A stretch of DNA of 64,000 bases from IMGVR_UViG_3300042308_001511:248001-312000; one strand, 5' to 3'; numbered from the stretch's first letter, positions 1 to 64,000 are shown. The notes: generated by a model from the letters alone, not told the origin. Made by a program: numbers and translations.

Positions 1-1
1 A

Positions 2-1273
2 AGTACACTTATAGGAAGTTATGATGGAAAGGGACTCATAGAATCTAGTGTTTTGGTTAATAAAATTGAAAAACCTACGGTAGCAGGAACTTATGTTCTA
101 AAATCTATAGGTAGTAAAAATCAGTGGGTACTTGAGAGTACTAGTGCACTTAGTGTCGGTGTGGCAAATAACACAACATTGAATCCGGGTTATCTTACAT
201 TTACTTCTGGATCTTCTGCGGGTTCTTCTTTATCCATAAACAATGTTAGTGGTAATAAAGCAATAGCATTAGATGCATCAACCTCTCAGCTTTTGGCTAG
301 TAGTGATACTACTAATTCTTCGAGTAAACCAGGTTATTCATTCTTAGGTGCTTCTAGTACAGGTCTTTATGCAAGTACTACAGAAGTTGGTATTTCATTG
401 GGTGGTTCTAAAACTATTTATTCAACATCTACTTCGACTAAAATTAGTGTTGCTGGTTTGGAAGTTGCTAAGTTTGAAGGTACTGCTATATTTCTAAACA
501 AGGGTACTACCATATCAGGTGGTACTACAACTATAACAGGTGGTCTTTTAGTTGCATCTACTTTTGGATATACTTTCGGAACTCCAGGTACTGGAAAAGT
601 ATTGACATCTGATTCCACGGGTAACGCACTATGGTCTTCGTTAGGTATGCCTTATGGAACAATAATAATGTGGGCATTTGATGCTGGTTCGATACCACCG
701 GATTTTAAGATTTGTAATGGTGTTGGATTTATTTTTGTAAATGGTGCGTATAAAGCTATACCTGATCTTAGGGATAGAAACATATCAGCTTCGAGTGATA
801 ATTCAACGGGTCCATATGGAAGTCTTACACCTACTACACAACAAACCGTTACTCTTTCGAATAGTCATTTACCACAACACTACCACAGTATTGACACTGC
901 TGTAAAAAATTATGCAGGTGAGAACGGTGGTGCTATAGTAGCTGCTTGGTCCACATTTACAGAGACAACGAATGGTGGTGCAGGACATACACACACTTTA
1001 AATTCAAGAGATGGATGTGCGGATAATTCTAGTTCCAGAAACTTTGGAAGTCATACGGGTGACTGTACTAGGTACACAGGTTATACTAAAATAACCGGAT
1101 CGGTTACAACATCACTCGATGGTTACACTGGTGGTCTGACTAGGTGGCAAGGTGCTGGTAATGTAAACCAACCATTCGCCGTACCATTTCTGAGAGGTTA
1201 TAAACTTATATTTTTGATAAAGTTTAACCCTGATGCAAATGCTAGCCAAAGTGGACATTATAAAGCAACTTAA
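2..1273 (+). CDS. Tail fibre/baseplate-type protein with phage tail-collar domain (5' partial)
   Basis: Frame is open from base 2, so the gene starts upstream of the window. G/S/T-rich; PYGTIIMWAF..IPPDFKICNG..IPDLRDR is the tail-collar signature. Confidence 0.75.
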   Translation, partial: STLIGSYDGKGLIESSVLVNKIEKPTVAGTYVLKSIGSKNQWVLESTSALSVGVANNTTLNPGYLTFTSGSSAGSSLSINNVSGNKAIALDASTSQLLASSDTTNSSSKPGYSFLGASSTGLYASTTEVGISLGGSKTIYSTSTSTKISVAGLEVAKFEGTAIFLNKGTTISGGTTTITGGLLVASTFGYTFGTPGTGKVLTSDSTGNALWSSLGMPYGTIIMWAFDAGSIPPDFKICNGVGFIFVNGAYKAIPDLRDRNISASSDNSTGPYGSLTPTTQQTVTLSNSHLPQHYHSIDTAVKNYAGENGGAIVAAWSTFTETTNGGAGHTHTLNSRDGCADNSSSRNFGSHTGDCTRYTGYTKITGSVTTSLDGYTGGLTRWQGAGNVNQPFAVPFLRGYKLIFLIKFNPDANASQSGHYKAT

Positions 1274-2224
1274 TCAAAGAACCTCTCTAGCAATCCTGAC
1301 GAAACCATCAACACGACCCATTGTGTAGTAGTGTAAACAAGGTGCTCCTCTCTTTATTAGATCCTTCGATTGTTCTACACACCAACGTTCGCCAAGCGTT
1401 CGTATTGCGGTATCGTCTTTACACAATAAAGCTTCTTTGTGTAAAGCCTCAGGTATGTCAATCGAGAAAACACGTGGAATCATCGAAATCTGTGCCTTAC
1501 TTGCTAATGGTTTCAAACCCGGTATAATTGGAACCGTAATACCTGCTACACGACACTTAGCAACAAAGTCGAAGTATTTATCATTGTCATAGAATAGTTG
1601 TGTCACTACATAGTCAGCACCTGCATCCACCTTTGCTTTCAACCAATCAATGTCACTTGTTGGATTCACCGCCTCTGCGTGTTTTTCAGGATAACCAGCA
1701 ACACCCATACAGAAGTTAGTAGAAACCCCATTCAAATCTTCTTCAAGATAAACACCTTTGTTCAAATCAGATACTTGTCTAACTAAATCAATCGCATGAG
1801 AATGACCACCCGGCTCCGCTGAAAATACCTTTTCATTCTTAGTAGGGTCTCCTCTCAATACTAACATATTTTCAATACCTAAATAATGAAGATCCAAAAG
1901 TGCATCCTCGGTCTCCTCTTTGGTAAAACCACCACAGATAATGTGTGGTACCGTATCGACACCATATTTATGTGTGATTGAAGAACATATTCCGACCGTC
2001 CCAGGACGTTTTCGAATATGTACTTTCTCTAACAAACCATTGTCTCTCTTTTTATAGATGAACTCCGCTCTGTGATAGGTCACATTTATGAAAGGTGGCT
2101 TGAACTCCATAAGTGGATCAAGTATATCGTATAAATCTACGATGTTACTACCTTTCAATGGTGGTAGTATTTCGAAACTTGCAAATGGTTTTTTCGCTTT
2201 AGCTATGTGTTCTGTTACCTTCAT
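1274..2224 (-). CDS. metF: 5,10-methylenetetrahydrofolate reductase
   Basis: SFEILPP, VPHIICGG, LVLRGD, AGYPEKH, KVDAGADYVVTQLF, IPIIPG, LHYYTM motifs; Bacteroidota-type HRAEFIYK..RKRPGTVGIC insert. Confidence 0.95.
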   Translation of the reverse strand: MKVTEHIAKAKKPFASFEILPPLKGSNIVDLYDILDPLMEFKPPFINVTYHRAEFIYKKRDNGLLEKVHIRKRPGTVGICSSITHKYGVDTVPHIICGGFTKEETEDALLDLHYLGIENMLVLRGDPTKNEKVFSAEPGGHSHAIDLVRQVSDLNKGVYLEEDLNGVSTNFCMGVAGYPEKHAEAVNPTSDIDWLKAKVDAGADYVVTQLFYDNDKYFDFVAKCRVAGITVPIIPGLKPLASKAQISMIPRVFSIDIPEALHKEALLCKDDTAIRTLGERWCVEQSKDLIKRGAPCLHYYTMGRVDGFVRIAREVL

Positions 2225-2808
2225 TTCTTCTTTCTCTTTCTTTTTAGTATCTCATTGAACTGTTCGGCCATCTCAGGTGTTGCTTTTACACGGTCTCGGT
2301 AGCCGACGTATAGGACTTCTCCGGTCAATTTGACGTAGTTCGCATGTCTAAGCAACAACTCCCACCAAGCAACGTAGTCCTCGCCTTCAAGAGAAGTGGG
2401 ATAAAGTTGGAGAGCCAATCTGTGTGTTGTAAAGAATGTACTCATTTCCTTTTTAGATGATTTGTTAATCATTCCCCACTCCTCAATCAGCCTCTGATAA
2501 TCCTTTGAAAAAAGAGACTGCATCTTTATGGTGAGTTCTGAAAGACTCGGGTCGACATCTCCGAATACTGCATCAATCTGGTTGGCTCTTTTCTGTTCGG
2601 TAATGTAGGAATCCATTGAGAAGTCCTCAATAAGTTCCCAAACACGTATGCTGTACTCAACATCATCGGCTCTTTGATCCTTACTAAGGTACGCAGTAAT
2701 CTTAGCAATTTCTTTCCTTAGTGATTTCTCAGTCTCGAAAGTTTTAAAACTTATTTTATAACGTCCTCGCCAATCTTTAAACTTACGTATCAAATCCCAT
2801 CTTTTCAT
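2221..2808 (-). CDS. Hypothetical protein
   Basis: 195-aa ORF, stop overlaps metF start (ATGA). Confidence 0.6.
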   Translation of the reverse strand: MKRWDLIRKFKDWRGRYKISFKTFETEKSLRKEIAKITAYLSKDQRADDVEYSIRVWELIEDFSMDSYITEQKRANQIDAVFGDVDPSLSELTIKMQSLFSKDYQRLIEEWGMINKSSKKEMSTFFTTHRLALQLYPTSLEGEDYVAWWELLLRHANYVKLTGEVLYVGYRDRVKATPEMAEQFNEILKRKRKKK

Positions 2809-2819
2809 AAATATTGATA

Positions 2820-2850
2820 TAAAAAAAGAGCCGATTGTTTAAACCGACTC
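2820..2850 (-). terminator. Intrinsic terminator
   Basis: GAGTCGGTT..AATCGGCTC + T7 on the minus strand, downstream of 2864..3202. Confidence 0.6.
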
Positions 2851-2863
2851 TCAAATATTAAGA

Positions 2864-3202
2864 TTACTTCCAGAAAATCTGTATCAGTACGACGAGCATC
2901 GAAAGTAACACACAGATTGCAGTTTTTGTGTTGAGACCCTCTCCGAAAACAATGTTCGACATAACTCCGAAAACCACAATACCAATACTGAATCCGATTA
3001 TTCTGGACGGCCATAGCTGACCATCGCCCCATATTACTAAATTTCGAACTGAATTCAAAAAGAACCAAGAGATTGGTAGTCCCATCAGTAAGACAAGCCA
3101 TGTGTTATTTTTGAGTAAATCGAACTTCATTGTTCCTTGTAATTGTAGGAAGACACCAATCTGTCCGAGTATTCCCCAAAGTATTCCGTATAATAGATTC
3201 AT
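2864..3202 (-). CDS. Small 4-TM membrane protein (DMT/SMR-like)
   Basis: Four hydrophobic segments, 112 aa. Confidence 0.55.
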   Translation of the reverse strand: MNLLYGILWGILGQIGVFLQLQGTMKFDLLKNNTWLVLLMGLPISWFFLNSVRNLVIWGDGQLWPSRIIGFSIGIVVFGVMSNIVFGEGLNTKTAICVLLSMLVVLIQIFWK

Positions 3203-3210
3203 ATTTTATA

Positions 3211-4587
3211 TTATTTACCGAAGTCTTTCCACCTAATTATTTTCGACTCGTTCTTTTTCACTTTCGCACTTATTTTAGCATGAAGTGGATTCGATGCAGA
3301 TGGTTTGGCTAAACTGTAAAGTTTGCTCAACTTCTTTAACAACTTATTTGTGGTATTACGAAAGAACTTCTCTTTGTCTTTGAAATAATTCACCGGATTT
3401 TGAACGTCTCTACGTGCAACTTTGATGAATGAATCTAAATACTCTTGTTTTTCTTCATCTGTCGCATCATCTTCTGGATCAATAAGAGACATTCCAAAAA
3501 GTGAAGGAGTTCTAAGTTTATCAATCAAATCACCGATACTCGATGTATTTATGTTATGTACTACCAATTGAATAAGTTTATCAATAATTTCGTCATCTGA
3601 GTATTCATCTGGTTCTTCCGTTTTTTCTTGTGATTCATCTGGATCTTCCAGTTCTTCTTGTGATTCATCTGGATCTTCCAGTTCTTCTTGTGATTCATCT
3701 GGATCTTCTGTAATTTTCGGTGATGGTTTAATAACTTTCTTTATTTCATCCATATCCGCCTTTAATTCTTCAACAAAACCATCGAATGTCCACTCATTTA
3801 TTTGTTTGAGCATTTTATATGTTTCGTTACTAGTCAGATACTCTTCAAACTTCTCTTGTTCTGCACCTTGTGCATCCATTGCACTGGCAACTTCTGCATT
3901 TCTAACCATAGATTCACATCTTGTTGTGTAGTAGAGATAGAATAAGAAATCATCAATTGGTTTTATACCGAACCTGATATTATTGTACGCAGCATACTTT
4001 GCAGAAGATTTGTGTTCTTCACCACCTTTCACGTGTCCAAGATCATATGCGTGCATAATTTCGTGTCCAATTGATGATACCATACGTGCTTTGTTGTACT
4101 CGAACGTCTCGATAACCATTCTTTCCCAATACTCGTTCTCATTCACACTCTCCTTAGGTTCAGAGAATATAAGTTTTATTTGTAAATCAATCAATCCATC
4201 GTCCTCATAGATTGTTTTAAAGTTCTTTCGGTCTATTTGTGCCTTTGGTCCGTATCCTGCACCAGCCATCCTATCACCAGGACTTTTCTCTTGTCGGTCT
4301 TCTGGGAAATCAACAACGTCAAATTTAATCAGAACGTTAAACTCTTTAATCTCATAATCATTTATAGACTTTACGTCACCAAGATCTTTTGCACGAATAT
4401 ATGTTGTAAGATAGATGTGTCTGGTTGGATATTTATATTCATCCGGATCCGCACGTTCTTCGTCGATACTATAATATCCATCATTCAACTTTTTGATAAG
4501 CAAATCATAAAGTTTACCCGAAATTTCAACTAAGCCCTTAGGTACACCAACCGCCTCGAAACTTTTGAAACCCTCAATATTCCTCAT
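3211..4587 (-). CDS. N-tag protein with zincin HExxH motif and acidic repeat
   Basis: MRNIEGFKSFEA start; SIGHEIMHAY plus downstream E (RCESMVRNAE); late motif at 4607-4617. Confidence 0.65.
   Translation of the reverse strand: MRNIEGFKSFEAVGVPKGLVEISGKLYDLLIKKLNDGYYSIDEERADPDEYKYPTRHIYLTTYIRAKDLGDVKSINDYEIKEFNVLIKFDVVDFPEDRQEKSPGDRMAGAGYGPKAQIDRKNFKTIYEDDGLIDLQIKLIFSEPKESVNENEYWERMVIETFEYNKARMVSSIGHEIMHAYDLGHVKGGEEHKSSAKYAAYNNIRFGIKPIDDFLFYLYYTTRCESMVRNAEVASAMDAQGAEQEKFEEYLTSNETYKMLKQINEWTFDGFVEELKADMDEIKKVIKPSPKITEDPDESQEELEDPDESQEELEDPDESQEKTEEPDEYSDDEIIDKLIQLVVHNINTSSIGDLIDKLRTPSLFGMSLIDPEDDATDEEKQEYLDSFIKVARRDVQNPVNYFKDKEKFFRNTTNKLLKKLSKLYSLAKPSASNPLHAKISAKVKKNESKIIRWKDFGK
3601..3710. 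repeat. 30-bp coding tandem repeat (EDPDESQEEL), about 3.5 copies
   Basis: tgattcatctggatcttccagttcttcttg at 3631 and 3661, partial at 3691, degenerate at 3601. Confidence 0.95.
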
Positions 4588-4631
4588 ATAAAAAAATAAG
4601 TTTAGGGTATATATAAAACTCCATAGATGGT

Positions 4632-5276
4632 TTACCTAATACTGACCTGAATCTCATTACCATCTATGAACTGGCACCAAGCAAACCTACCATCCTGAGA
4701 TACATTTACATCAAATCCCCACGTCTTCAAAGATTGAACGGATCTTTCGTGTTTCACATGTGTTACATCATCCAGTAATAACACTTTATTGCGTCTTATA
4801 TTCAATGGCCACGACATAAACTCAATAAATTCTAAATAACCAACACCACCTGCACTATCTAAAAATACTAATTGTTTAGTCTCATTTTTGGCGAACAGAC
4901 TAAGTGCATCCTCAACTAAAACCGGATATAAAACTTCTTGAATATAAGATACTTTAGGTCTCGTAGAATCATAGATACCACCATCTGGGAAAGTCATAGA
5001 CATAATACCCTTTATTAAGTTTTCCCTTTTTAGTGAAAGACCATGAACGAAGCAAACATTATCTAAACCTTCCAAGTTTTGTACAGCATGTGTTATATGA
5101 TTAGGATTACATTCAATTGTAAAAACATTTAGACCTTCACCTGCGAAAACCTTTGTAGAACCGGTGCCCAAAAACGTACCAGTCTCTACAACTTCATTTA
5201 TATTATATTCCTTAACTAAACGTTTTACTGTGTCTCTAAACTCGTTCGAGTTCAACTCTATACCATAGTTTGCCAT
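4632..5276 (-). CDS. Class I SAM-dependent methyltransferase
   Basis: VVETGTFLGTGST motif I; VFLDS; LLLDD. Confidence 0.7.
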   Translation of the reverse strand: MANYGIELNSNEFRDTVKRLVKEYNINEVVETGTFLGTGSTKVFAGEGLNVFTIECNPNHITHAVQNLEGLDNVCFVHGLSLKRENLIKGIMSMTFPDGGIYDSTRPKVSYIQEVLYPVLVEDALSLFAKNETKQLVFLDSAGGVGYLEFIEFMSWPLNIRRNKVLLLDDVTHVKHERSVQSLKTWGFDVNVSQDGRFAWCQFIDGNEIQVSIR

Positions 5277-5277
5277 A

Positions 5278-5673
5278 TTATTCTATTCCTAATTTTTCAA
5301 GTCTGACGTCACGCCAATCTTGTGTATTCTTTTGATCCACCACCATATCCACTGATTCACTATAATAACCATTCGATTCTCCAAACCATCTAATAGTAAC
5401 CCAACCTTTTATAGTTGCAAAACGATAAAAGGTCCAGGTTGCACTTTCATATTTACCAGTAACATCAACATTTGAACTTTCTTCACAGACAATAAGTGGT
5501 GAACCTTCGAGATCCGATAAGTCACCACAAATATCATCTATCGTAACAGACTCACAACAATCCTGACTATGCATAAATGTGTATATCCTACCATCTTCGC
5601 AATACATAACAATACTTTCGTCAATACACCTGACCGCGAACATCGTTAATCCAACTAAATCATTTACCATCAT
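5278..5673 (-). CDS. Conserved phage protein (DUF7448-like), C-tag
   Basis: QDCCESV..DICGDL..TWTFY..IRWFGESNGYYSE; ends WRDVRLEKLGIE. Confidence 0.65.
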   Translation of the reverse strand: MMVNDLVGLTMFAVRCIDESIVMYCEDGRIYTFMHSQDCCESVTIDDICGDLSDLEGSPLIVCEESSNVDVTGKYESATWTFYRFATIKGWVTIRWFGESNGYYSESVDMVVDQKNTQDWRDVRLEKLGIE

Positions 5674-5694
5674 TTTTTTGTTTATGCTACGTTG

Positions 5695-6384
5695 TTATGC
5701 TACGTTGGTAACCATATAAGTTGCCATCGCTTCCCATCTATCTGGAAAATTTACAGCCATCTTAGTTACCATTATAAACATCCTCATATTTATAGATACT
5801 TTATCTTTTACAGAATCTAAGAAGTTTAAAGCTTCTATTTTTATTTCTCTGCAGTATTCTGGAAGAACGTTGTCTATTATTGCACTCATTCGTTCAACTT
5901 TATCTTCTGGTGACATAGATAAATCTACCACAAGACTTCTCGAAAGAACTGCTTGGTCAAGTGAAGACTTCTTTTTATTTGATATAAAAATTATACGACC
6001 GTTGAATTTGAACTTATTCGGATACTCGTCAGATTTGTTCATTTTAGACATCCATGTAATCTCTCTTTCATCATATGAATCAAGTGCAGACTTAAGTATG
6101 TTGATTGCAACTTTGTCCTCTAACACAGAATCACAATCGTCGAAAATAATAACCTTACCGTTGTTATCATAAAGAGAGTTGTAAAGACCTCTGGCAGTTG
6201 AATAACCTTTGAAGAAAACATACTCTTGTTCCTCCATACCACATTCAACTAACGCATTCTTTATAGAATACGATTTTCCCAAGCCCCCTTCCCCCGTCAC
6301 AATCAGCGATGGTGAAACACCCATTATAACCATCTTAGCCAAATCTCCTAAAAACCCAAATCTTTTGTTTATCTCAAATTCCAT
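5695..6384 (-). CDS. AAA+ family ATPase
   Basis: Walker A GEGGLGKS, Walker B IIFDDCD, IIFISN sensor, LSRS arginine finger. Confidence 0.85.
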   Translation of the reverse strand: MEFEINKRFGFLGDLAKMVIMGVSPSLIVTGEGGLGKSYSIKNALVECGMEEQEYVFFKGYSTARGLYNSLYDNNGKVIIFDDCDSVLEDKVAINILKSALDSYDEREITWMSKMNKSDEYPNKFKFNGRIIFISNKKKSSLDQAVLSRSLVVDLSMSPEDKVERMSAIIDNVLPEYCREIKIEALNFLDSVKDKVSINMRMFIMVTKMAVNFPDRWEAMATYMVTNVA

Positions 6385-6453
6385 ACGTTCCTTATTTGTT
6401 ACACTACAAATATAACAAAACTAAATAACAAAACAATAAAACAATAAAACAAT

Positions 6454-6912
6454 TTATAGCGACTCGTAAACAAAATCCGCTGCTGTACACGGTGCCGAAG
6501 TAGCGAGTTGATCACACCTTTCATTGAGTTCAGTACCTACGTGACCTTTTACCCAATTTATCTTTACTGACTTTAATCTCCTCGAAACCGAAAGGTATTC
6601 CTTCCATAAATCAGGGTTTTTCTTACCACTAAATCCTTTCTTTTCCCAACCGAATACCCAACCCTTCATCACAGAGTCACAAACGTATTTAGAGTCGGTA
6701 TAGACAACTACATCTAAATCTTGACGAGTTATCGCCCTTAGACCTTCGATAGTGGCAGTAAGTTCCATCCTATTATTTGTTGTCATCCTGAAACCACCAC
6801 TTAGTTCTTTACGTTTCCCTTTCCAACAAAGAACCACGCCCCATCCACCAGGACCGGGATTTCCTCTGGATGATCCGTCTGTCCAGACTTCTACTTTAGA
6901 TTCTTTTTCCAT
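6454..6912 (-). CDS. rnhA: Ribonuclease HI
   Basis: WTDGSSRGNPGPGGWG, TTNNRMEL, YTDSKYV, KNPDLW, WVKGH, NERCDQLA. Confidence 0.97.
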   Translation of the reverse strand: MEKESKVEVWTDGSSRGNPGPGGWGVVLCWKGKRKELSGGFRMTTNNRMELTATIEGLRAITRQDLDVVVYTDSKYVCDSVMKGWVFGWEKKGFSGKKNPDLWKEYLSVSRRLKSVKINWVKGHVGTELNERCDQLATSAPCTAADFVYESL

Positions 6913-6947
6913 ATTATATTTTTGTATTTAAACTCATAAAATAATTA

Positions 6948-7673
6948 CTAAAAGGGAAGGTAATCGTCGTTGTTGTAGGTTATTGGTTCCTTACCATGCT
7001 CTGTCACGAACTCTATCTCTTCCAGTTCCAGTACTGCGTGTATCCTTAGGTCTCTTATACTATCGTATCCTTTCAGTGGCTTCCATCCACGAGAGTCTAG
7101 CTTCCACGTCCTGGCGTTTGTCCTATCTGTTCGCATCTTACCGGAGTAGTTCGTTTGGTAGTGCATCGTCTGACAGTGAAGCACTGCTTCAGGGTGGTTC
7201 TCATAAAGTTTTTCACCATCCCAACTAACACCACAACACGAGATGTCCACGTTCTGAACGACTGCTGCGATTGGGTTATCTGCTGTAAATCCTGTAGGTC
7301 TTATGAGTTGAACAATCGCCATATTCTTCGGATTGAGCCAGGTCCTGGGTTCGTCGATTATCTTAAGGTTTTTGTACATCGCACCTAGGTCCTTCCCAGT
7401 GAGATTCTCCATATAAACGAATCCTTTAGAATGTAGAACTGCCTCTGCAGTGTGTAACATCTTCGAACCGAGTACTATATCAACATCATGTATATCTTGC
7501 TCGGCAATTGAATCTCTTATAGCACCACCGAAGATGCGTATGAACGGTTCTCCGACGATCTGACGGAACTTCGCAACAGTCCTGGGTATTCCTTCCACTA
7601 TTATTTTTTTTGGTCTTAGAAGTTCGTTAGAATCGAATCCAAGGTAGTCATCTAATCTTTTCTTTATGTCCAT
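6948..7673 (-). CDS. Nucleotidyltransferase (poly(A) pol/CCA head-domain-like)
   Basis: IFGGAIRD..DVDI and VDISCCG motifs; C-tag-like IRDLRIHAVL near the C-terminus. Confidence 0.7.
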   Translation of the reverse strand: MDIKKRLDDYLGFDSNELLRPKKIIVEGIPRTVAKFRQIVGEPFIRIFGGAIRDSIAEQDIHDVDIVLGSKMLHTAEAVLHSKGFVYMENLTGKDLGAMYKNLKIIDEPRTWLNPKNMAIVQLIRPTGFTADNPIAAVVQNVDISCCGVSWDGEKLYENHPEAVLHCQTMHYQTNYSGKMRTDRTNARTWKLDSRGWKPLKGYDSIRDLRIHAVLELEEIEFVTEHGKEPITYNNDDYLPF

Positions 7674-8177
7674 CTACTTAAGCATTTTTATTATCTTTTC
7701 TTTTATTCCGCTCTGTTTTATACCTTCATTCATTTTCTTTGTGTGTACAAAGTTTTTCAAAGCAGAAAGATCCATATCATCAATTGCGACCCACTTAACA
7801 ACGTGTGGGTTTTTTTCTAACCATTCATTTATTTCACCGACACGTAGCTCTGGTGACTTAAATGATGAGTGATGGTTTGGTGTGCAATCAATTGGTTGTT
7901 TGTAAACACCATAGTCTGTGAACATCTGTTTTAATTCTTCTAAACTACAATAAAGTTTCCAATCAGAAGAAACTACTATATCTGCACCAGTTTCTTCAAT
8001 TATAGTGTTTAGAATTTTCACCGCTTTGATATCAAAGTTGTCCATTTTGACCGACGCTGGTGCAGGAACATCAGGATTTTCAAGATTCCAACGTTTTATT
8101 TTTTTGGCACGAGTACCCCATTGCATAGCAAGGCATACGACACCATCATTGTCTAGAAATATTATCTTGTCGTTCAT
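7674..8177 (-). CDS. HAD-superfamily protein (Swiss-army RNA-repair-like HAD)
   Basis: IFLDNDGV, IVVSSDWK, WVAIDD. Confidence 0.8.
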   Translation of the reverse strand: MNDKIIFLDNDGVVCLAMQWGTRAKKIKRWNLENPDVPAPASVKMDNFDIKAVKILNTIIEETGADIVVSSDWKLYCSLEELKQMFTDYGVYKQPIDCTPNHHSSFKSPELRVGEINEWLEKNPHVVKWVAIDDMDLSALKNFVHTKKMNEGIKQSGIKEKIIKMLK

Positions 8178-8217
8178 TAATAAAATTTATCTTACGAATA
8201 TAAGAATAATTTTTGAA

Positions 8218-8745
8218 TCAATCTTCGTATTTTATGAAATGCGCCATAATCGAGTACATCGAACGGTGTATGGTTAGAAGGTACGTGCAATCCATATCGA
8301 GTTCTGAACATACCTTACCACACGCGTCCTCTATCTTTTCGATAATCTCACGTTCGTTGTCAAATATCTCCTGATCGTTTACGTTCGCTTCCCTCCTGTG
8401 GCTGACGTTGGTTATGTAGAAAACCTTCGTAGGTGTCAGATCTCCGTTCTCTATGTTTCCTATAAAGGAAATCTGTTGGGTATTTTCACCCATCGTTAGA
8501 TTTCTTTCGCTGAAGTCGTGTGATACACGAAGTCTCTTGTTCATAGTTATCTCAATATTCTCGTACGGATCCTGATCATCATCACCGTTTCCGTATGGAA
8601 AGTACTCGTGGTTTATATTGAAATCTGACCATTCGTCTTCATCCGTTATGTCCGCGAAACAGTATTTGATTGCCTGAAGTCTTCCGTCTTCCTCAATCTC
8701 TTGTAAGTCCTCTTTTATAAACTCTTTCCAGTTTCTTATCTTCAT
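8218..8745 (-). CDS. N-tag hypothetical protein
   Basis: MKIRNWKEFIKE start; co-transcribed with 8754..10031. Confidence 0.6.
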   Translation of the reverse strand: MKIRNWKEFIKEDLQEIEEDGRLQAIKYCFADITDEDEWSDFNINHEYFPYGNGDDDQDPYENIEITMNKRLRVSHDFSERNLTMGENTQQISFIGNIENGDLTPTKVFYITNVSHRREANVNDQEIFDNEREIIEKIEDACGKVCSELDMDCTYLLTIHRSMYSIMAHFIKYED

Positions 8746-8753
8746 AACGTATC

Positions 8754-10031
8754 TTATTTTCCTGTTCCTTCGCAGTATTCACAACTTTCAGAGTCGTAGT
8801 TTGTGTTGCAGGTGGAACACTCGACTTGACCGTCACCGTTACAATATTCACATTCCATTGTTCCACGACCACCGCACTCCTCACAATCAACTTCCTCGGT
8901 CTCACCTTCGCTATCCTCTATCTCAATCGATCCGTCACCGTCACAGGTTCCACATTGCCAGCTTCCTGTTCCTTCACAGTCTCCGCACTCCTGCATACCT
9001 TTGTTACAATCCGGACAGAGCTTGTGACCTCCTTCACAGTGTACACAATCACAACTTCCGTCCATTTCTTCGAGTTCCATATCGTATTCGGTACCGAAGT
9101 ATCCGTCGTTGTTACTTATTATCATATCGTTCTTGAAGAAATACTTAAGAGTGTCCATATATGGCCATTGTGAGTAGTGGTCACTACCCATCTCAACAGT
9201 GAAATATTTTGCACTCTCATCTTCTTTACCTTTGTAAATTGCGGTGAAATGCTCGTCATTGTTTTGAGACTCTTTGTAATGGTAACCATTGTCGTTGGCC
9301 CAGTTTTTGAAAACATTAACAAGTGACTCCTCGTTTGTGTAGATCCTATCCATCAACTTACCTTGTTTCTCGTACTTCATCTGGTACCCTTTATTCGAGT
9401 ATATTGCGATGTCAGTCCAGAGTATGGCTCTACCGACGATTAGATTCTGGTCTTCTGGAGACTTAAGTATGAGCAGCTTGCAGACGTCCGGATTGTTGGC
9501 GTATAAGTCAAAGTAATCAGATTTGTGTGCGTGTCTCATACACGACTTACCTAAGTCACCCTCTTGATTATAATAATTATTTACATTGTAGAACTTCCTG
9601 ATGTCTTCACCATCGACGACCTCCAAATACTTCTCCATATCATTAGCAAGTTGCTGCTCTCCTTTGTATCTGGTGACAAATTTGTAGACGTCCTCCTCGT
9701 TAACCTCAACGAATGGATCATCGAGGTTATATTCTTTGACCCATTGTCTTACAGCATTTATAATTGAGTTAACTACTTTACCGATGTTAGCGAGTTGTTT
9801 TTTATCACTCTCTGGGTGGTTAGTGAAACTGGCTTTACCGACCTCTCTTGACAAACCGATGTAGGTCTGTCTGAGTTTCTCGAAATCTCCACCACCTAAC
9901 TTTATAAGTGCTGCTGCGACCTTATCTTGGTGTTTGTTACTTATTATTTGTAGGGTGTCGAAAAAGTCTTCCTCGAAAATAAGGTACATCTCGTTCAACA
10001 TGAATAGTTCGTACGTCTTTAGTTTTCTCAT
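8754..10031 (-). CDS. N-tag protein with SC/GRA/DRxY domain and C-terminal DnaJ-like Zn fingers
   Basis: MRKLKTYELF start; repeated CxxCxGxG (CGDCEGTG, CGTCDGDG, CEECGGRG, CEYCEGTG); late motif 10036-10046. Confidence 0.7.
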   Translation of the reverse strand: MRKLKTYELFMLNEMYLIFEEDFFDTLQIISNKHQDKVAAALIKLGGGDFEKLRQTYIGLSREVGKASFTNHPESDKKQLANIGKVVNSIINAVRQWVKEYNLDDPFVEVNEEDVYKFVTRYKGEQQLANDMEKYLEVVDGEDIRKFYNVNNYYNQEGDLGKSCMRHAHKSDYFDLYANNPDVCKLLILKSPEDQNLIVGRAILWTDIAIYSNKGYQMKYEKQGKLMDRIYTNEESLVNVFKNWANDNGYHYKESQNNDEHFTAIYKGKEDESAKYFTVEMGSDHYSQWPYMDTLKYFFKNDMIISNNDGYFGTEYDMELEEMDGSCDCVHCEGGHKLCPDCNKGMQECGDCEGTGSWQCGTCDGDGSIEIEDSEGETEEVDCEECGGRGTMECEYCNGDGQVECSTCNTNYDSESCEYCEGTGK

Positions 10032-10061
10032 AAGGTTATATATAAAAAACTAAATTCCGAT

Positions 10062-10273
10062 TCATAATCCAAGCTCTTTCATCTTGATAATCTAAAGTGT
10101 TCTATTTCTATGTTATAAATTTCACATATACTCTCAGTTGACATCTTAGAAAAAAGTTCTGGTGTCAAACCATGCTTGAAATATCCATCTATGAACCAAT
10201 GACAGCGTTGTCTTGCCTCGTAAATCTGTGCATCAAGATCGAACGTACTTATTACTTTTTGTAGTGGTTTCAT
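10062..10273 (-). pseudogene. Hypothetical protein, C-tag split by an apparent 1-nt frameshift
   Basis: ORF ends HFRLSR* at 10079; the -1 frame continues MKELGL* to 10062. Confidence 0.55.
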
Positions 10274-10286
10274 AGTACAAATATAA

Positions 10287-10724
10287 TTAACTTCTATCTA
10301 ATAATCCATTTATTCTAATTTCTCTCAACAAATATTTCATCTCATCATCGTGTGAGTGTTCCCATTCATCCATAACCTGCCTTATTTTGGGATGAAGTCC
10401 GTTGTAAGAAAAATCGTGAGTATCATCCCATTCAGTACCTTTGAACTTCTCTATTATAAGTAATGGCGTCATTTTTTTCTGAATACTCTGAATAAGTTGT
10501 ATATGTCCAGCAACCAGGTCGAAGTTTGACCATCTATCACACCATTTAGTCTTAATATAAGAATCGATGAAATCGGTTGTTATTGCAGGTGGTTTAGAGT
10601 TTCCAAAATAAGAGTGCCACTTCTCCAATATGTAAGTAGCATCCATATCCTCAACCTTACTACCCATAAGGCGATTGAAGTGGAAAGCGAACCTTAACAT
10701 ATTGTATAATCTATTCTCTGTCAT
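10287..10724 (-). CDS. C-tag hypothetical protein
   Basis: ends LLREIRINGLLDRS. Confidence 0.65.
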   Translation of the reverse strand: MTENRLYNMLRFAFHFNRLMGSKVEDMDATYILEKWHSYFGNSKPPAITTDFIDSYIKTKWCDRWSNFDLVAGHIQLIQSIQKKMTPLLIIEKFKGTEWDDTHDFSYNGLHPKIRQVMDEWEHSHDDEMKYLLREIRINGLLDRS

Positions 10725-11091
10725 TTCCTAATATTTTTTCAATTGCATTATCTCTATTAACCATTTTTAGCCAATTGTCGTCCGGTCTTAGTACTAACGG
10801 AGGAAAGGTTCCATCCTGTACCGACTTAATATTTGCGATGTTCCAGTTTCTTCGTGTCTCAACCGAGTAGTATGTCATGTGTTCAGAGTATCCTGTAATT
10901 GTGTATCCTTCCTGCCAGAAACCAGTGTGATCCTTTCTTAGACACATCATACCAATTGGGTACCACTTCTCTAATATTGCGAGTTGTATATCCATTGGTG
11001 AATTGTTAAACCTCTGTAACTGAGACCTCAATTCATTTTTTTCGAACTGGTAGTCCCACTTATTTAGAGCTCTTTTTCCGAATGTGCTCAT
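10711..11091 (-). CDS. C-tag hypothetical protein
   Basis: ends NRDNAIEKILGNDRE. Confidence 0.65.
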   Translation of the reverse strand: MSTFGKRALNKWDYQFEKNELRSQLQRFNNSPMDIQLAILEKWYPIGMMCLRKDHTGFWQEGYTITGYSEHMTYYSVETRRNWNIANIKSVQDGTFPPLVLRPDDNWLKMVNRDNAIEKILGNDRE

Positions 11092-11445
11092 TTATTCATC
11101 ATCTAATAGTTCGTCAATCTTTTTGTCTCTGATTTCCTGTGCAGTGTTGTTTGATCCGGTCTCCCACTTCACTTTGTACTCCTCGATGAATTTTCGGCCG
11201 TCCTCGACGGTGTCGAATTTCTTGCCGTACGATTCTATGCTGTCGTATGTGGCGTCTACATACCTTCCGCAAATGTCTTCTGTGAGGCATATAGTACCGT
11301 TGGCTTTGTTATAATATGATATGACGTGGTATGTCCAAAGCACCTTCGCGGTGTTGAATATCCCGTATACACCTAATTGTATGTCGTTCGAATTAGTTTT
11401 ATAGTCCTTCGGGTGGGTTGTGTATAACATCTTACCTTTGTACAT
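11092..11445 (-). CDS. C-tag hypothetical protein
   Basis: ends IRDKKIDELLDDE. Confidence 0.65.
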   Translation of the reverse strand: MYKGKMLYTTHPKDYKTNSNDIQLGVYGIFNTAKVLWTYHVISYYNKANGTICLTEDICGRYVDATYDSIESYGKKFDTVEDGRKFIEEYKVKWETGSNNTAQEIRDKKIDELLDDE

Positions 11446-11491
11446 AGTATTCTTTTTTGCTAATATAATGTATTTTTTTTATATATAGTAT

Positions 11492-12136
11492 ATGATGTAT
11501 TTAAAAACTTTCGAAGGTTTCGCAGAAGGAAATAGGGGCTATGTGATGCAGGTTATTACGTCCATGTGTGAGAACGACGAGATTGACTTCTCACTCGAGA
11601 CGACCAGTGTGAAGGACGGGAAGGAGACCGATTCGGTGTTTATTTTTCGTCTCGATAAAGGACCGCAGATTGAATCCGTACACGAGGCGATTGCTAGGCT
11701 CGACGACATCGGTTACTTCGCACAGAAGGTGAATTGGATACACGCCTTTCACTGTGTCATTGTTTACAGGAAGGACTGCTTGCTGGTCGATTATATGGAC
11801 GAGTTCTACGAGCGGGCTTTGAGCAGAAGAAAACTTTCTGGTGGTTATTTGGATTGTCTGGTCGGATCCCATCCTGAGAAGTCCCAGGAGATATACGCGG
11901 ATATGATTAAGAATTACGAGCACGTCGTTCTTGGAAACGAGACGTATTTCATCAGTGAGAAGGCGGAACAGTTGACGCTGAACCACGGTTCTGTGGAATG
12001 GAAGGACGGCAAATTCGGGTGGCTGCCTAAGACGAAGACCAGACATTTCGCGACTATGTACAAAACGAACAGTGCTTGGTGGTCTTGGTATTCTACATTG
12101 GATGTAGATGACTGCATCTTTATTCCCTGGACTTAG
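11492..12136 (+). CDS. N-tag hypothetical protein
   Basis: MYLKTFEGF start; TTTATATATAG at 11478-11488. Confidence 0.65.
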   Translation: MMYLKTFEGFAEGNRGYVMQVITSMCENDEIDFSLETTSVKDGKETDSVFIFRLDKGPQIESVHEAIARLDDIGYFAQKVNWIHAFHCVIVYRKDCLLVDYMDEFYERALSRRKLSGGYLDCLVGSHPEKSQEIYADMIKNYEHVVLGNETYFISEKAEQLTLNHGSVEWKDGKFGWLPKTKTRHFATMYKTNSAWWSWYSTLDVDDCIFIPWT

Positions 12137-12151
12137 AATAGATTTTTTATT

Positions 12152-12739
12152 ATGAAATGGATTAAAACATATGAAGCTTTTGGTAACGAACTCGAGACAG
12201 CTATACAAGTTGTTATAACGATGCTCGGTGAGGTCGAACGGCTGTACAAGGTGCCACGGAGCGAGTGGGGCGACGAAAAGATTGACGTGCCTGAGGAACT
12301 TATAGTGCTAGAGCTTCTGGACTATGACCGGTACACGAAGGATTGGGACGACTTCGAGGCGATGATGGCGGAGCAGTGCCCGGGCGTTCTCTTCCGTGAG
12401 AACATGAGGAACCGAAGGATTGTGCTCGGACTGGGCTCATTCGACGAGTACTGCATAAAGAAGCTGAACGAGATGTTCCCTTATAGCTGGGCCGATGAAA
12501 TGAGTACGCCGAACATATACACTTACAGGACGCCTTCGATGCGCTTCGACCAGGGCCTCGCGTTCCGTGAGCCTGTGCTGAACAAGGTCAAGGTGGCGAG
12601 CTATGTCTGGACTTTCCTGGACGCGGTGATGTGTATGGGTAATAGGAGTCGTGACGCGCAGAGGCTGGTTGGTCGTTGGCTTAACGAGATGCTCGGCTGG
12701 GATCTGGACGTGAATAGGACGACCTACGATAGTTGGTAA
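12152..12739 (+). CDS. N-tag hypothetical protein
   Basis: MKWIKTYEAF start. Confidence 0.65.
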   Translation: MKWIKTYEAFGNELETAIQVVITMLGEVERLYKVPRSEWGDEKIDVPEELIVLELLDYDRYTKDWDDFEAMMAEQCPGVLFRENMRNRRIVLGLGSFDEYCIKKLNEMFPYSWADEMSTPNIYTYRTPSMRFDQGLAFREPVLNKVKVASYVWTFLDAVMCMGNRSRDAQRLVGRWLNEMLGWDLDVNRTTYDSW

Positions 12740-12755
12740 CGTTCAATACAACAGA

Positions 12756-13988
12756 TCAGTTTAAAATCTTGGTAGCATAACCGTTATTATATTCCTTTTT
12801 GGTAATAACGTCAACTATTGTAATATCAGTCTTTTGTGATTTAGACCATTTTACAAACTCAGGAAGGTGATCTCTTCGATCATCATAGAAAACAACCTCA
12901 GTTGGGTTGAATTCTTTTATCTTATCTTCTAATGTTTTGATTTTATATTCTAAGGTTACTGAGTCGATTGGTTTAAAGATATATTCATCAAACTCTAAGT
13001 TTTGACTTTCTAATACTTTTCGAACTTCATTTTCTAAAGTTACGACACGACCAGTCATCATTATAAGATAATCACCATTTTCCTTACTATGATTGTATTT
13101 GTCAATGGTCCAATCATTTGTTTTAATATCAAACAAAGATAAATCTAATGATAGTGGTGATTTCCACCAATCAACACCCCTTTTAAAAGGCTCACCAAAT
13201 TTCAACATCCATTCACTTTTAATTGGTGTATGAAATAAAGTATCGTCAAAATCAAAAAATACTAATCTTTGAGTGGTTAAACTTTCTTTTATAACATAAG
13301 TGTCATTTTTTCTAACTGCCAATTTTCCATCCATAAATTTGTAAAACTTATATTTCTTATCAATTGAGGTTACAATATAATAAGAATCTGGGTTTAATCC
13401 TTTATATCTCTTAATATTTCCGTCTATTTTAATACCATCAACTTCACCACCTTGTTGTTTAGCATAAGCCCACTTAATATAGTTAGGATCGACATGTCTA
13501 TCTCTTAGTTTATCTTGATCCAATGAAGTCTGAAGTGTTGATAAAAGATGTATAAAAACAATTTCATAGTTAAACTCTTTTGCTTTATCAAATATTTCTT
13601 TAACGTGTCTAAACCCTTTATCTGTAAATTCTTTACCTGCACCAGTTGTATCATAGATAAAGTTTTGACCAGTTTTAATAAAAGATTCTAATTTACTAAT
13701 ATTTAATTCAGATGCATTTTTAGTTCTACCACCTTCCGGAGTTTCTTTACCTTTGTAATAAACATTTGGATCTCCAGTATAAAGAAGTGATACGTCATCA
13801 GTTGAGAAATCTTTTATACTTTGATTCTTAGTATGTATATGATTCTTAATAAAATAAGATTTACCAATACCAGGTGCTCCAATAAGAAAAACTGCTAAAC
13901 CTTTTTCCTTATTAATTATTTCTTTGATAGGTTCATTTTTAGACCATTCTTCTAAAATAAATTGTTGATAGATATTTATATACTTCAT
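12756..13988 (-). CDS. N-tag P-loop kinase (zeta-toxin/AAA_33-like) fused to HAD phosphatase; Pnkp-like architecture
   Basis: Start reassigned to MKYINIYQQFILE behind TAATATATAC (13992-14001); GAPGIGKS, FIYDTTG; FFDFDDTLF, MMTGR, FYDDR. Confidence 0.75.
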   Translation of the reverse strand: MKYINIYQQFILEEWSKNEPIKEIINKEKGLAVFLIGAPGIGKSYFIKNHIHTKNQSIKDFSTDDVSLLYTGDPNVYYKGKETPEGGRTKNASELNISKLESFIKTGQNFIYDTTGAGKEFTDKGFRHVKEIFDKAKEFNYEIVFIHLLSTLQTSLDQDKLRDRHVDPNYIKWAYAKQQGGEVDGIKIDGNIKRYKGLNPDSYYIVTSIDKKYKFYKFMDGKLAVRKNDTYVIKESLTTQRLVFFDFDDTLFHTPIKSEWMLKFGEPFKRGVDWWKSPLSLDLSLFDIKTNDWTIDKYNHSKENGDYLIMMTGRVVTLENEVRKVLESQNLEFDEYIFKPIDSVTLEYKIKTLEDKIKEFNPTEVVFYDDRRDHLPEFVKWSKSQKTDITIVDVITKKEYNNGYATKILN

Positions 13989-14019
13989 AAAGTATATATT
14001 ATGAATGCAACTTATATTT

Positions 14020-14313
14020 TTATAATATTCCCAGGTCCCTAAGTTTTTTGTCTCTTTGCTCTTCCTTGCTGAGTTTGCACTGATACCAAGTCCCGTTTGT
14101 GTGTTTTTTTTCCTTCGTACCACACTTCGTACAGTATCTTGTTTTGAAGATTTGCTTTATGGGTTGTTTCGTGCCGATGTGAATACCGAGTTCTTCTACC
14201 TGTGAAGAGTACACCCAGTCGTGTCTGTGCGTCGCTGCTCGGTATATTTCCACCACGTTCACGATTGCGATGTAGATAGCACTGTTTCGTATGAGGTTCA
14301 TTATGTGTTTCAT
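14020..14313 (-). CDS. C-tag hypothetical protein with CxxC
   Basis: ends QRDKKLRDLGIL; RYCTKCG. Confidence 0.65.
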   Translation of the reverse strand: MKHIMNLIRNSAIYIAIVNVVEIYRAATHRHDWVYSSQVEELGIHIGTKQPIKQIFKTRYCTKCGTKEKKHTNGTWYQCKLSKEEQRDKKLRDLGIL

Positions 14314-14348
14314 ATTCCTAGTACATCGATTGTTTGTTCTTTTCTCAT
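14310..14348 (-). CDS. 12-aa minigene MRKEQTIDVLGI (C-tag only)
   Basis: ATG at 14348 overlaps the upstream TGA; its TGA overlaps the ATG at 14313. Confidence 0.55.
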   Translation of the reverse strand: MRKEQTIDVLGI

Positions 14349-14632
14349 ATTCCGAGATTTTTTAACGTTTCATCTCTCTTCCATGCCAATATTGTAGATT
14401 CGTCGGTATTGGCATAGTCTTCCCACCATTCGATTCCTCTCTTCGTCTCATTCCAGTTAAACGAGCGCGAAATGAAATCTTGGAAGTCATGACGCCACCA
14501 AGTAAAAAATGTTTCTAAACTTGTTCCCTGTTTCACATGATATGACCTATTGAATTCCTGTAGCCATTCCTCTTGCATATCTTTTGTCATCAGACTATGA
14601 TAATACGAACCTTGTTCCCTCTTTTTAATCAT
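14345..14632 (-). CDS. C-tag hypothetical protein
   Basis: ends KRDETLKNLGI. Confidence 0.65.
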   Translation of the reverse strand: MIKKREQGSYYHSLMTKDMQEEWLQEFNRSYHVKQGTSLETFFTWWRHDFQDFISRSFNWNETKRGIEWWEDYANTDESTILAWKRDETLKNLGI

Positions 14633-14853
14633 ATTCCAATCTCCTTAAGCCTTTCTTCTCTGTGCTCGTAAATGTGCTTGAAGTCCGATTTTTGTCGTAT
14701 CCTGTCTTTTTCGTCCTCGCAGGTGACGATGACGAGTTTTGGTCCTATCTCAAGGTCGGGGCAGTCCGTTGTCTCGTATGTCCTTCCGGTCTTCAGCAGC
14801 CAGTTGCCGTCAACGTCTATCAGGTCGTGCTTCGATATCATCGTCTCGTTCAT
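14629..14853 (-). CDS. C-tag small beta-barrel-like protein (paralog of 58063..58302)
   Basis: Start reassigned to coupled ATG (MNETMISKHD); shares ISKHD..DGxW..YETxDCP..GPKLVIVTCED; ends HREERLKEIGI. Confidence 0.7.
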   Translation of the reverse strand: MNETMISKHDLIDVDGNWLLKTGRTYETTDCPDLEIGPKLVIVTCEDEKDRIRQKSDFKHIYEHREERLKEIGI

Positions 14854-15131
14854 ATTCCCAGTTCTTTCATTCTTTCCTCGCGGTGCTCTACGATTACATC
14901 GTTCAGGTTCTTTAGGTATCTCCACCCGGTTATCGCGTAGTCATGTATTTCAGAATCATTTGTAAAAACATATACCCATATTATGTTTTTACTTCCGACG
15001 TTCAGGTTTTCAGAATTCTCGTGGATTTTTATACTCAACACTTTAGTGCCTTTACTTTCACCGTTCTCGTTGATTATCTGTTGAGCACTACGCATCAGTG
15101 CCTCCTTCTGAAAGTTATCCATGAGTTCCAT
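14850..15131 (-). CDS. C-tag hypothetical protein
   Basis: ends HREERMKELGI. Confidence 0.65.
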   Translation of the reverse strand: MELMDNFQKEALMRSAQQIINENGESKGTKVLSIKIHENSENLNVGSKNIIWVYVFTNDSEIHDYAITGWRYLKNLNDVIVEHREERMKELGI

Positions 15132-15321
15132 CAGTTAGTGAAATACCGTGCTTGACACCTGAGATGACCGCGTCTTTGTCCCAACCCATCTCATCATCGA
15201 GGAACTTACCAATCAAAACGCCGAACTCGTTACCGATATCCGACGCATCACCAGTGTATTTCACGGTGAGAAGGCCCGCTGCAATCTCGTCCAGTGCCTT
15301 TCTGAACTTATTCTCGTCCAT
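15115..15321 (-). CDS. Hypothetical protein
   Basis: 68 aa, overlaps neighbours in the operon. Confidence 0.55.
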   Translation of the reverse strand: MDENKFRKALDEIAAGLLTVKYTGDASDIGNEFGVLIGKFLDDEMGWDKDAVISGVKHGISLTDGTHG

Positions 15322-15784
15322 CTTCGATTTCTTTTATTCGTTTGTCAATCACCGCGATGTTCTCGTATAACTCTGCATCGAGTAATTGTTCTTTCAACTT
15401 TTCGAGTGCCTTTGTATTTCCACAATCGGCTATTTTTTTGTCATAAATCTCAGTAGCATCTGCTAGTAACAAAAACAATGTTTCCATAGAGAATCTATTT
15501 ATCTCCATACTTTCCTCGTTTTTTGCCTTTAAAAGTGTGATATACTTTGTGTGACAATCTGTAACATGTTTTGTATCAAGATTATCTGGATCTGCTATGT
15601 TAGCAATCGCCAATTTGATTGTTTCCTCGTCGGATTCATACTCGTCATGTCTAATCGCTAAATCGATTAAGAAACCGAGTGTAAGTTCTTGGTCAATTAG
15701 TTTAGATACTAAGATGTCCAACTGGATTGCATCTTGATATGATTTATCAAGAAGGCATTGGTAGATTTCTTCGATGTCGTTCAT
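15308..15784 (-). CDS. Hypothetical protein with UVR-like C-terminal helix
   Basis: LDAELYENIAVIDKRIKEIE; early promoter 15801-15808. Confidence 0.55.
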   Translation of the reverse strand: MNDIEEIYQCLLDKSYQDAIQLDILVSKLIDQELTLGFLIDLAIRHDEYESDEETIKLAIANIADPDNLDTKHVTDCHTKYITLLKAKNEESMEINRFSMETLFLLLADATEIYDKKIADCGNTKALEKLKEQLLDAELYENIAVIDKRIKEIEDGRE

Positions 15785-15820
15785 AAGAGTAGATTTTCTA
15801 CAAATATAAACAAACTCCTC

Positions 15821-16054
15821 CTATTCACCAAGTACCTTTTCAATCCTGTGATCACGTCGCTCGTCCTTATCCCACGGTTCAGCGTATATCTTTCCGTCCT
15901 CAATATAAATCTCCCACTCTTTTCCGGTCTTCCTGTCATGAAGCACAAGGTTTCCGAGCACACACTTACCATCTGCCCTTATCGTGTCAGGTTGGTATTG
16001 TCCTATTGTAGTAGGTCCTGGTGGTATGAAAATGTTTGCACTATTTATTGCCAT
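15821..16054 (-). CDS. C-tag hypothetical protein
   Basis: ends RRDHRIEKVLGE. Confidence 0.6.
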   Translation of the reverse strand: MAINSANIFIPPGPTTIGQYQPDTIRADGKCVLGNLVLHDRKTGKEWEIYIEDGKIYAEPWDKDERRDHRIEKVLGE

Positions 16055-16116
16055 ATTAGTTTTGTTCTTTATATACTTCTACCTGATTTTTGTTATATTC
16101 GTAGAAAAAAAAGAAT

Positions 16117-16746
16117 ATGTCTGTTTTTACTAAAAAGGAGTGGCTAGGTTTCTCTATGTGGTGGTTTCTATGTCTTATAAAGAAAAACATCGCCAAATCG
16201 ATTTGCCTAGTGATACTAATCATCATTTACCCGTTTCTGAATTGTTATCCTGATAAGATAGATAGGGACTTTGTTGATCACCAATACAAAAGTGGTGACC
16301 TTAATGTCTACGTTACCGTTGAGAAAAAAAACAGCAATCTTGATTATGATGTACGAACTTCTGTAAAACCAATCAAACTTAAAGGAAGATATATTGTGGA
16401 AAAAGAATGGGATGACACGAACTTAATATTGTGGATACCGTTTGTGATTGGTGTTATTATGCAGTTGGTCGGTCTTTTCGCTAAGAGTGATGATGACCTA
16501 AACTGGGAACTCGACGTCGTCTTCGCCCGTGCAATATCTCGTTTCGTAAGATGTGAGATTGAGGAAGGTCATTACCATTACTTTGTCGGTAACAGGTACA
16601 TAGGTGAGTTCGAACAAAGTATGAACGACTATGACTACATCGGTAGAAAACTATACATTAACTCATTCACGAAGATACTTTGTATGCCAATCTGGAAGAC
16701 TAAGACATCGAAGAGAAGTGATAAGTTGGAAGAATTAGGTATTTAG
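16117..16746 (+). CDS. C-tag membrane protein
   Basis: Two hydrophobic segments; ends KRSDKLEELGI; TATATTCG at 16094-16101. Confidence 0.65.
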   Translation: MSVFTKKEWLGFSMWWFLCLIKKNIAKSICLVILIIIYPFLNCYPDKIDRDFVDHQYKSGDLNVYVTVEKKNSNLDYDVRTSVKPIKLKGRYIVEKEWDDTNLILWIPFVIGVIMQLVGLFAKSDDDLNWELDVVFARAISRFVRCEIEEGHYHYFVGNRYIGEFEQSMNDYDYIGRKLYINSFTKILCMPIWKTKTSKRSDKLEELGI

Positions 16747-16747
16747 A

Positions 16748-17446
16748 TTATATCCTGAACGTGTCACCCGGTCTAAGTACTTTGTGTCCATCTGATGTTA
16801 TCAATGTAACATTACCAGATCCAATAATATCAATTGAGTTTTTACGTATAATCGCTGCGGCATCCTCAGAGAGTCCGAGTCCTATCCTGTTACCACCCAT
16901 ACTATCAACTGCTTTCTGTAACCTAGTCATTCTGTTCCTTTCTTCAAAGTGACTATCAATTATAATATCTGGAACCAATGAAATGCCTGCACCAATACTT
17001 GGAGTTTCCTTACCACCCGTTATCATATAACTTGACATAACTGAAGCTCCTGCAGATGTACCCGAAATAACAAGGCCATTCTTAACCATCCTCTTCATAC
17101 GTGTTAGAAATTTAGTTCCTAAAAGACAATTACTTATACGCGATTGATCACCACCACAAAAGAAAACAAAATCTGCATCATCTAATTTAGACAAATTCAT
17201 ATCGGTATCAAGCTCATCACGTGTAACTGCATGTATTGTGAAAACTTCACAATCCATACCACCGAAAATTTTTGTGTATTTTTCTTCTGCCTCATCTTTA
17301 TACGAAGTAGCCGATGTAATCAACAACAAATTTATTCTACTACCCACCAGATCAATAACCTGTTTTAGTGTATTTGTGCTTTCCGCACCACCTATTGGTA
17401 CAAATATTCCTCGATTCATAAAGTAAGAGTATTTTTGGAGTCTCAT
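16748..17446 (-). CDS. cphB: Cyanophycinase-like peptidase S51
   Basis: PIGGAE, CGGDQSR, GTSAGAS nucleophile elbow, IDSHFEERNRMTRL, GLSEDAA. Confidence 0.85.
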   Translation of the reverse strand: MRLQKYSYFMNRGIFVPIGGAESTNTLKQVIDLVGSRINLLLITSATSYKDEAEEKYTKIFGGMDCEVFTIHAVTRDELDTDMNLSKLDDADFVFFCGGDQSRISNCLLGTKFLTRMKRMVKNGLVISGTSAGASVMSSYMITGGKETPSIGAGISLVPDIIIDSHFEERNRMTRLQKAVDSMGGNRIGLGLSEDAAAIIRKNSIDIIGSGNVTLITSDGHKVLRPGDTFRI

Positions 17447-17449
17447 TAT

Positions 17450-19174
17450 TTACATAAATTTCAAAGCACTCTCGAGACGTTTCATCTTCTCCATAGATTC
17501 CGACAAGTCTCCGTTCTTTTCCCACTCTTCCATTATCGCTACGGTGACGTTGTGATATGACATCGAAGACTTAAGGTTGAAATAGTCTGAAATCTTCCAT
17601 ATGTAGGTCGGTACTATCCTCTTATTGTCCTCAAGGTGATCCAACATCTTTATAGTTGCGGAGATTGTTGACAGCTGTTCGATTGTTTCGAACTTTTTGG
17701 AGAAGTAAGAGTTCTTGTAGTCACGGCTTATCCTTTCGAACTCCTTGTGAAGTTTCATAAACTCTACTACAAGTCTCTGATCTTTATCTTCCAATTGTTT
17801 CTTTATCTCTGTGATGTATTCGATGTACTCGGCGTTCTTCCTCTGATTGTTCGATATCATACTCTTAACTTTGTCTACGACCTGTCTCTCGTGATAGTCG
17901 GTGTCCTTTCCAGTCTCGACTGATTCGAGGTAATCATAGAGTTCGTTAATGAGTCTCTCAAATTCCCACCTGAATGTATCCTTCAACGAGAAGAGAAGGA
18001 AGTTGGTTCCGCCTAAAAGGTGTGGTGTTTTGTTGATCAGCTTACCGAGACCCTCTCTTAGGTTCAGGTCAGCTATCTTCTGTCTGTACCTCTCAAGGTT
18101 GGCTTTCCTTACACTGTCGTTGTCATTTAGTGCGACTGCTCCTGTCCTGGCTTCTTCCCTTTCCTTCTTGGTATCATCCGTGGATTTGAACTCACCTGCC
18201 TCAACGTCTGCAAAGTATTTGTCTGCGTCGAAAAGGATCACGTAGTCCGAATCCTTTATTTCGTCTTCATCGATTCCATGGGTTTGTTTTGAGATGCCGC
18301 CTCTGTATCCAGTACTGACTCTTAGGTTGTAGCCGTACGGCTCCTCGATTGGTTCGTTAGAGGTTATTTTGTAGAGCTCTATTTTGTAAGAACTCTCGTC
18401 GTTGTTAATTTTATTAAGTGATATGTGATGTATTCCCAGATCCTTCCATTTCGTTCCTGCTATACTCACACCCTGACCTCTGGTCTTCGTCGAACCGATA
18501 CCACTATTTATGAAGTGGTACTCACCGTTGTTATCTTTCCAGAATACACCAATCTTAACATCTGGGTGCCAAGACCTCCCATGCTTGAGTATAAGTCTGG
18601 TCTTACCAGGTACTATTTCGTTTTCTTCTATGAACTTCTCCTGTCCGGTTACAAAGTCAAACGCGTCGCCATTGGAAGGAAGTTTTATCCTCTCTGTCTC
18701 CCAGAATTTCGGACTTGATATCTCTCCGTAGTATTTACCGTCGGTGAAAGTGGTTCTCTTAAGTTCACCATCTTCACTCAACCAAAATTTGTAGAGTTTC
18801 TTATCACTTGCGTATTCAACGCCATCACCTTCACATTTCGTACATATTTTACTCGTAAATGATACCGCTTTCTTCGTGGTCGATGCGGTCTGGATATATC
18901 CATCACCGTTACACACAGGACATAATGTGTGCTCGTTACCACCGAGTCTGATTGTCCTCTGAGACTTTCTCTCGTATTTGAAGTATTTGTCACTCACCTC
19001 ACTCACAGGCATCTTACCAATTACCGTGGATGAAATATTCGTTGCCTCGACACAGATGGCTTTTATCGTGTCCAGTATTTCTCGTCTAGCATGTGATGTT
19101 ACGTTTCTGAGAGTCTTACCAAGTATTTTGGACTTGGTTGCCTCGAATATGTTGAATGCCTTTACGTGCTTCAT
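17450..19174 (-). CDS. N-tag large protein with DnaJ-like Zn-finger pair
   Basis: MKHVKAFNIFEA; CPVCNGDG..CTKCEGDG. Confidence 0.65.
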   Translation of the reverse strand: MKHVKAFNIFEATKSKILGKTLRNVTSHARREILDTIKAICVEATNISSTVIGKMPVSEVSDKYFKYERKSQRTIRLGGNEHTLCPVCNGDGYIQTASTTKKAVSFTSKICTKCEGDGVEYASDKKLYKFWLSEDGELKRTTFTDGKYYGEISSPKFWETERIKLPSNGDAFDFVTGQEKFIEENEIVPGKTRLILKHGRSWHPDVKIGVFWKDNNGEYHFINSGIGSTKTRGQGVSIAGTKWKDLGIHHISLNKINNDESSYKIELYKITSNEPIEEPYGYNLRVSTGYRGGISKQTHGIDEDEIKDSDYVILFDADKYFADVEAGEFKSTDDTKKEREEARTGAVALNDNDSVRKANLERYRQKIADLNLREGLGKLINKTPHLLGGTNFLLFSLKDTFRWEFERLINELYDYLESVETGKDTDYHERQVVDKVKSMISNNQRKNAEYIEYITEIKKQLEDKDQRLVVEFMKLHKEFERISRDYKNSYFSKKFETIEQLSTISATIKMLDHLEDNKRIVPTYIWKISDYFNLKSSMSYHNVTVAIMEEWEKNGDLSESMEKMKRLESALKFM

Positions 19175-19869
19175 TTCGTCTTTTTGTTTTTTATTATGAG
19201 CTCACCTAATACCTCGAGTCTTCCGACCTCTCTCTGGAACTCTATCTGATCCATATCAGTAGATATACTCCTGTAGGTCTCATCAAACTCCTTCTTAGCC
19301 TCTTCCACGTCGAACTTTCCAGAAGCAGCCTTCTTGTAGTATGGTAGTTTCACTTTGAAGTGATGCCACGTAAGAAGTGCTAGGCCACCTTTGTCGTGTG
19401 CGTTATTGGCAATCTTCTCTGCACCTGCCTCTCTTGTGTCTGCGAACTTACTAAGCTCGTCCGTCTTATCAACCTTCTCTTCTTTGGCTTCGTTGAACTT
19501 CTTCCAATTATTCAATATATCTTGATACATTTTCGGGTAAAGAGTTATAATCAGATTACTGGTCGATATTTTGAACTTAACTTCGAATCTCTCGCTGAGT
19601 CTGTCGGCGACCTGGATCGCGTTGTCCCTTATGTCGGCGATGATAGAGGTGAATTTTTCGAACTGGTCTCTGGTGATTTCGGTGTCCAAAGTTGGATTTA
19701 CGTCCATCTCATGAATGTTTAGGTTCCAGTTGAAATACTCGAAGTCCACTCTGTAGCCATACGTCGGTTGGCCGAGCGTGTCGGTAATCTCCTGTATGCT
19801 GTCCATAACCTCGCGGTCATCTTTTACCAATGCCTCAAATACCCTATCGAACCTTCTTATGTGTTTCAT
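19171..19869 (-). CDS. N-tag protein, two-module fusion (paralog of 19875..20522 in N-half)
   Basis: MKHIRRFDRVFEA; internal second tag ILNNWKKFNEA. Confidence 0.65.
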   Translation of the reverse strand: MKHIRRFDRVFEALVKDDREVMDSIQEITDTLGQPTYGYRVDFEYFNWNLNIHEMDVNPTLDTEITRDQFEKFTSIIADIRDNAIQVADRLSERFEVKFKISTSNLIITLYPKMYQDILNNWKKFNEAKEEKVDKTDELSKFADTREAGAEKIANNAHDKGGLALLTWHHFKVKLPYYKKAASGKFDVEEAKKEFDETYRSISTDMDQIEFQREVGRLEVLGELIIKNKKTK

Positions 19870-19874
19870 ATCTA

Positions 19875-20522
19875 TTAAACCAGTTTTATGTGTGTGTCTT
19901 CGTATTCGTCGTCGTTGACTCCTAAATAAACTTCATCGTTTCCTGCTTGTATGCTGAACATATCACCCAGTTCTTTACCCGGCTGGTCGAAACCTACCTT
20001 CTCAGCATCAAGCATGCTTTCGAAGTCCCATAGTTTCTCCTCTACGTCCTGCCCTGAGAACTTCAGTATTAAGTCTGTCGTGCTGTACTCCTCCTGTGGG
20101 TTTTCCTCAAAGCCTGCGAACTGAATACCATTGTCACTAGCCCATCTCTCGACCTCACTTCTCGATATGAGTATATTAAAGTCGTAGACGTCCTCCTCAA
20201 CACCTTTTATGAAATCGTAACCGTTGTTTTCTTTCAGCTCTATCATAAACTCCGCGGCAGTCATATTGAATAGTACTTTGTACCTGTCCGCCAGCCTGTC
20301 CGCTAACGTGAGTGCGTTGTCTTTTATGTTATTGTAGGTATCAATCATCTTCTCTAATCCGTCCTTGTCCAACCAACGTGAGCTAGCATCACCAATTGTC
20401 CATTTGTACCTGTTGTTGATTACTTCCGGATCACCAAACGCATCAGTGAACTCCTGCATACTGTCCCTAAGTTCGATATACTGTGAATTGTCGGACTCAT
20501 TGAATCTTCTTAAGTGTTTCAT
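19875..20522 (-). CDS. N-tag hypothetical protein
   Basis: MKHLRRFNES; shares DSxQExTDxxGxP..DNAxxxADRL with 19171. Confidence 0.65.
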   Translation of the reverse strand: MKHLRRFNESDNSQYIELRDSMQEFTDAFGDPEVINNRYKWTIGDASSRWLDKDGLEKMIDTYNNIKDNALTLADRLADRYKVLFNMTAAEFMIELKENNGYDFIKGVEEDVYDFNILISRSEVERWASDNGIQFAGFEENPQEEYSTTDLILKFSGQDVEEKLWDFESMLDAEKVGFDQPGKELGDMFSIQAGNDEVYLGVNDDEYEDTHIKLV

Positions 20523-22273
20523 TTCTTCTTACTCTTTTTCTTTTTAGAAAGTAAGCCTTCCTTTCTCCACTGACCAATCTGCTTACTAGCAACTGCCGAC
20601 TTCAGGAACTCCACGTTCTCCGGGTCCATAAGAAAGTGGTCAGAAACAACCAGATTCTTTATTCTAGCATCCGCAATTACATCCGATAATTTCCTACCCT
20701 CTGTGTCACTTTTCAACACTAAGTCTTGTAATTGCATACCCTCAAAGGATATGCCTGCTATGTCACAATTGATTAATGATAACTTATCCAATTTAGTACC
20801 TTCAAGTCCTTTTCTAAGATCCACCATATTAGTGCGGCACTCTCTTAGTTCTATGTCTCCGGTTCCAAATTTAGACAGTTCTGGCATATCAGAAATGTCA
20901 ATATTCACTATTGATAACTTTTCTAAATTGTATTTGAGGTCGAACAAGTTTGAGGGAACCTTCGGTGTAGATATAATCATTGTCTCGATCCTGTTATTCT
21001 CTCTAACAACCACATCACTCCAGTCAGTGCTCGGATTTATGTTTAAGAACCTACAATTTATACCTATTGTCCTTTTGTGTTGTATATTATGTAAAGTGTC
21101 ATGATAAGGACTATCTATATTATCATCTGATGATATATCCGGTGCGAATACATATACAGCACTCCTCGCATCCTCGTCTGTGGAGTCGAGATACCTTTTT
21201 ATACCTGCCACCTGCTCGACCATATTATATATGCCGTCATTCTCACCGTCACTCATACGTTGTGGGTAGACACGGTCGAAGAAAAGTCCTTTGCTTTCTG
21301 ATGGCATCACTATCGATCTTATGAAGAACCTTGCCAATGGAAGTTTTTCTGCTATTAGTTCACCATCACTATTATAAACAGGTGAGTCCAAATAGATGAA
21401 CGCTGGAACACTATTAGGATCAAATACATTAGCTAGTAAACTTCTTACATGTGATCCACCATATAATTCTTGACACGATGCATAAAATTTACTCACTGAT
21501 ATGTTGAGTATATCCTGTGGATTGTGTAGAATACTTACATAAACATCCTTATGAAAAACTTTGAGGTCTGCCTTATGTCCTTTCACTTCTGTGGCAAGCA
21601 TATTCTTTATGGACCCAATCTCAGAAGACGAGAAGTTCCTGTTAACAATCTGGTCTTCTCTACCTAGTTTCTTCATACAATCGTCGTAGTCCTTCGCAAA
21701 ACTATTAAGGTTATATAAACCGTTGTAGTAAGCAAACTCACCAGCAACTTTTTCCTCGAACTGAAACTGGCCATCCTCACCTTTTATTGGAACACCGAGC
21801 TCGTCTCTAACCATCTGTTTATCGGAACAGGTTGTCTTCACGTCAATTCTAGGTAGCACGTTGTTTGTCAGTGCGGCGATTTCTTCCAGGCCGATGTTAG
21901 TGAAATCTATACCATCTTCCATAAGTTCTGCAATTTTATCAGTCTCACTGGAATAATCATCTAATTCTAATGCCCAATTAAGTGCATCCGAAACCACCCT
22001 TATGAATTCGGTAGGTAAGTTATCAAAAACTAACTCAGCTTTTCGGATATTAGTTTTAAAGAATAAGTCTAATACACGGTATTTCTGCTCAGGTTCTAAT
22101 TTCCAATTACCCTGAATCGCTTTTATCTCGTCATTTGGTTCTATCTCTTCGTATTCGAGGTATTTTTTACCCCACCTTTTGGTAACTATTTCCTTTTGTT
22201 TAGGATTTATGACATCACCAATCTTAGCTTCAGTTAGGAACTGCTTTCTTCCTTTTATCCATTTCATATTCAT
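20519..22273 (-). CDS. N-tag protein with SC/AR/DRxY domain and C-terminal leucine-rich repeats
   Basis: MKWIKGRKQFLTEAK; YASCQ..LARFFIR..FFDRVYP; LEKLSIVNIDI, LDKLSLINCDI; TAATATATAA at 22277-22286. Confidence 0.65.
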   Translation of the reverse strand: MNMKWIKGRKQFLTEAKIGDVINPKQKEIVTKRWGKKYLEYEEIEPNDEIKAIQGNWKLEPEQKYRVLDLFFKTNIRKAELVFDNLPTEFIRVVSDALNWALELDDYSSETDKIAELMEDGIDFTNIGLEEIAALTNNVLPRIDVKTTCSDKQMVRDELGVPIKGEDGQFQFEEKVAGEFAYYNGLYNLNSFAKDYDDCMKKLGREDQIVNRNFSSSEIGSIKNMLATEVKGHKADLKVFHKDVYVSILHNPQDILNISVSKFYASCQELYGGSHVRSLLANVFDPNSVPAFIYLDSPVYNSDGELIAEKLPLARFFIRSIVMPSESKGLFFDRVYPQRMSDGENDGIYNMVEQVAGIKRYLDSTDEDARSAVYVFAPDISSDDNIDSPYHDTLHNIQHKRTIGINCRFLNINPSTDWSDVVVRENNRIETMIISTPKVPSNLFDLKYNLEKLSIVNIDISDMPELSKFGTGDIELRECRTNMVDLRKGLEGTKLDKLSLINCDIAGISFEGMQLQDLVLKSDTEGRKLSDVIADARIKNLVVSDHFLMDPENVEFLKSAVASKQIGQWRKEGLLSKKKKSKKK

Positions 22274-22352
22274 ATCTTATATATTATTTACATAACCTCT
22301 GAAAACTTCCAAAGATTTTATTATATTTGTAGTTAGTATAAACTTATTCATT

Positions 22353-22808
22353 ATGGACAAAATAGAATGCCAAGTGGTACTACTACCTACTGAAAAACAA
22401 TCAAATATAGTCTTCGTTAATCAAAAATTGGACTGGCTTGGTCAAAACCAACAAAAAAACGAAGAAAAGAAATTTGTATCATTCGTAGATGATAAAGGAA
22501 ATGTACTCGCGACTTCATTAAAAGAAGATGGATTCCCAAACATCGGTATTGACTTCCTATGGACATATGTAAAAGCAAACGGTAAAATAAATAGTGTATT
22601 CTTATTCGAAGATTTAAAAGACACCAATAATAAAGTAAGAACAAGAAACAATGGTGATGTTGTTGTAGCTAGATCTGACGAGAAAGAATTCACCGAGAAA
22701 GATGTAGTTGATATGTTATCTTATGCAATTGCACACTCTGGTATAAGCTCTAAAGAAATGAACCAAAAAATAGAAGAAACCATTAAATGGTTCAGATCCT
22801 ATAACTAA
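22353..22808 (+). CDS. Hypothetical protein
   Basis: TATATTTG at 22322-22329, terminator downstream. Confidence 0.6.
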   Translation: MDKIECQVVLLPTEKQSNIVFVNQKLDWLGQNQQKNEEKKFVSFVDDKGNVLATSLKEDGFPNIGIDFLWTYVKANGKINSVFLFEDLKDTNNKVRTRNNGDVVVARSDEKEFTEKDVVDMLSYAIAHSGISSKEMNQKIEETIKWFRSYN

Positions 22809-22812
22809 AAAC

Positions 22813-22844
22813 AAAAAAGGGACTATTTTTAGTACCTTTTTTTT
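22813..22844 (+). terminator. Intrinsic terminator
   Basis: AAAAAAGGGACTA-TTTT-TAGTACCTTTTTTTT. Confidence 0.6.
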
Positions 22845-22931
22845 ATCTCGTTTCAGCTACGTTACTATCATTCAAAGGATAACCTCCTCTTTCTCGAAGT
22901 CTACGTGAATGAAACACCAAAAAAAAATAAA

Positions 22932-23147
22932 ATGGAAGACATTACACTCTACAAACTCATAAAACAAACCTTTATCGAAGAAAACCCCACTGCCACCGTA
23001 CACGACGTCAGAGAAACCGCATACGACTCTATACTAATAATGTACACAACACCAGAATCATCACCCAAACTAAACATAAAAACAATAGAAACAACCCAAG
23101 CACTTGCCTGGGTCCGAGAAAAAAGACTAGGAGACATAGGACTCTAA
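22932..23147 (+). CDS. C-tag hypothetical protein
   Basis: ends VREKRLGDIGL; start moved to the first ATG. Confidence 0.6.
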   Translation: MEDITLYKLIKQTFIEENPTATVHDVRETAYDSILIMYTTPESSPKLNIKTIETTQALAWVREKRLGDIGL

Positions 23148-23180
23148 AATATAAACCGTATATTTGTAAAAAAAAAAGAA

Positions 23181-24131
23181 ATGATGATGAACAGAACCAC
23201 AAAAGAAGAATTCACACAGGAACTATCCGACTGGGCTAAAAACTGGGAAAACGATATCCAAAAGTCTCTAAAAAGAAACATCACACTTTATTTAAACGGA
23301 ATCGGCAATATGGGTGAATACCTGGCATCACTAATTTCCGGAAAAAAAGGCACCGCATCCGGCGGCAGCGGATTCGACCTATTACACGGCACAACCGCAG
23401 ATGAATCCAAATTCGCATGTCTTGTACAAGCAAAAAAATGCACAAACAAAAATTGCGAAACAAAATTCCTTTTCTTTATGCCAACCGATAAATGTGAAAA
23501 ATGTGGCAGCAACTTAGATTATATGAGCGACTCACGTTGGGGAATCGATTCAGATGCTGGCATAAAATACCACGAAACATTAGAATACTACTGGATGCAA
23601 ATACTTGAACCAGTAAAATACCACTACTCTTGTAGAGAATTCGTATACAAATGCTTTAGAATAGACGCTAAAGATAAAAACTTCTACGAATACCTAAAAA
23701 ACCAAAACGATAACGGATCCAAAAATAACTGCAACTTCCAACCATACTCCGTAGACTTCTACAGATCATCACCTGTACTTGTTGCAGAATTCAAAATAGA
23801 AATCGGTATCGAAACTAAAGTAACACCAACATTCTTCGACCTAGATAACCAACAACCCGAAGAATTCGATACAAAAATATTAGAAATAACACACTGCAAA
23901 AGAACTCTCGATGTATTAGGACTTGATGAAACCAAAATATACCCATACACTCAGAATAAAAATAAATCTTGGAGCAAACAAGATGTACTAGAAACAGGTT
24001 TCACTAAAGAAAGAGATTACCTAATCAAAATTATACTCGAAAACCTAAACGGTAAAAAACTTTCACAAATAGTTCCAATCAAACCAAAATCATTAGGCAA
24101 AGAAAGAGGAACAACAAGGAGAAAACTCTAA
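23181..24131 (+). CDS. Putative PD-(D/E)xK endonuclease with Zn ribbon (restriction-enzyme-like)
   Basis: MGEYLAS..SGFDLL..DESK; CTNKNC..CEKC; convergent with a DNA MTase. Confidence 0.5.
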   Translation: MMMNRTTKEEFTQELSDWAKNWENDIQKSLKRNITLYLNGIGNMGEYLASLISGKKGTASGGSGFDLLHGTTADESKFACLVQAKKCTNKNCETKFLFFMPTDKCEKCGSNLDYMSDSRWGIDSDAGIKYHETLEYYWMQILEPVKYHYSCREFVYKCFRIDAKDKNFYEYLKNQNDNGSKNNCNFQPYSVDFYRSSPVLVAEFKIEIGIETKVTPTFFDLDNQQPEEFDTKILEITHCKRTLDVLGLDETKIYPYTQNKNKSWSKQDVLETGFTKERDYLIKIILENLNGKKLSQIVPIKPKSLGKERGTTRRKL

Positions 24132-24157
24132 AAACAAATAAAACAAATAAAACAAAT

Positions 24158-24180
24158 AAGAGGCCAAACGGCCTCTTTTT
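24158..24180. terminator. Bidirectional terminator
   Basis: AAGAGGCC-AAAC-GGCCTCTTTTT between convergent genes. Confidence 0.75.
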
Positions 24181-24182
24181 CT

Positions 24183-25196
24183 TTATTCTAAATCCAATTC
24201 CGAATCCAATTCCGATTCCAAACCAGAATCCATCTTAATCAACTCCTTCTTACGCTTCTTACCCTTCTCCCTAACACTACCATCAAAGTAACCCTCCGGC
24301 AATTCAAAATTACTATCCTTTAACCTCTGTTCAACCAACCAAAAATACCTCTGATCTATATCAACTCCTAAATAGTCACGCCCTAACCTCTTAGCACCCA
24401 TTAATGAACTACCAGAACCCATAAAAAAATCTATCACCAAATCACCCTCTACCGAACTAGTCTTTATTATACGATCAACCAACATATCCGGCTTCTGTGT
24501 AGGATGAAACTTAGTACCCTTCTTAAAATAAAAAACAATATCGTCCCAAACATCCGTAAGTCCAAACTGCATATTGAATTTGTAAACCATATCATCATAC
24601 GCCGGTAACCTACCGTCAAATAAAATATCCAACTTAGTCCAATCCTCCCTCGTTGGCTGCATCAATGTCTTCTGTCTCAAACCGGCTATAGAACTCCACG
24701 TTCCACCTCCCCATGATGCCTTACCCAAATACTCATTTATCTCCTTTGGCGTAAGACCCTTCCTATCCTTCTCAACATTCAAAAGCTTCCTAATAACATC
24801 CGTAGAATCATAGTAAAATAAAAATGCACTCTCCGTAGTAGTTGGATACATCTTCAACTTAGAACTAACACGACCCGCCGCACTCTTCATACCCTTCCAA
24901 ATAACAACCTGCTGCTTAAACTTAAAACCATACCTCTCAAAAATAGGTATCAACATAGATAACTGATAAGGAAAACCAAAAACCCATACAGATCCAGAAT
25001 ATTTCGATATCCTCGAAACCTCACTAATCCATTTCTCACACCAATCTAAATACTCATCTATACTACGCCACTGCTTATCCCAATCCTCATTCACCACATT
25101 CATATACGGCGGATCTAATAAAAACAAATCACAGCTCCTGTCTGGTAACGTCGGCAAAAATTTGATTATGTCCGCGTTGTGAATCTCATTCCTCAT
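24183..25196 (-). CDS. Beta-class N6A/N4C DNA methyltransferase
   Basis: DLFLLDPPY before FHPTQKP and DFFMGSGS; helical insert in the TRD region. Confidence 0.9.
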   Translation of the reverse strand: MRNEIHNADIIKFLPTLPDRSCDLFLLDPPYMNVVNEDWDKQWRSIDEYLDWCEKWISEVSRISKYSGSVWVFGFPYQLSMLIPIFERYGFKFKQQVVIWKGMKSAAGRVSSKLKMYPTTTESAFLFYYDSTDVIRKLLNVEKDRKGLTPKEINEYLGKASWGGGTWSSIAGLRQKTLMQPTREDWTKLDILFDGRLPAYDDMVYKFNMQFGLTDVWDDIVFYFKKGTKFHPTQKPDMLVDRIIKTSSVEGDLVIDFFMGSGSSLMGAKRLGRDYLGVDIDQRYFWLVEQRLKDSNFELPEGYFDGSVREKGKKRKKELIKMDSGLESELDSELDLE

Positions 25197-25303
25197 ATTA
25201 CAATAAATTTATATTTATATTCAAAATAAACCTAATAGTTTCCCTCCAAAATTTATATTATAATACTAAAAAATCCATATATTCGTAAAAAAATAAAAAA
25301 AAC

Positions 25304-25801
25304 ATGAACGACTACACATACCAAAAATTCAAAGAAGACTTTGAAAACGCCCAAACACCCGAAGCTAAACAAGATGCCATCTTTACCTTGCTAGATTCCA
25401 ATATCGACATAAATGAATATAAAGAAGATATCCAAGAATATAAAGATCAACTCAAAGATCTGAAACATCAAATGGAAGTAGAAGAAGATACCTACATAAA
25501 CAAAGGCATCGATAACGGAACATTTACACTCTACACCTGTACACAAAACATCCATCAATACACCGCAGGAAACAACTACTACGTAAGTATCGATAACATC
25601 AAAACCAGATACACCGCAGCTCTTATCGGAGATGCCCCAGAATCTGAAATACCAAATGCAATAAAAGAATACTTCAACGGTCTAAAAGACCTAATCTGGA
25701 TCGTTACTGACAATGGATTAGGAACACTAAAAAAGAAAGAACTTGTAGTAGGTCTTAATTTTCACGACTTTGATTTTAATAAACACTTCACAAAACTATG
25801 A
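25304..25801 (+). CDS. Hypothetical protein
   Basis: TATATTCG at 25278-25285. Confidence 0.6.
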   Translation: MNDYTYQKFKEDFENAQTPEAKQDAIFTLLDSNIDINEYKEDIQEYKDQLKDLKHQMEVEEDTYINKGIDNGTFTLYTCTQNIHQYTAGNNYYVSIDNIKTRYTAALIGDAPESEIPNAIKEYFNGLKDLIWIVTDNGLGTLKKKELVVGLNFHDFDFNKHFTKL

Positions 25802-25861
25802 AATCAAAAAAATGTAGTATATTCGTAAAAACAAACTTTTCTTAAAACTAAAACGAAACCT

Positions 25862-26359
25862 ATGAAAACAATACTTACAATTATACTGACAACATTCACC
25901 TTATGTGTAAATGCTAATTATGTAATTAAAGATTCTACAACACTAAAAAATGAACTAAATGAACAAAAAATACAACTTAATTACTTATTTAGTTTACTTT
26001 CTAAAAATGAAGAACTAAATGGAATTTTACAAAAAATAAATGATCAAGAAAAATACAAATTTCTCAAAATAACATTCGGTCTAAACAAAAATGACGAACT
26101 CTTCAAAACTAATCAAAACATAAGTAGAATCAAATTCACTATCGCACAATATTTATACCGTTTACATTCTAAAATAGACACAACAAATATAGAAGAAGTG
26201 AAAAAAACTACACAAATACTCAAAAATATAAATATCATATCAACCAGTAATTATGATATGTTAGATAGTGATTTCACTGATAAACCCCTCAAAAAAACCA
26301 AATTGTATAAAGAACATAAAAATGATTACAGACAAAAAAGAATCAAAGAATTTTTCTAA
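25862..26359 (+). CDS. Secreted hypothetical protein
   Basis: Signal peptide MKTILTIILTTFTLCVNA; TATATTCG at 25818-25825. Confidence 0.65.
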   Translation: MKTILTIILTTFTLCVNANYVIKDSTTLKNELNEQKIQLNYLFSLLSKNEELNGILQKINDQEKYKFLKITFGLNKNDELFKTNQNISRIKFTIAQYLYRLHSKIDTTNIEEVKKTTQILKNINIISTSNYDMLDSDFTDKPLKKTKLYKEHKNDYRQKRIKEFF

Positions 26360-26377
26360 ACTAGATAACAAAAAAAA

Positions 26378-26425
26378 ATGCGAAAACTACTAACAATCAT
26401 CCTAACAACACTTGCGTTATACTAA
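26378..26425 (+). pseudogene. Signal-peptide remnant MRKLLTIILTTLALY*
   Basis: LTIILTT identical to 25862; stop falls inside palindrome copy 1. Confidence 0.5.
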
Positions 26426-26710
26426 AAATACCACGTTTTTTAGTATGTTTTTTTCTGAACCGTGCAAGCACCTATAAATTGTTATTTCAAAAGCGGCTAT
26501 ACCGTAAATGCAGGTACATGCATCGGTCTCTAGGAGCCTTGCCCTTACTGGCTTTCAGAGGGTCTCATTTTTTTCACTGGTTTTCACTTTTTTTCCACAG
26601 GTTTTGAGCTTGTAGGCGTTGGTAAATAGTTACTAGGTCCCATACAAAAAAAACGTGGGATTTTTGGCACCTCAATTTTGGATATACTAAAAATCACGTG
26701 TTTTTTAGTG
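26419..26710. other. Candidate replication origin / skew-switch locus
   Basis: Non-coding, flanked by palindromes at 26419 and 26642/26684; hairpins 26508-26523 and 26542-26562; + strand changes from C/A-rich to G/T-rich here. Confidence 0.5.
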
Positions 26711-26750
26711 CTTTATTTTTTTGAATATATACTCTAAAATAAACTGAGTT

Positions 26751-27011
26751 ATGCAGATATTGAAGACATATGAGGGATTCCACGGGTATGGACCACAAAA
26801 GAAGAGGATATTGATTGAACAAAAGATGAAGTTTTTGCCTTTATTGGAGCAGCTACCAGATGAGGCAGATTTTTCTGTTGTTCATCAGAGTGATAAGTGG
26901 ACTGCGATTTCCTTTATCAAAATGGGTGGGAATCCGAGTGAGTTTTACTTAGATAAGGTTTTAGACATACTAAAGGAGAATGGCATTGACACCTCATCAA
27001 TCAGTGAGTGA
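26751..27011 (+). CDS. N-tag hypothetical protein
   Basis: MQILKTYEGF; GAATATATAC at 26723-26732. Confidence 0.6.
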   Translation: MQILKTYEGFHGYGPQKKRILIEQKMKFLPLLEQLPDEADFSVVHQSDKWTAISFIKMGGNPSEFYLDKVLDILKENGIDTSSISE

Positions 27012-27095
27012 TCATTTTTTTATAAGATACTAAAAATCACGTGTTTTTTTGTATATTTCAAATTTATATACAAAAAAACACGTGATTTTTAGCAT

Positions 27096-27791
27096 TTATT
27101 TGTTTTTGAAATATGTTAGGCCGAATGTGAATGTGTGTATTGTTTTCACTTTTTGTATTCCGTAGTAGTTATAGACATCTGCCGCAGTTATTGCTAAATT
27201 GGTTGCTATTCTATAGCTTATTTTAGTTGTTCCGTAAATAATAACATTTTCGCCACCATTTATAACGGGTTGATAATAATATTCGCTAGTAAATGTAAGT
27301 TTTTGTAGTTCTCTTACTATTTTTAGACGGAAAGAGTGTCTTATATATGATATGTCTTTGTTATTTATTCTTTGCCACAATAGGGCGTATGAGTAATTGA
27401 TTTTGAAACCTATAATTGTATCTCTTCTACCATATCCGATACCGATTAGGTTATCTAAATTCAGATCACGTGTTAGTGAGTAAGTTGTTTGTATTGTAGT
27501 AAATGCGCTATTATTTTTATTAGAGTATGGTATAATTAGTTTATTAGAAAATTCATTACTAATTAGTTTACTGGAGTATGAGATATCGTGATTTAGGTTG
27601 TTATTTATTGATATTTTGCCTAATTCGATATTTGTTGTGGAGTTTATACTCCCGTTGTAAGTTTTCTTAGAGTTATCGATATAATTGAATCCGAGTGTAT
27701 TATTGAGGTTATATTTCTGTGAAAAGATTATTATTGGTAGTAGTAATACCAATATTGTTATTTTGATTTTGTGTAATATACTAAAATTCAC
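27096..27791 (-). CDS. Outer-membrane beta-barrel protein (DUF481-like)
   Basis: Signal-like N-terminus, alternating beta strands, YYQP, ends TFTFGLTYFKNK; GTG start lies in palindrome copy 6. Confidence 0.6.
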   Translation of the reverse strand: MNFSILHKIKITILVLLLPIIIFSQKYNLNNTLGFNYIDNSKKTYNGSINSTTNIELGKISINNNLNHDISYSSKLISNEFSNKLIIPYSNKNNSAFTTIQTTYSLTRDLNLDNLIGIGYGRRDTIIGFKINYSYALLWQRINNKDISYIRHSFRLKIVRELQKLTFTSEYYYQPVINGGENVIIYGTTKISYRIATNLAITAADVYNYYGIQKVKTIHTFTFGLTYFKNK

Positions 27792-27805
27792 GTGATTTTT
27801 TGTAT

Positions 27806-28453
27806 TTAGAATGTTAGTTTTAGAGATTTGAGTATATGGTTATCATTAGATCCTCCTGTTGCAGCGCCTATACCTAAGTAGTAATTGTTATTATCGAAAG
27901 TAAAGTTTGTATATGAATGTTGCTCTGTAACGGGTTTTGTGTTACTGGTTGAGTAATATACCTTAGCGGTGCCGTTTGAGTGGTTGTAATCGAGCCAATA
28001 GTATGCATTTTGTCTAAATGAGATGGCTTGTGTTTCTGTGCCTTGGCTGGTATTATTTTTGTACCAGGTAACATTGTTATTGGTGAATGTAAGGAATGTT
28101 ATTGCGTTTATGGCGGATGTAATTCTGCCTACGCCACCGCCGGATACTCCGTTAGAGTTATTTGTTTGTGTCCATTGGATTGAGAATCCGTCGGCACCTG
28201 TTCCGTCGCTACATTCGAAGTTCCATTGTAGAGAGAAGTTTCGGTTGTATTTTATTTTGTTTGATCTGTATATGTTACCTACGTTTGCGTTGGTGTTATT
28301 TGTTATGTATATCCAGTTGTTGGATATTCCATAAGTAGATACGAGGTTTAGACCTTGCGTAGATATAAAGTTATCGTAGTTGAAACTGTCGTTTGTTTTA
28401 CTTTTCGGTAGTTTGGTTAGAGGTCCAGAGAAGGATGATACTTTATTGAGCAT
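27806..28453 (-). CDS. L-type (legume/ConA-like) lectin domain protein
   Basis: GADGFS, YWLDYN, YLGIGAATGG..DNHILKS; late motif 28474-28483. Confidence 0.75.
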   Translation of the reverse strand: MLNKVSSFSGPLTKLPKSKTNDSFNYDNFISTQGLNLVSTYGISNNWIYITNNTNANVGNIYRSNKIKYNRNFSLQWNFECSDGTGADGFSIQWTQTNNSNGVSGGGVGRITSAINAITFLTFTNNNVTWYKNNTSQGTETQAISFRQNAYYWLDYNHSNGTAKVYYSTSNTKPVTEQHSYTNFTFDNNNYYLGIGAATGGSNDNHILKSLKLTF

Positions 28454-28574
28454 TTTTATTTATATGGTTTCTATTATATATTATAATAGATTATACTAAA
28501 AAACACGTGAATTTTAGTATATTATTTTATAGAGGTGCCAAAGGGGATGTGATTTTTGGCACCTTTTGTATTGT

Positions 28575-28883
28575 TTAGATGTTATTGAAATTGGCAACGA
28601 CGTTATTTATGATTTTGTTTTTGATGTATTCTTTGCCTTGTTCGTCTGTGAATTTTTCAATTTCTGGGTTTGACATAGCATCTATGGTTGTTTGTAAGGC
28701 AGCGGTTGTCACTTCCATTACGGTCAGGTGGAATACTTTGGCGAAGTTATTTTTCAGGATCTCGCGGTTGGCTTCCATAGTTTCGGTTCCTTCGTCGAAT
28801 AGTTCTAAAAGGAATTCTACTTGTTCGTTTACTGGTTTAGCTTTGATTGTGTCGGCTTGTTCTTGTGTTAGGATAGTTTTCAT
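28575..28883 (-). CDS. Hypothetical protein
   Basis: TATATTTG at 28905-28912. Confidence 0.6.
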   Translation of the reverse strand: MKTILTQEQADTIKAKPVNEQVEFLLELFDEGTETMEANREILKNNFAKVFHLTVMEVTTAALQTTIDAMSNPEIEKFTDEQGKEYIKNKIINNVVANFNNI

Positions 28884-28924
28884 TGTTTAGGTTTTAGTTT
28901 TAGACAAATATACGTACGTAGTTC

Positions 28925-28984
28925 TTATAAAGAAAATAAGACTAATGTCACAATAACGATAACGATTACGATAATAATAGGCAT
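28925..28984 (-). CDS. 19-aa hydrophobic peptide MPIIIVIVIVIVTLVLFSL
   Basis: Short ORF with TATATTTG promoter at 29008-29015. Confidence 0.35.
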   Translation of the reverse strand: MPIIIVIVIVIVTLVLFSL

Positions 28985-29090
28985 GGCTTTATGTTTTTAG
29001 TGTTTCTCAAATATACTCATTCTTTGGGTACCAGGTACTAACAGGTGCTAAAAAAGACGTATTTTTTAGTATATTATTATTTTATAAGAT

Positions 29091-29215
29091 AGGTTGGAGT
29101 CTACCCTCTGCGTGCTGGTAGTGCACGAACCCTTTTCCCGGCTTTCCCAGTGAGTTAGTATGTGAAGTTATGGTCCCATCGTTTCTTTTGTTAAAGATAC
29201 GGAACTTTCCTGGAT
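29091..29215. ncRNA. Non-coding repeat copy 1 (structured RNA or DNA element)
   Basis: Four identical blocks (14, 22, 21, 11 nt) shared with 33328-33454; indels break frame. Confidence 0.55.
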
Positions 29216-29247
29216 GAATGGCTAAAAAAGACGTATTTTTTGGCATA

Positions 29248-30042
29248 TTATTTTGATTTGGGTCTGATAGAGATACCGAATAGTAGTTGTGTACTTTGTG
29301 TGTATACGCCGTATGCGAGTTTCTGGTTATCGATTTGTCCTATAGCATGCCTTAGATCTGTTCTGAAACTGATACGTTCTGAGATTGGTATTTTGATACC
29401 TATGTCTGCGAGTAGTCCCGCATCGACTCCAATGGTCTGCATTGGCTCTATATCGGATCGTATACCGTTGGTTGTGTTTGTATGATACTCTGATATAGGA
29501 AGAGAGAGAAAACCTCCCAGGTCGAGCGAGAGTGCCGTTTTGGTGCCATCTGTCTGTATTCCTATCATAAGTGGGATTGTGATATAGTTTAGCCTGGAGT
29601 ATCCTTCTGATACGACCCATGTTTTTGATTGGTATCCATAGTTTTCGGTTTGTGTCCAGAATTCGGAGTAGTAGGATCTTCCCTTGCTTTCTATGAAGAG
29701 TCCAGACTTCACGTTTATCCCTGGATTGACTGTACTTATCATTGCACCTGCGGAGTATCCCCAGATGTTGCCGAATTGTATTTGAAAGTCTGGTATGTTT
29801 CCGTAGAATTCTTCGTATCCGTTCTGGTCGTATCTGAACCAGTTTATGCTTGGTCCAATCTGTGGTGTTATTTCGACTGGGTACTTAGTACTTACTATGG
29901 TACCGAGAGCGGTTACAACACCTGCGGTTATGTAGCTGTTTACTGGATCCCAGGTTACTTTCTGTACTGGTGTATATGATTGTGCGATAAGTTTGGTGGA
30001 TAGCAGCACGATAAGTGCTAAAAAGTACGTGTTTTTTGGCAT
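29248..30042 (-). CDS. Outer-membrane beta-barrel, porin/PorT-like family
   Basis: Signal peptide; LNYITIPLMIG, DAGLLADIG, DLRHAIG, LLFGISI; ATG lies in palindrome copy 11. Confidence 0.7.
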   Translation of the reverse strand: MPKNTYFLALIVLLSTKLIAQSYTPVQKVTWDPVNSYITAGVVTALGTIVSTKYPVEITPQIGPSINWFRYDQNGYEEFYGNIPDFQIQFGNIWGYSAGAMISTVNPGINVKSGLFIESKGRSYYSEFWTQTENYGYQSKTWVVSEGYSRLNYITIPLMIGIQTDGTKTALSLDLGGFLSLPISEYHTNTTNGIRSDIEPMQTIGVDAGLLADIGIKIPISERISFRTDLRHAIGQIDNQKLAYGVYTQSTQLLFGISIRPKSK

Positions 30043-30044
30043 AT

Positions 30045-30812
30045 TTATTTTTCTAAGTTTTCTTTTACTCCAATTTGGTTCAGTCTATCAACACACATAT
30101 CATAATACATAGGATTGTTTTCAATTAGTATAAAATTCCTTTTTGTGTTTTTCGCGGCTAATCCTGTAGTCCCACAACCAGCACAATTATCTAAAATAAT
30201 ATTATCTTCATTACTATATGTTTTTATTAGATACTCACACAATTCTTGACTTTTTTGTGTTGGATGTATCGGTGGATGTGGTCTATCAAAACTTAAAATA
30301 CTTTTAGGATATTTTTTAGTATCACCCTTTCTATTTGCCGAAGGATTTTTATGACTATCAAATTTACCATAATTATTATTACCTAAATTACCATCTTTAT
30401 ATTTAGTACCCATACCATGTAAAGGTTCACCCTCAGTAAATTGTGGATTATATATTGGTAATTTTTTATAAAACACTATGATATCCTCATGGTTTCTTAA
30501 AGGCATTCTTTTAGCATTTAAAAATCCACTTCCCCTATTACCTTTATCCCAAATAAGATTATATCTATGTATTTTTTCATTAGATAACATCAACTTAGCA
30601 GTGAATTTATCCTGTCCAAATAAAATTATAGGTGAATTTTCTTTAGTTATCCTATTATATTGTTCCCAAAGTAATTCTAAATTTATGACTGAATCCCATT
30701 TGTTTTTGGTAACACCATAAGGTAAATCACATAATATCATATCAATATACTTATCAGGGATAGATTTCATTACTTCTAAACAATCCCCTAAATATGTTTT
30801 ATTTATTTCCAT
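30045..30812 (-). CDS. Beta-class DNA methyltransferase
   Basis: DMILCDLPYG, HPTQK, DNCAGCGTT. Confidence 0.9.
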   Translation of the reverse strand: MEINKTYLGDCLEVMKSIPDKYIDMILCDLPYGVTKNKWDSVINLELLWEQYNRITKENSPIILFGQDKFTAKLMLSNEKIHRYNLIWDKGNRGSGFLNAKRMPLRNHEDIIVFYKKLPIYNPQFTEGEPLHGMGTKYKDGNLGNNNYGKFDSHKNPSANRKGDTKKYPKSILSFDRPHPPIHPTQKSQELCEYLIKTYSNEDNIILDNCAGCGTTGLAAKNTKRNFILIENNPMYYDMCVDRLNQIGVKENLEK

Positions 30813-30830
30813 ATCCGTTTAATTTTGTTT

Positions 30831-31238
30831 TCATACGGTATTCCTTAGTACACCGTTTTTGTTTATTTTCCATTTATTCGAATGGTTTTTATGGTTCGTA
30901 TACATTATTGATTCTAAGCTTCTAAGGCCTTTGATACTCAGCATGTATTTTAGATCCGACTCTAAGCCATAACATTCGTCTTTATATGATATTCTTATCG
31001 TATCTGATAGGGTCCCGTTCATCTTATTGTAGAAATCATCATTGGATCTTATATCGATGTTTAAAACGTCTTCAGTGAAGTATATACTCCTTACAATGAA
31101 TGGTATCAGGGGCTCGTCGAATAGATAAAGGTTTGGAGGCCAATCGCGTTCGTTAGCAGGGATTCTGAGTTTCCCATTTATATCCAGATAGTTTAGAATC
31201 CTTTCAATCATTTCCAGCTTGATGTTCTTTGTCTTCAT
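30831..31238 (-). CDS. Hypothetical protein
   Basis: 135-aa ORF in operon. Confidence 0.55.
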   Translation of the reverse strand: MKTKNIKLEMIERILNYLDINGKLRIPANERDWPPNLYLFDEPLIPFIVRSIYFTEDVLNIDIRSNDDFYNKMNGTLSDTIRISYKDECYGLESDLKYMLSIKGLRSLESIMYTNHKNHSNKWKINKNGVLRNTV

Positions 31239-31242
31239 CTCA

Positions 31243-31509
31243 TTAATACTTAACCATTAAAAATGAGTGATCCCATTGATTGTAGTCTCCGCCTACAACA
31301 TCTTGAACTTGATATCCTTTCTTAATGTACTTATACATCTCGTCTGTGCCTCTTACATAAACTGTTGCTATGGGTTTAGCAGGAACTGAAAGTATAACTC
31401 CATTATCTACTCTAAATCGTTTGTCTTTTGACGCATCGGTTATTGTCATTGACATCATTACAAAAAATGCAAATCCTGCAATTAAGTATCCTAAGTTTTC
31501 TCTATTCAT
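31243..31509 (-). CDS. Membrane-anchored hypothetical protein
   Basis: Start at coupled ATG (MNRENLGYLIAGFAFFVMM). Confidence 0.6.
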   Translation of the reverse strand: MNRENLGYLIAGFAFFVMMSMTITDASKDKRFRVDNGVILSVPAKPIATVYVRGTDEMYKYIKKGYQVQDVVGGDYNQWDHSFLMVKY

Positions 31510-31757
31510 ATACCGATCTGGTTTAGGTTTGATTCTCTCAGCTTCTGTTTCAGTCTTTTCTCGTACTCCTCGATGGAGATTCGGAACTTGTTGCTCCATA
31601 CGAGTTCTCTGTACGGTGCCATTATGATGTCATCGTAGACGTATACGTTTTCGAAGATGATGTTTTTTCTGTTGACGGTCGGATCTGCCAGGCAGATAGC
31701 GTCTTTGATTATTTCGTGGTCGGGTTTCAAATCATTATTAATTTTGTATTTTTTCAT
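31506..31757 (-). CDS. C-tag hypothetical protein
   Basis: ends LRESNLNQIGI. Confidence 0.65.
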   Translation of the reverse strand: MKKYKINNDLKPDHEIIKDAICLADPTVNRKNIIFENVYVYDDIIMAPYRELVWSNKFRISIEEYEKRLKQKLRESNLNQIGI

Positions 31758-32031
31758 ATCTGTAAATATACGGAAAATAGTGAGAAGGTGCTAAACACCT
31801 CATCGTTTATTTAGACGATACATAACATAGACACTCAGACGCGACATATGTCTATGTACAACAAAGATTGATTGTTCTTCGATGGAGACATAGACATATG
31901 TCGAAAAGATTGATGTAAATCGACGCGTTCCTGTGATGCGTCTACTGTGCCGACGCTTTTTATTTTCACGGTTTCTGCACCAGTACCGGTATTTTTATTA
32001 TATTTGTAGAAACGAAGAAAAACGACGGACT

Positions 32032-32289
32032 ATGACAACTGATTTGAATAAGACCTTAGAGAAAGACGCAAACGGACGCTTGATCGACCTATACAACATC
32101 ATCCAGAACGAGGACATCACCAAAGCCGAAGGAGCCAACCTAAAGAGCTTATTCGAGACCGAGTTGAGAGTGATGCAGGAAGTGAGCGTACACCTACGCA
32201 GTGTACGTTTCGACCCATCGAGTGAAGAAGGAATGGAGCTGCAGCTTGGCCTTTGCCAAAAAGTGTTGAACGGCGAGTCATTGTCATAA
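32032..32289 (+). CDS. Hypothetical protein
   Basis: Start MTTDLNK behind TATATTTG at 31999-32006. Confidence 0.6.
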   Translation: MTTDLNKTLEKDANGRLIDLYNIIQNEDITKAEGANLKSLFETELRVMQEVSVHLRSVRFDPSSEEGMELQLGLCQKVLNGESLS

Positions 32290-32299
32290 ATCTACTAAA

Positions 32300-32818
32300 A
32301 TGAAATACTTCTCAGATTTCCAGACCGGAAAGACATACAACTACAAAACGCTCTCATTGGACGGCACCAAGACCGTTCGCGAGACTAACACCAAATACCT
32401 TTTCTCCTTCTACACAAGCAACGGAAACGAGATCGACCTTCACTTCTTCCCGAACGATAACTTCTCGGCACCTGAGGGATCCACGTTCGACGAGAAGAAA
32501 AAGAGGAAGTTGAACGACTCCAGGTGCAGGTACATACTGTGTGAGGTCGAGACAATAGTATACGACGTCGAAGGAAACGAGCACGGACGTGATACGAAGT
32601 TCGAGGTGTACGATAAGTCTACGGACAAGCAAACCTTCGCACGTGGAAAGAAAGCTCGTTACAACAAGGATTTCGCACCTTTCACGAGGTTCTTCAACAT
32701 CGAGCTGAAGGGCGGGAAGATGGTCTTGGCACCGGGCGGTGTCCACTACGGCGTGGTGCCAGGCACGTTGAAGCACGGAGTGGAGGTGAAGGCGGTTGAC
32801 TCATTAACAATAGTATAG
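32300..32818 (+). CDS. Hypothetical protein
   Basis: 172-aa ORF in island. Confidence 0.6.
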   Translation: MKYFSDFQTGKTYNYKTLSLDGTKTVRETNTKYLFSFYTSNGNEIDLHFFPNDNFSAPEGSTFDEKKKRKLNDSRCRYILCEVETIVYDVEGNEHGRDTKFEVYDKSTDKQTFARGKKARYNKDFAPFTRFFNIELKGGKMVLAPGGVHYGVVPGTLKHGVEVKAVDSLTIV

Positions 32819-32820
32819 AA

Positions 32821-33015
32821 ATGGACGGGTTGAGAATCATCGACAACAACACCGGGAACAAGTGGGTCATCAGATCAACGGGCAGAGGGCAGTTCCATCT
32901 GTCCAGGATCTATTCCAGCAAGAAGAACAAGAGAAGGCAGCAGTCGGAGCTGGTCTTCTCGGAATCTGAATGTCAAAAGTACATTAGTAATGGCAATTGG
33001 TCAAGCATCGTCTAA
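32821..33015 (+). CDS. Hypothetical protein
   Basis: 64-aa ORF in island. Confidence 0.5.
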   Translation: MDGLRIIDNNTGNKWVIRSTGRGQFHLSRIYSSKKNKRRQQSELVFSESECQKYISNGNWSSIV

Positions 33016-33058
33016 ATAGACGATAATACGTTTTATCGTTTATTTAGACGATTATCTT

Positions 33059-33256
33059 TCACGATATAGATATGTTTACGCACCATTTGACTCTGTGCTG
33101 CACGACACCGTTTTCGTTCAGGAAAGTCTCTCTGCGCAGGAAGCCATACAGATCCTTCTGGTCCACGATGACTCTTTCTCTGCCGTGCAGGCGCTGTAGC
33201 CTGAGAATCTCCTCATAGACCTCATCGATTGAGTTCGCTTCTATTTTTCGTGTCAT
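33059..33256 (-). CDS. Hypothetical protein
   Basis: Start MTRKIEA behind TATATTTG at 33272-33279. Confidence 0.5.
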   Translation of the reverse strand: MTRKIEANSIDEVYEEILRLQRLHGRERVIVDQKDLYGFLRRETFLNENGVVQHRVKWCVNISIS

Positions 33257-33327
33257 AGATATGTTTTTTGACAAATATAAGGAATATATTCTAATGAACA
33301 AAGGACGACTTTATTTTTTTATAAAGC

Positions 33328-33454
33328 AGGTTGGAGTCTACTCTTCCTGCACTGATGTTGTGCAACGCCCCTTTCCCGGCTTTCCCAGTGAGTCGATATG
33401 TCTTAGCTATGGTCCCATCGTTTCTTTTCATAAATATAAGGATCTTTCCTGGAT
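33328..33454. ncRNA. Non-coding repeat copy 2
   Basis: Homologous to 29091-29215; hairpin TGCAC-7nt-GTGCA corresponds to CGTGC-7nt-GCACG. Confidence 0.55.
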
Positions 33455-33515
33455 TAAACAAAGAAAGGTGCCAAAAATACACGTTTTTTGGCACCTTTCT
33501 ATAATCTGTATCAGA

Positions 33516-34805
33516 TTAGTTTTTTATGGCTTTCAGTGATATTGTTTGTCTGTCCTTTGTTATGTTCAGAAAATAAGTCCCTGGTTGCAGCATCTGTGTA
33601 TCGATTGAGATTGTGCCTCCGTCGAATACCTGGATTGTTTTCCCTTCGATGGTTGTAAATGTACCGTATGATCCAGGTGTCAAGCTAATCTCTATCCTAT
33701 CGTTGAAAGGGTTCGGCCAGAACAACTCTTTAAGTTGTTGTTCACGTAAAGATAAGCTAGATGAGTCTTTTAGTCCTGTATTGTCCCACAAACACTTCAC
33801 CGAGTCGAACTGGTAGACGTAGATAGTGTCTGTAGGCTGTACCGGTTTTGTGCCTTTGTTCTCCCATACGAGTGTTTTGATGTTGAACTGGTGGTTGTCC
33901 CAACAGGTTGTATCTGCAGGCCTGGTCGGTATTGCTCTTACAGAGTCCAGCCAGAAATATCCTGCGTACGGGTGGTACATCTGACATACGGGAGTATTAT
34001 CGTTACAATCAGATAGGAACTTACCAGATACTATAATACTATCGAGGTGAACGATTCCTGCGACCTGTGCTGCTGCGTAGTTACAGATCTTATACTGAGT
34101 GTTGTCGTAGCTGATATAGTAGCCTGAGCAGTCTGTAAAGCCGAGTGCTACGTAGTTGGTGATTGGTCCTGGTTCTGTACCTGGTACAATCATTATAGGA
34201 ACACCGGTTGGTTTGTATTCTTTGTTATTGGTTCCAACAACGGAACAACCGTTAGCGTCGGTGAATACGACGTATAGTTTAGGATTGTATAGGTTCATAA
34301 AGCAACCACCTTGGTTTGGACCGTAGTATTGGGTGAATGTGTTGTCCCAGTTCTTTGTGTATACTTTATCAATCATAGCATAGTTAGCTTTATCGACTGA
34401 AAAGTAAATACAGGTTTGTTGGTTTTGAGGGTTCTGTGGATCTGGCATCTGTATAACATTGAAGGAAGTGACCTTCAGTGAGTCACAGTCTTTAGTGACA
34501 GCGATAGAGATGTTTATTAGTGTGTCCAACGAGAATTTGGCTAAGCCGTCATCTTTCTTCTTACCGAGTACCCAGTAGGTGCCTGGTACGAGTTCGCCTT
34601 TTGTTTTAAAGTTTGTGGCCAGTTCGGATCCCTGTATTGCAGCGTCTACGACTCTATAGATTGACCACTTTTTAATGTTTGTTCCTGTGGTGTCGACTGA
34701 TACGGCACCATCATTGAAGTTTGGTCCAGTAGCGTTTGTGACCTTTACTTGTGAGTTTGCTAGGAATGCTAGCATAAATGAGATTGTAGCTATTAGTTTT
34801 TTCAT
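33516..34805 (-). CDS. Secreted protein with T9SS type A C-terminal sorting domain
   Basis: Signal peptide; C-term FWPNPFNDRIEI..TIEGKTI..IDTQMLQPGTYFLNI..LKAIKN. Confidence 0.8.
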   Translation of the reverse strand: MKKLIATISFMLAFLANSQVKVTNATGPNFNDGAVSVDTTGTNIKKWSIYRVVDAAIQGSELATNFKTKGELVPGTYWVLGKKKDDGLAKFSLDTLINISIAVTKDCDSLKVTSFNVIQMPDPQNPQNQQTCIYFSVDKANYAMIDKVYTKNWDNTFTQYYGPNQGGCFMNLYNPKLYVVFTDANGCSVVGTNNKEYKPTGVPIMIVPGTEPGPITNYVALGFTDCSGYYISYDNTQYKICNYAAAQVAGIVHLDSIIVSGKFLSDCNDNTPVCQMYHPYAGYFWLDSVRAIPTRPADTTCWDNHQFNIKTLVWENKGTKPVQPTDTIYVYQFDSVKCLWDNTGLKDSSSLSLREQQLKELFWPNPFNDRIEISLTPGSYGTFTTIEGKTIQVFDGGTISIDTQMLQPGTYFLNITKDRQTISLKAIKN

Positions 34806-34850
34806 ATTATTTTTTATACGAAAATAAATAAAAGATTTGATATGGTGTAA

Positions 34851-34882
34851 AAAAAAACCGTTCTGTTTTGAACGGGTTTTTT
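34851..34882. terminator. Intrinsic terminator
   Basis: AAAAAACCGTTC-TGTTTT-GAACGGGTTTTTT. Confidence 0.65.
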
Positions 34883-34895
34883 ATAATGTGAAAAA

Positions 34896-35201
34896 CTATG
34901 GTCTGTTTTGGTTCTGTTGTTGCTGAGGTTGTGGACAGATGACGTTCATAGTGGCGCCGTAGACCTTTAGGCCCAACGGAGTGTCCGCACCGTGAAGTTG
35001 GTGCCACTGACCCTCTGTTTTCATACCAGGGTTCACCGCCTCACCCTGTTGTTGTGCTCTGTACTGGTCACAAAGACCGTTAGGGCCATATACCAAACCC
35101 TTAATACCCTGTTGTTGCTGTTGTTGAGTCATATTCTGTGAGAATACAAATCCTGTAAACAAAAACGACACTATAAAGGCAATCACTTTACTTTTCTCCA
35201 T
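34896..35201 (-). CDS. Secreted Gln-rich protein
   Basis: MEKSKVIAFIVSFLFTGFVFSQ signal; polyQ tracts; two Cys. Confidence 0.6.
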   Translation of the reverse strand: MEKSKVIAFIVSFLFTGFVFSQNMTQQQQQQGIKGLVYGPNGLCDQYRAQQQGEAVNPGMKTEGQWHQLHGADTPLGLKVYGATMNVICPQPQQQQNQNRP

Positions 35202-35839
35202 CTTTTTATTATTTTTTTTATACGGCACCGAAACCAGCACCAGTTATATATTCCATTCCTAAAATCTCCCAAAAGGTACCAAAATCTCCACCAAACCCTC
35301 GGCCAGAACCTCCAATCATTCTTCCTATCCTCAACCAAACGCTCTGACCTCATAACGTTGGCCCACTCATCGTAGTCTAAATAAGCCAACTCTGCGTCAC
35401 CTATATCCCAAGACCCAGGTACCGACCAATCCTTTCCCATGTGACCTGAAAGTGCAAGAACACATACCTCCTCTAACAATGGTGAAACACCTATGTCTAA
35501 TCGCTTACTAGCCCTACGAAAACGTCCAACATGCCAAGCATTGACATCTATCAGTGCCACGTAGAACTCGTAATGTACAAACGAAGAGTCGGGTATGCCA
35601 TATCTACCCAGATCCAAAAGACGATCTTGTAACTGAAAGTAAGTAAGTTCGAACACAACACTACCATCACCAGAAAGACGATAACCCAAGTCCCTATCGA
35701 AACCTGTTTCCCAGTCATGCGTGAACCAGTCGTACATCGCCTGCACCGGATCTGAATACTCCTCTACCCAATAACCCTGTGTAGGACTAAGAACACCATT
35801 TACCTTCCTAAGTGGTAATAGAACCAATAACCAGCACAT
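35183..35839 (-). CDS. Hypothetical protein
   Basis: Start at coupled ATG (TGATG overlap); Trp/Arg-rich C-terminus. Confidence 0.55.
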   Translation of the reverse strand: MCWLLVLLPLRKVNGVLSPTQGYWVEEYSDPVQAMYDWFTHDWETGFDRDLGYRLSGDGSVVFELTYFQLQDRLLDLGRYGIPDSSFVHYEFYVALIDVNAWHVGRFRRASKRLDIGVSPLLEEVCVLALSGHMGKDWSVPGSWDIGDAELAYLDYDEWANVMRSERLVEDRKNDWRFWPRVWWRFWYLLGDFRNGIYNWCWFRCRIKKIIKRWRKVK

Positions 35840-36195
35840 CAATCGTAACAAATATGACCCTCCAAAGTACCAACACCGTAGACGTGTCCTTGTACGTAAA
35901 CCGTGTAGGTACCTGGTGGAATCTTAAATACACCATGTTCGAAAACTTGACTATAGTAATCACCAAACATAGTTATACCTGAAATCTTAACTCCAGTCGC
36001 CTGACCATCACCATACTTCATAAACCTGACAGATATCCGTCCAGTCTTAGTCGTGAACGTACCGTTAGTCTGAGTTATGTTGGGTGTCGATTGCCAAGAA
36101 GACCTACGTCCCTGTGTGAAAATTGAACTGCACATCTCACATGAGAAACACCAAACAGAAAATAACAAAAAAACCAATGAAACTAATATCCTCAT
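35839..36195 (-). CDS. Secreted hypothetical protein
   Basis: MRILVSLVFLLFSVWCFSC signal peptide. Confidence 0.55.
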   Translation of the reverse strand: MRILVSLVFLLFSVWCFSCEMCSSIFTQGRRSSWQSTPNITQTNGTFTTKTGRISVRFMKYGDGQATGVKISGITMFGDYYSQVFEHGVFKIPPGTYTVYVQGHVYGVGTLEGHICYD

Positions 36196-36205
36196 AATAT
36201 GATAT

Positions 36206-36574
36206 TTACTTACCCAGTATTTCTTTGTCAGTTGCTGACATAGATGTAACTACCATCGATAAGCCGGTGGCCATTACTGAGGCCCATTCAGGAAGTTTGA
36301 ATATGACACAGATTATGCCTAATATGATGTAAATTAATATACCTATCAGTATTCCTTTACCTAAACTTTTCCAGGTCGGTGGAACCTCATCTTCGTCTGC
36401 TACTGTAAGTGCCATTATGCCGGAACACACCGTTGCTATTGTTAGTAATAGATAGTATCCACCTGACCAGGTTCCACCGACCCACCAGTTTAGTAACAGG
36501 TAGTAAAGTGTACCTGTAGCGAGTGTGGTTCCGAGTGCTTTGATGATTCTTGAGATAATTAATGGTAAGTTCAT
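36206..36574 (-). CDS. 4-TM membrane protein
   Basis: Four hydrophobic segments. Confidence 0.6.
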   Translation of the reverse strand: MNLPLIISRIIKALGTTLATGTLYYLLLNWWVGGTWSGGYYLLLTIATVCSGIMALTVADEDEVPPTWKSLGKGILIGILIYIILGIICVIFKLPEWASVMATGLSMVVTSMSATDKEILGK

Positions 36575-36662
36575 AATAAAAAATATTTTTGTTTTTATAC
36601 AAAAATAAATAAAAGATTTGATATGGTGCTAAAAAATAATATATACAAAAAAGAAGATATTT

Positions 36663-37544
36663 ATGAAGTACATAAAGACTTACGAAGTGCTGAAGGAGGC
36701 CAAGCTTCCCAGAAGGAGGTTCATACTACTGTCAGGCCCCAGCGCCTCTGGTAAGTCAACACTGGCAAAGAACCTAGGTGCCACTCACTGGTACGATAAG
36801 ATGTCCCAGGCGGTACTGATTGGCACCGACGACTTTATGAATAGAAAGGCCTTCGGGGTTATGAAAAGTCTTTGTAAGGCTGCGGGAATGCCTTTACTGG
36901 CCGCTATGATGAAGGACTGGCCGCACGTATTCGACCAATACAAAAAAGACTTCACAAAGTGGCGCAAGACGGCATCAACCGAGGAGCAGTCAATCTTCGA
37001 CGACCTACATAAGAGGTTCCCTATCGATAAGGCGAAGGACAACGCTCCACACTTCCACCAAGACGGAAGGATCACAGGGATGGCCTGGTGTGCTGCACTT
37101 CTACCTAAGGAGTGTAAGACCATATTGTTCGACGACATATCTGTTGGTATAAAGAAGTACTTCGATGTTGATGAGTGGATCCTGTTCACACCATTTGACT
37201 GGTTGCTTAAGAACATAACCGACAGGAACTCAGATAAGGATAAGAGTGTTCATATAGACGTGAACTCGGAGGGTACCGCTATATACCAGTACTGCCAATG
37301 GTGGCAGGCGTCTGCTGAGGCGGATCTCGACAACAAGATGTACACGGCGGATTCTGTTAGGACGATGCTGTCTGCGGCAGGTCATAATGATCCAGATGAG
37401 GTTCTTTCGCTACTGGGTGTTAAGGGTCTTGATAACGGGTTCTATCTTACGACCAGGGACTGGATCGACGCGGGTTCGAGGATTGTGAACACCAGGGATG
37501 TTTCTACCGGTAGGGCCGGGGATTTGCCGGGTGGCTTAAAATAA
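36663..37544 (+). CDS. N-tag P-loop kinase
   Basis: MKYIKTYEVLKE; FILLSGPSASGKST; ILFDD; TAATATATAC at 36637-36646. Confidence 0.75.
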   Translation: MKYIKTYEVLKEAKLPRRRFILLSGPSASGKSTLAKNLGATHWYDKMSQAVLIGTDDFMNRKAFGVMKSLCKAAGMPLLAAMMKDWPHVFDQYKKDFTKWRKTASTEEQSIFDDLHKRFPIDKAKDNAPHFHQDGRITGMAWCAALLPKECKTILFDDISVGIKKYFDVDEWILFTPFDWLLKNITDRNSDKDKSVHIDVNSEGTAIYQYCQWWQASAEADLDNKMYTADSVRTMLSAAGHNDPDEVLSLLGVKGLDNGFYLTTRDWIDAGSRIVNTRDVSTGRAGDLPGGLK

Positions 37545-37561
37545 CATGGACTTTATGAAAC

Positions 37562-37767
37562 TTACATTCCCAATTCCTTAAGTTTATCTTCTCTGAGCTC
37601 TTCTACGGTTCTGAAGTTTTTCCGATCCAGATAAGACCATCTATCACTATCATTTTTGACTAAAATCAAATCCGGAGACATTCCATAGTCGTTTGCATCG
37701 TACCACTTGCCGACGTGACTGACAGGCGTTCTAATATTGATTGATTACTTACACAAATGACCTTCAT
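37562..37767 (-). pseudogene. Frameshifted C-tag small beta-barrel paralog
   Basis: MKVICVSNQ.. in frame 0; -1 frame ..HVGKWYDAND..LREDKLKELGM*. Confidence 0.6.
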
Positions 37768-37879
37768 ACTATTGTTATTCTCATAGGAACAAATATAGCG
37801 ATTAAAAAGAAAGGTGCCAAAAAATACGAGTTTTTTGGCAACTCATCATACTGGGTTCCGGTAAATAATATATACCCTT

Positions 37880-38524
37880 ATGAGACTACTGAAGACATTC
37901 GAGGGATTCCACCTGGACGAGACAACACAGTTGATAACACACCTCTGCGAGGAACTGGGAGTTGACATAACATCCAGTGAAGAGATTGAGAGTGCGACAA
38001 TATACACAACCGACTATTCTGAGTTGTCCGAACTAGAGATTGCTACGATACTAGAAGACCACATACCTATGCTGGGTGAGGGTAAAAGGATCGCGATGGC
38101 AATCGACCGGCTTAAGCCGATGAGGATATTCGTCTACGAGGGTAACCTGATTGATGTGATATTCTCCTACCTAGACTCAAGGCTCGGTGACATGGAGGTT
38201 GAGACCAACAAGAACAGGTGGGGTGAAGACACAATCGTGTACACAAAGGGTGGTTCGTGGTACTTCTGGCACTTCAAAGACGACAGTGAGCTGAAGATAT
38301 CCTACCAGAACGAGAACATACTCAACGAGATTGGATTGAAGAGCAAGCTAATAATGCCCAAAGTGGATCTCGAAGGGTTCATCGATTACATATCTGGGAA
38401 CCACTACGAGCGGGGTGAGAAGATTACCGCGAACATATCGGCGGGATCCGTGAAACGTATGAACGTGGTGCATGAGTGGTTCTCCTCCAGGTTCGAGAAG
38501 TTCGACTACGTGGACTTCGTATAA
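37880..38524 (+). CDS. N-tag hypothetical protein
   Basis: MRLLKTFEGF; TAATATATAC at 37866-37875. Confidence 0.65.
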   Translation: MRLLKTFEGFHLDETTQLITHLCEELGVDITSSEEIESATIYTTDYSELSELEIATILEDHIPMLGEGKRIAMAIDRLKPMRIFVYEGNLIDVIFSYLDSRLGDMEVETNKNRWGEDTIVYTKGGSWYFWHFKDDSELKISYQNENILNEIGLKSKLIMPKVDLEGFIDYISGNHYERGEKITANISAGSVKRMNVVHEWFSSRFEKFDYVDFV

Positions 38525-38527
38525 GTT

Positions 38528-38782
38528 TTATAGACCAAGTTCCTTTAGCTTCATCTCGCGCCACTCTTCCTTTGAGACGAATCTCGACCTTAGATACTCG
38601 GTGTTGTGACCGAAGTTGTTGATGATCTCGACGAACTCGTCGAACAGGTTTTCTGCATAGTTTACTACCTCGTACTCCTTTCCGTAGGTCAAGCCCCCAG
38701 GGATATGGCCTCTGGATTTGTATCCTCTTTTTGTTGATTCGTTGTTGTCGTAAGGTTCTATACAGACGATTTTTTCACACAT
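38528..38782 (-). CDS. C-tag SH3-like protein (LTYGKxYEV family)
   Basis: KIVCI..LTYGKEYEV..IINNFG..RF; ends WREMKLKELGL. Confidence 0.7.
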   Translation of the reverse strand: MCEKIVCIEPYDNNESTKRGYKSRGHIPGGLTYGKEYEVVNYAENLFDEFVEIINNFGHNTEYLRSRFVSKEEWREMKLKELGL

Positions 38783-38810
38783 GCCGTAAATATACGATAA
38801 AGTATTAAAG

Positions 38811-38837
38811 AAAAAAGCACCTAAGGTGCCTTTTTTT
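38811..38837. terminator. Intrinsic terminator
   Basis: AAAAAAGCACC-TAA-GGTGCCTTTTTTT. Confidence 0.65.
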
Positions 38838-39378
38838 ATCTCATTGATAGGACGAATACTATGTACTCTAATATCAAATCTTTCCTCCTGTGCTTGTACT
38901 CCCAGACGTCCTCCCCGGACTCTAACTCGTCATCTTCGTTAGTGAACTCGTCGAAGAAGGTGTCCGCGAAGTCCTCCTCCTCTGCGTCAGGATTAGAGGT
39001 GCCAAGTTCGTCTTTCAGAATATCCAAGCAGTCCCATAGTTCATCCTGATCGAGCATCTCGAGAAGTTCATCCTCGTCGTAGAAAATCACATATATCCTG
39101 TCGCTGGTACCGCCACCCTGTCCTACGGCGTAGTTCCAACCCTCGTCTTCGAGCATAGGTTTGAACCTGGTCTTAGTGTCTTTGTCAATGAACGGATTTT
39201 GACCATAAGGACCATAAGATGGTTTGTCTGCGTAGGACCATATACGAAACACGTTGTCTTTGGCGAGATTTATCCTCTCGGCATCTTTGTCTTCCAGCAT
39301 CGCAGTGGCTATCTGGTTGACCTGGTCCATTTTGTTATCCTGTCCGAACTCCTCGAACATCATCAGTCTTCTTCTCAT
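38836..39378 (-). CDS. N-tag acidic protein
   Basis: MRRRLMMFEEF; TAATATATAA at 39382-39391. Confidence 0.65.
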   Translation of the reverse strand: MRRRLMMFEEFGQDNKMDQVNQIATAMLEDKDAERINLAKDNVFRIWSYADKPSYGPYGQNPFIDKDTKTRFKPMLEDEGWNYAVGQGGGTSDRIYVIFYDEDELLEMLDQDELWDCLDILKDELGTSNPDAEEEDFADTFFDEFTNEDDELESGEDVWEYKHRRKDLILEYIVFVLSMR

Positions 39379-39460
39379 GCTTTATATATTAAAAGCATTA
39401 TCCGTTTTCTTATTGTCTGTTGTGCCAGAATCCGGGAATGTTTGCGTTAATATATACTCT

Positions 39461-40255
39461 ATGAAGTACATTAGAACATACGGGATCTTCGAGTCGAAGA
39501 AGAAGGACGTGAAGGATTACATGGGCAAAGACAGGATCATACTGATAGGTCCACCTACGGTCGGAAAGTCGACCATATCCAATGCACTCGCCAAGAGCCT
39601 GGGCCTCGAGGTCGTCTCTCTGGACAGGCTACAGGCTGAGTTCGGGTACGGAGAGGATTCCGAGCGCGAGTGCGTGGCCCACGTCCTGTCGGAGGACTAC
39701 GAGGGCTTCGACAAGCCTTCGATACTCGACTTCGGTGGAGGGCACGTCTACAAGAAGGACGCTCACAAGCTGCTGAAGGGTTACAGGAACATCTTCGTCC
39801 TTGTCCCTTCGGAGGACATTGAGTTCAGCAGGGAACTTCTGGAGAAGGGCCACGAGAGGAGGTTGCAGGTAGGTACTGACCGCGAGCTCAAGAAGGTCAT
39901 GTCCGCCTACGAGAAGGGTTGGAAGGGAATGGACGAGGGCAAGGCCGAGAAGATGATTGAGTTGATAAAGAAGGTGCTGGAAGGCGGCGCTGGTAAGATA
40001 AAGGTCGAGGATCTACCGCCTAACATGAAGTCGGAGTTCACTGGCTCGTCCTTCTACAAGTCGCAGAAGCCAAAGTACTTCTGGGACGTCGAGTCAGGCT
40101 GGAGGAAGTACCAGGACCTTTTCACGAAGAGGCACGACAGGATAAACAGGTCCATAACGGACAACGTGGTTGAGGTCTACACTAAGAAGGGCGTCCGCAG
40201 GTCGAAGTCGGCCATAGTGAAGGAGATACTGGGTGGTCTGGTGAAATTCACTTAA
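39461..40255 (+). CDS. N-tag shikimate-kinase-like P-loop kinase
   Basis: Start reassigned to MKYIRTYGIFES; IILIGPPTVGKSTI, SLD, LDFGGG; TAATATATAC at 39448-39457. Confidence 0.75.
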   Translation: MKYIRTYGIFESKKKDVKDYMGKDRIILIGPPTVGKSTISNALAKSLGLEVVSLDRLQAEFGYGEDSERECVAHVLSEDYEGFDKPSILDFGGGHVYKKDAHKLLKGYRNIFVLVPSEDIEFSRELLEKGHERRLQVGTDRELKKVMSAYEKGWKGMDEGKAEKMIELIKKVLEGGAGKIKVEDLPPNMKSEFTGSSFYKSQKPKYFWDVESGWRKYQDLFTKRHDRINRSITDNVVEVYTKKGVRRSKSAIVKEILGGLVKFT

Positions 40256-40298
40256 TAAGGGTGAAATTCACTTAAAATAAAATTTGAGTGAAAAACAC

Positions 40299-40519
40299 TT
40301 AATATTTTAGAACCATATGAGGTTGTATGAATGGTGATTCTTCTTTGCAATTGAATTCGAATTCTACGTTGATTTCCGGTATTACGCCTTTCACGATACC
40401 CTCAACGCCAATGAACTTCTCCATTTGAGAGTTCCAGTGTACGCCAAAATACCGGGAGAAGGTGGTACTTGATGAGGTCTCAAACCTGAAACCCTTCGCC
40501 TGTCTCCTACTTTTATCAT
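40299..40519 (-). pseudogene. Frameshifted, tag-less member of the KGFxF family
   Basis: Coupled ATG gives MIKVGD; -1 frame continues AKGFRFE..GVEGIV. Confidence 0.55.
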
Positions 40520-40725
40520 CTATGAAGTGATTCAACCGTTATACTTCCATCTTCATGCTTGGTGAACTTATCTCCTTTCGACGGTAGGTGCATTTTACCG
40601 TTGGCTAATCGTATGAATGATCCTACGGTATCACAACCATCTCTTTCTTCTCTTATGCAGTTCCCTTCGAAGAACTTCTGAGCTTCTCGCCCCATCCATC
40701 CTTCATATACTAATTCTTCTTTCAT
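40516..40725 (-). CDS. Hypothetical protein
   Basis: Start at coupled ATG (MKEELVYEG). Confidence 0.55.
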   Translation of the reverse strand: MKEELVYEGWMGREAQKFFEGNCIREERDGCDTVGSFIRLANGKMHLPSKGDKFTKHEDGSITVESLHR

Positions 40726-40979
40726 CTTATTCCCAGTTCTTTTAGTTTGTCTTCTCTTAGTATTACAAGGTACTCGTCGATTGGGTACCACCAAGCAGAA
40801 GTGCCATTGTCTACGTTTTTATTTCCGAATTCTATTTTGAAGGTGCCATTATCGTGGTCTATTTCTACAATGGTTCCATCGACGCCTATGAGGTTGTACA
40901 TAGGTGTTGTCATCGCAACAAATAAGGCTCGCCTCTGTTCTGCGAATTCGAACCCTTTCACTCTGTCTCCTATCTTCAT
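40722..40979 (-). CDS. C-tag KGFxF-family small beta-barrel protein
   Basis: KIGDRVKGFEF..GVDG..WYP; ends LREDKLKELGIR. Confidence 0.7.
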   Translation of the reverse strand: MKIGDRVKGFEFAEQRRALFVAMTTPMYNLIGVDGTIVEIDHDNGTFKIEFGNKNVDNGTSAWWYPIDEYLVILREDKLKELGIR

Positions 40980-41203
40980 ATTCCAAGTTGTTTCAGTTTC
41001 TCTTCTCTGTACTCGTCGGGCTCCAGGAATTGTAGGTGTCTGTTGTGAACGACCAGCTCGTACTCGGTCCCGTCGACGGTGAAGAAGACTAAGGTATAGT
41101 ATTTGTTCGAGAATTCCGACTTGTAGAGACCACCACAGATGAGCGGCTCGTAACTGTAGTCCTTCAGCGTCGCGTCGTCCGATATGACCTTTACGTATTT
41201 CAT
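40976..41203 (-). CDS. C-tag hypothetical protein
   Basis: ends YREEKLKQLGI. Confidence 0.65.
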   Translation of the reverse strand: MKYVKVISDDATLKDYSYEPLICGGLYKSEFSNKYYTLVFFTVDGTEYELVVHNRHLQFLEPDEYREEKLKQLGI

Positions 41204-41430
41204 ATCCCTAGTTCTTTTAGTCTCCGTTCCCTTTGTATCGCCAGGTACTCCTTGATTGGGTAGGACCAGTAGCCGACTCCGTCGTAGAATATGCTGAATG
41301 TGTCGGTCCCCACGTCGCTTACGACGCCTTCTACACCCACGAAACGGTTCATACCTCTATTGTAGTTAAGGATTGCCGAGTTATTGAATGCGGGGAATTT
41401 GAATCCTTTCGCTATGTCTCCTATCTTCAT
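41200..41430 (-). CDS. C-tag KGFxF-family protein
   Basis: KIGDIAKGFKF..GVEG..WSYP; ends QRERRLKELGI. Confidence 0.7.
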   Translation of the reverse strand: MKIGDIAKGFKFPAFNNSAILNYNRGMNRFVGVEGVVSDVGTDTFSIFYDGVGYWSYPIKEYLAIQRERRLKELGI

Positions 41431-41705
41431 ATCCCAAGTTCTTTAAGTTTTTCTTCTCTCTGCAATACCAGGTATTCGTCCAGAGGATAGATCCAGTGCT
41501 GCATGTTTGGTTCTGCTGGCATTACGCGAAATGTATCTACGTGTATGGGTGTACCGATAAAGCCTATGACCAGCTCGTTCATTTTCGGCCTGACCTGCCT
41601 CGCGATACCTTCCACGCCCACGAACTGTTCCATTAGGTCGTTCCAGTGAACCCCACTCGAGTTTTCGAACCGGAATCCTTTTGCCTTGTCTCCACGCTTA
41701 ATCAT
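41427..41705 (-). CDS. C-tag KGFxF-family protein
   Basis: MIKRGDKAKGFRF..GVEG..WIYP; ends QREEKLKELGI. Confidence 0.7.
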   Translation of the reverse strand: MIKRGDKAKGFRFENSSGVHWNDLMEQFVGVEGIARQVRPKMNELVIGFIGTPIHVDTFRVMPAEPNMQHWIYPLDEYLVLQREEKLKELGI

Positions 41706-41712
41706 CTTTCTA

Positions 41713-41958
41713 TCAAAAATGGTCTGGATCATAAAAGTCTCTATCTATGAATATAAGATCAGAGACCGGTATTGTTTTATAACCATCATCGAATGTTTTA
41801 TTGTTTAGAATAAATGCTGTGCCGAAGTCAAACGAATAATCTGAATTTTGAACGCAGCATATCTTATAGGTATTATCATTGTAATTGTATGATACTTTGA
41901 CAATATCACCTTCTAATACTTCTATGGCAGTGTCTTTGTATTTGAGCTTTATTTTCAT
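41713..41958 (-). CDS. Hypothetical protein
   Basis: 81-aa ORF. Confidence 0.5.
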   Translation of the reverse strand: MKIKLKYKDTAIEVLEGDIVKVSYNYNDNTYKICCVQNSDYSFDFGTAFILNNKTFDDGYKTIPVSDLIFIDRDFYDPDHF

Positions 41959-42020
41959 GGCAGTTTATGTATTAAAATTTTATTTGATCTCGACTTATCT
42001 CGCTCAGAGCAATGCCACAA

Positions 42021-42362
42021 TCATATTCCTATTTCTTTTAGTTTTTCTTCTCTATCTCTTCTTAATATCTCATTATCAAAAGGTATCCAATTTTCATCAA
42101 AGCTATACTTATAGATTTTCTTATTATCTTGCCAAATAAGATAAGAAGAAAACTTAACTACATTACCAAGATAGTCTACTCCTGTAAAAGCTTCTTTGTG
42201 TATGCTTTTTCCAAAACCCACTTTTTGAGTTTCTATATCCCTGATTATTTTTAATAAATCTTCAAAATCAATATCTCGCTCTATAATTTCTTCGCCAGTA
42301 GTTGATATATACTCACCGGGCTTTAAAAACTTTATTTTAAGTATTTTCTCTATTTCCATCAT
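42021..42362 (-). CDS. C-tag hypothetical protein
   Basis: ends DREEKLKEIGI. Confidence 0.65.
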   Translation of the reverse strand: MMEIEKILKIKFLKPGEYISTTGEEIIERDIDFEDLLKIIRDIETQKVGFGKSIHKEAFTGVDYLGNVVKFSSYLIWQDNKKIYKYSFDENWIPFDNEILRRDREEKLKEIGI

Positions 42363-42637
42363 ATCCCTAATTCTTTTATTCTTTCTTCTCTATACCATGA
42401 CACCGGCATGAAGTAGGGATCGAACCAGGGTTCGATCCCAGGCGTGACCACAAGGTTCTCGTCGACCCACTGCTCTATCCAGTTACAGGTTAGACCATCG
42501 TCGGATTTGAGCTTGTAGATCCATTGTCCAAATGAGTCGAGCGCTCGGTCAGTTATCTCGTATGTCTTTCCCAGGACGAGGGTGTTATAGTTTTCCTCAC
42601 CTTTCGTGCATATTACTCGTTCTCCTATTTCTAACAT
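42359..42637 (-). CDS. C-tag SH3-like protein (LxxGKxYE family)
   Basis: VICT..LVLGKTYEI; ends YREERIKELGI. Confidence 0.7.
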   Translation of the reverse strand: MLEIGERVICTKGEENYNTLVLGKTYEITDRALDSFGQWIYKLKSDDGLTCNWIEQWVDENLVVTPGIEPWFDPYFMPVSWYREERIKELGI

Positions 42638-42638
42638 A

Positions 42639-42932
42639 TTACCATTTCTTTCTAAGACCTTCTTTTATCTCTGGATGGTATTTGTCCACTAGGCGTTCGA
42701 ACTGACCGTGGTGAAGCCCGTAGATAGGTATTCCACCCTCTCCGCAATAGATTTTTATTACGTGCCCGAACGCTATTACTAACTTCGCATGCCTTACGAT
42801 GTCTTCTGGGTCCGGTAGGCGAGCTCCTATGAAGAACCCGTCGTGGTCGTCTATCTGATCAGCAAGGTCTTTGGCCATAATTTCCAAAGTACCATACTTT
42901 ACTTGTTTGAGTATGTCTGTTACTTCCATCAT
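42639..42932 (-). CDS. Hypothetical protein
   Basis: 97-aa ORF. Confidence 0.55.
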   Translation of the reverse strand: MMEVTDILKQVKYGTLEIMAKDLADQIDDHDGFFIGARLPDPEDIVRHAKLVIAFGHVIKIYCGEGGIPIYGLHHGQFERLVDKYHPEIKEGLRKKW

Positions 42933-42933
42933 C

Positions 42934-43260
42934 CTATAAGTGTTTCTGTGTATATGGAATAATTTCTATTCCTATTGTAACTAAGGCAAACTGAATCATC
43001 TCGTCATCCATATTTAGTTCTCGTATATGATCCGGGTTTCTGACTACACGGTTGGCAGTCTGCAGAGCAGTAAGTTCAGGTGTGAATTTTTTTAGATCCG
43101 TTTTTATAGCGTTTATCTGATCGTTATTTAGTACCTGGACTATTTTGTATAGTTCGATAATACGCTCTCTGGTCGATTTTTCTTTGATGAGGTCTAATTT
43201 CCTTTTCAGGTTCTTGGTAGCCAGTCGTGTTATAAAGTCTTTTTTTCTCGTATCCGTCAT
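42934..43260 (-). CDS. Hypothetical protein
   Basis: TATATTTG at 43306-43313. Confidence 0.55.
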   Translation of the reverse strand: MTDTRKKDFITRLATKNLKRKLDLIKEKSTRERIIELYKIVQVLNNDQINAIKTDLKKFTPELTALQTANRVVRNPDHIRELNMDDEMIQFALVTIGIEIIPYTQKHL

Positions 43261-43331
43261 CGTCGTTCGTTTCTAGCATCGCGTGATACGCTCTGCGTTA
43301 TACTACAAATATAGTAAAAACTTACGGGAAT

Positions 43332-43634
43332 TTATATGCCGAGTTCGTTTATTCTTTCATGTCTTGTAATCTCTATGTAGTCAGCGATTGGGTAGGTCCA
43401 ATAATCATAATTTTGAAAATGAAGCAGATCAGACAAATTCCTGAGGTTCATGAACTTTACTACAAATGTCTCCTCCTTTACCTCAGCAACTTCACCCTCT
43501 TCACCAACGTAGAGATCCATGCTGGGGTGGTAGTTCAGCCCGGTCGTTTTGTCTATTGAAAAGGTGGTCTCAGATCCGTCACCTATTTTCTCTCCGAACT
43601 TGAACCCCTTTACTTTGTCTCCTACTTTTATCAT
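43332..43634 (-). CDS. C-tag KGFxF-family protein
   Basis: MIKVGDKVKGFKF..GEEG..WTYP; ends RHERINELGI. Confidence 0.7.
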   Translation of the reverse strand: MIKVGDKVKGFKFGEKIGDGSETTFSIDKTTGLNYHPSMDLYVGEEGEVAEVKEETFVVKFMNLRNLSDLLHFQNYDYWTYPIADYIEITRHERINELGI

Positions 43635-43635
43635 A

Positions 43636-44397
43636 TCAATGTGGTACAATGATTGTCTTGCCCTCACCCTTCTTTACATGTTCTCTCTCGTTCAGTATCC
43701 TCTTTATAGCAGCGTTCCCAATACCTCTGTTCCTTTTCATTCCTGCCTTATACATCTTCAATAACCTCTCAGTCGATAACTTCTCTAGTCTTTTGTCCTC
43801 GGGTCTCTTATCCTTCTGTGCCAATGGCTTGGCTTTCTCTACCTTTCTTTTGGAGAGCTTGGTCCCGCAAACGTATCTGTGCTCGTCGTCGCCTACCCTG
43901 ACCGACCATAGCTGGTAGCCTTTATCCTCGTTTTGGTGCTTGAAGGTGATTGTGGCGTGGTGTCCATTATAGTAGACTGGCTCACCTACGGTGAATGAGT
44001 TGGCCCACTCCATTTTTACCTGACGGATCTCTTCTTTGAAGTTAATCCCAGGTGGAACCATAATGTTTCGCCAGGTCGTTGTCTTACCTGAACGTAGCTC
44101 TTCCAGGCGTTTTTGCTGCTCGTCCGAGTATATGATACTCTCGATGTCGAAGGTCTCTTCCAGGTCTTCCCCTTTGTTGTCCAGCAGGTCTTCTATGAGT
44201 GAGTTCCTAATCTCGGCTTTGATGTCGAGGTGGTCGATGTGTATGTAGTCAACCAGGAATGAAGGTTCGTGGTTATACATTGATATCTTTATGTAGTGTG
44301 CGATGTGTGTGCCCTCGTGCCTCTCTAAACTGAGAAGCTTGTGGAATCCGGATACCCTGCTTCGGACTAAGTCCTCTATTCTCTTACTGTGTTCCAT
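43636..44397 (-). CDS. Multi-module hypothetical protein with internal C-tag-like helix
   Basis: IRNSLIEDLL at about aa 62-71; SH3-like VGEPVYY module. Confidence 0.6.
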   Translation of the reverse strand: MEHSKRIEDLVRSRVSGFHKLLSLERHEGTHIAHYIKISMYNHEPSFLVDYIHIDHLDIKAEIRNSLIEDLLDNKGEDLEETFDIESIIYSDEQQKRLEELRSGKTTTWRNIMVPPGINFKEEIRQVKMEWANSFTVGEPVYYNGHHATITFKHQNEDKGYQLWSVRVGDDEHRYVCGTKLSKRKVEKAKPLAQKDKRPEDKRLEKLSTERLLKMYKAGMKRNRGIGNAAIKRILNEREHVKKGEGKTIIVPH

Positions 44398-44418
44398 TTA
44401 TTCTAGTATTTCGTCAGT

Positions 44419-44679
44419 TTATGTGTTTAGAATTTTTTCAAGGACCTTACCATCTTCGTAATAGAAGTGTGATAAAGTCCAGCCTTTTTCTATACAGATT
44501 TTATCGATGTATTCATCTAATATAGATTCTCTTTGACCACAAAGTAAAGAATCATAATCTTTTACCTCATCCTTTATCAATCGTTTGGCCTCTCTTACGA
44601 TGTTCTTACGATGTTTCAATGTCATTGGTCCTTTCATATCAGATGTGTTTAGAAAATAAAGATAAGAATTATATTCCAA
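44419..44679 (-). CDS. Hypothetical protein
   Basis: 86-aa ORF. Confidence 0.55.
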   Translation of the reverse strand: MEYNSYLYFLNTSDMKGPMTLKHRKNIVREAKRLIKDEVKDYDSLLCGQRESILDEYIDKICIEKGWTLSHFYYEDGKVLEKILNT

Positions 44680-44703
44680 TTTTTGATTAATATATATAAA
44701 CGT

Positions 44704-45138
44704 ATGAGATACATAAAGCTTTACGAGGATTTCTCCGCATCGGATTTGGACCAGGTGATGATGTCCATCTGCGACGACATGTCGTTTAGTCTCTACTACG
44801 AGGGTAATCTGTCCAGGGTCTACACGGTCGATGGGCGGGTTGACGACACCGACCTGTCCAGGTGGAAGGACTACCTCGGTAGCGAGTGGACCATACTTGT
44901 GAACACACTTGTCAATAATAGCTGCGTGACGTTTGTTAGGGGAGACGAGGGTGTTTTCCCTGCGGTAAAAGAGATGTTGATGAAGTTATGGCCAACGAAG
45001 AGGTCGATAGATTACAATGGATTTGGTGGTGTTGATACGAACTGGTTCAGGATCAGGAGAGATCTGATATGGTACTTCGATCTCAGCTCGTCACAGGCAA
45101 GAACTTTGTTGAAGGATCACTACGAAGAGGCAGAGTGA
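44704..45138 (+). CDS. N-tag protein, paralog of 51307..51939
   Basis: MRYIKLYEDFS..DQVMMSICDDMSF; TAATATATA at 44688-44696. Confidence 0.7.
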   Translation: MRYIKLYEDFSASDLDQVMMSICDDMSFSLYYEGNLSRVYTVDGRVDDTDLSRWKDYLGSEWTILVNTLVNNSCVTFVRGDEGVFPAVKEMLMKLWPTKRSIDYNGFGGVDTNWFRIRRDLIWYFDLSSSQARTLLKDHYEEAE

Positions 45139-45453
45139 TCAAATCCCAATCTCCGATAGTCTACAATCTCTTAGAAGCTCTTTGAATACCAATATATCGA
45201 CTTCCAATGTATTGTCAAAGCAAATATCATCGGGCATGCTTTGGAGCTTATTGTCTTTATATACGAAATAGCATTTGTTAGGATCTAAAAGAATCGATTC
45301 TGTAATCTCTCTTATGGCTCTTTCTTCAGATACTCGCCATTTATTGAATGATCCTTTTTCATAGTCCCACTGATAGTCGACCCAGCGAATGAATCTTTTT
45401 CCAAGGCGTTCTCTCTTTTCGCTTTTGATGGCGTTTAAAAGGCTCTCACTCAT
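45139..45453 (-). CDS. C-tag hypothetical protein
   Basis: ends LRDCRLSEIGI. Confidence 0.65.
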   Translation of the reverse strand: MSESLLNAIKSEKRERLGKRFIRWVDYQWDYEKGSFNKWRVSEERAIREITESILLDPNKCYFVYKDNKLQSMPDDICFDNTLEVDILVFKELLRDCRLSEIGI

Positions 45454-46004
45454 ATCCCAAGACTTGATATTTTATCGTCTCTCTTTCCCTCTACGTCCAG
45501 GTACCCTTCTTTTTTCATTAGCCTTTCTACGAATTCTCGTTTTCTCTTACGTTCTTCTTTTTCTGCTATCTCGTCTTTGTATCTGGTATCAAGGTATTTC
45601 TTTATGGTCTCCATTAAGCTGTATTTGTCTAGGTCGAATTTGCCTATTTCTTTACAGGAGAAGATACCTTGTTTCACCAATAGTCCTTCTAACTCGTCTT
45701 CGTCGATGATTAGTTCAAACTCTCCCATAGTAGAGTGGTACAGTCTCTTTCTCTTTTGAAATGAAATCATAAAGAAAGCGGTGAAGATTATTCTTCCACT
45801 ATCCTCAAAGAGTTTGTTTGTGACTCCACCTAAAAAGAGCATCATAACGGTTATTAGGATTCCTATAATAGACATTCCTATAACTGCACCAATAGTGACT
45901 TCGAATTTGGTTTCTTGTGCCATAGCGTATATAAGGCCTATGGCAGGAGCTGTTACGAATGCTATTCCAATTAGTGTGAATATTAATCTTTTTAAGTGTC
46001 TCAT
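45450..46004 (-). CDS. C-tag membrane protein
   Basis: 2-3 TM segments; ends KRDDKISSLGI. Confidence 0.65.
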   Translation of the reverse strand: MRHLKRLIFTLIGIAFVTAPAIGLIYAMAQETKFEVTIGAVIGMSIIGILITVMMLFLGGVTNKLFEDSGRIIFTAFFMISFQKRKRLYHSTMGEFELIIDEDELEGLLVKQGIFSCKEIGKFDLDKYSLMETIKKYLDTRYKDEIAEKEERKRKREFVERLMKKEGYLDVEGKRDDKISSLGI

Positions 46005-46031
46005 TCTGTCTTATAATTAAAAAATAACAAA

Positions 46032-46119
46032 AATACATATGGATAAAGTTCCTGATCCATGTACCACTGAGGGAACTTTTAGTTTGTTCGGTTTCATTTC
46101 ATGGTCATCCATATGTATT
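46032..46119 (-). ncRNA. Candidate structured RNA / 5' leader
   Basis: Perfect 13-bp outer stem AATACATATGGAT/ATCCATATGTATT with inner 8-bp stem AAAGTTCC/GGAACTTT; promoter at 46147-46154. Confidence 0.45.
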
Positions 46120-46167
46120 GTGTATTCAGTACAATGTTTTACAATACAAATATAGTGTTTTTATTTA

Positions 46168-46659
46168 TTAAATACCAATCTCCAACAATTTTTTATCTCT
46201 TCTTATTTGGACATAGTCGAAGTATTCATCGATTACCCTTACGGTGTGTTCGAACGCCGGCTTACCTCTGAGGTGGTTGTTTCTCGCTTCGCTTATCGCA
46301 GCACCCATCTTATAGAACTCTTCATATGAAGTTAAACAAAATGCTACGGTATGTACATCATCACCTTTTATAATTGCGTGTGGTACCATCACTTCTTTCA
46401 CATAAAGTCGTTTTACTTCTTCTATCGTCAGATATCCAGGTATGACCTCGTGAAGGTTCTCTTTGGTATATCCTTTTCTGATCCATTCTCTAGCTCCGGC
46501 TATGAGCTTGGTCTTTTCCCAGTACCTGTCGTAGTCTGTTATGAATTCGACTTTTCTTTGTATTATACCAATAACATCATATTCTTTCCCTTCTTCGAAG
46601 ATTGTTCCACCCGTAAAAGAATGATTGATCATTTTTTCGTTAGTACATCTCAGTCTCAT
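46168..46659 (-). CDS. C-tag hypothetical protein
   Basis: Coupled start MRLRCT..EGKEYDV; ends RRDKKLLEIGI. Confidence 0.65.
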   Translation of the reverse strand: MRLRCTNEKMINHSFTGGTIFEEGKEYDVIGIIQRKVEFITDYDRYWEKTKLIAGAREWIRKGYTKENLHEVIPGYLTIEEVKRLYVKEVMVPHAIIKGDDVHTVAFCLTSYEEFYKMGAAISEARNNHLRGKPAFEHTVRVIDEYFDYVQIRRDKKLLEIGI

Positions 46660-46871
46660 ATCCCAATCTCTTTTAGTTGCAGCTCTCGCCATTCTTCTGG
46701 CGTCCAGAACCAGGTTCCTATGAAATCAACGCCTTTGGCTATTTTGAGTCCATAGAACCATTTCTTTTGGTCTTTCTCTCGTATAATCATAATGGCGTTT
46801 TGTACATAAACACCTTCATATACTTCACCTTTTCTGAAACCATTGTGAGTATGTTTACATATTAGTTTCAT
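46656..46871 (-). CDS. C-tag SH3-like protein
   Basis: Coupled start MKLICK..KGEVYE; ends WRELQLKEIGI. Confidence 0.65.
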   Translation of the reverse strand: MKLICKHTHNGFRKGEVYEGVYVQNAIMIIREKDQKKWFYGLKIAKGVDFIGTWFWTPEEWRELQLKEIGI

Positions 46872-47185
46872 AGAGGCATTGTTATTTGTTGACCTTCTTC
46901 GAAATCGATATCGGTTATGAACTCTACTTTGATCCAATCTTCTGTATAGTGTCTTTGATATTCTTCTTTGACTTCTCCTATGAAATCGTGTTCGACCCAT
47001 CTATAGTCTTTTATCTGTAGCCCCTTAGTGATAATATTTACTTTGAGTGGCTTCCAATCTGGATTGACCAGGTTTATATCGGTGATGATGGCTTTGATAG
47101 GTGTATCAACGTCAGGGAACTTTATAGTCACCTGACGCTTGCCGTTGGCTATCTCCTGGAGGAGCTGGTTGAATGAGTATTCCAT
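46868..47185 (-). CDS. Hypothetical protein
   Basis: 105-aa ORF. Confidence 0.55.
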   Translation of the reverse strand: MEYSFNQLLQEIANGKRQVTIKFPDVDTPIKAIITDINLVNPDWKPLKVNIITKGLQIKDYRWVEHDFIGEVKEEYQRHYTEDWIKVEFITDIDFEEGQQITMPL

Positions 47186-47208
47186 ATCACAAATATTGTT
47201 AATGCATT

Positions 47209-47490
47209 TTATTTTAATTTTCGTAGACCATAGAATATAAATGCTTTTTCAATCTGTTCTAAACTATATCCTTTAGATTCTTCACCGTTATTAAATTTTT
47301 TCTCTAAATCATTCATCTTTCTAGTTATACCAAATAACATAAATCTTGACGAAACTAATTTAGTATACACCACTTGATTATAATCAGTAAAATCTATGGT
47401 TTTAGACTTCTCTCTGACTATATCAACACATAAATCCCACGTAATTCTTTCTTGTGGTGATAAACTATTAAGTAAATTGGTATAACTCAT
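47209..47490 (-). CDS. Hypothetical protein
   Basis: 93-aa AT-rich ORF. Confidence 0.55.
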   Translation of the reverse strand: MSYTNLLNSLSPQERITWDLCVDIVREKSKTIDFTDYNQVVYTKLVSSRFMLFGITRKMNDLEKKFNNGEESKGYSLEQIEKAFIFYGLRKLK

Positions 47491-47523
47491 ATTGTACAGA
47501 TTTTAGTAGTGAACTTCGCGAAC

Positions 47524-47811
47524 TCAGTATTCCGCTCCGGAATTTTCCAATACATAATCGAACCAGTCTTCTGGCATGTCGTCGCAGTTTCCAGCGATTG
47601 CATCTGCTAGTACTTTGTTTCTATCTGAATACCCTTCGGCATCAATCACTTCTTTTATGATTGCTGCGGCGTCTTCTTTGGATAGTGTCTTTACGAAGTC
47701 GGTGATGGGTGTGATGTTCATTACTTCGTAGGGTCCTTTGTCGTCAAAGGAATATGTACCGAATCGGGTTAAGGCTTCGGTTAGTTTTTGTAAGATGTTT
47801 TCTGCGGTCAT
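47524..47811 (-). CDS. Hypothetical protein
   Basis: Start reassigned to MTAENILQK, downstream of the tRNA-like element. Confidence 0.6.
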   Translation of the reverse strand: MTAENILQKLTEALTRFGTYSFDDKGPYEVMNITPITDFVKTLSKEDAAAIIKEVIDAEGYSDRNKVLADAIAGNCDDMPEDWFDYVLENSGAEY

Positions 47812-47839
47812 GTTTAGAGTTTTTATTTTAAAATTTTTA

Positions 47840-47956
47840 GAGTCAGGACAAGATTCGAACTTGTTATAAGAGAGGTCACTTACCGCTGATGGGACTTTCA
47901 CCATCACCCTCTGTATTGCCATACCACGTTGCGTCTACCAATTCCGCCACCTGACT
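47840..47956 (-). tRNA. Atypical tRNA-like RNA (Leu-type D arm, no canonical anticodon arm)
   Basis: Acceptor AGTCAGG/CCTGACT, D arm GCGGAATTGGTAGACGC, T arm ACAAG-TTCGAAT-CTTGT; 66 nt between D and T arms; no encoded CCA. Confidence 0.7.
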
Positions 47957-47977
47957 ATTCAAAGATAAGAATTATCC

Positions 47978-48661
47978 CTAATAAAATCTAAGTAAGATTG
48001 TTTTTTCTCCAGAGCGTGCAAATATAAAATCTTTGTATAATATCTCACTATTCGAGAATATACCGTAAATGTAATCCTCCTCAAAGTCTGCCTCGTAAAT
48101 CTCTTCAGTGGTCATAACCCTTCTACCCCTCTTACCAAATATGAAATTAGAGTCCTCTATAAGAACCATTTGATTCTCGTTTACGTGATCCATCACATAG
48201 TCACCATCATCATCACGTGTTGTCTGTTTATTTGACTGTCCCAAAAAGTCACTAAGATCAAACTCTATTGCTAATGAGTTCCTACATTCATAGATATTGT
48301 ACAACTCTTTGTATCCATACTCCTTAACGGTATCTGCAGGGTCATATACAATAAACTTTCCACCTACCGTTTTTAGTACCACCCAATGTTTTATGTTACC
48401 GTAGTAAACTGCAAGCATCCAAACTTTGTCGGGGTTTTGTAAGAAATAATTGAGAGGAGTTTCCGCCATAACCCGGTGCTTTATACCGAGTTTATTTATT
48501 ATGTCATGCATTCTTGGCCAAGGTGTGCCACCGATTCTGGTAGGAGACATATCGAATATATCTTGTATACCCAGTTCTTCTCGGTAACCAACAGCACTCA
48601 TAATCATTCTGAGAGACGTTGGTCCACAAGATGATCCACAATTTTGGTTAAGGTGTTTCAT
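47978..48661 (-). CDS. Peptidase C39-like (papain fold) protein
   Basis: QNCGSSCGPTSL, HWVVL, VYDP. Confidence 0.75.
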   Translation of the reverse strand: MKHLNQNCGSSCGPTSLRMIMSAVGYREELGIQDIFDMSPTRIGGTPWPRMHDIINKLGIKHRVMAETPLNYFLQNPDKVWMLAVYYGNIKHWVVLKTVGGKFIVYDPADTVKEYGYKELYNIYECRNSLAIEFDLSDFLGQSNKQTTRDDDGDYVMDHVNENQMVLIEDSNFIFGKRGRRVMTTEEIYEADFEEDYIYGIFSNSEILYKDFIFARSGEKTILLRFY

Positions 48662-49372
48662 TTAGAATAAGTTTAAGTATTGAGTTATTTCTTTTATCTC
48701 TTCAGGGTCAAAGGCACTTAGTAGTTCATCACCTTGTATTTCTTCCAAACTTTTCCCTTCTTTAGCGAGTTCTTCTATGTAGTCCGCTGCTGACTTTTTA
48801 TTGGTCTCGTAGAATGCGAGGTGTTCAGTTGTTGGATACTTATCGATTGTACCGTCGTATACTTCTATGGTGAAGTAAACACCATCTAAGTCGTTAAAGA
48901 GTTTCCTACTTTTCAACCAGTGATCTATGTTCTTTAGTCCGTGGAATGCTTGGCCCCATATGAACTTTACATCCGGTCTTGGGTTTTCTTTGTAGTAGTA
49001 TTTAAGCATGTGTCCAATACCTTTTTCTTTATGGTCTGGATGCACAAATAAAGAAACACCTTCTATACCTGTAGAGTCGTCACCTTCAAAGTCGTAGAAG
49101 TTACCGATTATGACTGGGAGCTTTGTTTTTTTGAGTATATACCCACCTACAATTTCACCGTTTATTTCTGCTACAATTGAAACTGAATAATCAAGTTTAT
49201 TGATAGAGTATTGGTCGTGTTTTTCTTTGGTCTTTGGATCTGCTAAGTCGCCCCAGAATTTACCAAAGTATTGGAACTTAATATCCATACAGGTTCTCAC
49301 ATCGGCTTCAGTCATTGGTCTTATCGTTATGCCTTTGTTTAGAAATCCTTCGTATGTTTTCAGTATTTTCAT
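48662..49372 (-). CDS. N-tag GNAT acetyltransferase
   Basis: MKILKTYEGF; IRPMTEAD; SLFVHPDHKEKGIGHML; AAATATATAC at 49394-49403. Confidence 0.75.
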   Translation of the reverse strand: MKILKTYEGFLNKGITIRPMTEADVRTCMDIKFQYFGKFWGDLADPKTKEKHDQYSINKLDYSVSIVAEINGEIVGGYILKKTKLPVIIGNFYDFEGDDSTGIEGVSLFVHPDHKEKGIGHMLKYYYKENPRPDVKFIWGQAFHGLKNIDHWLKSRKLFNDLDGVYFTIEVYDGTIDKYPTTEHLAFYETNKKSAADYIEELAKEGKSLEEIQGDELLSAFDPEEIKEITQYLNLF

Positions 49373-49433
49373 AGGTGTGTTTTTATTTATAGAGTATATA
49401 TTTCACGTAGAAAATACGTTCTCTTTAGTAGCG

Positions 49434-49655
49434 TCAAATTTCATCTTGTTCTTTGATATGTTCTTTGATATCTCCAATACAATTGATTCCTTGGTTGCTA
49501 TTATCTATAGCTACTACTTCTAAATCATTAGGTAATAATTCGCCTAATTTTTTAACCCAGGTCAATCTTACTTTACCGTTACCAATTCCTACTCTTCTAG
49601 CAATTGGTATTATTTCTCCGGTGCTAGGTATTTTTACTCCAAATGTCGTGCTCAT
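49434..49655 (-). CDS. Hypothetical protein
   Basis: 73-aa ORF. Confidence 0.55.
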   Translation of the reverse strand: MSTTFGVKIPSTGEIIPIARRVGIGNGKVRLTWVKKLGELLPNDLEVVAIDNSNQGINCIGDIKEHIKEQDEI

Positions 49656-49677
49656 ACTTTTTATGTTTTAAGATTTT

Positions 49678-50031
49678 TTATTCGAGAACCAGGTCAATCT
49701 TCAACTCTCTAATCTCTTCGTCTGTTAGAGCTCCTATTTGTGCCACTCGGTCTAATATAATCTTTTCTAAATCAGTGGCCAAGCGTACTTCACGGTCGTA
49801 CACAGAGACTCTTTTTCCACTCAAATAAGGATAGGTGTTTTGACCGTCTTTTCTGAGGAACTCATTACTGGACTTCCGCCACATATGGTTCATATTACTG
49901 AAGGTCAATCCAAATACTAACGCGTTGGCAAAATCATCGTTCTGTGTGGTGTAAGGTCGTATAAGGCACCAGCTACCATCGTGTTCGTCGGTGATGAGGT
50001 ATGTCTCGTCTTTTATGAATGTTCTTTTCAT
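49678..50031 (-). CDS. C-tag hypothetical protein (paralog of 56217..56553)
   Basis: ends IRELKIDLVLE. Confidence 0.65.
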   Translation of the reverse strand: MKRTFIKDETYLITDEHDGSWCLIRPYTTQNDDFANALVFGLTFSNMNHMWRKSSNEFLRKDGQNTYPYLSGKRVSVYDREVRLATDLEKIILDRVAQIGALTDEEIRELKIDLVLE

Positions 50032-50324
50032 ACACCCAGTTCTTTAAGTCTTTCTTCTCTTATATGTTGTAAGTATTCCGCGAGAGGATAAATTACGCCC
50101 CAACTGTTAGACCACGATGTATTGGCTTCGTTGCTGTAGTCTCTATCCCATTCTCTAGGAAATCGAACTTCGAATCTCGGTCCGACGCCGTGTGGTCCTT
50201 CAGATATCTTTTTAACAATTCCTTCGACACCGATGAATCGTTCCTTAGATTCGGTCCAATCTAGGTTTGCCGAGTTTAGTTCGTGGAATCTGAATCCTTT
50301 TACTTTACTGCCTTTCTCTATCAC
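50028..50324 (-). CDS. C-tag KGFxF-family protein
   Basis: GTG start after tandem promoters at 50333-50349; KVKGFRF..GVEG..IYP; ends IREERLKELGV. Confidence 0.65.
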   Translation of the reverse strand: MIEKGSKVKGFRFHELNSANLDWTESKERFIGVEGIVKKISEGPHGVGPRFEVRFPREWDRDYSNEANTSWSNSWGVIYPLAEYLQHIREERLKELGV

Positions 50325-50353
50325 TTTTTTTACAAATATAACAAATATAAGAA

Positions 50354-50548
50354 TCATTCTGTAACCTTTATTATGTCGTTCGAAAAATAATCGCTAACTT
50401 TTTCTTCCTCTCCATATGGTCTGAAGTAAAGAAGACCGTCTCTTTTGTAGATCCTGTGTTGACCCGCTTGTTGTACATCTACCAGGTCTCCATCCGCGAG
50501 TTCGTTGTCGAACTTGTCTATACATTTTATTTTCATGTTGTCTCTCAT
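50354..50548 (-). CDS. Hypothetical protein
   Basis: 64-aa ORF. Confidence 0.5.
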   Translation of the reverse strand: MRDNMKIKCIDKFDNELADGDLVDVQQAGQHRIYKRDGLLYFRPYGEEEKVSDYFSNDIIKVTE

Positions 50549-50644
50549 GTCGTTTTTTTAGTAAAGATAAGGTGGTGGTTTGGTGTCCACAACGGACAAT
50601 TGTCCTCATTTGTTTTAGGGTAAATAATAATAATATATACTCGT

Positions 50645-51310
50645 ATGAAAATTAGAATGTTTGAGAATTGGTCACAAGACTTCGTGACAGATTTCACCGA
50701 CAACGGTTTCGATGTTGATGTGAATGAATATACTATCAACGGACAGTATAAGGGTAAGTTCGTGGTTACACAGGTTTCCAGGTGGTTCGACGATATGTTG
50801 GGTAAGATAGATACCGAGTACAATATAATGAGGACTAAGACATTCTTTAATTCGATTACAGGGAATGCCAACTTCGAGGTTGTTGTTGCACCTCCTACGA
50901 GTGGAAACTCGATTGAGTTTATGTTGGATGGTGTCAAGCATGAGTTCTATATAAAATATGTCAGGTGTTTCGGTAGCGGATCTGAAATAGGCCTTGCGTT
51001 TGTGGGTAACCGTGGTGATGGAGATTCTGGAACGATTTATATCAGTGTAGTTGAGAGTCCTGTGAGGAAGACGAAGAAGATCCGTTTTGGTTACAACAAC
51101 AGGACCAAAAACGTTCTTGTGTCGATGGATGTAGTGGGTAAGCTACTGGAACTAATCATCTCAGATAAATTAGAGGTAGGTGATTATGGTGAGAGAAAGA
51201 AGTATAGTGAGTTAACTAATGAAGAGCTAATTATTCGTAAATTTGATGGTGGGATGACCAAGCAGAAGTTCGATTTACATATAGATGCAATAAAGAGTGT
51301 AGTGAGATGA
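50645..51310 (+). CDS. N-tag hypothetical protein
   Basis: MKIRMFENWS; TAATATATAC at 50631-50640. Confidence 0.65.
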   Translation: MKIRMFENWSQDFVTDFTDNGFDVDVNEYTINGQYKGKFVVTQVSRWFDDMLGKIDTEYNIMRTKTFFNSITGNANFEVVVAPPTSGNSIEFMLDGVKHEFYIKYVRCFGSGSEIGLAFVGNRGDGDSGTIYISVVESPVRKTKKIRFGYNNRTKNVLVSMDVVGKLLELIISDKLEVGDYGERKKYSELTNEELIIRKFDGGMTKQKFDLHIDAIKSVVR

Positions 51311-51939
51311 GGTACATAAAACTATATGAAGAGTTCTCCAAGAACGAGTTCGACCAGGTGATGATGTCAATCTGTGAGGATATGTCCTTCGAGGTCTACG
51401 AAGATTTCCCTTCTACTGAGGATGTAAGGGTCTACTTGGTGGACGGTTTACCTAACATAGATCGTTCTAGGTATGAAGAGTATTTGGGTGATGATTGGCA
51501 TATTATTTCGAAAGAGTACAGGTATCTCGATAAGTGTATGGTTAGTTTCGTGAAGGGTGAGCCTAGTGATGCAGCTCTTAAGTGGTTGGAGGATGTGTAT
51601 GGTGACCTGAGACGAGAAGAGGAGCATCTTCCTTCGACTGAATGGGGAGCTTATGGTGAGAAGGCGGGTATTTCCTACAACTACATTGATGGTACTGGTA
51701 GGAAGATACTATCATTCGTTGTGCGTGATGTTTTAAATCAATCGATGGATCCGTTCGATATGGAATCTTCGGGTGGTACGAAAGTATATTTCAACACTGA
51801 TGTGCGTGACTTCCTACGAGCTTGTTTCGGTCTGTCGGATTTATTTGCACATATTCTAAGAGATATAGTAAATATTTGGATTAAGGATGTGTATGGTATA
51901 AACGGTCATGTCTATCTTCTTCCTCCTAATAACAGGTAG
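51307..51939 (+). CDS. N-tag protein, paralog of 44704..45138
   Basis: MRYIKLYEEFS..DQVMMSICEDMSF. Confidence 0.7.
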   Translation: MRYIKLYEEFSKNEFDQVMMSICEDMSFEVYEDFPSTEDVRVYLVDGLPNIDRSRYEEYLGDDWHIISKEYRYLDKCMVSFVKGEPSDAALKWLEDVYGDLRREEEHLPSTEWGAYGEKAGISYNYIDGTGRKILSFVVRDVLNQSMDPFDMESSGGTKVYFNTDVRDFLRACFGLSDLFAHILRDIVNIWIKDVYGINGHVYLLPPNNR

Positions 51940-51941
51940 TT

Positions 51942-52199
51942 TTAGATTCCTAGTTGATTGAGTTTGTTTTCTCTCATCTCTACCGCGAAGTAATTTTTGA
52001 GTATTTCTCTGTCGTGAAATTGAATGTTCTTGTGAGTTATCTCGACCGTTTCTAATGGATCTGGATTGTAGTCGCTGTATGTTAGTTCGTAGTCAATGAA
52101 TCTAATATATATTCGCCATCGATCGTAATTGAATCTACCAGAGTTCTTTACGACCTCTTTAAACCCTATGCTTTTTATTTCTCTTATTAGGTCTTCCAT
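51942..52199 (-). CDS. C-tag hypothetical protein
   Basis: ends MRENKLNQLGI. Confidence 0.65.
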   Translation of the reverse strand: MEDLIREIKSIGFKEVVKNSGRFNYDRWRIYIRFIDYELTYSDYNPDPLETVEITHKNIQFHDREILKNYFAVEMRENKLNQLGI

Positions 52200-52200
52200 A

Positions 52201-52659
52201 TTATGGATTTTTATCGGTGCACATCTCTTTTTTAATCGCTTCTTCCACCTTGGAATACCAGGTGGCAGTGGAGGTGGTTGGTGGACTCACCTCTCGTTTG
52301 AGTGCGTCTTCTACCTTATAATAGTATTGGAATTTCGTTGGATCAGGTGTACCCACCTCTCGTTTGAGTGCGTCTTCTACCAGCACCTTCGTTATTGCTT
52401 GTATTTCCTCGTATTTCAAATGGAAATTGGATTCGAAAAACTCCCAGTATTTATAATAGTGTGTCCAGAATTTTTCATTTTTACAATCCTGGTAGAATAT
52501 CCATTGACCATCTTTATGATATATGAATTCTAATCCATCTTCATTATATACATTACAATTGATAATCTCAATTCCTGACGTAATTTCGCAGAACAGGTCT
52601 ATGACAGTGTTTTGGTTCCCCATCAGTAAATCAATCTTTATGTCTCTTACTTCTTTCAT
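52201..52659 (-). CDS. Hypothetical protein with tag-like N-terminus and 22-aa repeats
   Basis: Coupled start MKEVRDIKIDLL; KVEDALKREV repeats. Confidence 0.6.
   Translation of the reverse strand: MKEVRDIKIDLLMGNQNTVIDLFCEITSGIEIINCNVYNEDGLEFIYHKDGQWIFYQDCKNEKFWTHYYKYWEFFESNFHLKYEEIQAITKVLVEDALKREVGTPDPTKFQYYYKVEDALKREVSPPTTSTATWYSKVEEAIKKEMCTDKNP
52222..52381. repeat. 66-bp-period coding tandem repeat x3
   Basis: CACCTCTCGTTTGAGTGCGTCTTCTACC at 52288 and 52354; degenerate copy at 52222. Confidence 0.85.
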
Positions 52660-52922
52660 TAGTCTAAAAGTTCTTCTTCTCTTGCATAAAACTGTTCGCC
52701 ATTTTCGTCGGTGAAATAGTAGATATAATTTCCACCTTTCATACCACATTTGTCTATGGTTATAATCTTCCCATCCATCTTTACCTTATCTCCTTTGTAG
52801 AATAATGGCATACTTATCCAATGGGGAAAAAGGTCTAGCACCTGTTGTACTTTACCATTGTCTCCGATTATCTCTTTTATCTTTCTTTCGAATCCTGATA
52901 GGTTGTCCATTTCTTCTTTCAT
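52659..52922 (-). CDS. Hypothetical SH3-like protein
   Basis: Start MKEEMDNL; FYKGDKVK. Confidence 0.55.
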   Translation of the reverse strand: MKEEMDNLSGFERKIKEIIGDNGKVQQVLDLFPHWISMPLFYKGDKVKMDGKIITIDKCGMKGGNYIYYFTDENGEQFYAREEELLD

Positions 52923-52945
52923 AGGTACAATATACGGAAAATAAT

Positions 52946-53221
52946 TTACCTCATCTCTATTTCCTCTAATGATACAACGTTCACCTCTGCCAGTGTGTGG
53001 TATTTTGCCCACTGCTCTATGTAGATGCCACGCATCGGATCATCATCATCGTTTAGTTTCTCGTCAATCTCGCGGTAGTATTCTTTCACTTTCACTAAGA
53101 GTTTGTTTGCCTTTTCTACGTAGGCAAGTGCGAGTTCTTTGTCATTGGTTACGAACAGGTTACCTCTGTGGAAGTCGTCCCAACTTCCGCTTGTGTATGT
53201 TATTATGTACATATTTTTCAT
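52946..53221 (-). CDS. Hypothetical phage protein
   Basis: Coupled start MKNMYIITY; GSWDD. Confidence 0.55.
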   Translation of the reverse strand: MKNMYIITYTSGSWDDFHRGNLFVTNDKELALAYVEKANKLLVKVKEYYREIDEKLNDDDDPMRGIYIEQWAKYHTLAEVNVVSLEEIEMR

Positions 53222-53469
53222 TGTATTTCTAATTTGTTCAATTGTCTTTCTCTCCACTCTTTTTGTGTGTAAAATCTTTCTTCAATATCACCGCCGACCC
53301 AATGTGGAATACCATCTCCGTTTGTATTTTTTATGATGCTACCTGGCCCGTCTACGAAAGTAATTTCATACATATCACCTGGTATGAAATGGTATTCATA
53401 AGACCCTCCGGTTTTACCATATAGTGCGGTATAGGGTTTATTAACATAGATTATATCTCCTACTTTCAT
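53218..53469 (-). CDS. C-tag SH3-like protein
   Basis: ends WRERQLNKLEIQ. Confidence 0.65.
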   Translation of the reverse strand: MKVGDIIYVNKPYTALYGKTGGSYEYHFIPGDMYEITFVDGPGSIIKNTNGDGIPHWVGGDIEERFYTQKEWRERQLNKLEIQ

Positions 53470-53807
53470 ATTCCTAGTTCTATTAGTCTCTGTTCTCGTA
53501 TCTCACGGAGATACTCTTTTATAGGATAGCACCATTTCCTTGGCGGCACTTCCTCTAAACGATAATCTCCTTCATTCGAACTTGATAATACTAATCTTTC
53601 AATTTCCTCATCAGGAAGGATTTCGAATTGTATGGTTATGTAGTTTTCATTCGGTGTTCTGGATTCGTATACTATTTCTACTATTGATCCCTCGCGACCG
53701 ATGTATTTCTCCATACGTTGATCCCAGTACATATTCGAAGAGTTTTTCTTATTTGTGAACCTGAACCCTTTTGCTTTTTGTCCTAACTCTAGTGTACCTA
53801 CTTTCAT
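53466..53807 (-). CDS. C-tag KGFxF-family protein
   Basis: GQKAKGFRF..GREG..WCYP; ends IREQRLIELGI. Confidence 0.7.
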   Translation of the reverse strand: MKVGTLELGQKAKGFRFTNKKNSSNMYWDQRMEKYIGREGSIVEIVYESRTPNENYITIQFEILPDEEIERLVLSSSNEGDYRLEEVPPRKWCYPIKEYLREIREQRLIELGI

Positions 53808-54004
53808 ATCCCCAGTTCTTCCAGCTGTTTCTCTCTCCACTTATTCATTGGTATTACCGTTCTTATATTATGCCAGGTAAAATAACCTTTATCATCAACT
53901 ATTTTATAGTCAAAATAAGTTTGGTCGATAACGTCATATGCCTTACCATAGGTGAGGTTCGTAGTTGTGCCGTAGCTGATCTCGCTTATACAAACAACTT
54001 TCAT
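53804..54004 (-). CDS. C-tag SH3-like protein (LTYGKxY family)
   Basis: MKVVCI..LTYGKAYDV; ends WREKQLEELGI. Confidence 0.7.
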   Translation of the reverse strand: MKVVCISEISYGTTTNLTYGKAYDVIDQTYFDYKIVDDKGYFTWHNIRTVIPMNKWREKQLEELGI

Positions 54005-54005
54005 T

Positions 54006-54401
54006 TCATTTCGTTTTTGTAATCTCTTTGTCGAAGCAGTATAGAGCATCCAGAACCTCTTTCTTTGTGTCGAAGTTGTTCCATTCGTTGAAGTAATCGA
54101 AAACACACCCGTCTACGCCGTCTGCGTAAATAGATACTTCCCACCACTTTGTCTCACACTCTTCGTTGAATATATCCACCGTGAAGTTCTTGCCGTGGTA
54201 TGTGTACCACCCAATCCCATTTTTGGTCACTTTGATACCGTCTTCTTTCAGGATCTCACCGAAAGACTTTGGCTTACACAGCTTGGCCCACTTCTTCGCT
54301 AGTTTGTCGTACTGAGATTTATAGTCAGTGTAGTTCATCTTACCTGCTTTATAGTCTTCACCAAGTGTCAGAATGTTTTGTTTTATTTCTTCGTGTGTCA
54401 T
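54006..54401 (-). CDS. Hypothetical protein
   Basis: Start MTHEEIKQ after TATATTTG at 54420-54427. Confidence 0.6.
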   Translation of the reverse strand: MTHEEIKQNILTLGEDYKAGKMNYTDYKSQYDKLAKKWAKLCKPKSFGEILKEDGIKVTKNGIGWYTYHGKNFTVDIFNEECETKWWEVSIYADGVDGCVFDYFNEWNNFDTKKEVLDALYCFDKEITKTK

Positions 54402-54473
54402 CGCAGTGGGTTTGTTTAACAAATATAGTTAAATGGTTTAACACCTCATCATATCCCCCATTGTATTTTTATT

Positions 54474-55724
54474 TTATTGTTTCTTCTTTGTCTTCTTTTT
54501 AGTTGGTATTGGCGGTAAAGATTTGAACTCTGTCAGTGTAGGCTCGAGTCCTTTCATTATCGGCCTCAGGTACGACACGTGTTCCTTTTCGTACTGTTCT
54601 ATTATCCAACTTTCTTTAAACTCTTTCTCTATCTTTGTGACCAGGTCGCCGAACTCTCGGTCCAACTCTGTGAAGACTTTGACAATCTCCGGGTTCCCCA
54701 TCGTTTCTTTGTATATTTCTGGGTAATTCTGTTTGGCGTAGAGTAGGTACCATCCCGTGAATGTCCTGAACTCGTACCAAGCGAAGTAGGTCGATAGGCA
54801 GCCTTCCTCGAATATTTTCAACGACACCTTGTCACCTTTCACCTTTGCTGTCTGGTATCCTATCCAGTTAGACCGGGTTCCGTTATAGTATGCAGAGAAC
54901 TCGTCCATCATTCCGTATATGCCCCACGAGTTGGCACTTACTTTCGAGTTGGCACTTACGTAGGTGCCGTACCTGAATATCTTTGATGGTGCGTCCTTTG
55001 GAACTATGGCTATGAACTCGCATGAATTGTAAGGTTTAGTGTGTCTCGCCCATAGGTCGTGGCCGGGTGTTATCATATAGCGGTGTCGAAGATCTTTGTC
55101 CCATCCCCAGTCTATCTTGTTGTAGTGATGTGTCGTCTCGTGTAGTAGCGTGTTGAGTTTATGTGGAAAACTTACACTGGTGTCACCACCGTATGGTATA
55201 GTCTTTCCATTTACCACAGAGTTGTAACATCCGGGACCGCAGTACGCACTATCTACTACTATCATATACTCTGGACACCACTTTTTGATACTGGCGATGG
55301 CTTTGTTCTTTATATACTCTTGACTTTGCTTGATGTAGAGCTCGTTGTTCTTTCTTATCCATTCTAGTCTTTCCCATTCCTTTATGGTTGGAAACAAATT
55401 GGCTTCGTATTTCTTTATTCGTTTTGGATTGAATATTCCTTCGTAGAGATCGTTTTTCTTGTCGTCGTATCGCATGAACTTGGGAACCTTACCTTTCATA
55501 ACTATTCCGAAACGTTTTATTATGTATGTGCCGGAGTCGATCTTCTCGATCGGTATTCTGACATCCTTTGGTTTGTATGGTTTTTGATAAGAGTGTGTAA
55601 CAAAGGTTCCGTCGCTGTAGAACCTTATGGCTTTTATTGGTTTGTTTCCGGTTAGGTATACTTTGGAAGTGTCTGGTTGTGCCAGTGATATAAGTGGTAA
55701 CAGAAGTAGTATAATGAGTTTCAT
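54474..55724 (-). CDS. Secreted zincin-like metallopeptidase
   Basis: Signal peptide MKLIILLLLPLISLA; LLHETTH; MDEFSAY. Confidence 0.6.
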   Translation of the reverse strand: MKLIILLLLPLISLAQPDTSKVYLTGNKPIKAIRFYSDGTFVTHSYQKPYKPKDVRIPIEKIDSGTYIIKRFGIVMKGKVPKFMRYDDKKNDLYEGIFNPKRIKKYEANLFPTIKEWERLEWIRKNNELYIKQSQEYIKNKAIASIKKWCPEYMIVVDSAYCGPGCYNSVVNGKTIPYGGDTSVSFPHKLNTLLHETTHHYNKIDWGWDKDLRHRYMITPGHDLWARHTKPYNSCEFIAIVPKDAPSKIFRYGTYVSANSKVSANSWGIYGMMDEFSAYYNGTRSNWIGYQTAKVKGDKVSLKIFEEGCLSTYFAWYEFRTFTGWYLLYAKQNYPEIYKETMGNPEIVKVFTELDREFGDLVTKIEKEFKESWIIEQYEKEHVSYLRPIMKGLEPTLTEFKSLPPIPTKKKTKKKQ

Positions 55725-55746
55725 ATCCTTCAAATGTAAGGATATA

Positions 55747-56220
55747 TTAGTATTTACAGTGTATGTTTAGATAGATACCTTTCATTTGTGCATTGATATA
55801 TACAAATCGAATAAAGTAGGTTGTATTCTTTTTTATGTAGGTATATTCTTCAAATGAAGTAACCTCGCTTAAGAAGTTGGATTCATTTATATCTACTTTG
55901 ACTTTTGTTCTATCTTTTGGTAAATCTTTGGCAAATTTATTTAAAACATTAGTAATAGAATCTGATGAGACATTACTTTTTAGATCAACACCATCATAAT
56001 CATTAAGATAATAAAGCCCGGTGAATCCTTTTGTTTTGACCATATCGACTATTATGTCGATTTTTTTTGAATAAAGAATGTCCAAAAGGCGGTTTTTATA
56101 TTTGTTATGATTGGCAAATACTTTTGTAGGTTGCCATGTATCTGAAGCGTCTATATCTGTACTATCTGATTGTGAGTACAAATTCAATGCTATCAATAAG
56201 AATAAAGTTAAAATTTTCAT
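55747..56220 (-). CDS. Secreted hypothetical protein
   Basis: Signal peptide MKILTLFLLIALNLYSQ. Confidence 0.6.
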   Translation of the reverse strand: MKILTLFLLIALNLYSQSDSTDIDASDTWQPTKVFANHNKYKNRLLDILYSKKIDIIVDMVKTKGFTGLYYLNDYDGVDLKSNVSSDSITNVLNKFAKDLPKDRTKVKVDINESNFLSEVTSFEEYTYIKKNTTYFIRFVYINAQMKGIYLNIHCKY

Positions 56221-56553
56221 AGTAGGCTGCCTATTTTTATGTCTCTTATTTCCTGTTCGGTCAGAGCGAATTTTATTTCTGTTGCTTGTTGGTGCATTAG
56301 TATTTCGATTTCGGTCGCTGATCTGGTTTCCCTACTCTTTATGCTTATAGCGTTGGTAAACCACCAAGGCCACGTATTCTCACCGTCGTTTAAACAACAA
56401 TGAGGTTTCGCTCCAGTGATTGTTCATATCGGTTAGTACATATGCACCAAGAGACCATTGATCGTCCTCTATTTGTGTCCTTAAAGGACGGAATATGGCG
56501 ATTCCACCTTTGGTCTCACACACGTATGTTTCTCCTTCTATGAACACTCTCAT
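56217..56553 (-). pseudogene. Frameshifted C-tag paralog of 49678..50031
   Basis: MRVFIEGETY..NHWSETS in frame 0; +1 frame NDGENTWP..EIRDIKIGSLL*, stop coupled to the ATG at 56220. Confidence 0.65.
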
Positions 56554-56563
56554 TGTTTATCCT

Positions 56564-56800
56564 TTATTCAATTCCAATTTCTTTTAGTTTAAGTTCCCTG
56601 AACTCTTCCTGTGTCACGAACCTAGTTCTTAGGTAGTCATTGCTTATACCCATATCGTTGATGAGCGTGTAGAATCTTATGTGATATGTTTCGATTACGT
56701 AGTATGTCTTCCCATAGGTAAGCTCTTGACCTCCATTTTGTCCGAATTTGAGTATGTCGGTCTCGCAGTCTATGCAGACGAGTGGTTTTCCTTTCATCAT
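56564..56800 (-). CDS. C-tag SH3-like protein (LTYGKxY family)
   Basis: LVCI..LTYGKTYYV..INDMG..RF; ends FRELKLKEIGIE. Confidence 0.7.
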   Translation of the reverse strand: MMKGKPLVCIDCETDILKFGQNGGQELTYGKTYYVIETYHIRFYTLINDMGISNDYLRTRFVTQEEFRELKLKEIGIE

Positions 56801-56801
56801 C

Positions 56802-57128
56802 TTACTTTTTTGATTCGTGCCACTCCCGTTTGTTGGTGTATGTCTTCCTGTGTTCGTCTATCATACCAAGTGCCTCTTCGTATTCGTAGATCCTTTCCTT
56901 CTCGAAGATTTCGAGTGTCTCACCACCCAATCCTCTCTTAACGTAGAGTTTGTGTGGGTTCGCCACACAGGTCTCAATCTCGTTTCCTTCTCCTGTGTAG
57001 TCTCTAACATATCCGTAAGGCTTGTCGATCAACTGTGCGAAGTTTTTCTTGCTGTTCGTTGCGCAGATGATTAGTACCTCTACACCTCTTATCAGAGTCG
57101 TTAGGTTGTATTGTTTTAGTTTTGCCAT
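56802..57128 (-). CDS. Hypothetical protein
   Basis: 108-aa ORF. Confidence 0.55.
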   Translation of the reverse strand: MAKLKQYNLTTLIRGVEVLIICATNSKKNFAQLIDKPYGYVRDYTGEGNEIETCVANPHKLYVKRGLGGETLEIFEKERIYEYEEALGMIDEHRKTYTNKREWHESKK

Positions 57129-57148
57129 ACTGTGAATATAAGGATTTT

Positions 57149-57700
57149 TTAGAAGTTCTTGTATGTCTCGAAAGATTTTCCGGTTGTGTCACCACCGTAG
57201 TTGTCAACTTCTTCACCATCGTAGAACACCTCGCCTACTATATCTCCGTAGAAGTATTGGTCTATACCTATCTCGTCATAGATCTTGATTTTCATTTTGG
57301 TGATGTCGAACTCGTCCTCTGTTGTTATGTCTCCTTGGAAGAAACTACCTTTCTCGAAAGAGATACACATAAGAAGATCCTTCGTCTCGTCGACTGGGAC
57401 GTACTCATACTCTACAAGTTCGAAGTCTTCTGTGTCGTGGTCGTGTAGGCTCTCGGAGTCTATTGTAAAAACAGTTTCGCCTTCTTCGTCGGTGATTTCT
57501 ATGGTGTATCCACCGGACGCGCCCCATTTGTGGAACTGGTTATCTATCTCGTGCCAGCCACCAATCTCGTCTAAGTCTTCATCTACTGCCTCAACGAGTT
57601 CTTTGTAGGGGTTGTTCAGTATTTTCTTTATGTCTTCGTTAACGGATCCGATGGTGACTTCACTACCATATCCGCTGATTGATATTTTGTAAGTTCTCAT
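57149..57700 (-). CDS. Acidic hypothetical protein
   Basis: 183-aa D/E-rich ORF. Confidence 0.6.
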   Translation of the reverse strand: MRTYKISISGYGSEVTIGSVNEDIKKILNNPYKELVEAVDEDLDEIGGWHEIDNQFHKWGASGGYTIEITDEEGETVFTIDSESLHDHDTEDFELVEYEYVPVDETKDLLMCISFEKGSFFQGDITTEDEFDITKMKIKIYDEIGIDQYFYGDIVGEVFYDGEEVDNYGGDTTGKSFETYKNF

Positions 57701-57722
57701 ATTGTAAATATAAGGAAGTTTT

Positions 57723-58049
57723 TCATAGTATAAGTTCGATCCTGGCGTCTCGTTTTTCTTGTTCGGTCACTTTATGCTTAACGAACCTTTCTTCGAATTT
57801 CCTTGCGTTTTCTTCGTCATCGTTGTGATACTCGATCCAGTGTGAGTTATTTGTGCTATATCTGAATCGTTCTTCGAGTTCATTCGAACTTGCATACTTC
57901 ATCACTGCCCAGTTCGTTATAACTCCCTGTATGGTGGTTATCTGTCCGTTTTCTGCGATGTGAATGACACATAGCCAGTAGCTAAGCATCTCACTGAACA
58001 TAGAACCTCTCTTTGGGTTAAGCAGTGCGTTTTTGGTTTTGTTTTCCAT
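57723..58049 (-). CDS. C-tag hypothetical protein
   Basis: ends KRDARIELIL. Confidence 0.65.
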   Translation of the reverse strand: MENKTKNALLNPKRGSMFSEMLSYWLCVIHIAENGQITTIQGVITNWAVMKYASSNELEERFRYSTNNSHWIEYHNDDEENARKFEERFVKHKVTEQEKRDARIELIL

Positions 58050-58062
58050 TTCTTCTTATGTT

Positions 58063-58302
58063 TTAGATTCCGAGTGAATCGATCCTCTGTTCTCTGTATT
58101 CTGCCATATCCATAAAGTCTGACCTGCGGCGGACCCTGTATTGACCGTCTTCACAGGTGACGATGACAAGTTTTGGTCCTAGCTCACCAGTTGGTGTGTA
58201 CGTTGAAGGGCAGTCTGATGTCTCGTAAGCCTTTCTAGCTTTCATTAACCATACTCCGTTACCATCCTTCCAATCGTGTTTGGATATCATTATATCGTTC
58301 AT
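58063..58302 (-). CDS. C-tag protein (paralog of 14629..14853)
   Basis: ends YREQRIDSLGI. Confidence 0.7.
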   Translation of the reverse strand: MNDIMISKHDWKDGNGVWLMKARKAYETSDCPSTYTPTGELGPKLVIVTCEDGQYRVRRRSDFMDMAEYREQRIDSLGI

Positions 58303-58514
58303 ATTCCTAGTTTTTCCAGTACGAGTTGTCTTTTTTCCACAGTTGATATGAATAGTTCTCTATCGTATATTGCATAGTCGGTTTCGCCGTTTCCCCAGTA
58401 TATTGCGTAGTAGTTTACTCTATCCACCGCATCGTACCATTCGCCAATCTTTATGTCGGTGTGATAGCCGGATCTGTTTGATACACACTGAACTTTTATC
58501 CTCTGTCGTTTCAT
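58299..58514 (-). CDS. C-tag SH3-like protein
   Basis: VQCVSN..IGEWYDA; ends KRQLVLEKLGI. Confidence 0.65.
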   Translation of the reverse strand: MKRQRIKVQCVSNRSGYHTDIKIGEWYDAVDRVNYYAIYWGNGETDYAIYDRELFISTVEKRQLVLEKLGI

Positions 58515-58777
58515 ATTCCGAGTTCTTTTATCTTTTGGTCTCTTAGTCGTATTTTGTATTCGTCGAGATTTATGGTGATGTCTTTTTTATAGGTGAAATG
58601 TTTCTTCATACCTTGTACGTTCTTTATGATAGTAAAGTAATAGTTCACCATTAGTAAGTCTTCGGTAAAGTCTAATTGTATTTCGTAGATTTTATCGATG
58701 ACTATTTTATCTCTTTCTATCGTAGGCTCTTTTTCGGTTATAAAGTCCTTTATCAGTTCGTTGTCGTATTCGATCAT
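58511..58777 (-). CDS. C-tag hypothetical protein
   Basis: ends LRDQKIKELGI. Confidence 0.65.
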   Translation of the reverse strand: MIEYDNELIKDFITEKEPTIERDKIVIDKIYEIQLDFTEDLLMVNYYFTIIKNVQGMKKHFTYKKDITINLDEYKIRLRDQKIKELGI

Positions 58778-59028
58778 TCTATTCCTAGTTCATCGAGTTT
58801 TCTGTCTCTTTGTCTCTGTGCCTCGCTGAGGTTGATTAGTCGGCCTCTTGTGTGTGAATTTGGGCTGTGGAAGTTTTTGTTGTGACTCGACGTCCACGGT
58901 ATGTCGAGCTCGCTGGACCAAATCCATATTCTATCGTACGTGAAGTTCTTGTCGTCGAGTTCCTCTATCGTGAACGTCTTTTCTGGCTGTGTTTCCCAGT
59001 ACACGAGGTCTCCTACCTGGTAGTTCAT
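58774..59028 (-). CDS. C-tag SH3-like protein
   Basis: YQVGDLVYW; ends QRDRKLDELGIE; TATATTCG at 59088-59095. Confidence 0.65.
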   Translation of the reverse strand: MNYQVGDLVYWETQPEKTFTIEELDDKNFTYDRIWIWSSELDIPWTSSHNKNFHSPNSHTRGRLINLSEAQRQRDRKLDELGIE

Positions 59029-59168
59029 ATCCCTATTACTTTTACGTGCGACTTTATATCCATTGGTGTTCCTGCTGTTTTATTTTCCGAATATAAGTAA
59101 ATAATATGTAACTGACAAATTATAGTTATTTTATTTTTAATATATAAGATATAAAAAAAATATTTATA

Positions 59169-60341
59169 ATGGCAACATTTACCACATCAAAAACTTCTGG
59201 AAGTATATATGTATCTGTTAATACAACAACGGGTTATTGGATGAGTTTCCATAATGGAAGTTATAATGGAAATTCAAACACCCCACAGATATATAGTGAT
59301 TCTGGTACCTTCAATTATTGGGGTAAAAGATTGGATGTAATTGCAACAAATGGTGAATTTACAATTGTCGCGTGTGATGTTAATGGAAACATTGGTGGTG
59401 ATATAACTTTGTTGAATTTATATTCTAGTTCTGATATAATTGCGTTTGACGGAACTGGTTTGACCGCTTTGACTAAATTGAGTATAGAGGGTGCATCGAA
59501 TATTAGAGGTCAGCTAACATCTTTTGATGCGACTGGTATGACTTCATTGAATTGGTTATACTTAAGGAGTAATTTACTAACAAATATAAACGTAACTGGT
59601 TTAGTAAATCTAACTAAGTTAGTGTTGGATGGTAATCAATTAACTTGGGGAGGTATAAGTGGTTTAAATACTTTGAGTAGTTTAACTTGGTTAAACTTAA
59701 ATGGTAACTTATTAACTACATTTGATGGTTCAGGTTTGAGCTCGTTATTACAACTTGATTTGTTCTACAATCAGGTAACAACATCTGGAATAACTAATTT
59801 ACCAAATACATTGGTTAAATTGAATTTACGTTATAATAGACTTACATCATTTGATGCTACTAGTTTAGTAAACTTAACTGAACTTAGTTTACAGATGAAT
59901 CAAATAACATCTGTAAATTTATCTGGCCTAACAAAATTGATTTTACTTAATTTATCTGATAATTTATTGACAGATATAAATGTTTCTGGATTGACTAGTT
60001 TGAAATATATAAATCTTACTGGTAATCGTTTATCTACAATGGATGTAAGTGGTCTAACTAATTTAGTTGATTTGAGATTATGGCGTAATTCGTCTATAAC
60101 ACCTAGTGTTAACAATCAGATATTACAACAATTGGATCAAAATGGTGCTATTGGTGATACTTCTACTAGTAAGGGTTACTTTCCAGCAAATGGTGTTTTT
60201 TGGTCTAATAATGGTAGAACTTCTGTTAGTAATGTAAGTTTCAATAATTTGACGAATAAAAATTGGGAATTTGATGGTTTGGATTTGATTGCGAGTCCAA
60301 CTCGTCAGTTATCGGGCACTAAGGACAGAAAAAACTTATAA
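59169..60341 (+). CDS. Leucine-rich repeat (internalin-like) protein
   Basis: About 10 repeats of LTxLxLxxNxLTxxDxSG; TAATATATAA at 59138-59147. Confidence 0.85.
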   Translation: MATFTTSKTSGSIYVSVNTTTGYWMSFHNGSYNGNSNTPQIYSDSGTFNYWGKRLDVIATNGEFTIVACDVNGNIGGDITLLNLYSSSDIIAFDGTGLTALTKLSIEGASNIRGQLTSFDATGMTSLNWLYLRSNLLTNINVTGLVNLTKLVLDGNQLTWGGISGLNTLSSLTWLNLNGNLLTTFDGSGLSSLLQLDLFYNQVTTSGITNLPNTLVKLNLRYNRLTSFDATSLVNLTELSLQMNQITSVNLSGLTKLILLNLSDNLLTDINVSGLTSLKYINLTGNRLSTMDVSGLTNLVDLRLWRNSSITPSVNNQILQQLDQNGAIGDTSTSKGYFPANGVFWSNNGRTSVSNVSFNNLTNKNWEFDGLDLIASPTRQLSGTKDRKNL

Positions 60342-60449
60342 ATTTGTTATATCACCTACGGGATTTCCATTTAGATTTACCTCATTTTCTTGTGATAAGG
60401 AAAAAACAGAGATAGATAAAAAGATGAAAGTGATGATAAACGTTTTCAT
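60336..60449 (-). CDS. 37-aa signal-peptide ORF
   Basis: MKTFIITFIFLSISVFSLSQENEVNLNGNPVGDITNL; promoter at 60485-60492. Confidence 0.35.
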   Translation of the reverse strand: MKTFIITFIFLSISVFSLSQENEVNLNGNPVGDITNL

Positions 60450-60530
60450 ATTTGAATTTTTTAGGTGAGTAATTATCTACACAACAAATATAATGAAAAT
60501 ATTTTATAAAGTGGTATTCGGTAGAAAATA

Positions 60531-61253
60531 TCAATTACATATTGCCTTTATTAGTGCTGCCTCTTGCTTCGGGGATATCCTTCCGTTACGGTCGTAGTAT
60601 TCCAATACACTAGATACGAATTGTGATGATTTGTGGTTTATCTCACGGCTCTTCACCAGGAACTTGGCTTGTCTTATACAATCTATACCTTCTGATTTGT
60701 CGTCGAGTAGCGAGTTTATCTTCGCGTCTCTCATATCGGATTTGTCTGACTCTATGTAGTCGAGGAATGCAATCCATTCGCATTCCTCCATCGTGTAGTA
60801 GCTTTTGTTGAACGTAGATATGATTATCTTTATCTCGTTCTTATCCTGTATGCAGTAGAAACTATTTATCGGACAGTTCTTGTAATTAATGAGTATTCGG
60901 TCTCCTTCCTTCTTACAAAAGCTTAGGTCATAGGGGTTCAAGCTATCAAAATTCAACTTCTGTGGATAGGAGTAGTCGACTTCGCAGTTTCCGAATACTT
61001 CCATTGTTTTTATGAACTCCTCGTCAGATATGTCTTCTATTCTCTTACCTATGTTCAGTATCTTCTCTACGGGCTTCCACCACGCGGTCCAACTTATGCA
61101 TTCCGGTTCTAAAATCGCCTCAGCTCCTCGCATCTCGGCAATACCCCTAACCTTACGTGTCTGCCAGACTTGTACGGTCTGATACCAGCCAGCTGTGTTC
61201 ACCTTTCCAAAGTCTTCTTCTGCAGAGAATGATATGTAGAAGTTTGTTACCAT
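60531..61253 (-). CDS. Hypothetical protein with internal C-tag-like helix
   Basis: MRDAKINSLLDD before a short C-terminal module. Confidence 0.6.
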   Translation of the reverse strand: MVTNFYISFSAEEDFGKVNTAGWYQTVQVWQTRKVRGIAEMRGAEAILEPECISWTAWWKPVEKILNIGKRIEDISDEEFIKTMEVFGNCEVDYSYPQKLNFDSLNPYDLSFCKKEGDRILINYKNCPINSFYCIQDKNEIKIIISTFNKSYYTMEECEWIAFLDYIESDKSDMRDAKINSLLDDKSEGIDCIRQAKFLVKSREINHKSSQFVSSVLEYYDRNGRISPKQEAALIKAICN

Positions 61254-61600
61254 CTACTTTCTATATCTGTGGTCTCGTTGATTATGAATTGTGATCCGTC
61301 TTCTATTGATTCACCTGATTGTAGGAATAAATCTTCACTTTTCCACGCGCTGTTGTAGAACTCTTCATATTCGGGTTCTATTAATGGTGCTATACTATCT
61401 TGAGTCTCTGGATCTAATTCGTTCCAAAGATCTTCGTCGTCATTTAGTTCATAAAGTAAAGTATCTATGTATTGTACGAAATCTTTTTCGGTTGTGCCTT
61501 CGTAAGGAATTGATATTTCCCTGAACTTCTCTGGATCCAGAGTAATATGTTCTGATTGTCTTAGAACGGTGTATCGTTCTACTTTTCGAATTGTTATCAT
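61247..61600 (-). CDS. Acidic hypothetical protein
   Basis: TATATTTG at 61619-61626. Confidence 0.6.
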   Translation of the reverse strand: MITIRKVERYTVLRQSEHITLDPEKFREISIPYEGTTEKDFVQYIDTLLYELNDDEDLWNELDPETQDSIAPLIEPEYEEFYNSAWKSEDLFLQSGESIEDGSQFIINETTDIESRW

Positions 61601-61709
61601 ATTTTTTTATTTAGTATTCAAATATAACTATTTATTTTGAATTGTAAAAAGAAATATGGAAAGACTGTCGGGTTTGTGTGTTTATATATATCCTAAACTA
61701 ATAAAACAT

Positions 61710-62285
61710 ATGTTATCCAGAGAAAAGATGATTAGTATGATTAGGAGGTCACAAACCTACATATCTGTATTACTATTCACTTTTGTTTTCATATTCTGTT
61801 GGAAGACTACGAATCTCGATATAACAAAGATAGAGTTATCGAAATGGGGTCAATCTGGATTTGTTTCTATTATATGGAATAGTGCGGTATTAATTTTCTC
61901 ATTATCAATTGCGGTAAATTCATGGTTGTATATGAGGGGACATAAACGACTTAAGCATCGTAGGAAGTTTTATATTCTTTTCGCGTTTCTTCCGATGGCA
62001 TTGGCTGTGGTTGGTTTATTTGATGCGTTTTCACATCCTTATATTCACTCGGTTGCAGCAGGTCTTTATTTCTTCGTATATCCACTTACCATTTTTCTTT
62101 TTGCACATTTCAATAGAAAGAATATGCAATATTTACAATGGACTACACATATAACTTTAGCGGTATTGATGGCAATTGCACCAATATCATTTATGCTTTT
62201 GTTTAAAGGAAAGGCAATAGCAGAAACGGTACACACATTGCTCGTAATCATATACAATGTAATGATTGCTAGACACGAGCATTAA
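61710..62285 (+). CDS. Multi-pass membrane protein (DUF998/Frag1-like)
   Basis: 5-6 TM segments, IHSVAAGLYF; late-like motif at 61681-61691. Confidence 0.6.
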   Translation: MLSREKMISMIRRSQTYISVLLFTFVFIFCWKTTNLDITKIELSKWGQSGFVSIIWNSAVLIFSLSIAVNSWLYMRGHKRLKHRRKFYILFAFLPMALAVVGLFDAFSHPYIHSVAAGLYFFVYPLTIFLFAHFNRKNMQYLQWTTHITLAVLMAIAPISFMLLFKGKAIAETVHTLLVIIYNVMIARHEH

Positions 62286-62303
62286 TAAAAATAAAATAAT
62301 AAA

Positions 62304-62969
62304 ATGAAAAATCAAAAATGGAAATACAATCAGAAGGCAGAAGACGCGTGGCAAGTTTTGAGAATACAAAGTGAGTTTATAAAGGGATTCGATGAATTAT
62401 CTGAGTTAACTCCATGTATATCGGTCTTCGGATCTGCTAGGACTGATAAAGACGACAAATATTATAAAGAAGCAACTAGATTGTCTGAGATGATTGTAAA
62501 AAGTGGATATGGTGTAATAACTGGTGGTGGACCAGGAATAATGGAGGCTGCAAATATGGGTGCGTATGGTAATGATGGTAAATCTGTGGGTTTGGAAATT
62601 GAATTACCATTTGAGACAAGTGCTAATAAGTATATTGATAAATTGGTTTCGTGTAGGTATTTCTTTACACGAAAAGTATTCTTTTTGAAGTATTCACAAG
62701 CATTTGTTGGTTTTCCGGGTGGTTTTGGAACATTAGATGAATTGTTCGAAACATTGACACTTATGCAGACTGGACATCTAAGGATGTTGCCAATTGTTTT
62801 AGTTGGTAAAGACTATTGGAAAGGGATGATTAAATGGATTAAGAAAACTATGTTAGAGGATGGTAAAGTTTCTAAAGAAGATTTAAACCTTTTCAAAGTT
62901 GTTGATACTGCAGAAGAAGCGATGGAGTATATTTTATCGAAATTGGAAGAGAACAAACCTAACTTTTAG
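62304..62969 (+). CDS. LOG-family (TIGR00730) nucleotide phosphoribohydrolase
   Basis: FGSAR, ITGGGPGIMEAANMGA, IELPFE, FFTRK, PGGFGTLDELFE. Confidence 0.93.
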   Translation: MKNQKWKYNQKAEDAWQVLRIQSEFIKGFDELSELTPCISVFGSARTDKDDKYYKEATRLSEMIVKSGYGVITGGGPGIMEAANMGAYGNDGKSVGLEIELPFETSANKYIDKLVSCRYFFTRKVFFLKYSQAFVGFPGGFGTLDELFETLTLMQTGHLRMLPIVLVGKDYWKGMIKWIKKTMLEDGKVSKEDLNLFKVVDTAEEAMEYILSKLEENKPNF

Positions 62970-63027
62970 TAACTGGTTTTGGTGTATAGTTTATAATATA
63001 TAGTTTATAAAAAAAAATAAATCTACG

Positions 63028-63237
63028 ATGATAAAATTGAAGAAGTTTGAGGAGTTGGATTACGAACAGCTTAGAGACCAAACGAATAGAGACTTCCACG
63101 GAAGTAAATCAGATACTGTTGAATATCCGGATGTTAGGAATATGAATAGGGATGAGTTGAAGGACTATCTTGAAACTATTGGTGTTCCATCAAACATACT
63201 CGATGAAACTGTGGATAATATACTTAGTGCACTATAA
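63028..63237 (+). CDS. N-tag small protein
   Basis: MIKLKKFEEL; TAATATATAG at 62994-63003. Confidence 0.6.
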   Translation: MIKLKKFEELDYEQLRDQTNRDFHGSKSDTVEYPDVRNMNRDELKDYLETIGVPSNILDETVDNILSAL

Positions 63238-63238
63238 T

Positions 63239-63270
63239 AAAAATACCTTCCAATTGGAAGGTATTTTTTT
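63239..63270. terminator. Bidirectional terminator
   Basis: AAAAATACCTTCC-AATT-GGAAGGTATTTTT between convergent genes. Confidence 0.85.
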
Positions 63271-63700
63271 ATTCAAATGTTACTATTTTTCCTATAAATA
63301 CACAATGTTTATTATATTTTGATTTCTCACCAGTTTCCACATTCACCACAAAAAATGCTTCTTTAGATTCTTTGGCATCGTACATCTCGTACTCTGTCAT
63401 ACCTTCAAAGTTTATTACTTCAAGATAACAATTCTTTGGAATTGCCATTCCTGATATGATTTTACCATCTGTTGATTTCACATATATTTTGTTTGTACTT
63501 TTTCTATACACAACGAAGAAGTCTGCACCATAACCTAATATTTGCTTATCATCATCTATTGTCTCCACAAAAAGTGTCTTACCTGTCTCAGAACTAACTA
63601 TTGCGGTCTGGTAGTCGTCTAGCTCGTCTAAATATATTTCACTTTGTGCACTTACCAGTGTAGATAAGAATAGTAATGTGATTGTGATAATGTTTCTCAT
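63269..63700 (-). CDS. Secreted hypothetical protein
   Basis: Signal peptide MRNIITITLLFLSTLVSA; TATATTCG at 63718-63725. Confidence 0.6.
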   Translation of the reverse strand: MRNIITITLLFLSTLVSAQSEIYLDELDDYQTAIVSSETGKTLFVETIDDDKQILGYGADFFVVYRKSTNKIYVKSTDGKIISGMAIPKNCYLEVINFEGMTEYEMYDAKESKEAFFVVNVETGEKSKYNKHCVFIGKIVTFE

Positions 63701-63749
63701 AGTAGTTTTCGTTTCTACGAATATACTAAATTTTTATCAATTACGGTCT

Positions 63750-63953
63750 TTATATTCCTAATTCTTCTAATTTCAAGTCTCTTAGCATTTTGTACTTCCA
63801 TTCTATGTATTCACTATCCATATAATGGAAAACAAGTGTTTCCAGGAATACGAAGAATCCTTCAGGTGTCAGTTCACATATTTTCTCACATGCGTATAGG
63901 TTTGAACCCATAGAGAAATTGATGTAATAGTCGGTAGGCTCAAATGGTGCCAC
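63750..63953 (-). CDS. C-tag hypothetical protein
   Basis: ends LRDLKLEELGI. Confidence 0.65.
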   Translation of the reverse strand: MAPFEPTDYYINFSMGSNLYACEKICELTPEGFFVFLETLVFHYMDSEYIEWKYKMLRDLKLEELGI

Positions 63954-64000
63954 CGGCCATTGACTTAAGTTTATATCTCCCAGTGAACTTATAAACGGTT

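What the first reader, a model, noticed from the sequence alone, without database searches (positions are those of the whole stretch)
29091..33454. Two 125-bp non-coding repeats with a covarying hairpin, sharing three ordered motifs with the skew-switch locus
Seen: 29091-29215 and 33328-33454 share identical blocks AGGTTGGAGTCTAC, TTTCCCGGCTTTCCCAGTGAGT, TATGGTCCCATCGTTTCTTTT and CTTTCCTGGAT. They differ by non-triplet indels, so they are not coding, and keep a 5-bp/7-nt-loop hairpin with different sequence (CGTGC/GCACG vs TGCAC/GTGCA). The 26.5-kb locus has the same order of elements: TGCA hairpin (26508-26523), CCCTT..YGGCTTTC (26542-26556), GGTCCCAT (26636-26643), and all three are followed by a 28-bp palindrome. 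On the - strand both repeats contain a TAnnTTTA promoter-like box. Inference: either an undescribed structured ncRNA (possibly a replication primer RNA) or secondary origin/priming modules.
Basis: partly seen in the sequence, partly recalled or inferred. Interest (0 to 1): 0.75.

Follow-up and report, generated by a model that had tools for sequence, protein, structure and literature searches.

The report
Paralogous small RNA genes in jumbo phage

Summary
The repeats at 29091-29215 and 33328-33454 are the only two copies in the 344-kb phage genome. At least 35 related copies occur in freshwater metagenome contigs, and one 12.6-kb contig holds at least five. The 5-bp hairpin, plus one outer pair, covaries at all 6 pairs and is 99.7-100% paired. 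It includes U.G pairs that would be C.A on the + strand, so the RNA is read from the window's minus strand. Each copy has a Bacteroidota-type promoter (TTTG-N20-TATCTTTA). A 3-7-codon ORF whose last or second-last codon is proline (MGP*, MRPP*, MDPPQ*...) sits where the neighbouring protein genes have their start codon. It is followed by a short hairpin, an invariant purine tract GGGAAAAGGG, the covarying hairpin, the block GRGUAGAC, and an AU-rich or terminator hairpin. There is no match in Rfam 15, GenBank phages, IMG/VR, GTDB genomes or the searched literature. The 26.5-kb locus is not homologous by covariance model (7 bits, E=7) and shares only three short ordered motifs. The "28-bp palindromes" are bidirectional terminators, not part of the RNA. 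An origin or primer role has no support. Most likely this is an independently transcribed, trans-acting small RNA family of an accessory region. Transcription and function remain unverified.

The parts
29086..29189 (-). Small RNA gene copy 1 (type A): transcribed part from about the predicted start to the end of the 3' conserved block
   Evidence: Covariance-model match of 114 bits, E about 1e-21; aligned with more than 30 homologues
33323..33428 (-). Small RNA gene copy 2 (type B)
   Evidence: Covariance-model match of 122 bits, E about 1e-23
29192..29199 (-). -7 promoter box TATCTTTA of copy 1; the -33-like TTAG lies at 29222-29225
   Evidence: The box is present in nearly all copies, with TTTG/TTAG 20-22 nt upstream. 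The same motif class, CCKTATNTTTR, precedes the neighbouring protein genes
33431..33438 (-). -7 promoter box TATATTTA of copy 2; the -33 TTTG lies at 33459-33462
29168..29179 (-). Mini-ORF ATG GGA CCA TAA (MGP*), 12 nt after the -7 box
   Evidence: A short ORF with Pro as last or second-last residue occurs in about 33 of 39 copies, with in-frame CCA insertions, synonymous CCA to CCG changes and one independently placed ATG
33407..33418 (-). Mini-ORF ATG GGA CCA TAG (MGP*)
29138..29150 (-). Hairpin H1, CUGG-GAAAG-CCGG, followed by the invariant purine tract GGGAAAAGGG (29128-29137)
   Evidence: Invariant in most copies. Compensatory variants are CUAG/CUGG (L091:8286) and ACCA-GGGA-UGGU (L048:142-250). 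It is replaced by another hairpin in L091:5188
33376..33388 (-). Hairpin H1 of copy 2
29111..29127 (-). Hairpin H2 (5 bp, 7-nt loop ending in CA), plus one outer pair
   Evidence: All 6 pairs covary and 100% of cells are paired in 24 distinct sequences, with 0/500 shuffles reaching the score. Seven U.G pairs exist only on the minus strand
33348..33364 (-). Hairpin H2 of copy 2
29091..29106 (-). 3' conserved block GGGUAGACUCCAACCU, with possible hairpin H3' AGRGUAG / loop ACUCCAAC / CURYYUU
   Evidence: 95.5-98.8% paired, but the covariation is not significant. The loop is replaced by ACCGGACC in some relatives
33328..33343 (-). 3' conserved block of copy 2
33309..33326 (-). AU-rich terminal hairpin CUUUAU-A6-AUAAAG after copy 2
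   Evidence: A hairpin is kept at this place with different sequences: UUGGGC/GCCCAA in L034, CUUUCUAU/AUAGAAAG in L035, and GCGCUU/AAGCGC plus U5 in L048
29045..29075 (.). Palindrome downstream of copy 1 (bidirectional terminator type)
29220..29246 (.). Palindrome upstream of the copy 1 promoter; it ends the upstream gene 29248-30042(-)
33462..33500 (.). Palindrome upstream of the copy 2 promoter. It is a terminator of gene 33516-34805(-), and its U-rich tail supplies the -33 TTTG
   Evidence: Flagged as terminator-like with 16 pairs and a T-rich tail
26508..26643 (-). Doubtful degenerate relative: ATGGGACC .. GAAAGCC.GUAAGGGC .. hairpin AUGCA/UGCAU. It has no promoter box and no GUAGAC block
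   Evidence: Ordered motifs are unique to three loci, but the model score is 7.1 bits, E=7, and the locus does not align

Best explanation
The two repeats are paralogous copies of a phage-encoded small RNA gene of about 105-125 nt on the window's minus strand. Shown: the RNA-level hairpin, the conserved promoter-type and terminator-type signals, the multi-copy family in related phages, and the absence from all known RNA families. Inferred: host RNA polymerase starts at a Bacteroidota-type -33/-7 promoter about 7 nt after TATCTTTA. The transcript opens with an A-rich, near-leaderless 3-7-codon ORF with proline as its last or second-last codon, placed exactly where the neighbouring early genes have their start codon. 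A ribosome probably loads and pauses there, stabilising or timing the RNA. There follow a short GNRA-like-capped hairpin (H1), an exposed invariant purine tract GGGAAAAGGG, the covarying hairpin H2, the block GRGUAGAC (possibly a third hairpin with a swappable 8-nt loop), and a terminal hairpin or terminator. My best guess is that the RNA acts in trans. Its invariant, weakly structured segments would bind a conserved partner (a protein or an RNA) of the host or the phage during early infection, as a regulator or decoy. H1 and H2 would serve as sequence-free scaffolds. Roughly 0.85 that it is a real, independently transcribed structured RNA gene; roughly 0.4 that it acts in trans as described.
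For: Hairpin H2: 6 of 6 pairs covary, 100% of cells are paired, and 0/500 shuffles reach the score; slid controls give 21-41% pairing. With 30 distinct sequences, pairing is 99.7% and 9 of 10 pairs show double changes. Strand: 7 U.G pairs in H2, an invariant U.G in H1 and 2-3 G.U pairs in H3' exist only on the minus strand. The promoter box is nearly invariant, with TTTG 20 nt upstream, and belongs to the class used by adjacent protein genes. Terminator: L048:142-250 ends in a canonical GC hairpin plus U5, and other copies keep a hairpin with different sequences. Independent unit: flanking genes differ between loci. Copy 2 is followed by a separate full promoter for the next gene. In L091 copies lie between convergent genes or antisense to their neighbours, and two copies face each other across one terminator. 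Not coding: the core is read in different frames in the two copies (sequence). The RNA is weakly folded overall (z -0.75 and -1.15), which fits exposed binding segments. Mini-ORF. Bacteroidota host: a T9SS sorting domain and A-rich initiation regions without Shine-Dalgarno sequences. No known family.
Against: Transcription is not shown. The one true metatranscriptome whose index held words of the RNA (X23) gave no laid contig, and the other runs are probably DNA. No target was found: the phage genome has only chance-level complementarity to the invariant blocks, and the host is unknown. The AU-rich terminal hairpin is not a canonical terminator in most copies. One copy (L091:5188) has no promoter of its own and lies directly behind a 184-aa gene, and three copies lack the mini-ORF. 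So neither the promoter nor the mini-ORF is obligatory. H3' has no significant covariation.
Confidence: 0.55

Rival explanations
1. Cis-acting leader element. In this reading the RNA works only on its own transcript. It could act as a processive antiterminator like HK022 put, letting polymerase read through the many palindromic terminators. It could also be a mini-ORF-controlled attenuator or riboswitch that governs read-through into the downstream genes.
For: The element sits directly after a promoter. Two or more copies per genome recall putL/putR and nutL/nutR. The region is full of terminators. In most loci the next gene lies on the same strand. The 3' strand CUGCUUU can pair either with AGRGUAG or within the AU hairpin, which gives alternative structures. 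The Pro-stop mini-ORF resembles a stalling leader peptide.
Against: Downstream genes have full promoters of their own. Copy 2 is followed by a single 66-aa gene and then by opposite-strand genes. In L091 several copies point into convergent genes or into another copy. Downstream genes are unrelated between loci. No Rfam riboswitch or leader matches.
Confidence: 0.15
2. Mobile regulatory cassette. In this reading the unit of terminator, promoter and short transcript is kept mainly as a recombination substrate that shuffles accessory genes, like the PeSL cassettes of T4-type phages. The RNA itself would have no function.
For: The copies flank variable gene sets 0.8-4.5 kb long in a hypervariable region. 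Orthologous copies differ by block replacement of about 14 nt in the 3' loop, which suggests gene conversion. Palindrome-plus-promoter modules are repeated throughout the region.
Against: Recombination alone does not explain five or more fully compensated stem versions of H2 inside otherwise invariant flanks. It also does not explain about 40 invariant nucleotides across lineages whose leaders have diverged.
Confidence: 0.1
3. RNA decoy for a host or phage RNA-binding protein. One candidate is a Cas13b (type VI-B) crRNA-repeat mimic, that is an RNA anti-CRISPR. The other is a Y-RNA-like partner of the phage's own Ro60 (TROVE) protein.
For: The core begins with ACUGGGAAAGCC and type A copies have AAGGGU. 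This resembles the Flavobacterium columnare VI-B repeat GTTGGGAAAGCCC...GAAGGGTATCTACAAC (PMC5395568). The alignment score beats all 2000 shuffles of the repeat for type A, and p is 0.004 for type B. The region carries anti-restriction-type orphan methylases. The phage encodes a TROVE protein, and phage Ro60 proteins bind two Y-like RNAs (PMC12135203).
Against: The repeat was recalled after the motif was seen, so the test is post hoc. The RNA cannot form the repeat's CCCUU/AAGGG stem. Its GUUG/CAAC ends are not kept: the 5' end is ACUG, and the 3' block varies as CAAC, CAGC, CCGC, CUGC or CGGAC. No similar repeat was found in 401 sampled Bacteroidota genomes, though that sample did not return the F. 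columnare repeat either, so this is weak negative evidence. For Y RNA there is no stem between the 5' and 3' ends and no conserved CGAA motif. The genes lie 225 kb from the Ro60 gene, which has its own GC-rich candidate RNA directly upstream.
Confidence: 0.08
4. DNA-level element: a secondary replication origin or priming site, or a single-stranded-DNA hairpin signal.
For: The hairpin would also form in single-stranded DNA, and there is a local GC-skew inflection near 26 kb.
Against: The wobble pattern is strand-specific and of RNA type. The promoter and terminators frame the element. The global skew extremes lie elsewhere. Copy number ranges from 2 to at least 5, with varied placement among accessory genes in relatives. 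No replication genes lie beside it.
Confidence: 0.03
5. Decayed or very small protein-coding gene. Here the conservation would reflect a peptide, either beyond the mini-ORF or read through its stop codon.
For: Copy 1 is open in one frame from the ATG to a far stop apart from the single TAA. L041:505-604 has a longer open frame through the core.
Against: The two window copies put the invariant core in different frames through non-triplet indels. The stop codons are TAA, TAG and TGA, so no single recoding fits. Compensatory stem changes ignore codon positions. Database searches with the overlapping ORF find only the same locus.
Confidence: 0.02

Closest known systems
Independently transcribed phage and prophage small RNAs (for example lambda OOP, P1/P7 C4, P4 CI, DicF, and the anti-sRNAs AgvB/AsxR)
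   Same: About 100 nt long, with its own promoter and terminator. It is encoded in an accessory or early region and combines conserved single-stranded segments with hairpins.
   Different: No sequence or structure match to any of them, or to any Rfam 15 family. No antisense or complementary target was found in the phage. It is multi-copy and starts with a translated-looking mini-ORF.
HK022 putL/putR and lambda nutL/nutR RNA elements
   Same: Two paralogous copies per genome lie just downstream of promoters. Stems covary and unpaired bases are conserved, in a terminator-rich early region.
   Different: Downstream genes have their own promoters. Some copies face convergent genes or each other. 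There is no similarity of sequence or fold, and no test of antitermination was possible.
PeSL (promoter-early stem-loop) mobile regulatory cassettes of T4-type phages
   Same: Repeated modules of stem-loop terminator plus early promoter flank orphan genes in a hyperplastic region. This applies to the 28-bp palindromes with the TTTG/TAnnTTTG promoters, and to the framing of the RNA genes.
   Different: PeSLs contain no 75-nt conserved RNA core with a covarying internal hairpin. That comparison rests on my knowledge of the literature; it was not tested here.
Lambda bar minigenes, and 5' stalled-ribosome stabilisers such as the ermC leader
   Same: A 3-7-codon ORF lies at the very 5' end of a short transcript, and its last or second-last sense codon is proline, which is known to slow termination.
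   Different: bar minigenes are two codons long and have no conserved structured RNA behind them. Translation of the mini-ORF here is only inferred.
Y RNAs / YrlA-YrlB and phage Yrl1-Yrl2 (Ro60 partners)
   Same: Similar size range, two paralogues, and a phage that encodes a TROVE protein. The row of small hairpins loosely recalls a tRNA-like layout.
   Different: No terminal stem, no CGAA motif, no T-arm or D-arm consensus, and not adjacent to the Ro60 gene.

Membership tests
Any Rfam 15 family | Covariance-model score at or above the gathering threshold | tested here: not met
   No hits at gathering score over the whole window. The best permissive hits on the element score 13-15 bits with E of 2-5.
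tRNA / tmRNA | Cloverleaf with anticodon loop and T-loop consensus (ARAGORN) | tested here: not met
   No genes found in the window. The H2 loop lacks U33 and a purine at position 37 (sequence).
Y RNA / YrlA | Long stem formed by the 5' and 3' ends that carries the Ro60 site | tested here: not met
   No such stem appears in the consensus or the single folds.
Y RNA / YrlA | GNCGAA(N)G / CGAA motif and a T-arm-like stem-loop (PMC4201824, PMC12135203) | tested here: not met
   The leader has ACGAUG only in some copies and ACAAUG in others; no CGAA is conserved.
Y RNA / YrlA | Encoded next to the Ro60/TROVE gene | tested here: not met
   The TROVE gene lies at genome 48.6-50.1 kb and the RNA genes at 277 and 281 kb.
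RNA anti-CRISPR (solitary repeat mimic), type VI-B | Near-full-length similarity to a host CRISPR repeat, including its stem and its GUUG...CAAC ends | tested here: not met
   Only TGGGAAAGCC and AAGGGT are shared with the F. columnare repeat. The stem cannot form and the ends vary. The true host's repeats are unknown.
HK022 put-type processive antiterminator | Acts in cis on downstream terminators of a long operon | not testable with these tools
   The context argues against it: the next genes have their own promoters, and some copies lie in convergent arrangements.
Protein-coding gene | A conserved reading frame across paralogues | tested here: not met
   The core is in different frames in the two copies and the indels are not multiples of three.
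Bacteroidota sigma-A type promoter | -33 TTTG and -7 TAnnTTTG about 19-21 nt apart | tested here: met
   TTTG-N20-TATCTTTA occurs in most copies. The last base is A instead of G, and TATATTTG is found in L041/L097. Activity was not tested.
CRISPR array in the phage | Regularly spaced direct repeats | tested here: not met
   There is no array in the 344-kb genome; the only regular repeats are tandem repeats at genome positions about 26-30 kb and 201.5 kb that are not CRISPR-like, the former with 9-nt-multiple spacings typical of coding repeats.

The most novel reading that the evidence does not exclude
This is a new class of phage small RNA that couples a translated Pro-stop minigene to a conserved RNA scaffold, made early by the host polymerase from several dispersed copies. 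It would act as a decoy or regulator of a host function, for instance an RNA-guided or RNA-sensing defence or part of the translation machinery. The swappable 8-nt loop (ACUCCAAC versus ACCGGACC) and the variable copy number would tune its specificity.
Probability: 0.2. Interest if true: 0.8.

Novelty: new variant of a known kind. Interest (0 to 1): 0.55.

Why it matters
Hardly any non-coding RNAs are known from phages of Bacteroidota or from jumbo phages of lakes. This family is abundant in freshwater metagenomes: about 20 DNA runs from a dozen studies hold 26-99% of the sampled words of this window stretch. It is well defined by covariation and comes with a clear promoter and an unusual conserved mini-ORF, so it can be tested directly. 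If it proves to be a host-takeover or anti-defence RNA, it would add an RNA-based mechanism in a phylum whose translation and transcription signals differ from those of model bacteria. If it has no function of its own, it still marks the modular cassettes that shuffle accessory genes in these phages.

Tried and rejected
1. Rfam at gathering and at permissive thresholds gave nothing.
2. Four IMG/VR pattern scans gave only chance matches.
3. The GTDB genome scan gave 18 matches, all by chance. A model search of two Bacteroidota genomes and a loose pattern search of 401 genomes found nothing.
4. GenBank phages gave no match, by megablast or by blastn.
5. A literature search for the invariant blocks found no paper.
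6. RNA evidence is inconclusive: the metatranscriptome X23 laid no contig, and X24-X26 look like DNA.
7. A search for targets of the invariant blocks in the phage genome found only chance-level 9-10-mers.
8. A direct-repeat or target-site-duplication reading of the core's flanks was not significant.
9. A small hairpin GAG/CUC in the 3' block is refuted by the variants GACCGG.
10. A closing helix CUGG/CCA(A/G) has inconsistent variants.
11. A Shine-Dalgarno or anti-Shine-Dalgarno role is unlikely: the phage does not use Shine-Dalgarno sequences and has no S21 gene.
12. No CsrA or RRM protein is encoded in the phage.
13. Using the spurious ORF over the RNA as a protein query found only two near-identical entries.
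14. The genome has no CRISPR array.

Full report
**What the window is.** The window is bases 248001-312000 of a 344,083-bp IMG/VR virus record that is estimated 91% complete and has 36.6% G+C. The host is very probably a member of Bacteroidota. ORF 33516-34805(-) carries a type IX secretion C-terminal sorting domain. Across 341 long ORFs, the regions before the start codon are A-rich and G-poor and lack Shine-Dalgarno motifs (11 of 341, against 32 in a control window). About 20 lake and freshwater DNA runs hold 26-99% of the sampled words of the stretch 28500-34000.

**Checking the observation.** The two repeats are as described. The 22-mer block occurs twice, against 0 expected. BLAST and a covariance model both find exactly two copies in the genome. 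The hairpins CGTGC/GCACG and TGCAC/GTGCA differ by three fully compensated pairs.

**Homologues.**
- One scan of metagenome contigs, using two blocks as the pattern, returned 27 loci, 24 of them real homologues and all from freshwater samples.
- A covariance model (R1) then found further copies that the pattern had missed: L044:3203, L050:46, L041:505 and L048:142.
- Contigs fetched through neighbouring proteins added more. L091, at 12.6 kb, holds copies at 1400, 5188, 8286 and 9320 on the + strand and at 9471 on the - strand.
- Two or more copies within a few kb is the rule: the window, L035, L041, L044, L046, L048, L050 and L091 all show it.
- Nothing was found in IMG/VR, in one genome per GTDB species, in GenBank phages, in Rfam 15 or in the searchable literature.

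**Strand and structure.**
- In an alignment of 26 copies, read as the window's minus strand, the hairpin H2 and one outer pair covary at all six pairs. Every cell is paired, and no shuffle out of 500 reaches the score. Slid controls give 21-41% pairing.
- With 32 copies, pairing is 99.7% and 9 of 10 pairs show double changes.
- Seven distinct sequences have U.G at the loop-closing pair. On the + strand these would be C.A.
- Hairpin H1 (CUGG-GAAAG-CCGG) has an invariant U.G. It is compensated in divergent copies (CUAG/CUGG; ACCA-GGGA-UGGU) and is replaced by an unrelated hairpin in L091:5188.
- A third helix, AGRGUAG/CURYYUU around an 8-nt loop, is 95-99% paired. It rests on one-sided changes only, so it is unproven. 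Its loop is ACUCCAAC in most copies and ACCGGACC, or similar, in L091 and L097.
- The smaller GAG/CUC hairpin is refuted by those same variants.
- Overall folding energy is unremarkable (z -0.75 and -1.15 on the minus strand). Much of the invariant sequence, notably GGGAAAAGGG, is therefore probably exposed.

**Transcription signals.**
- On the minus strand every complete copy but a few has TATCTTTA (TATATTTA in copy 2, TATATTTG in L041/L097), with TTTG or TTAG 20-22 nt upstream. This is the Bacteroidota -33/-7 promoter type.
- The extended form CCKTATNTTTR is rare in this genome, with 21 sites, and 8 of the 12 minus-strand sites lie at 277-306 kb. It precedes the neighbouring protein genes.
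Many relatives have a different sequence there.
- Downstream, a hairpin is always present, but its sequence differs: GCUUUAU-A6-7-AUAAAGC in most copies, UUGGGC/GCCCAA in L034, CUUUCUAU/AUAGAAAG in L035, and a canonical GCGCUU/AAGCGC plus U5 in L048:142-250.

**The palindromes.** The 28-bp palindromes GCYAAAAA..ACG..TTTTTRGC occur ten times in the genome. All lie in window 26424-37820, and they are frequent in the related contigs. The terminator scan picks up two of them: 33500-33462, which lies just upstream of the copy 2 promoter on the RNA strand, and 37840-37815. They separate transcription units and are not part of the RNA. Many homologues, the L030 type for example, have no palindrome upstream.

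**The mini-ORF.** In most copies an ATG lies twelve nucleotides after the -7 box. The neighbouring gene 33059-33256(-) has its start codon at almost the same distance, 15 nt. The ATG is followed by two to six codons and a stop: MGP*, MRPP*, MRAP*, MKPP*, MSPP*, MDPPQ*, MNMDPPQ* and MKEP*. Several points suggest translation matters:
- The length changes are in frame (insertions of CCA).
- CCA to CCG changes are synonymous.
- L050:46-139 has its ATG at a different place, yet its ORF still ends in CCA-TAG.

Even so, the mini-ORF is missing where the promoter sits next to the core (L041/L097), and also in L091:5188, which directly follows a 184-aa gene. The core can therefore function, or at least persist, without it. 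The core itself is not coding, because the two window copies put it in different frames.

**Context.** The flanking genes differ from locus to locus. They are accessory-type genes: orphan DNA methylases, a lectin-like protein, a T9SS-sorted protein, BspA-type LRR, NUDIX and HSP20. Copy 2 is followed by a complete separate promoter for the next gene. In L091 the copies lie between convergent genes or antisense to their neighbours, and two copies converge on one terminator. This fits a stand-alone RNA gene better than a leader of particular genes.

**The 26.5-kb locus.** On the minus strand it has ATGGGACC, GAAAGCC.GUAAGGGC and a 5-bp hairpin in the same order. That ordered pattern is unique to the three loci, though the test is partly circular. 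It has no promoter box and no GUAGAC block, and its spacings are very different. It scores 7.1 bits (E=7) with filters off and does not align. At best it is a decayed copy. The local skew change there reflects gene orientation. The genome-wide extremes of cumulative skew are near 60 and 240 kb. Nothing supports an origin or a primer.

**Function.** I found no target in the phage and no conserved neighbouring protein. Two leads were followed.
- The first is a resemblance of the start of the core to the type VI-B CRISPR repeat of Flavobacterium columnare (PMC5395568). It is better than shuffles, but it was found post hoc and is structurally inconsistent, and the supposed repeat ends vary within the family.
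- The second is that the phage encodes a Ro60/TROVE protein, and phage Ro60 proteins bind two Y-like RNAs (PMC12135203). These RNAs, however, lack the terminal stem and the CGAA motif and lie 225 kb away. The Ro60 gene also has its own GC-rich structured upstream region, with a 5'/3' stem and a CGAA.

I therefore commit only to the following: an independently transcribed, probably early, trans-acting small RNA. Its exposed invariant segments would bind a conserved partner, and the Pro-stop mini-ORF would plausibly hold a ribosome at the 5' end. A cis-acting (put-like or attenuator) role and a pure recombination-cassette role remain open.

**Transcription evidence.** One small freshwater metatranscriptome holds a third of the sampled words of copy 2, but no contig of it could be laid. 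The other "RNA" runs behave like DNA. Expression is thus unproven.

Noticed in passing
window 26424-37820 (for example 26424, 26689, 27032, 27072, 29050, 29224, 30020, 33473, 37819): Ten copies of a 24-30-bp palindrome GCYAAAAA..ACG..TTTTTRGC occur only in this 11-kb stretch of the 344-kb genome. They sit between genes, often next to TTTG/TAnnTTTG promoters, and look like bidirectional terminators forming PeSL-like regulatory cassettes. They are also frequent in the related metagenome contigs.
   Followed up: partly
L100 6609-8123(-) = genome 48608-50122; upstream L100 8130-8320(-): The phage encodes a Ro60/TROVE protein of 504 aa. The 190 nt upstream are unusually GC-rich, fold with a 5'/3' stem and contain a CGAA motif. 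This is a candidate Y-RNA-like partner that Rfam does not detect.
   Followed up: partly
window 28925-28984 (-): A 19-residue, extremely hydrophobic mini-ORF (MPIIIVIVIVIVTLVLFSL*) with its own TATATTTG box lies just downstream of copy 1 and its terminator. It could be a small membrane peptide or a type-I-toxin-like gene. It is not conserved beside the RNA in other loci.
   Followed up: no
L027, L033, L035, L039, L044, L046 (about 20-90 nt downstream of the RNA): A second conserved element, CTTCTCCCACARGATGACCTGGACATCCAGAAAGGAGA, with a CUGGA..UCCAG hairpin, follows the RNA gene in several related contigs. It is absent from this window. Whether it is coding or RNA is undecided.
   Followed up: partly
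window 27017-27105: A nearly perfect inverted repeat of about 80 nt, made of two palindrome units facing each other, lies at the convergent junction of the + and - gene blocks. It gives spurious microRNA-precursor hits in Rfam.
   Followed up: no
window 24183-25196 (-) and 30045-30812 (-): Two orphan N6/N4 DNA methyltransferase genes lie in the same accessory region, with a weak MamI-like restriction-enzyme hit at 23181-24131. This suggests an anti-restriction or defence-related island.
   Followed up: no
window 27806-28453 (-), 33516-34805 (-); L049 2290-3447: The region carries host-surface-type accessory genes: a legume-lectin-like protein, a protein with a T9SS C-terminal sorting domain and, in a related contig, a BspA-type leucine-rich-repeat protein.
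   Followed up: no
genome 26-30 kb and 201.5 kb (outside the window): There are dense tandem repeats of 18-54 nt units, the 26-30-kb set at 9-nt-multiple spacings as in coding repeats, found while looking for CRISPR arrays. A 180-200-aa gene family (genome 201.3-201.8 kb; window 52201-52749) occurs as tandem arrays of up to six copies next to the RNA genes in related contigs (L030, L044, L051).
   Followed up: no
L091 5188-5314 (+): One family member has no promoter or mini-ORF and lies immediately after the stop codon of a 184-aa gene. Its first hairpin is replaced by an unrelated one. The core can therefore also exist as a 3' UTR element.
   Followed up: partly
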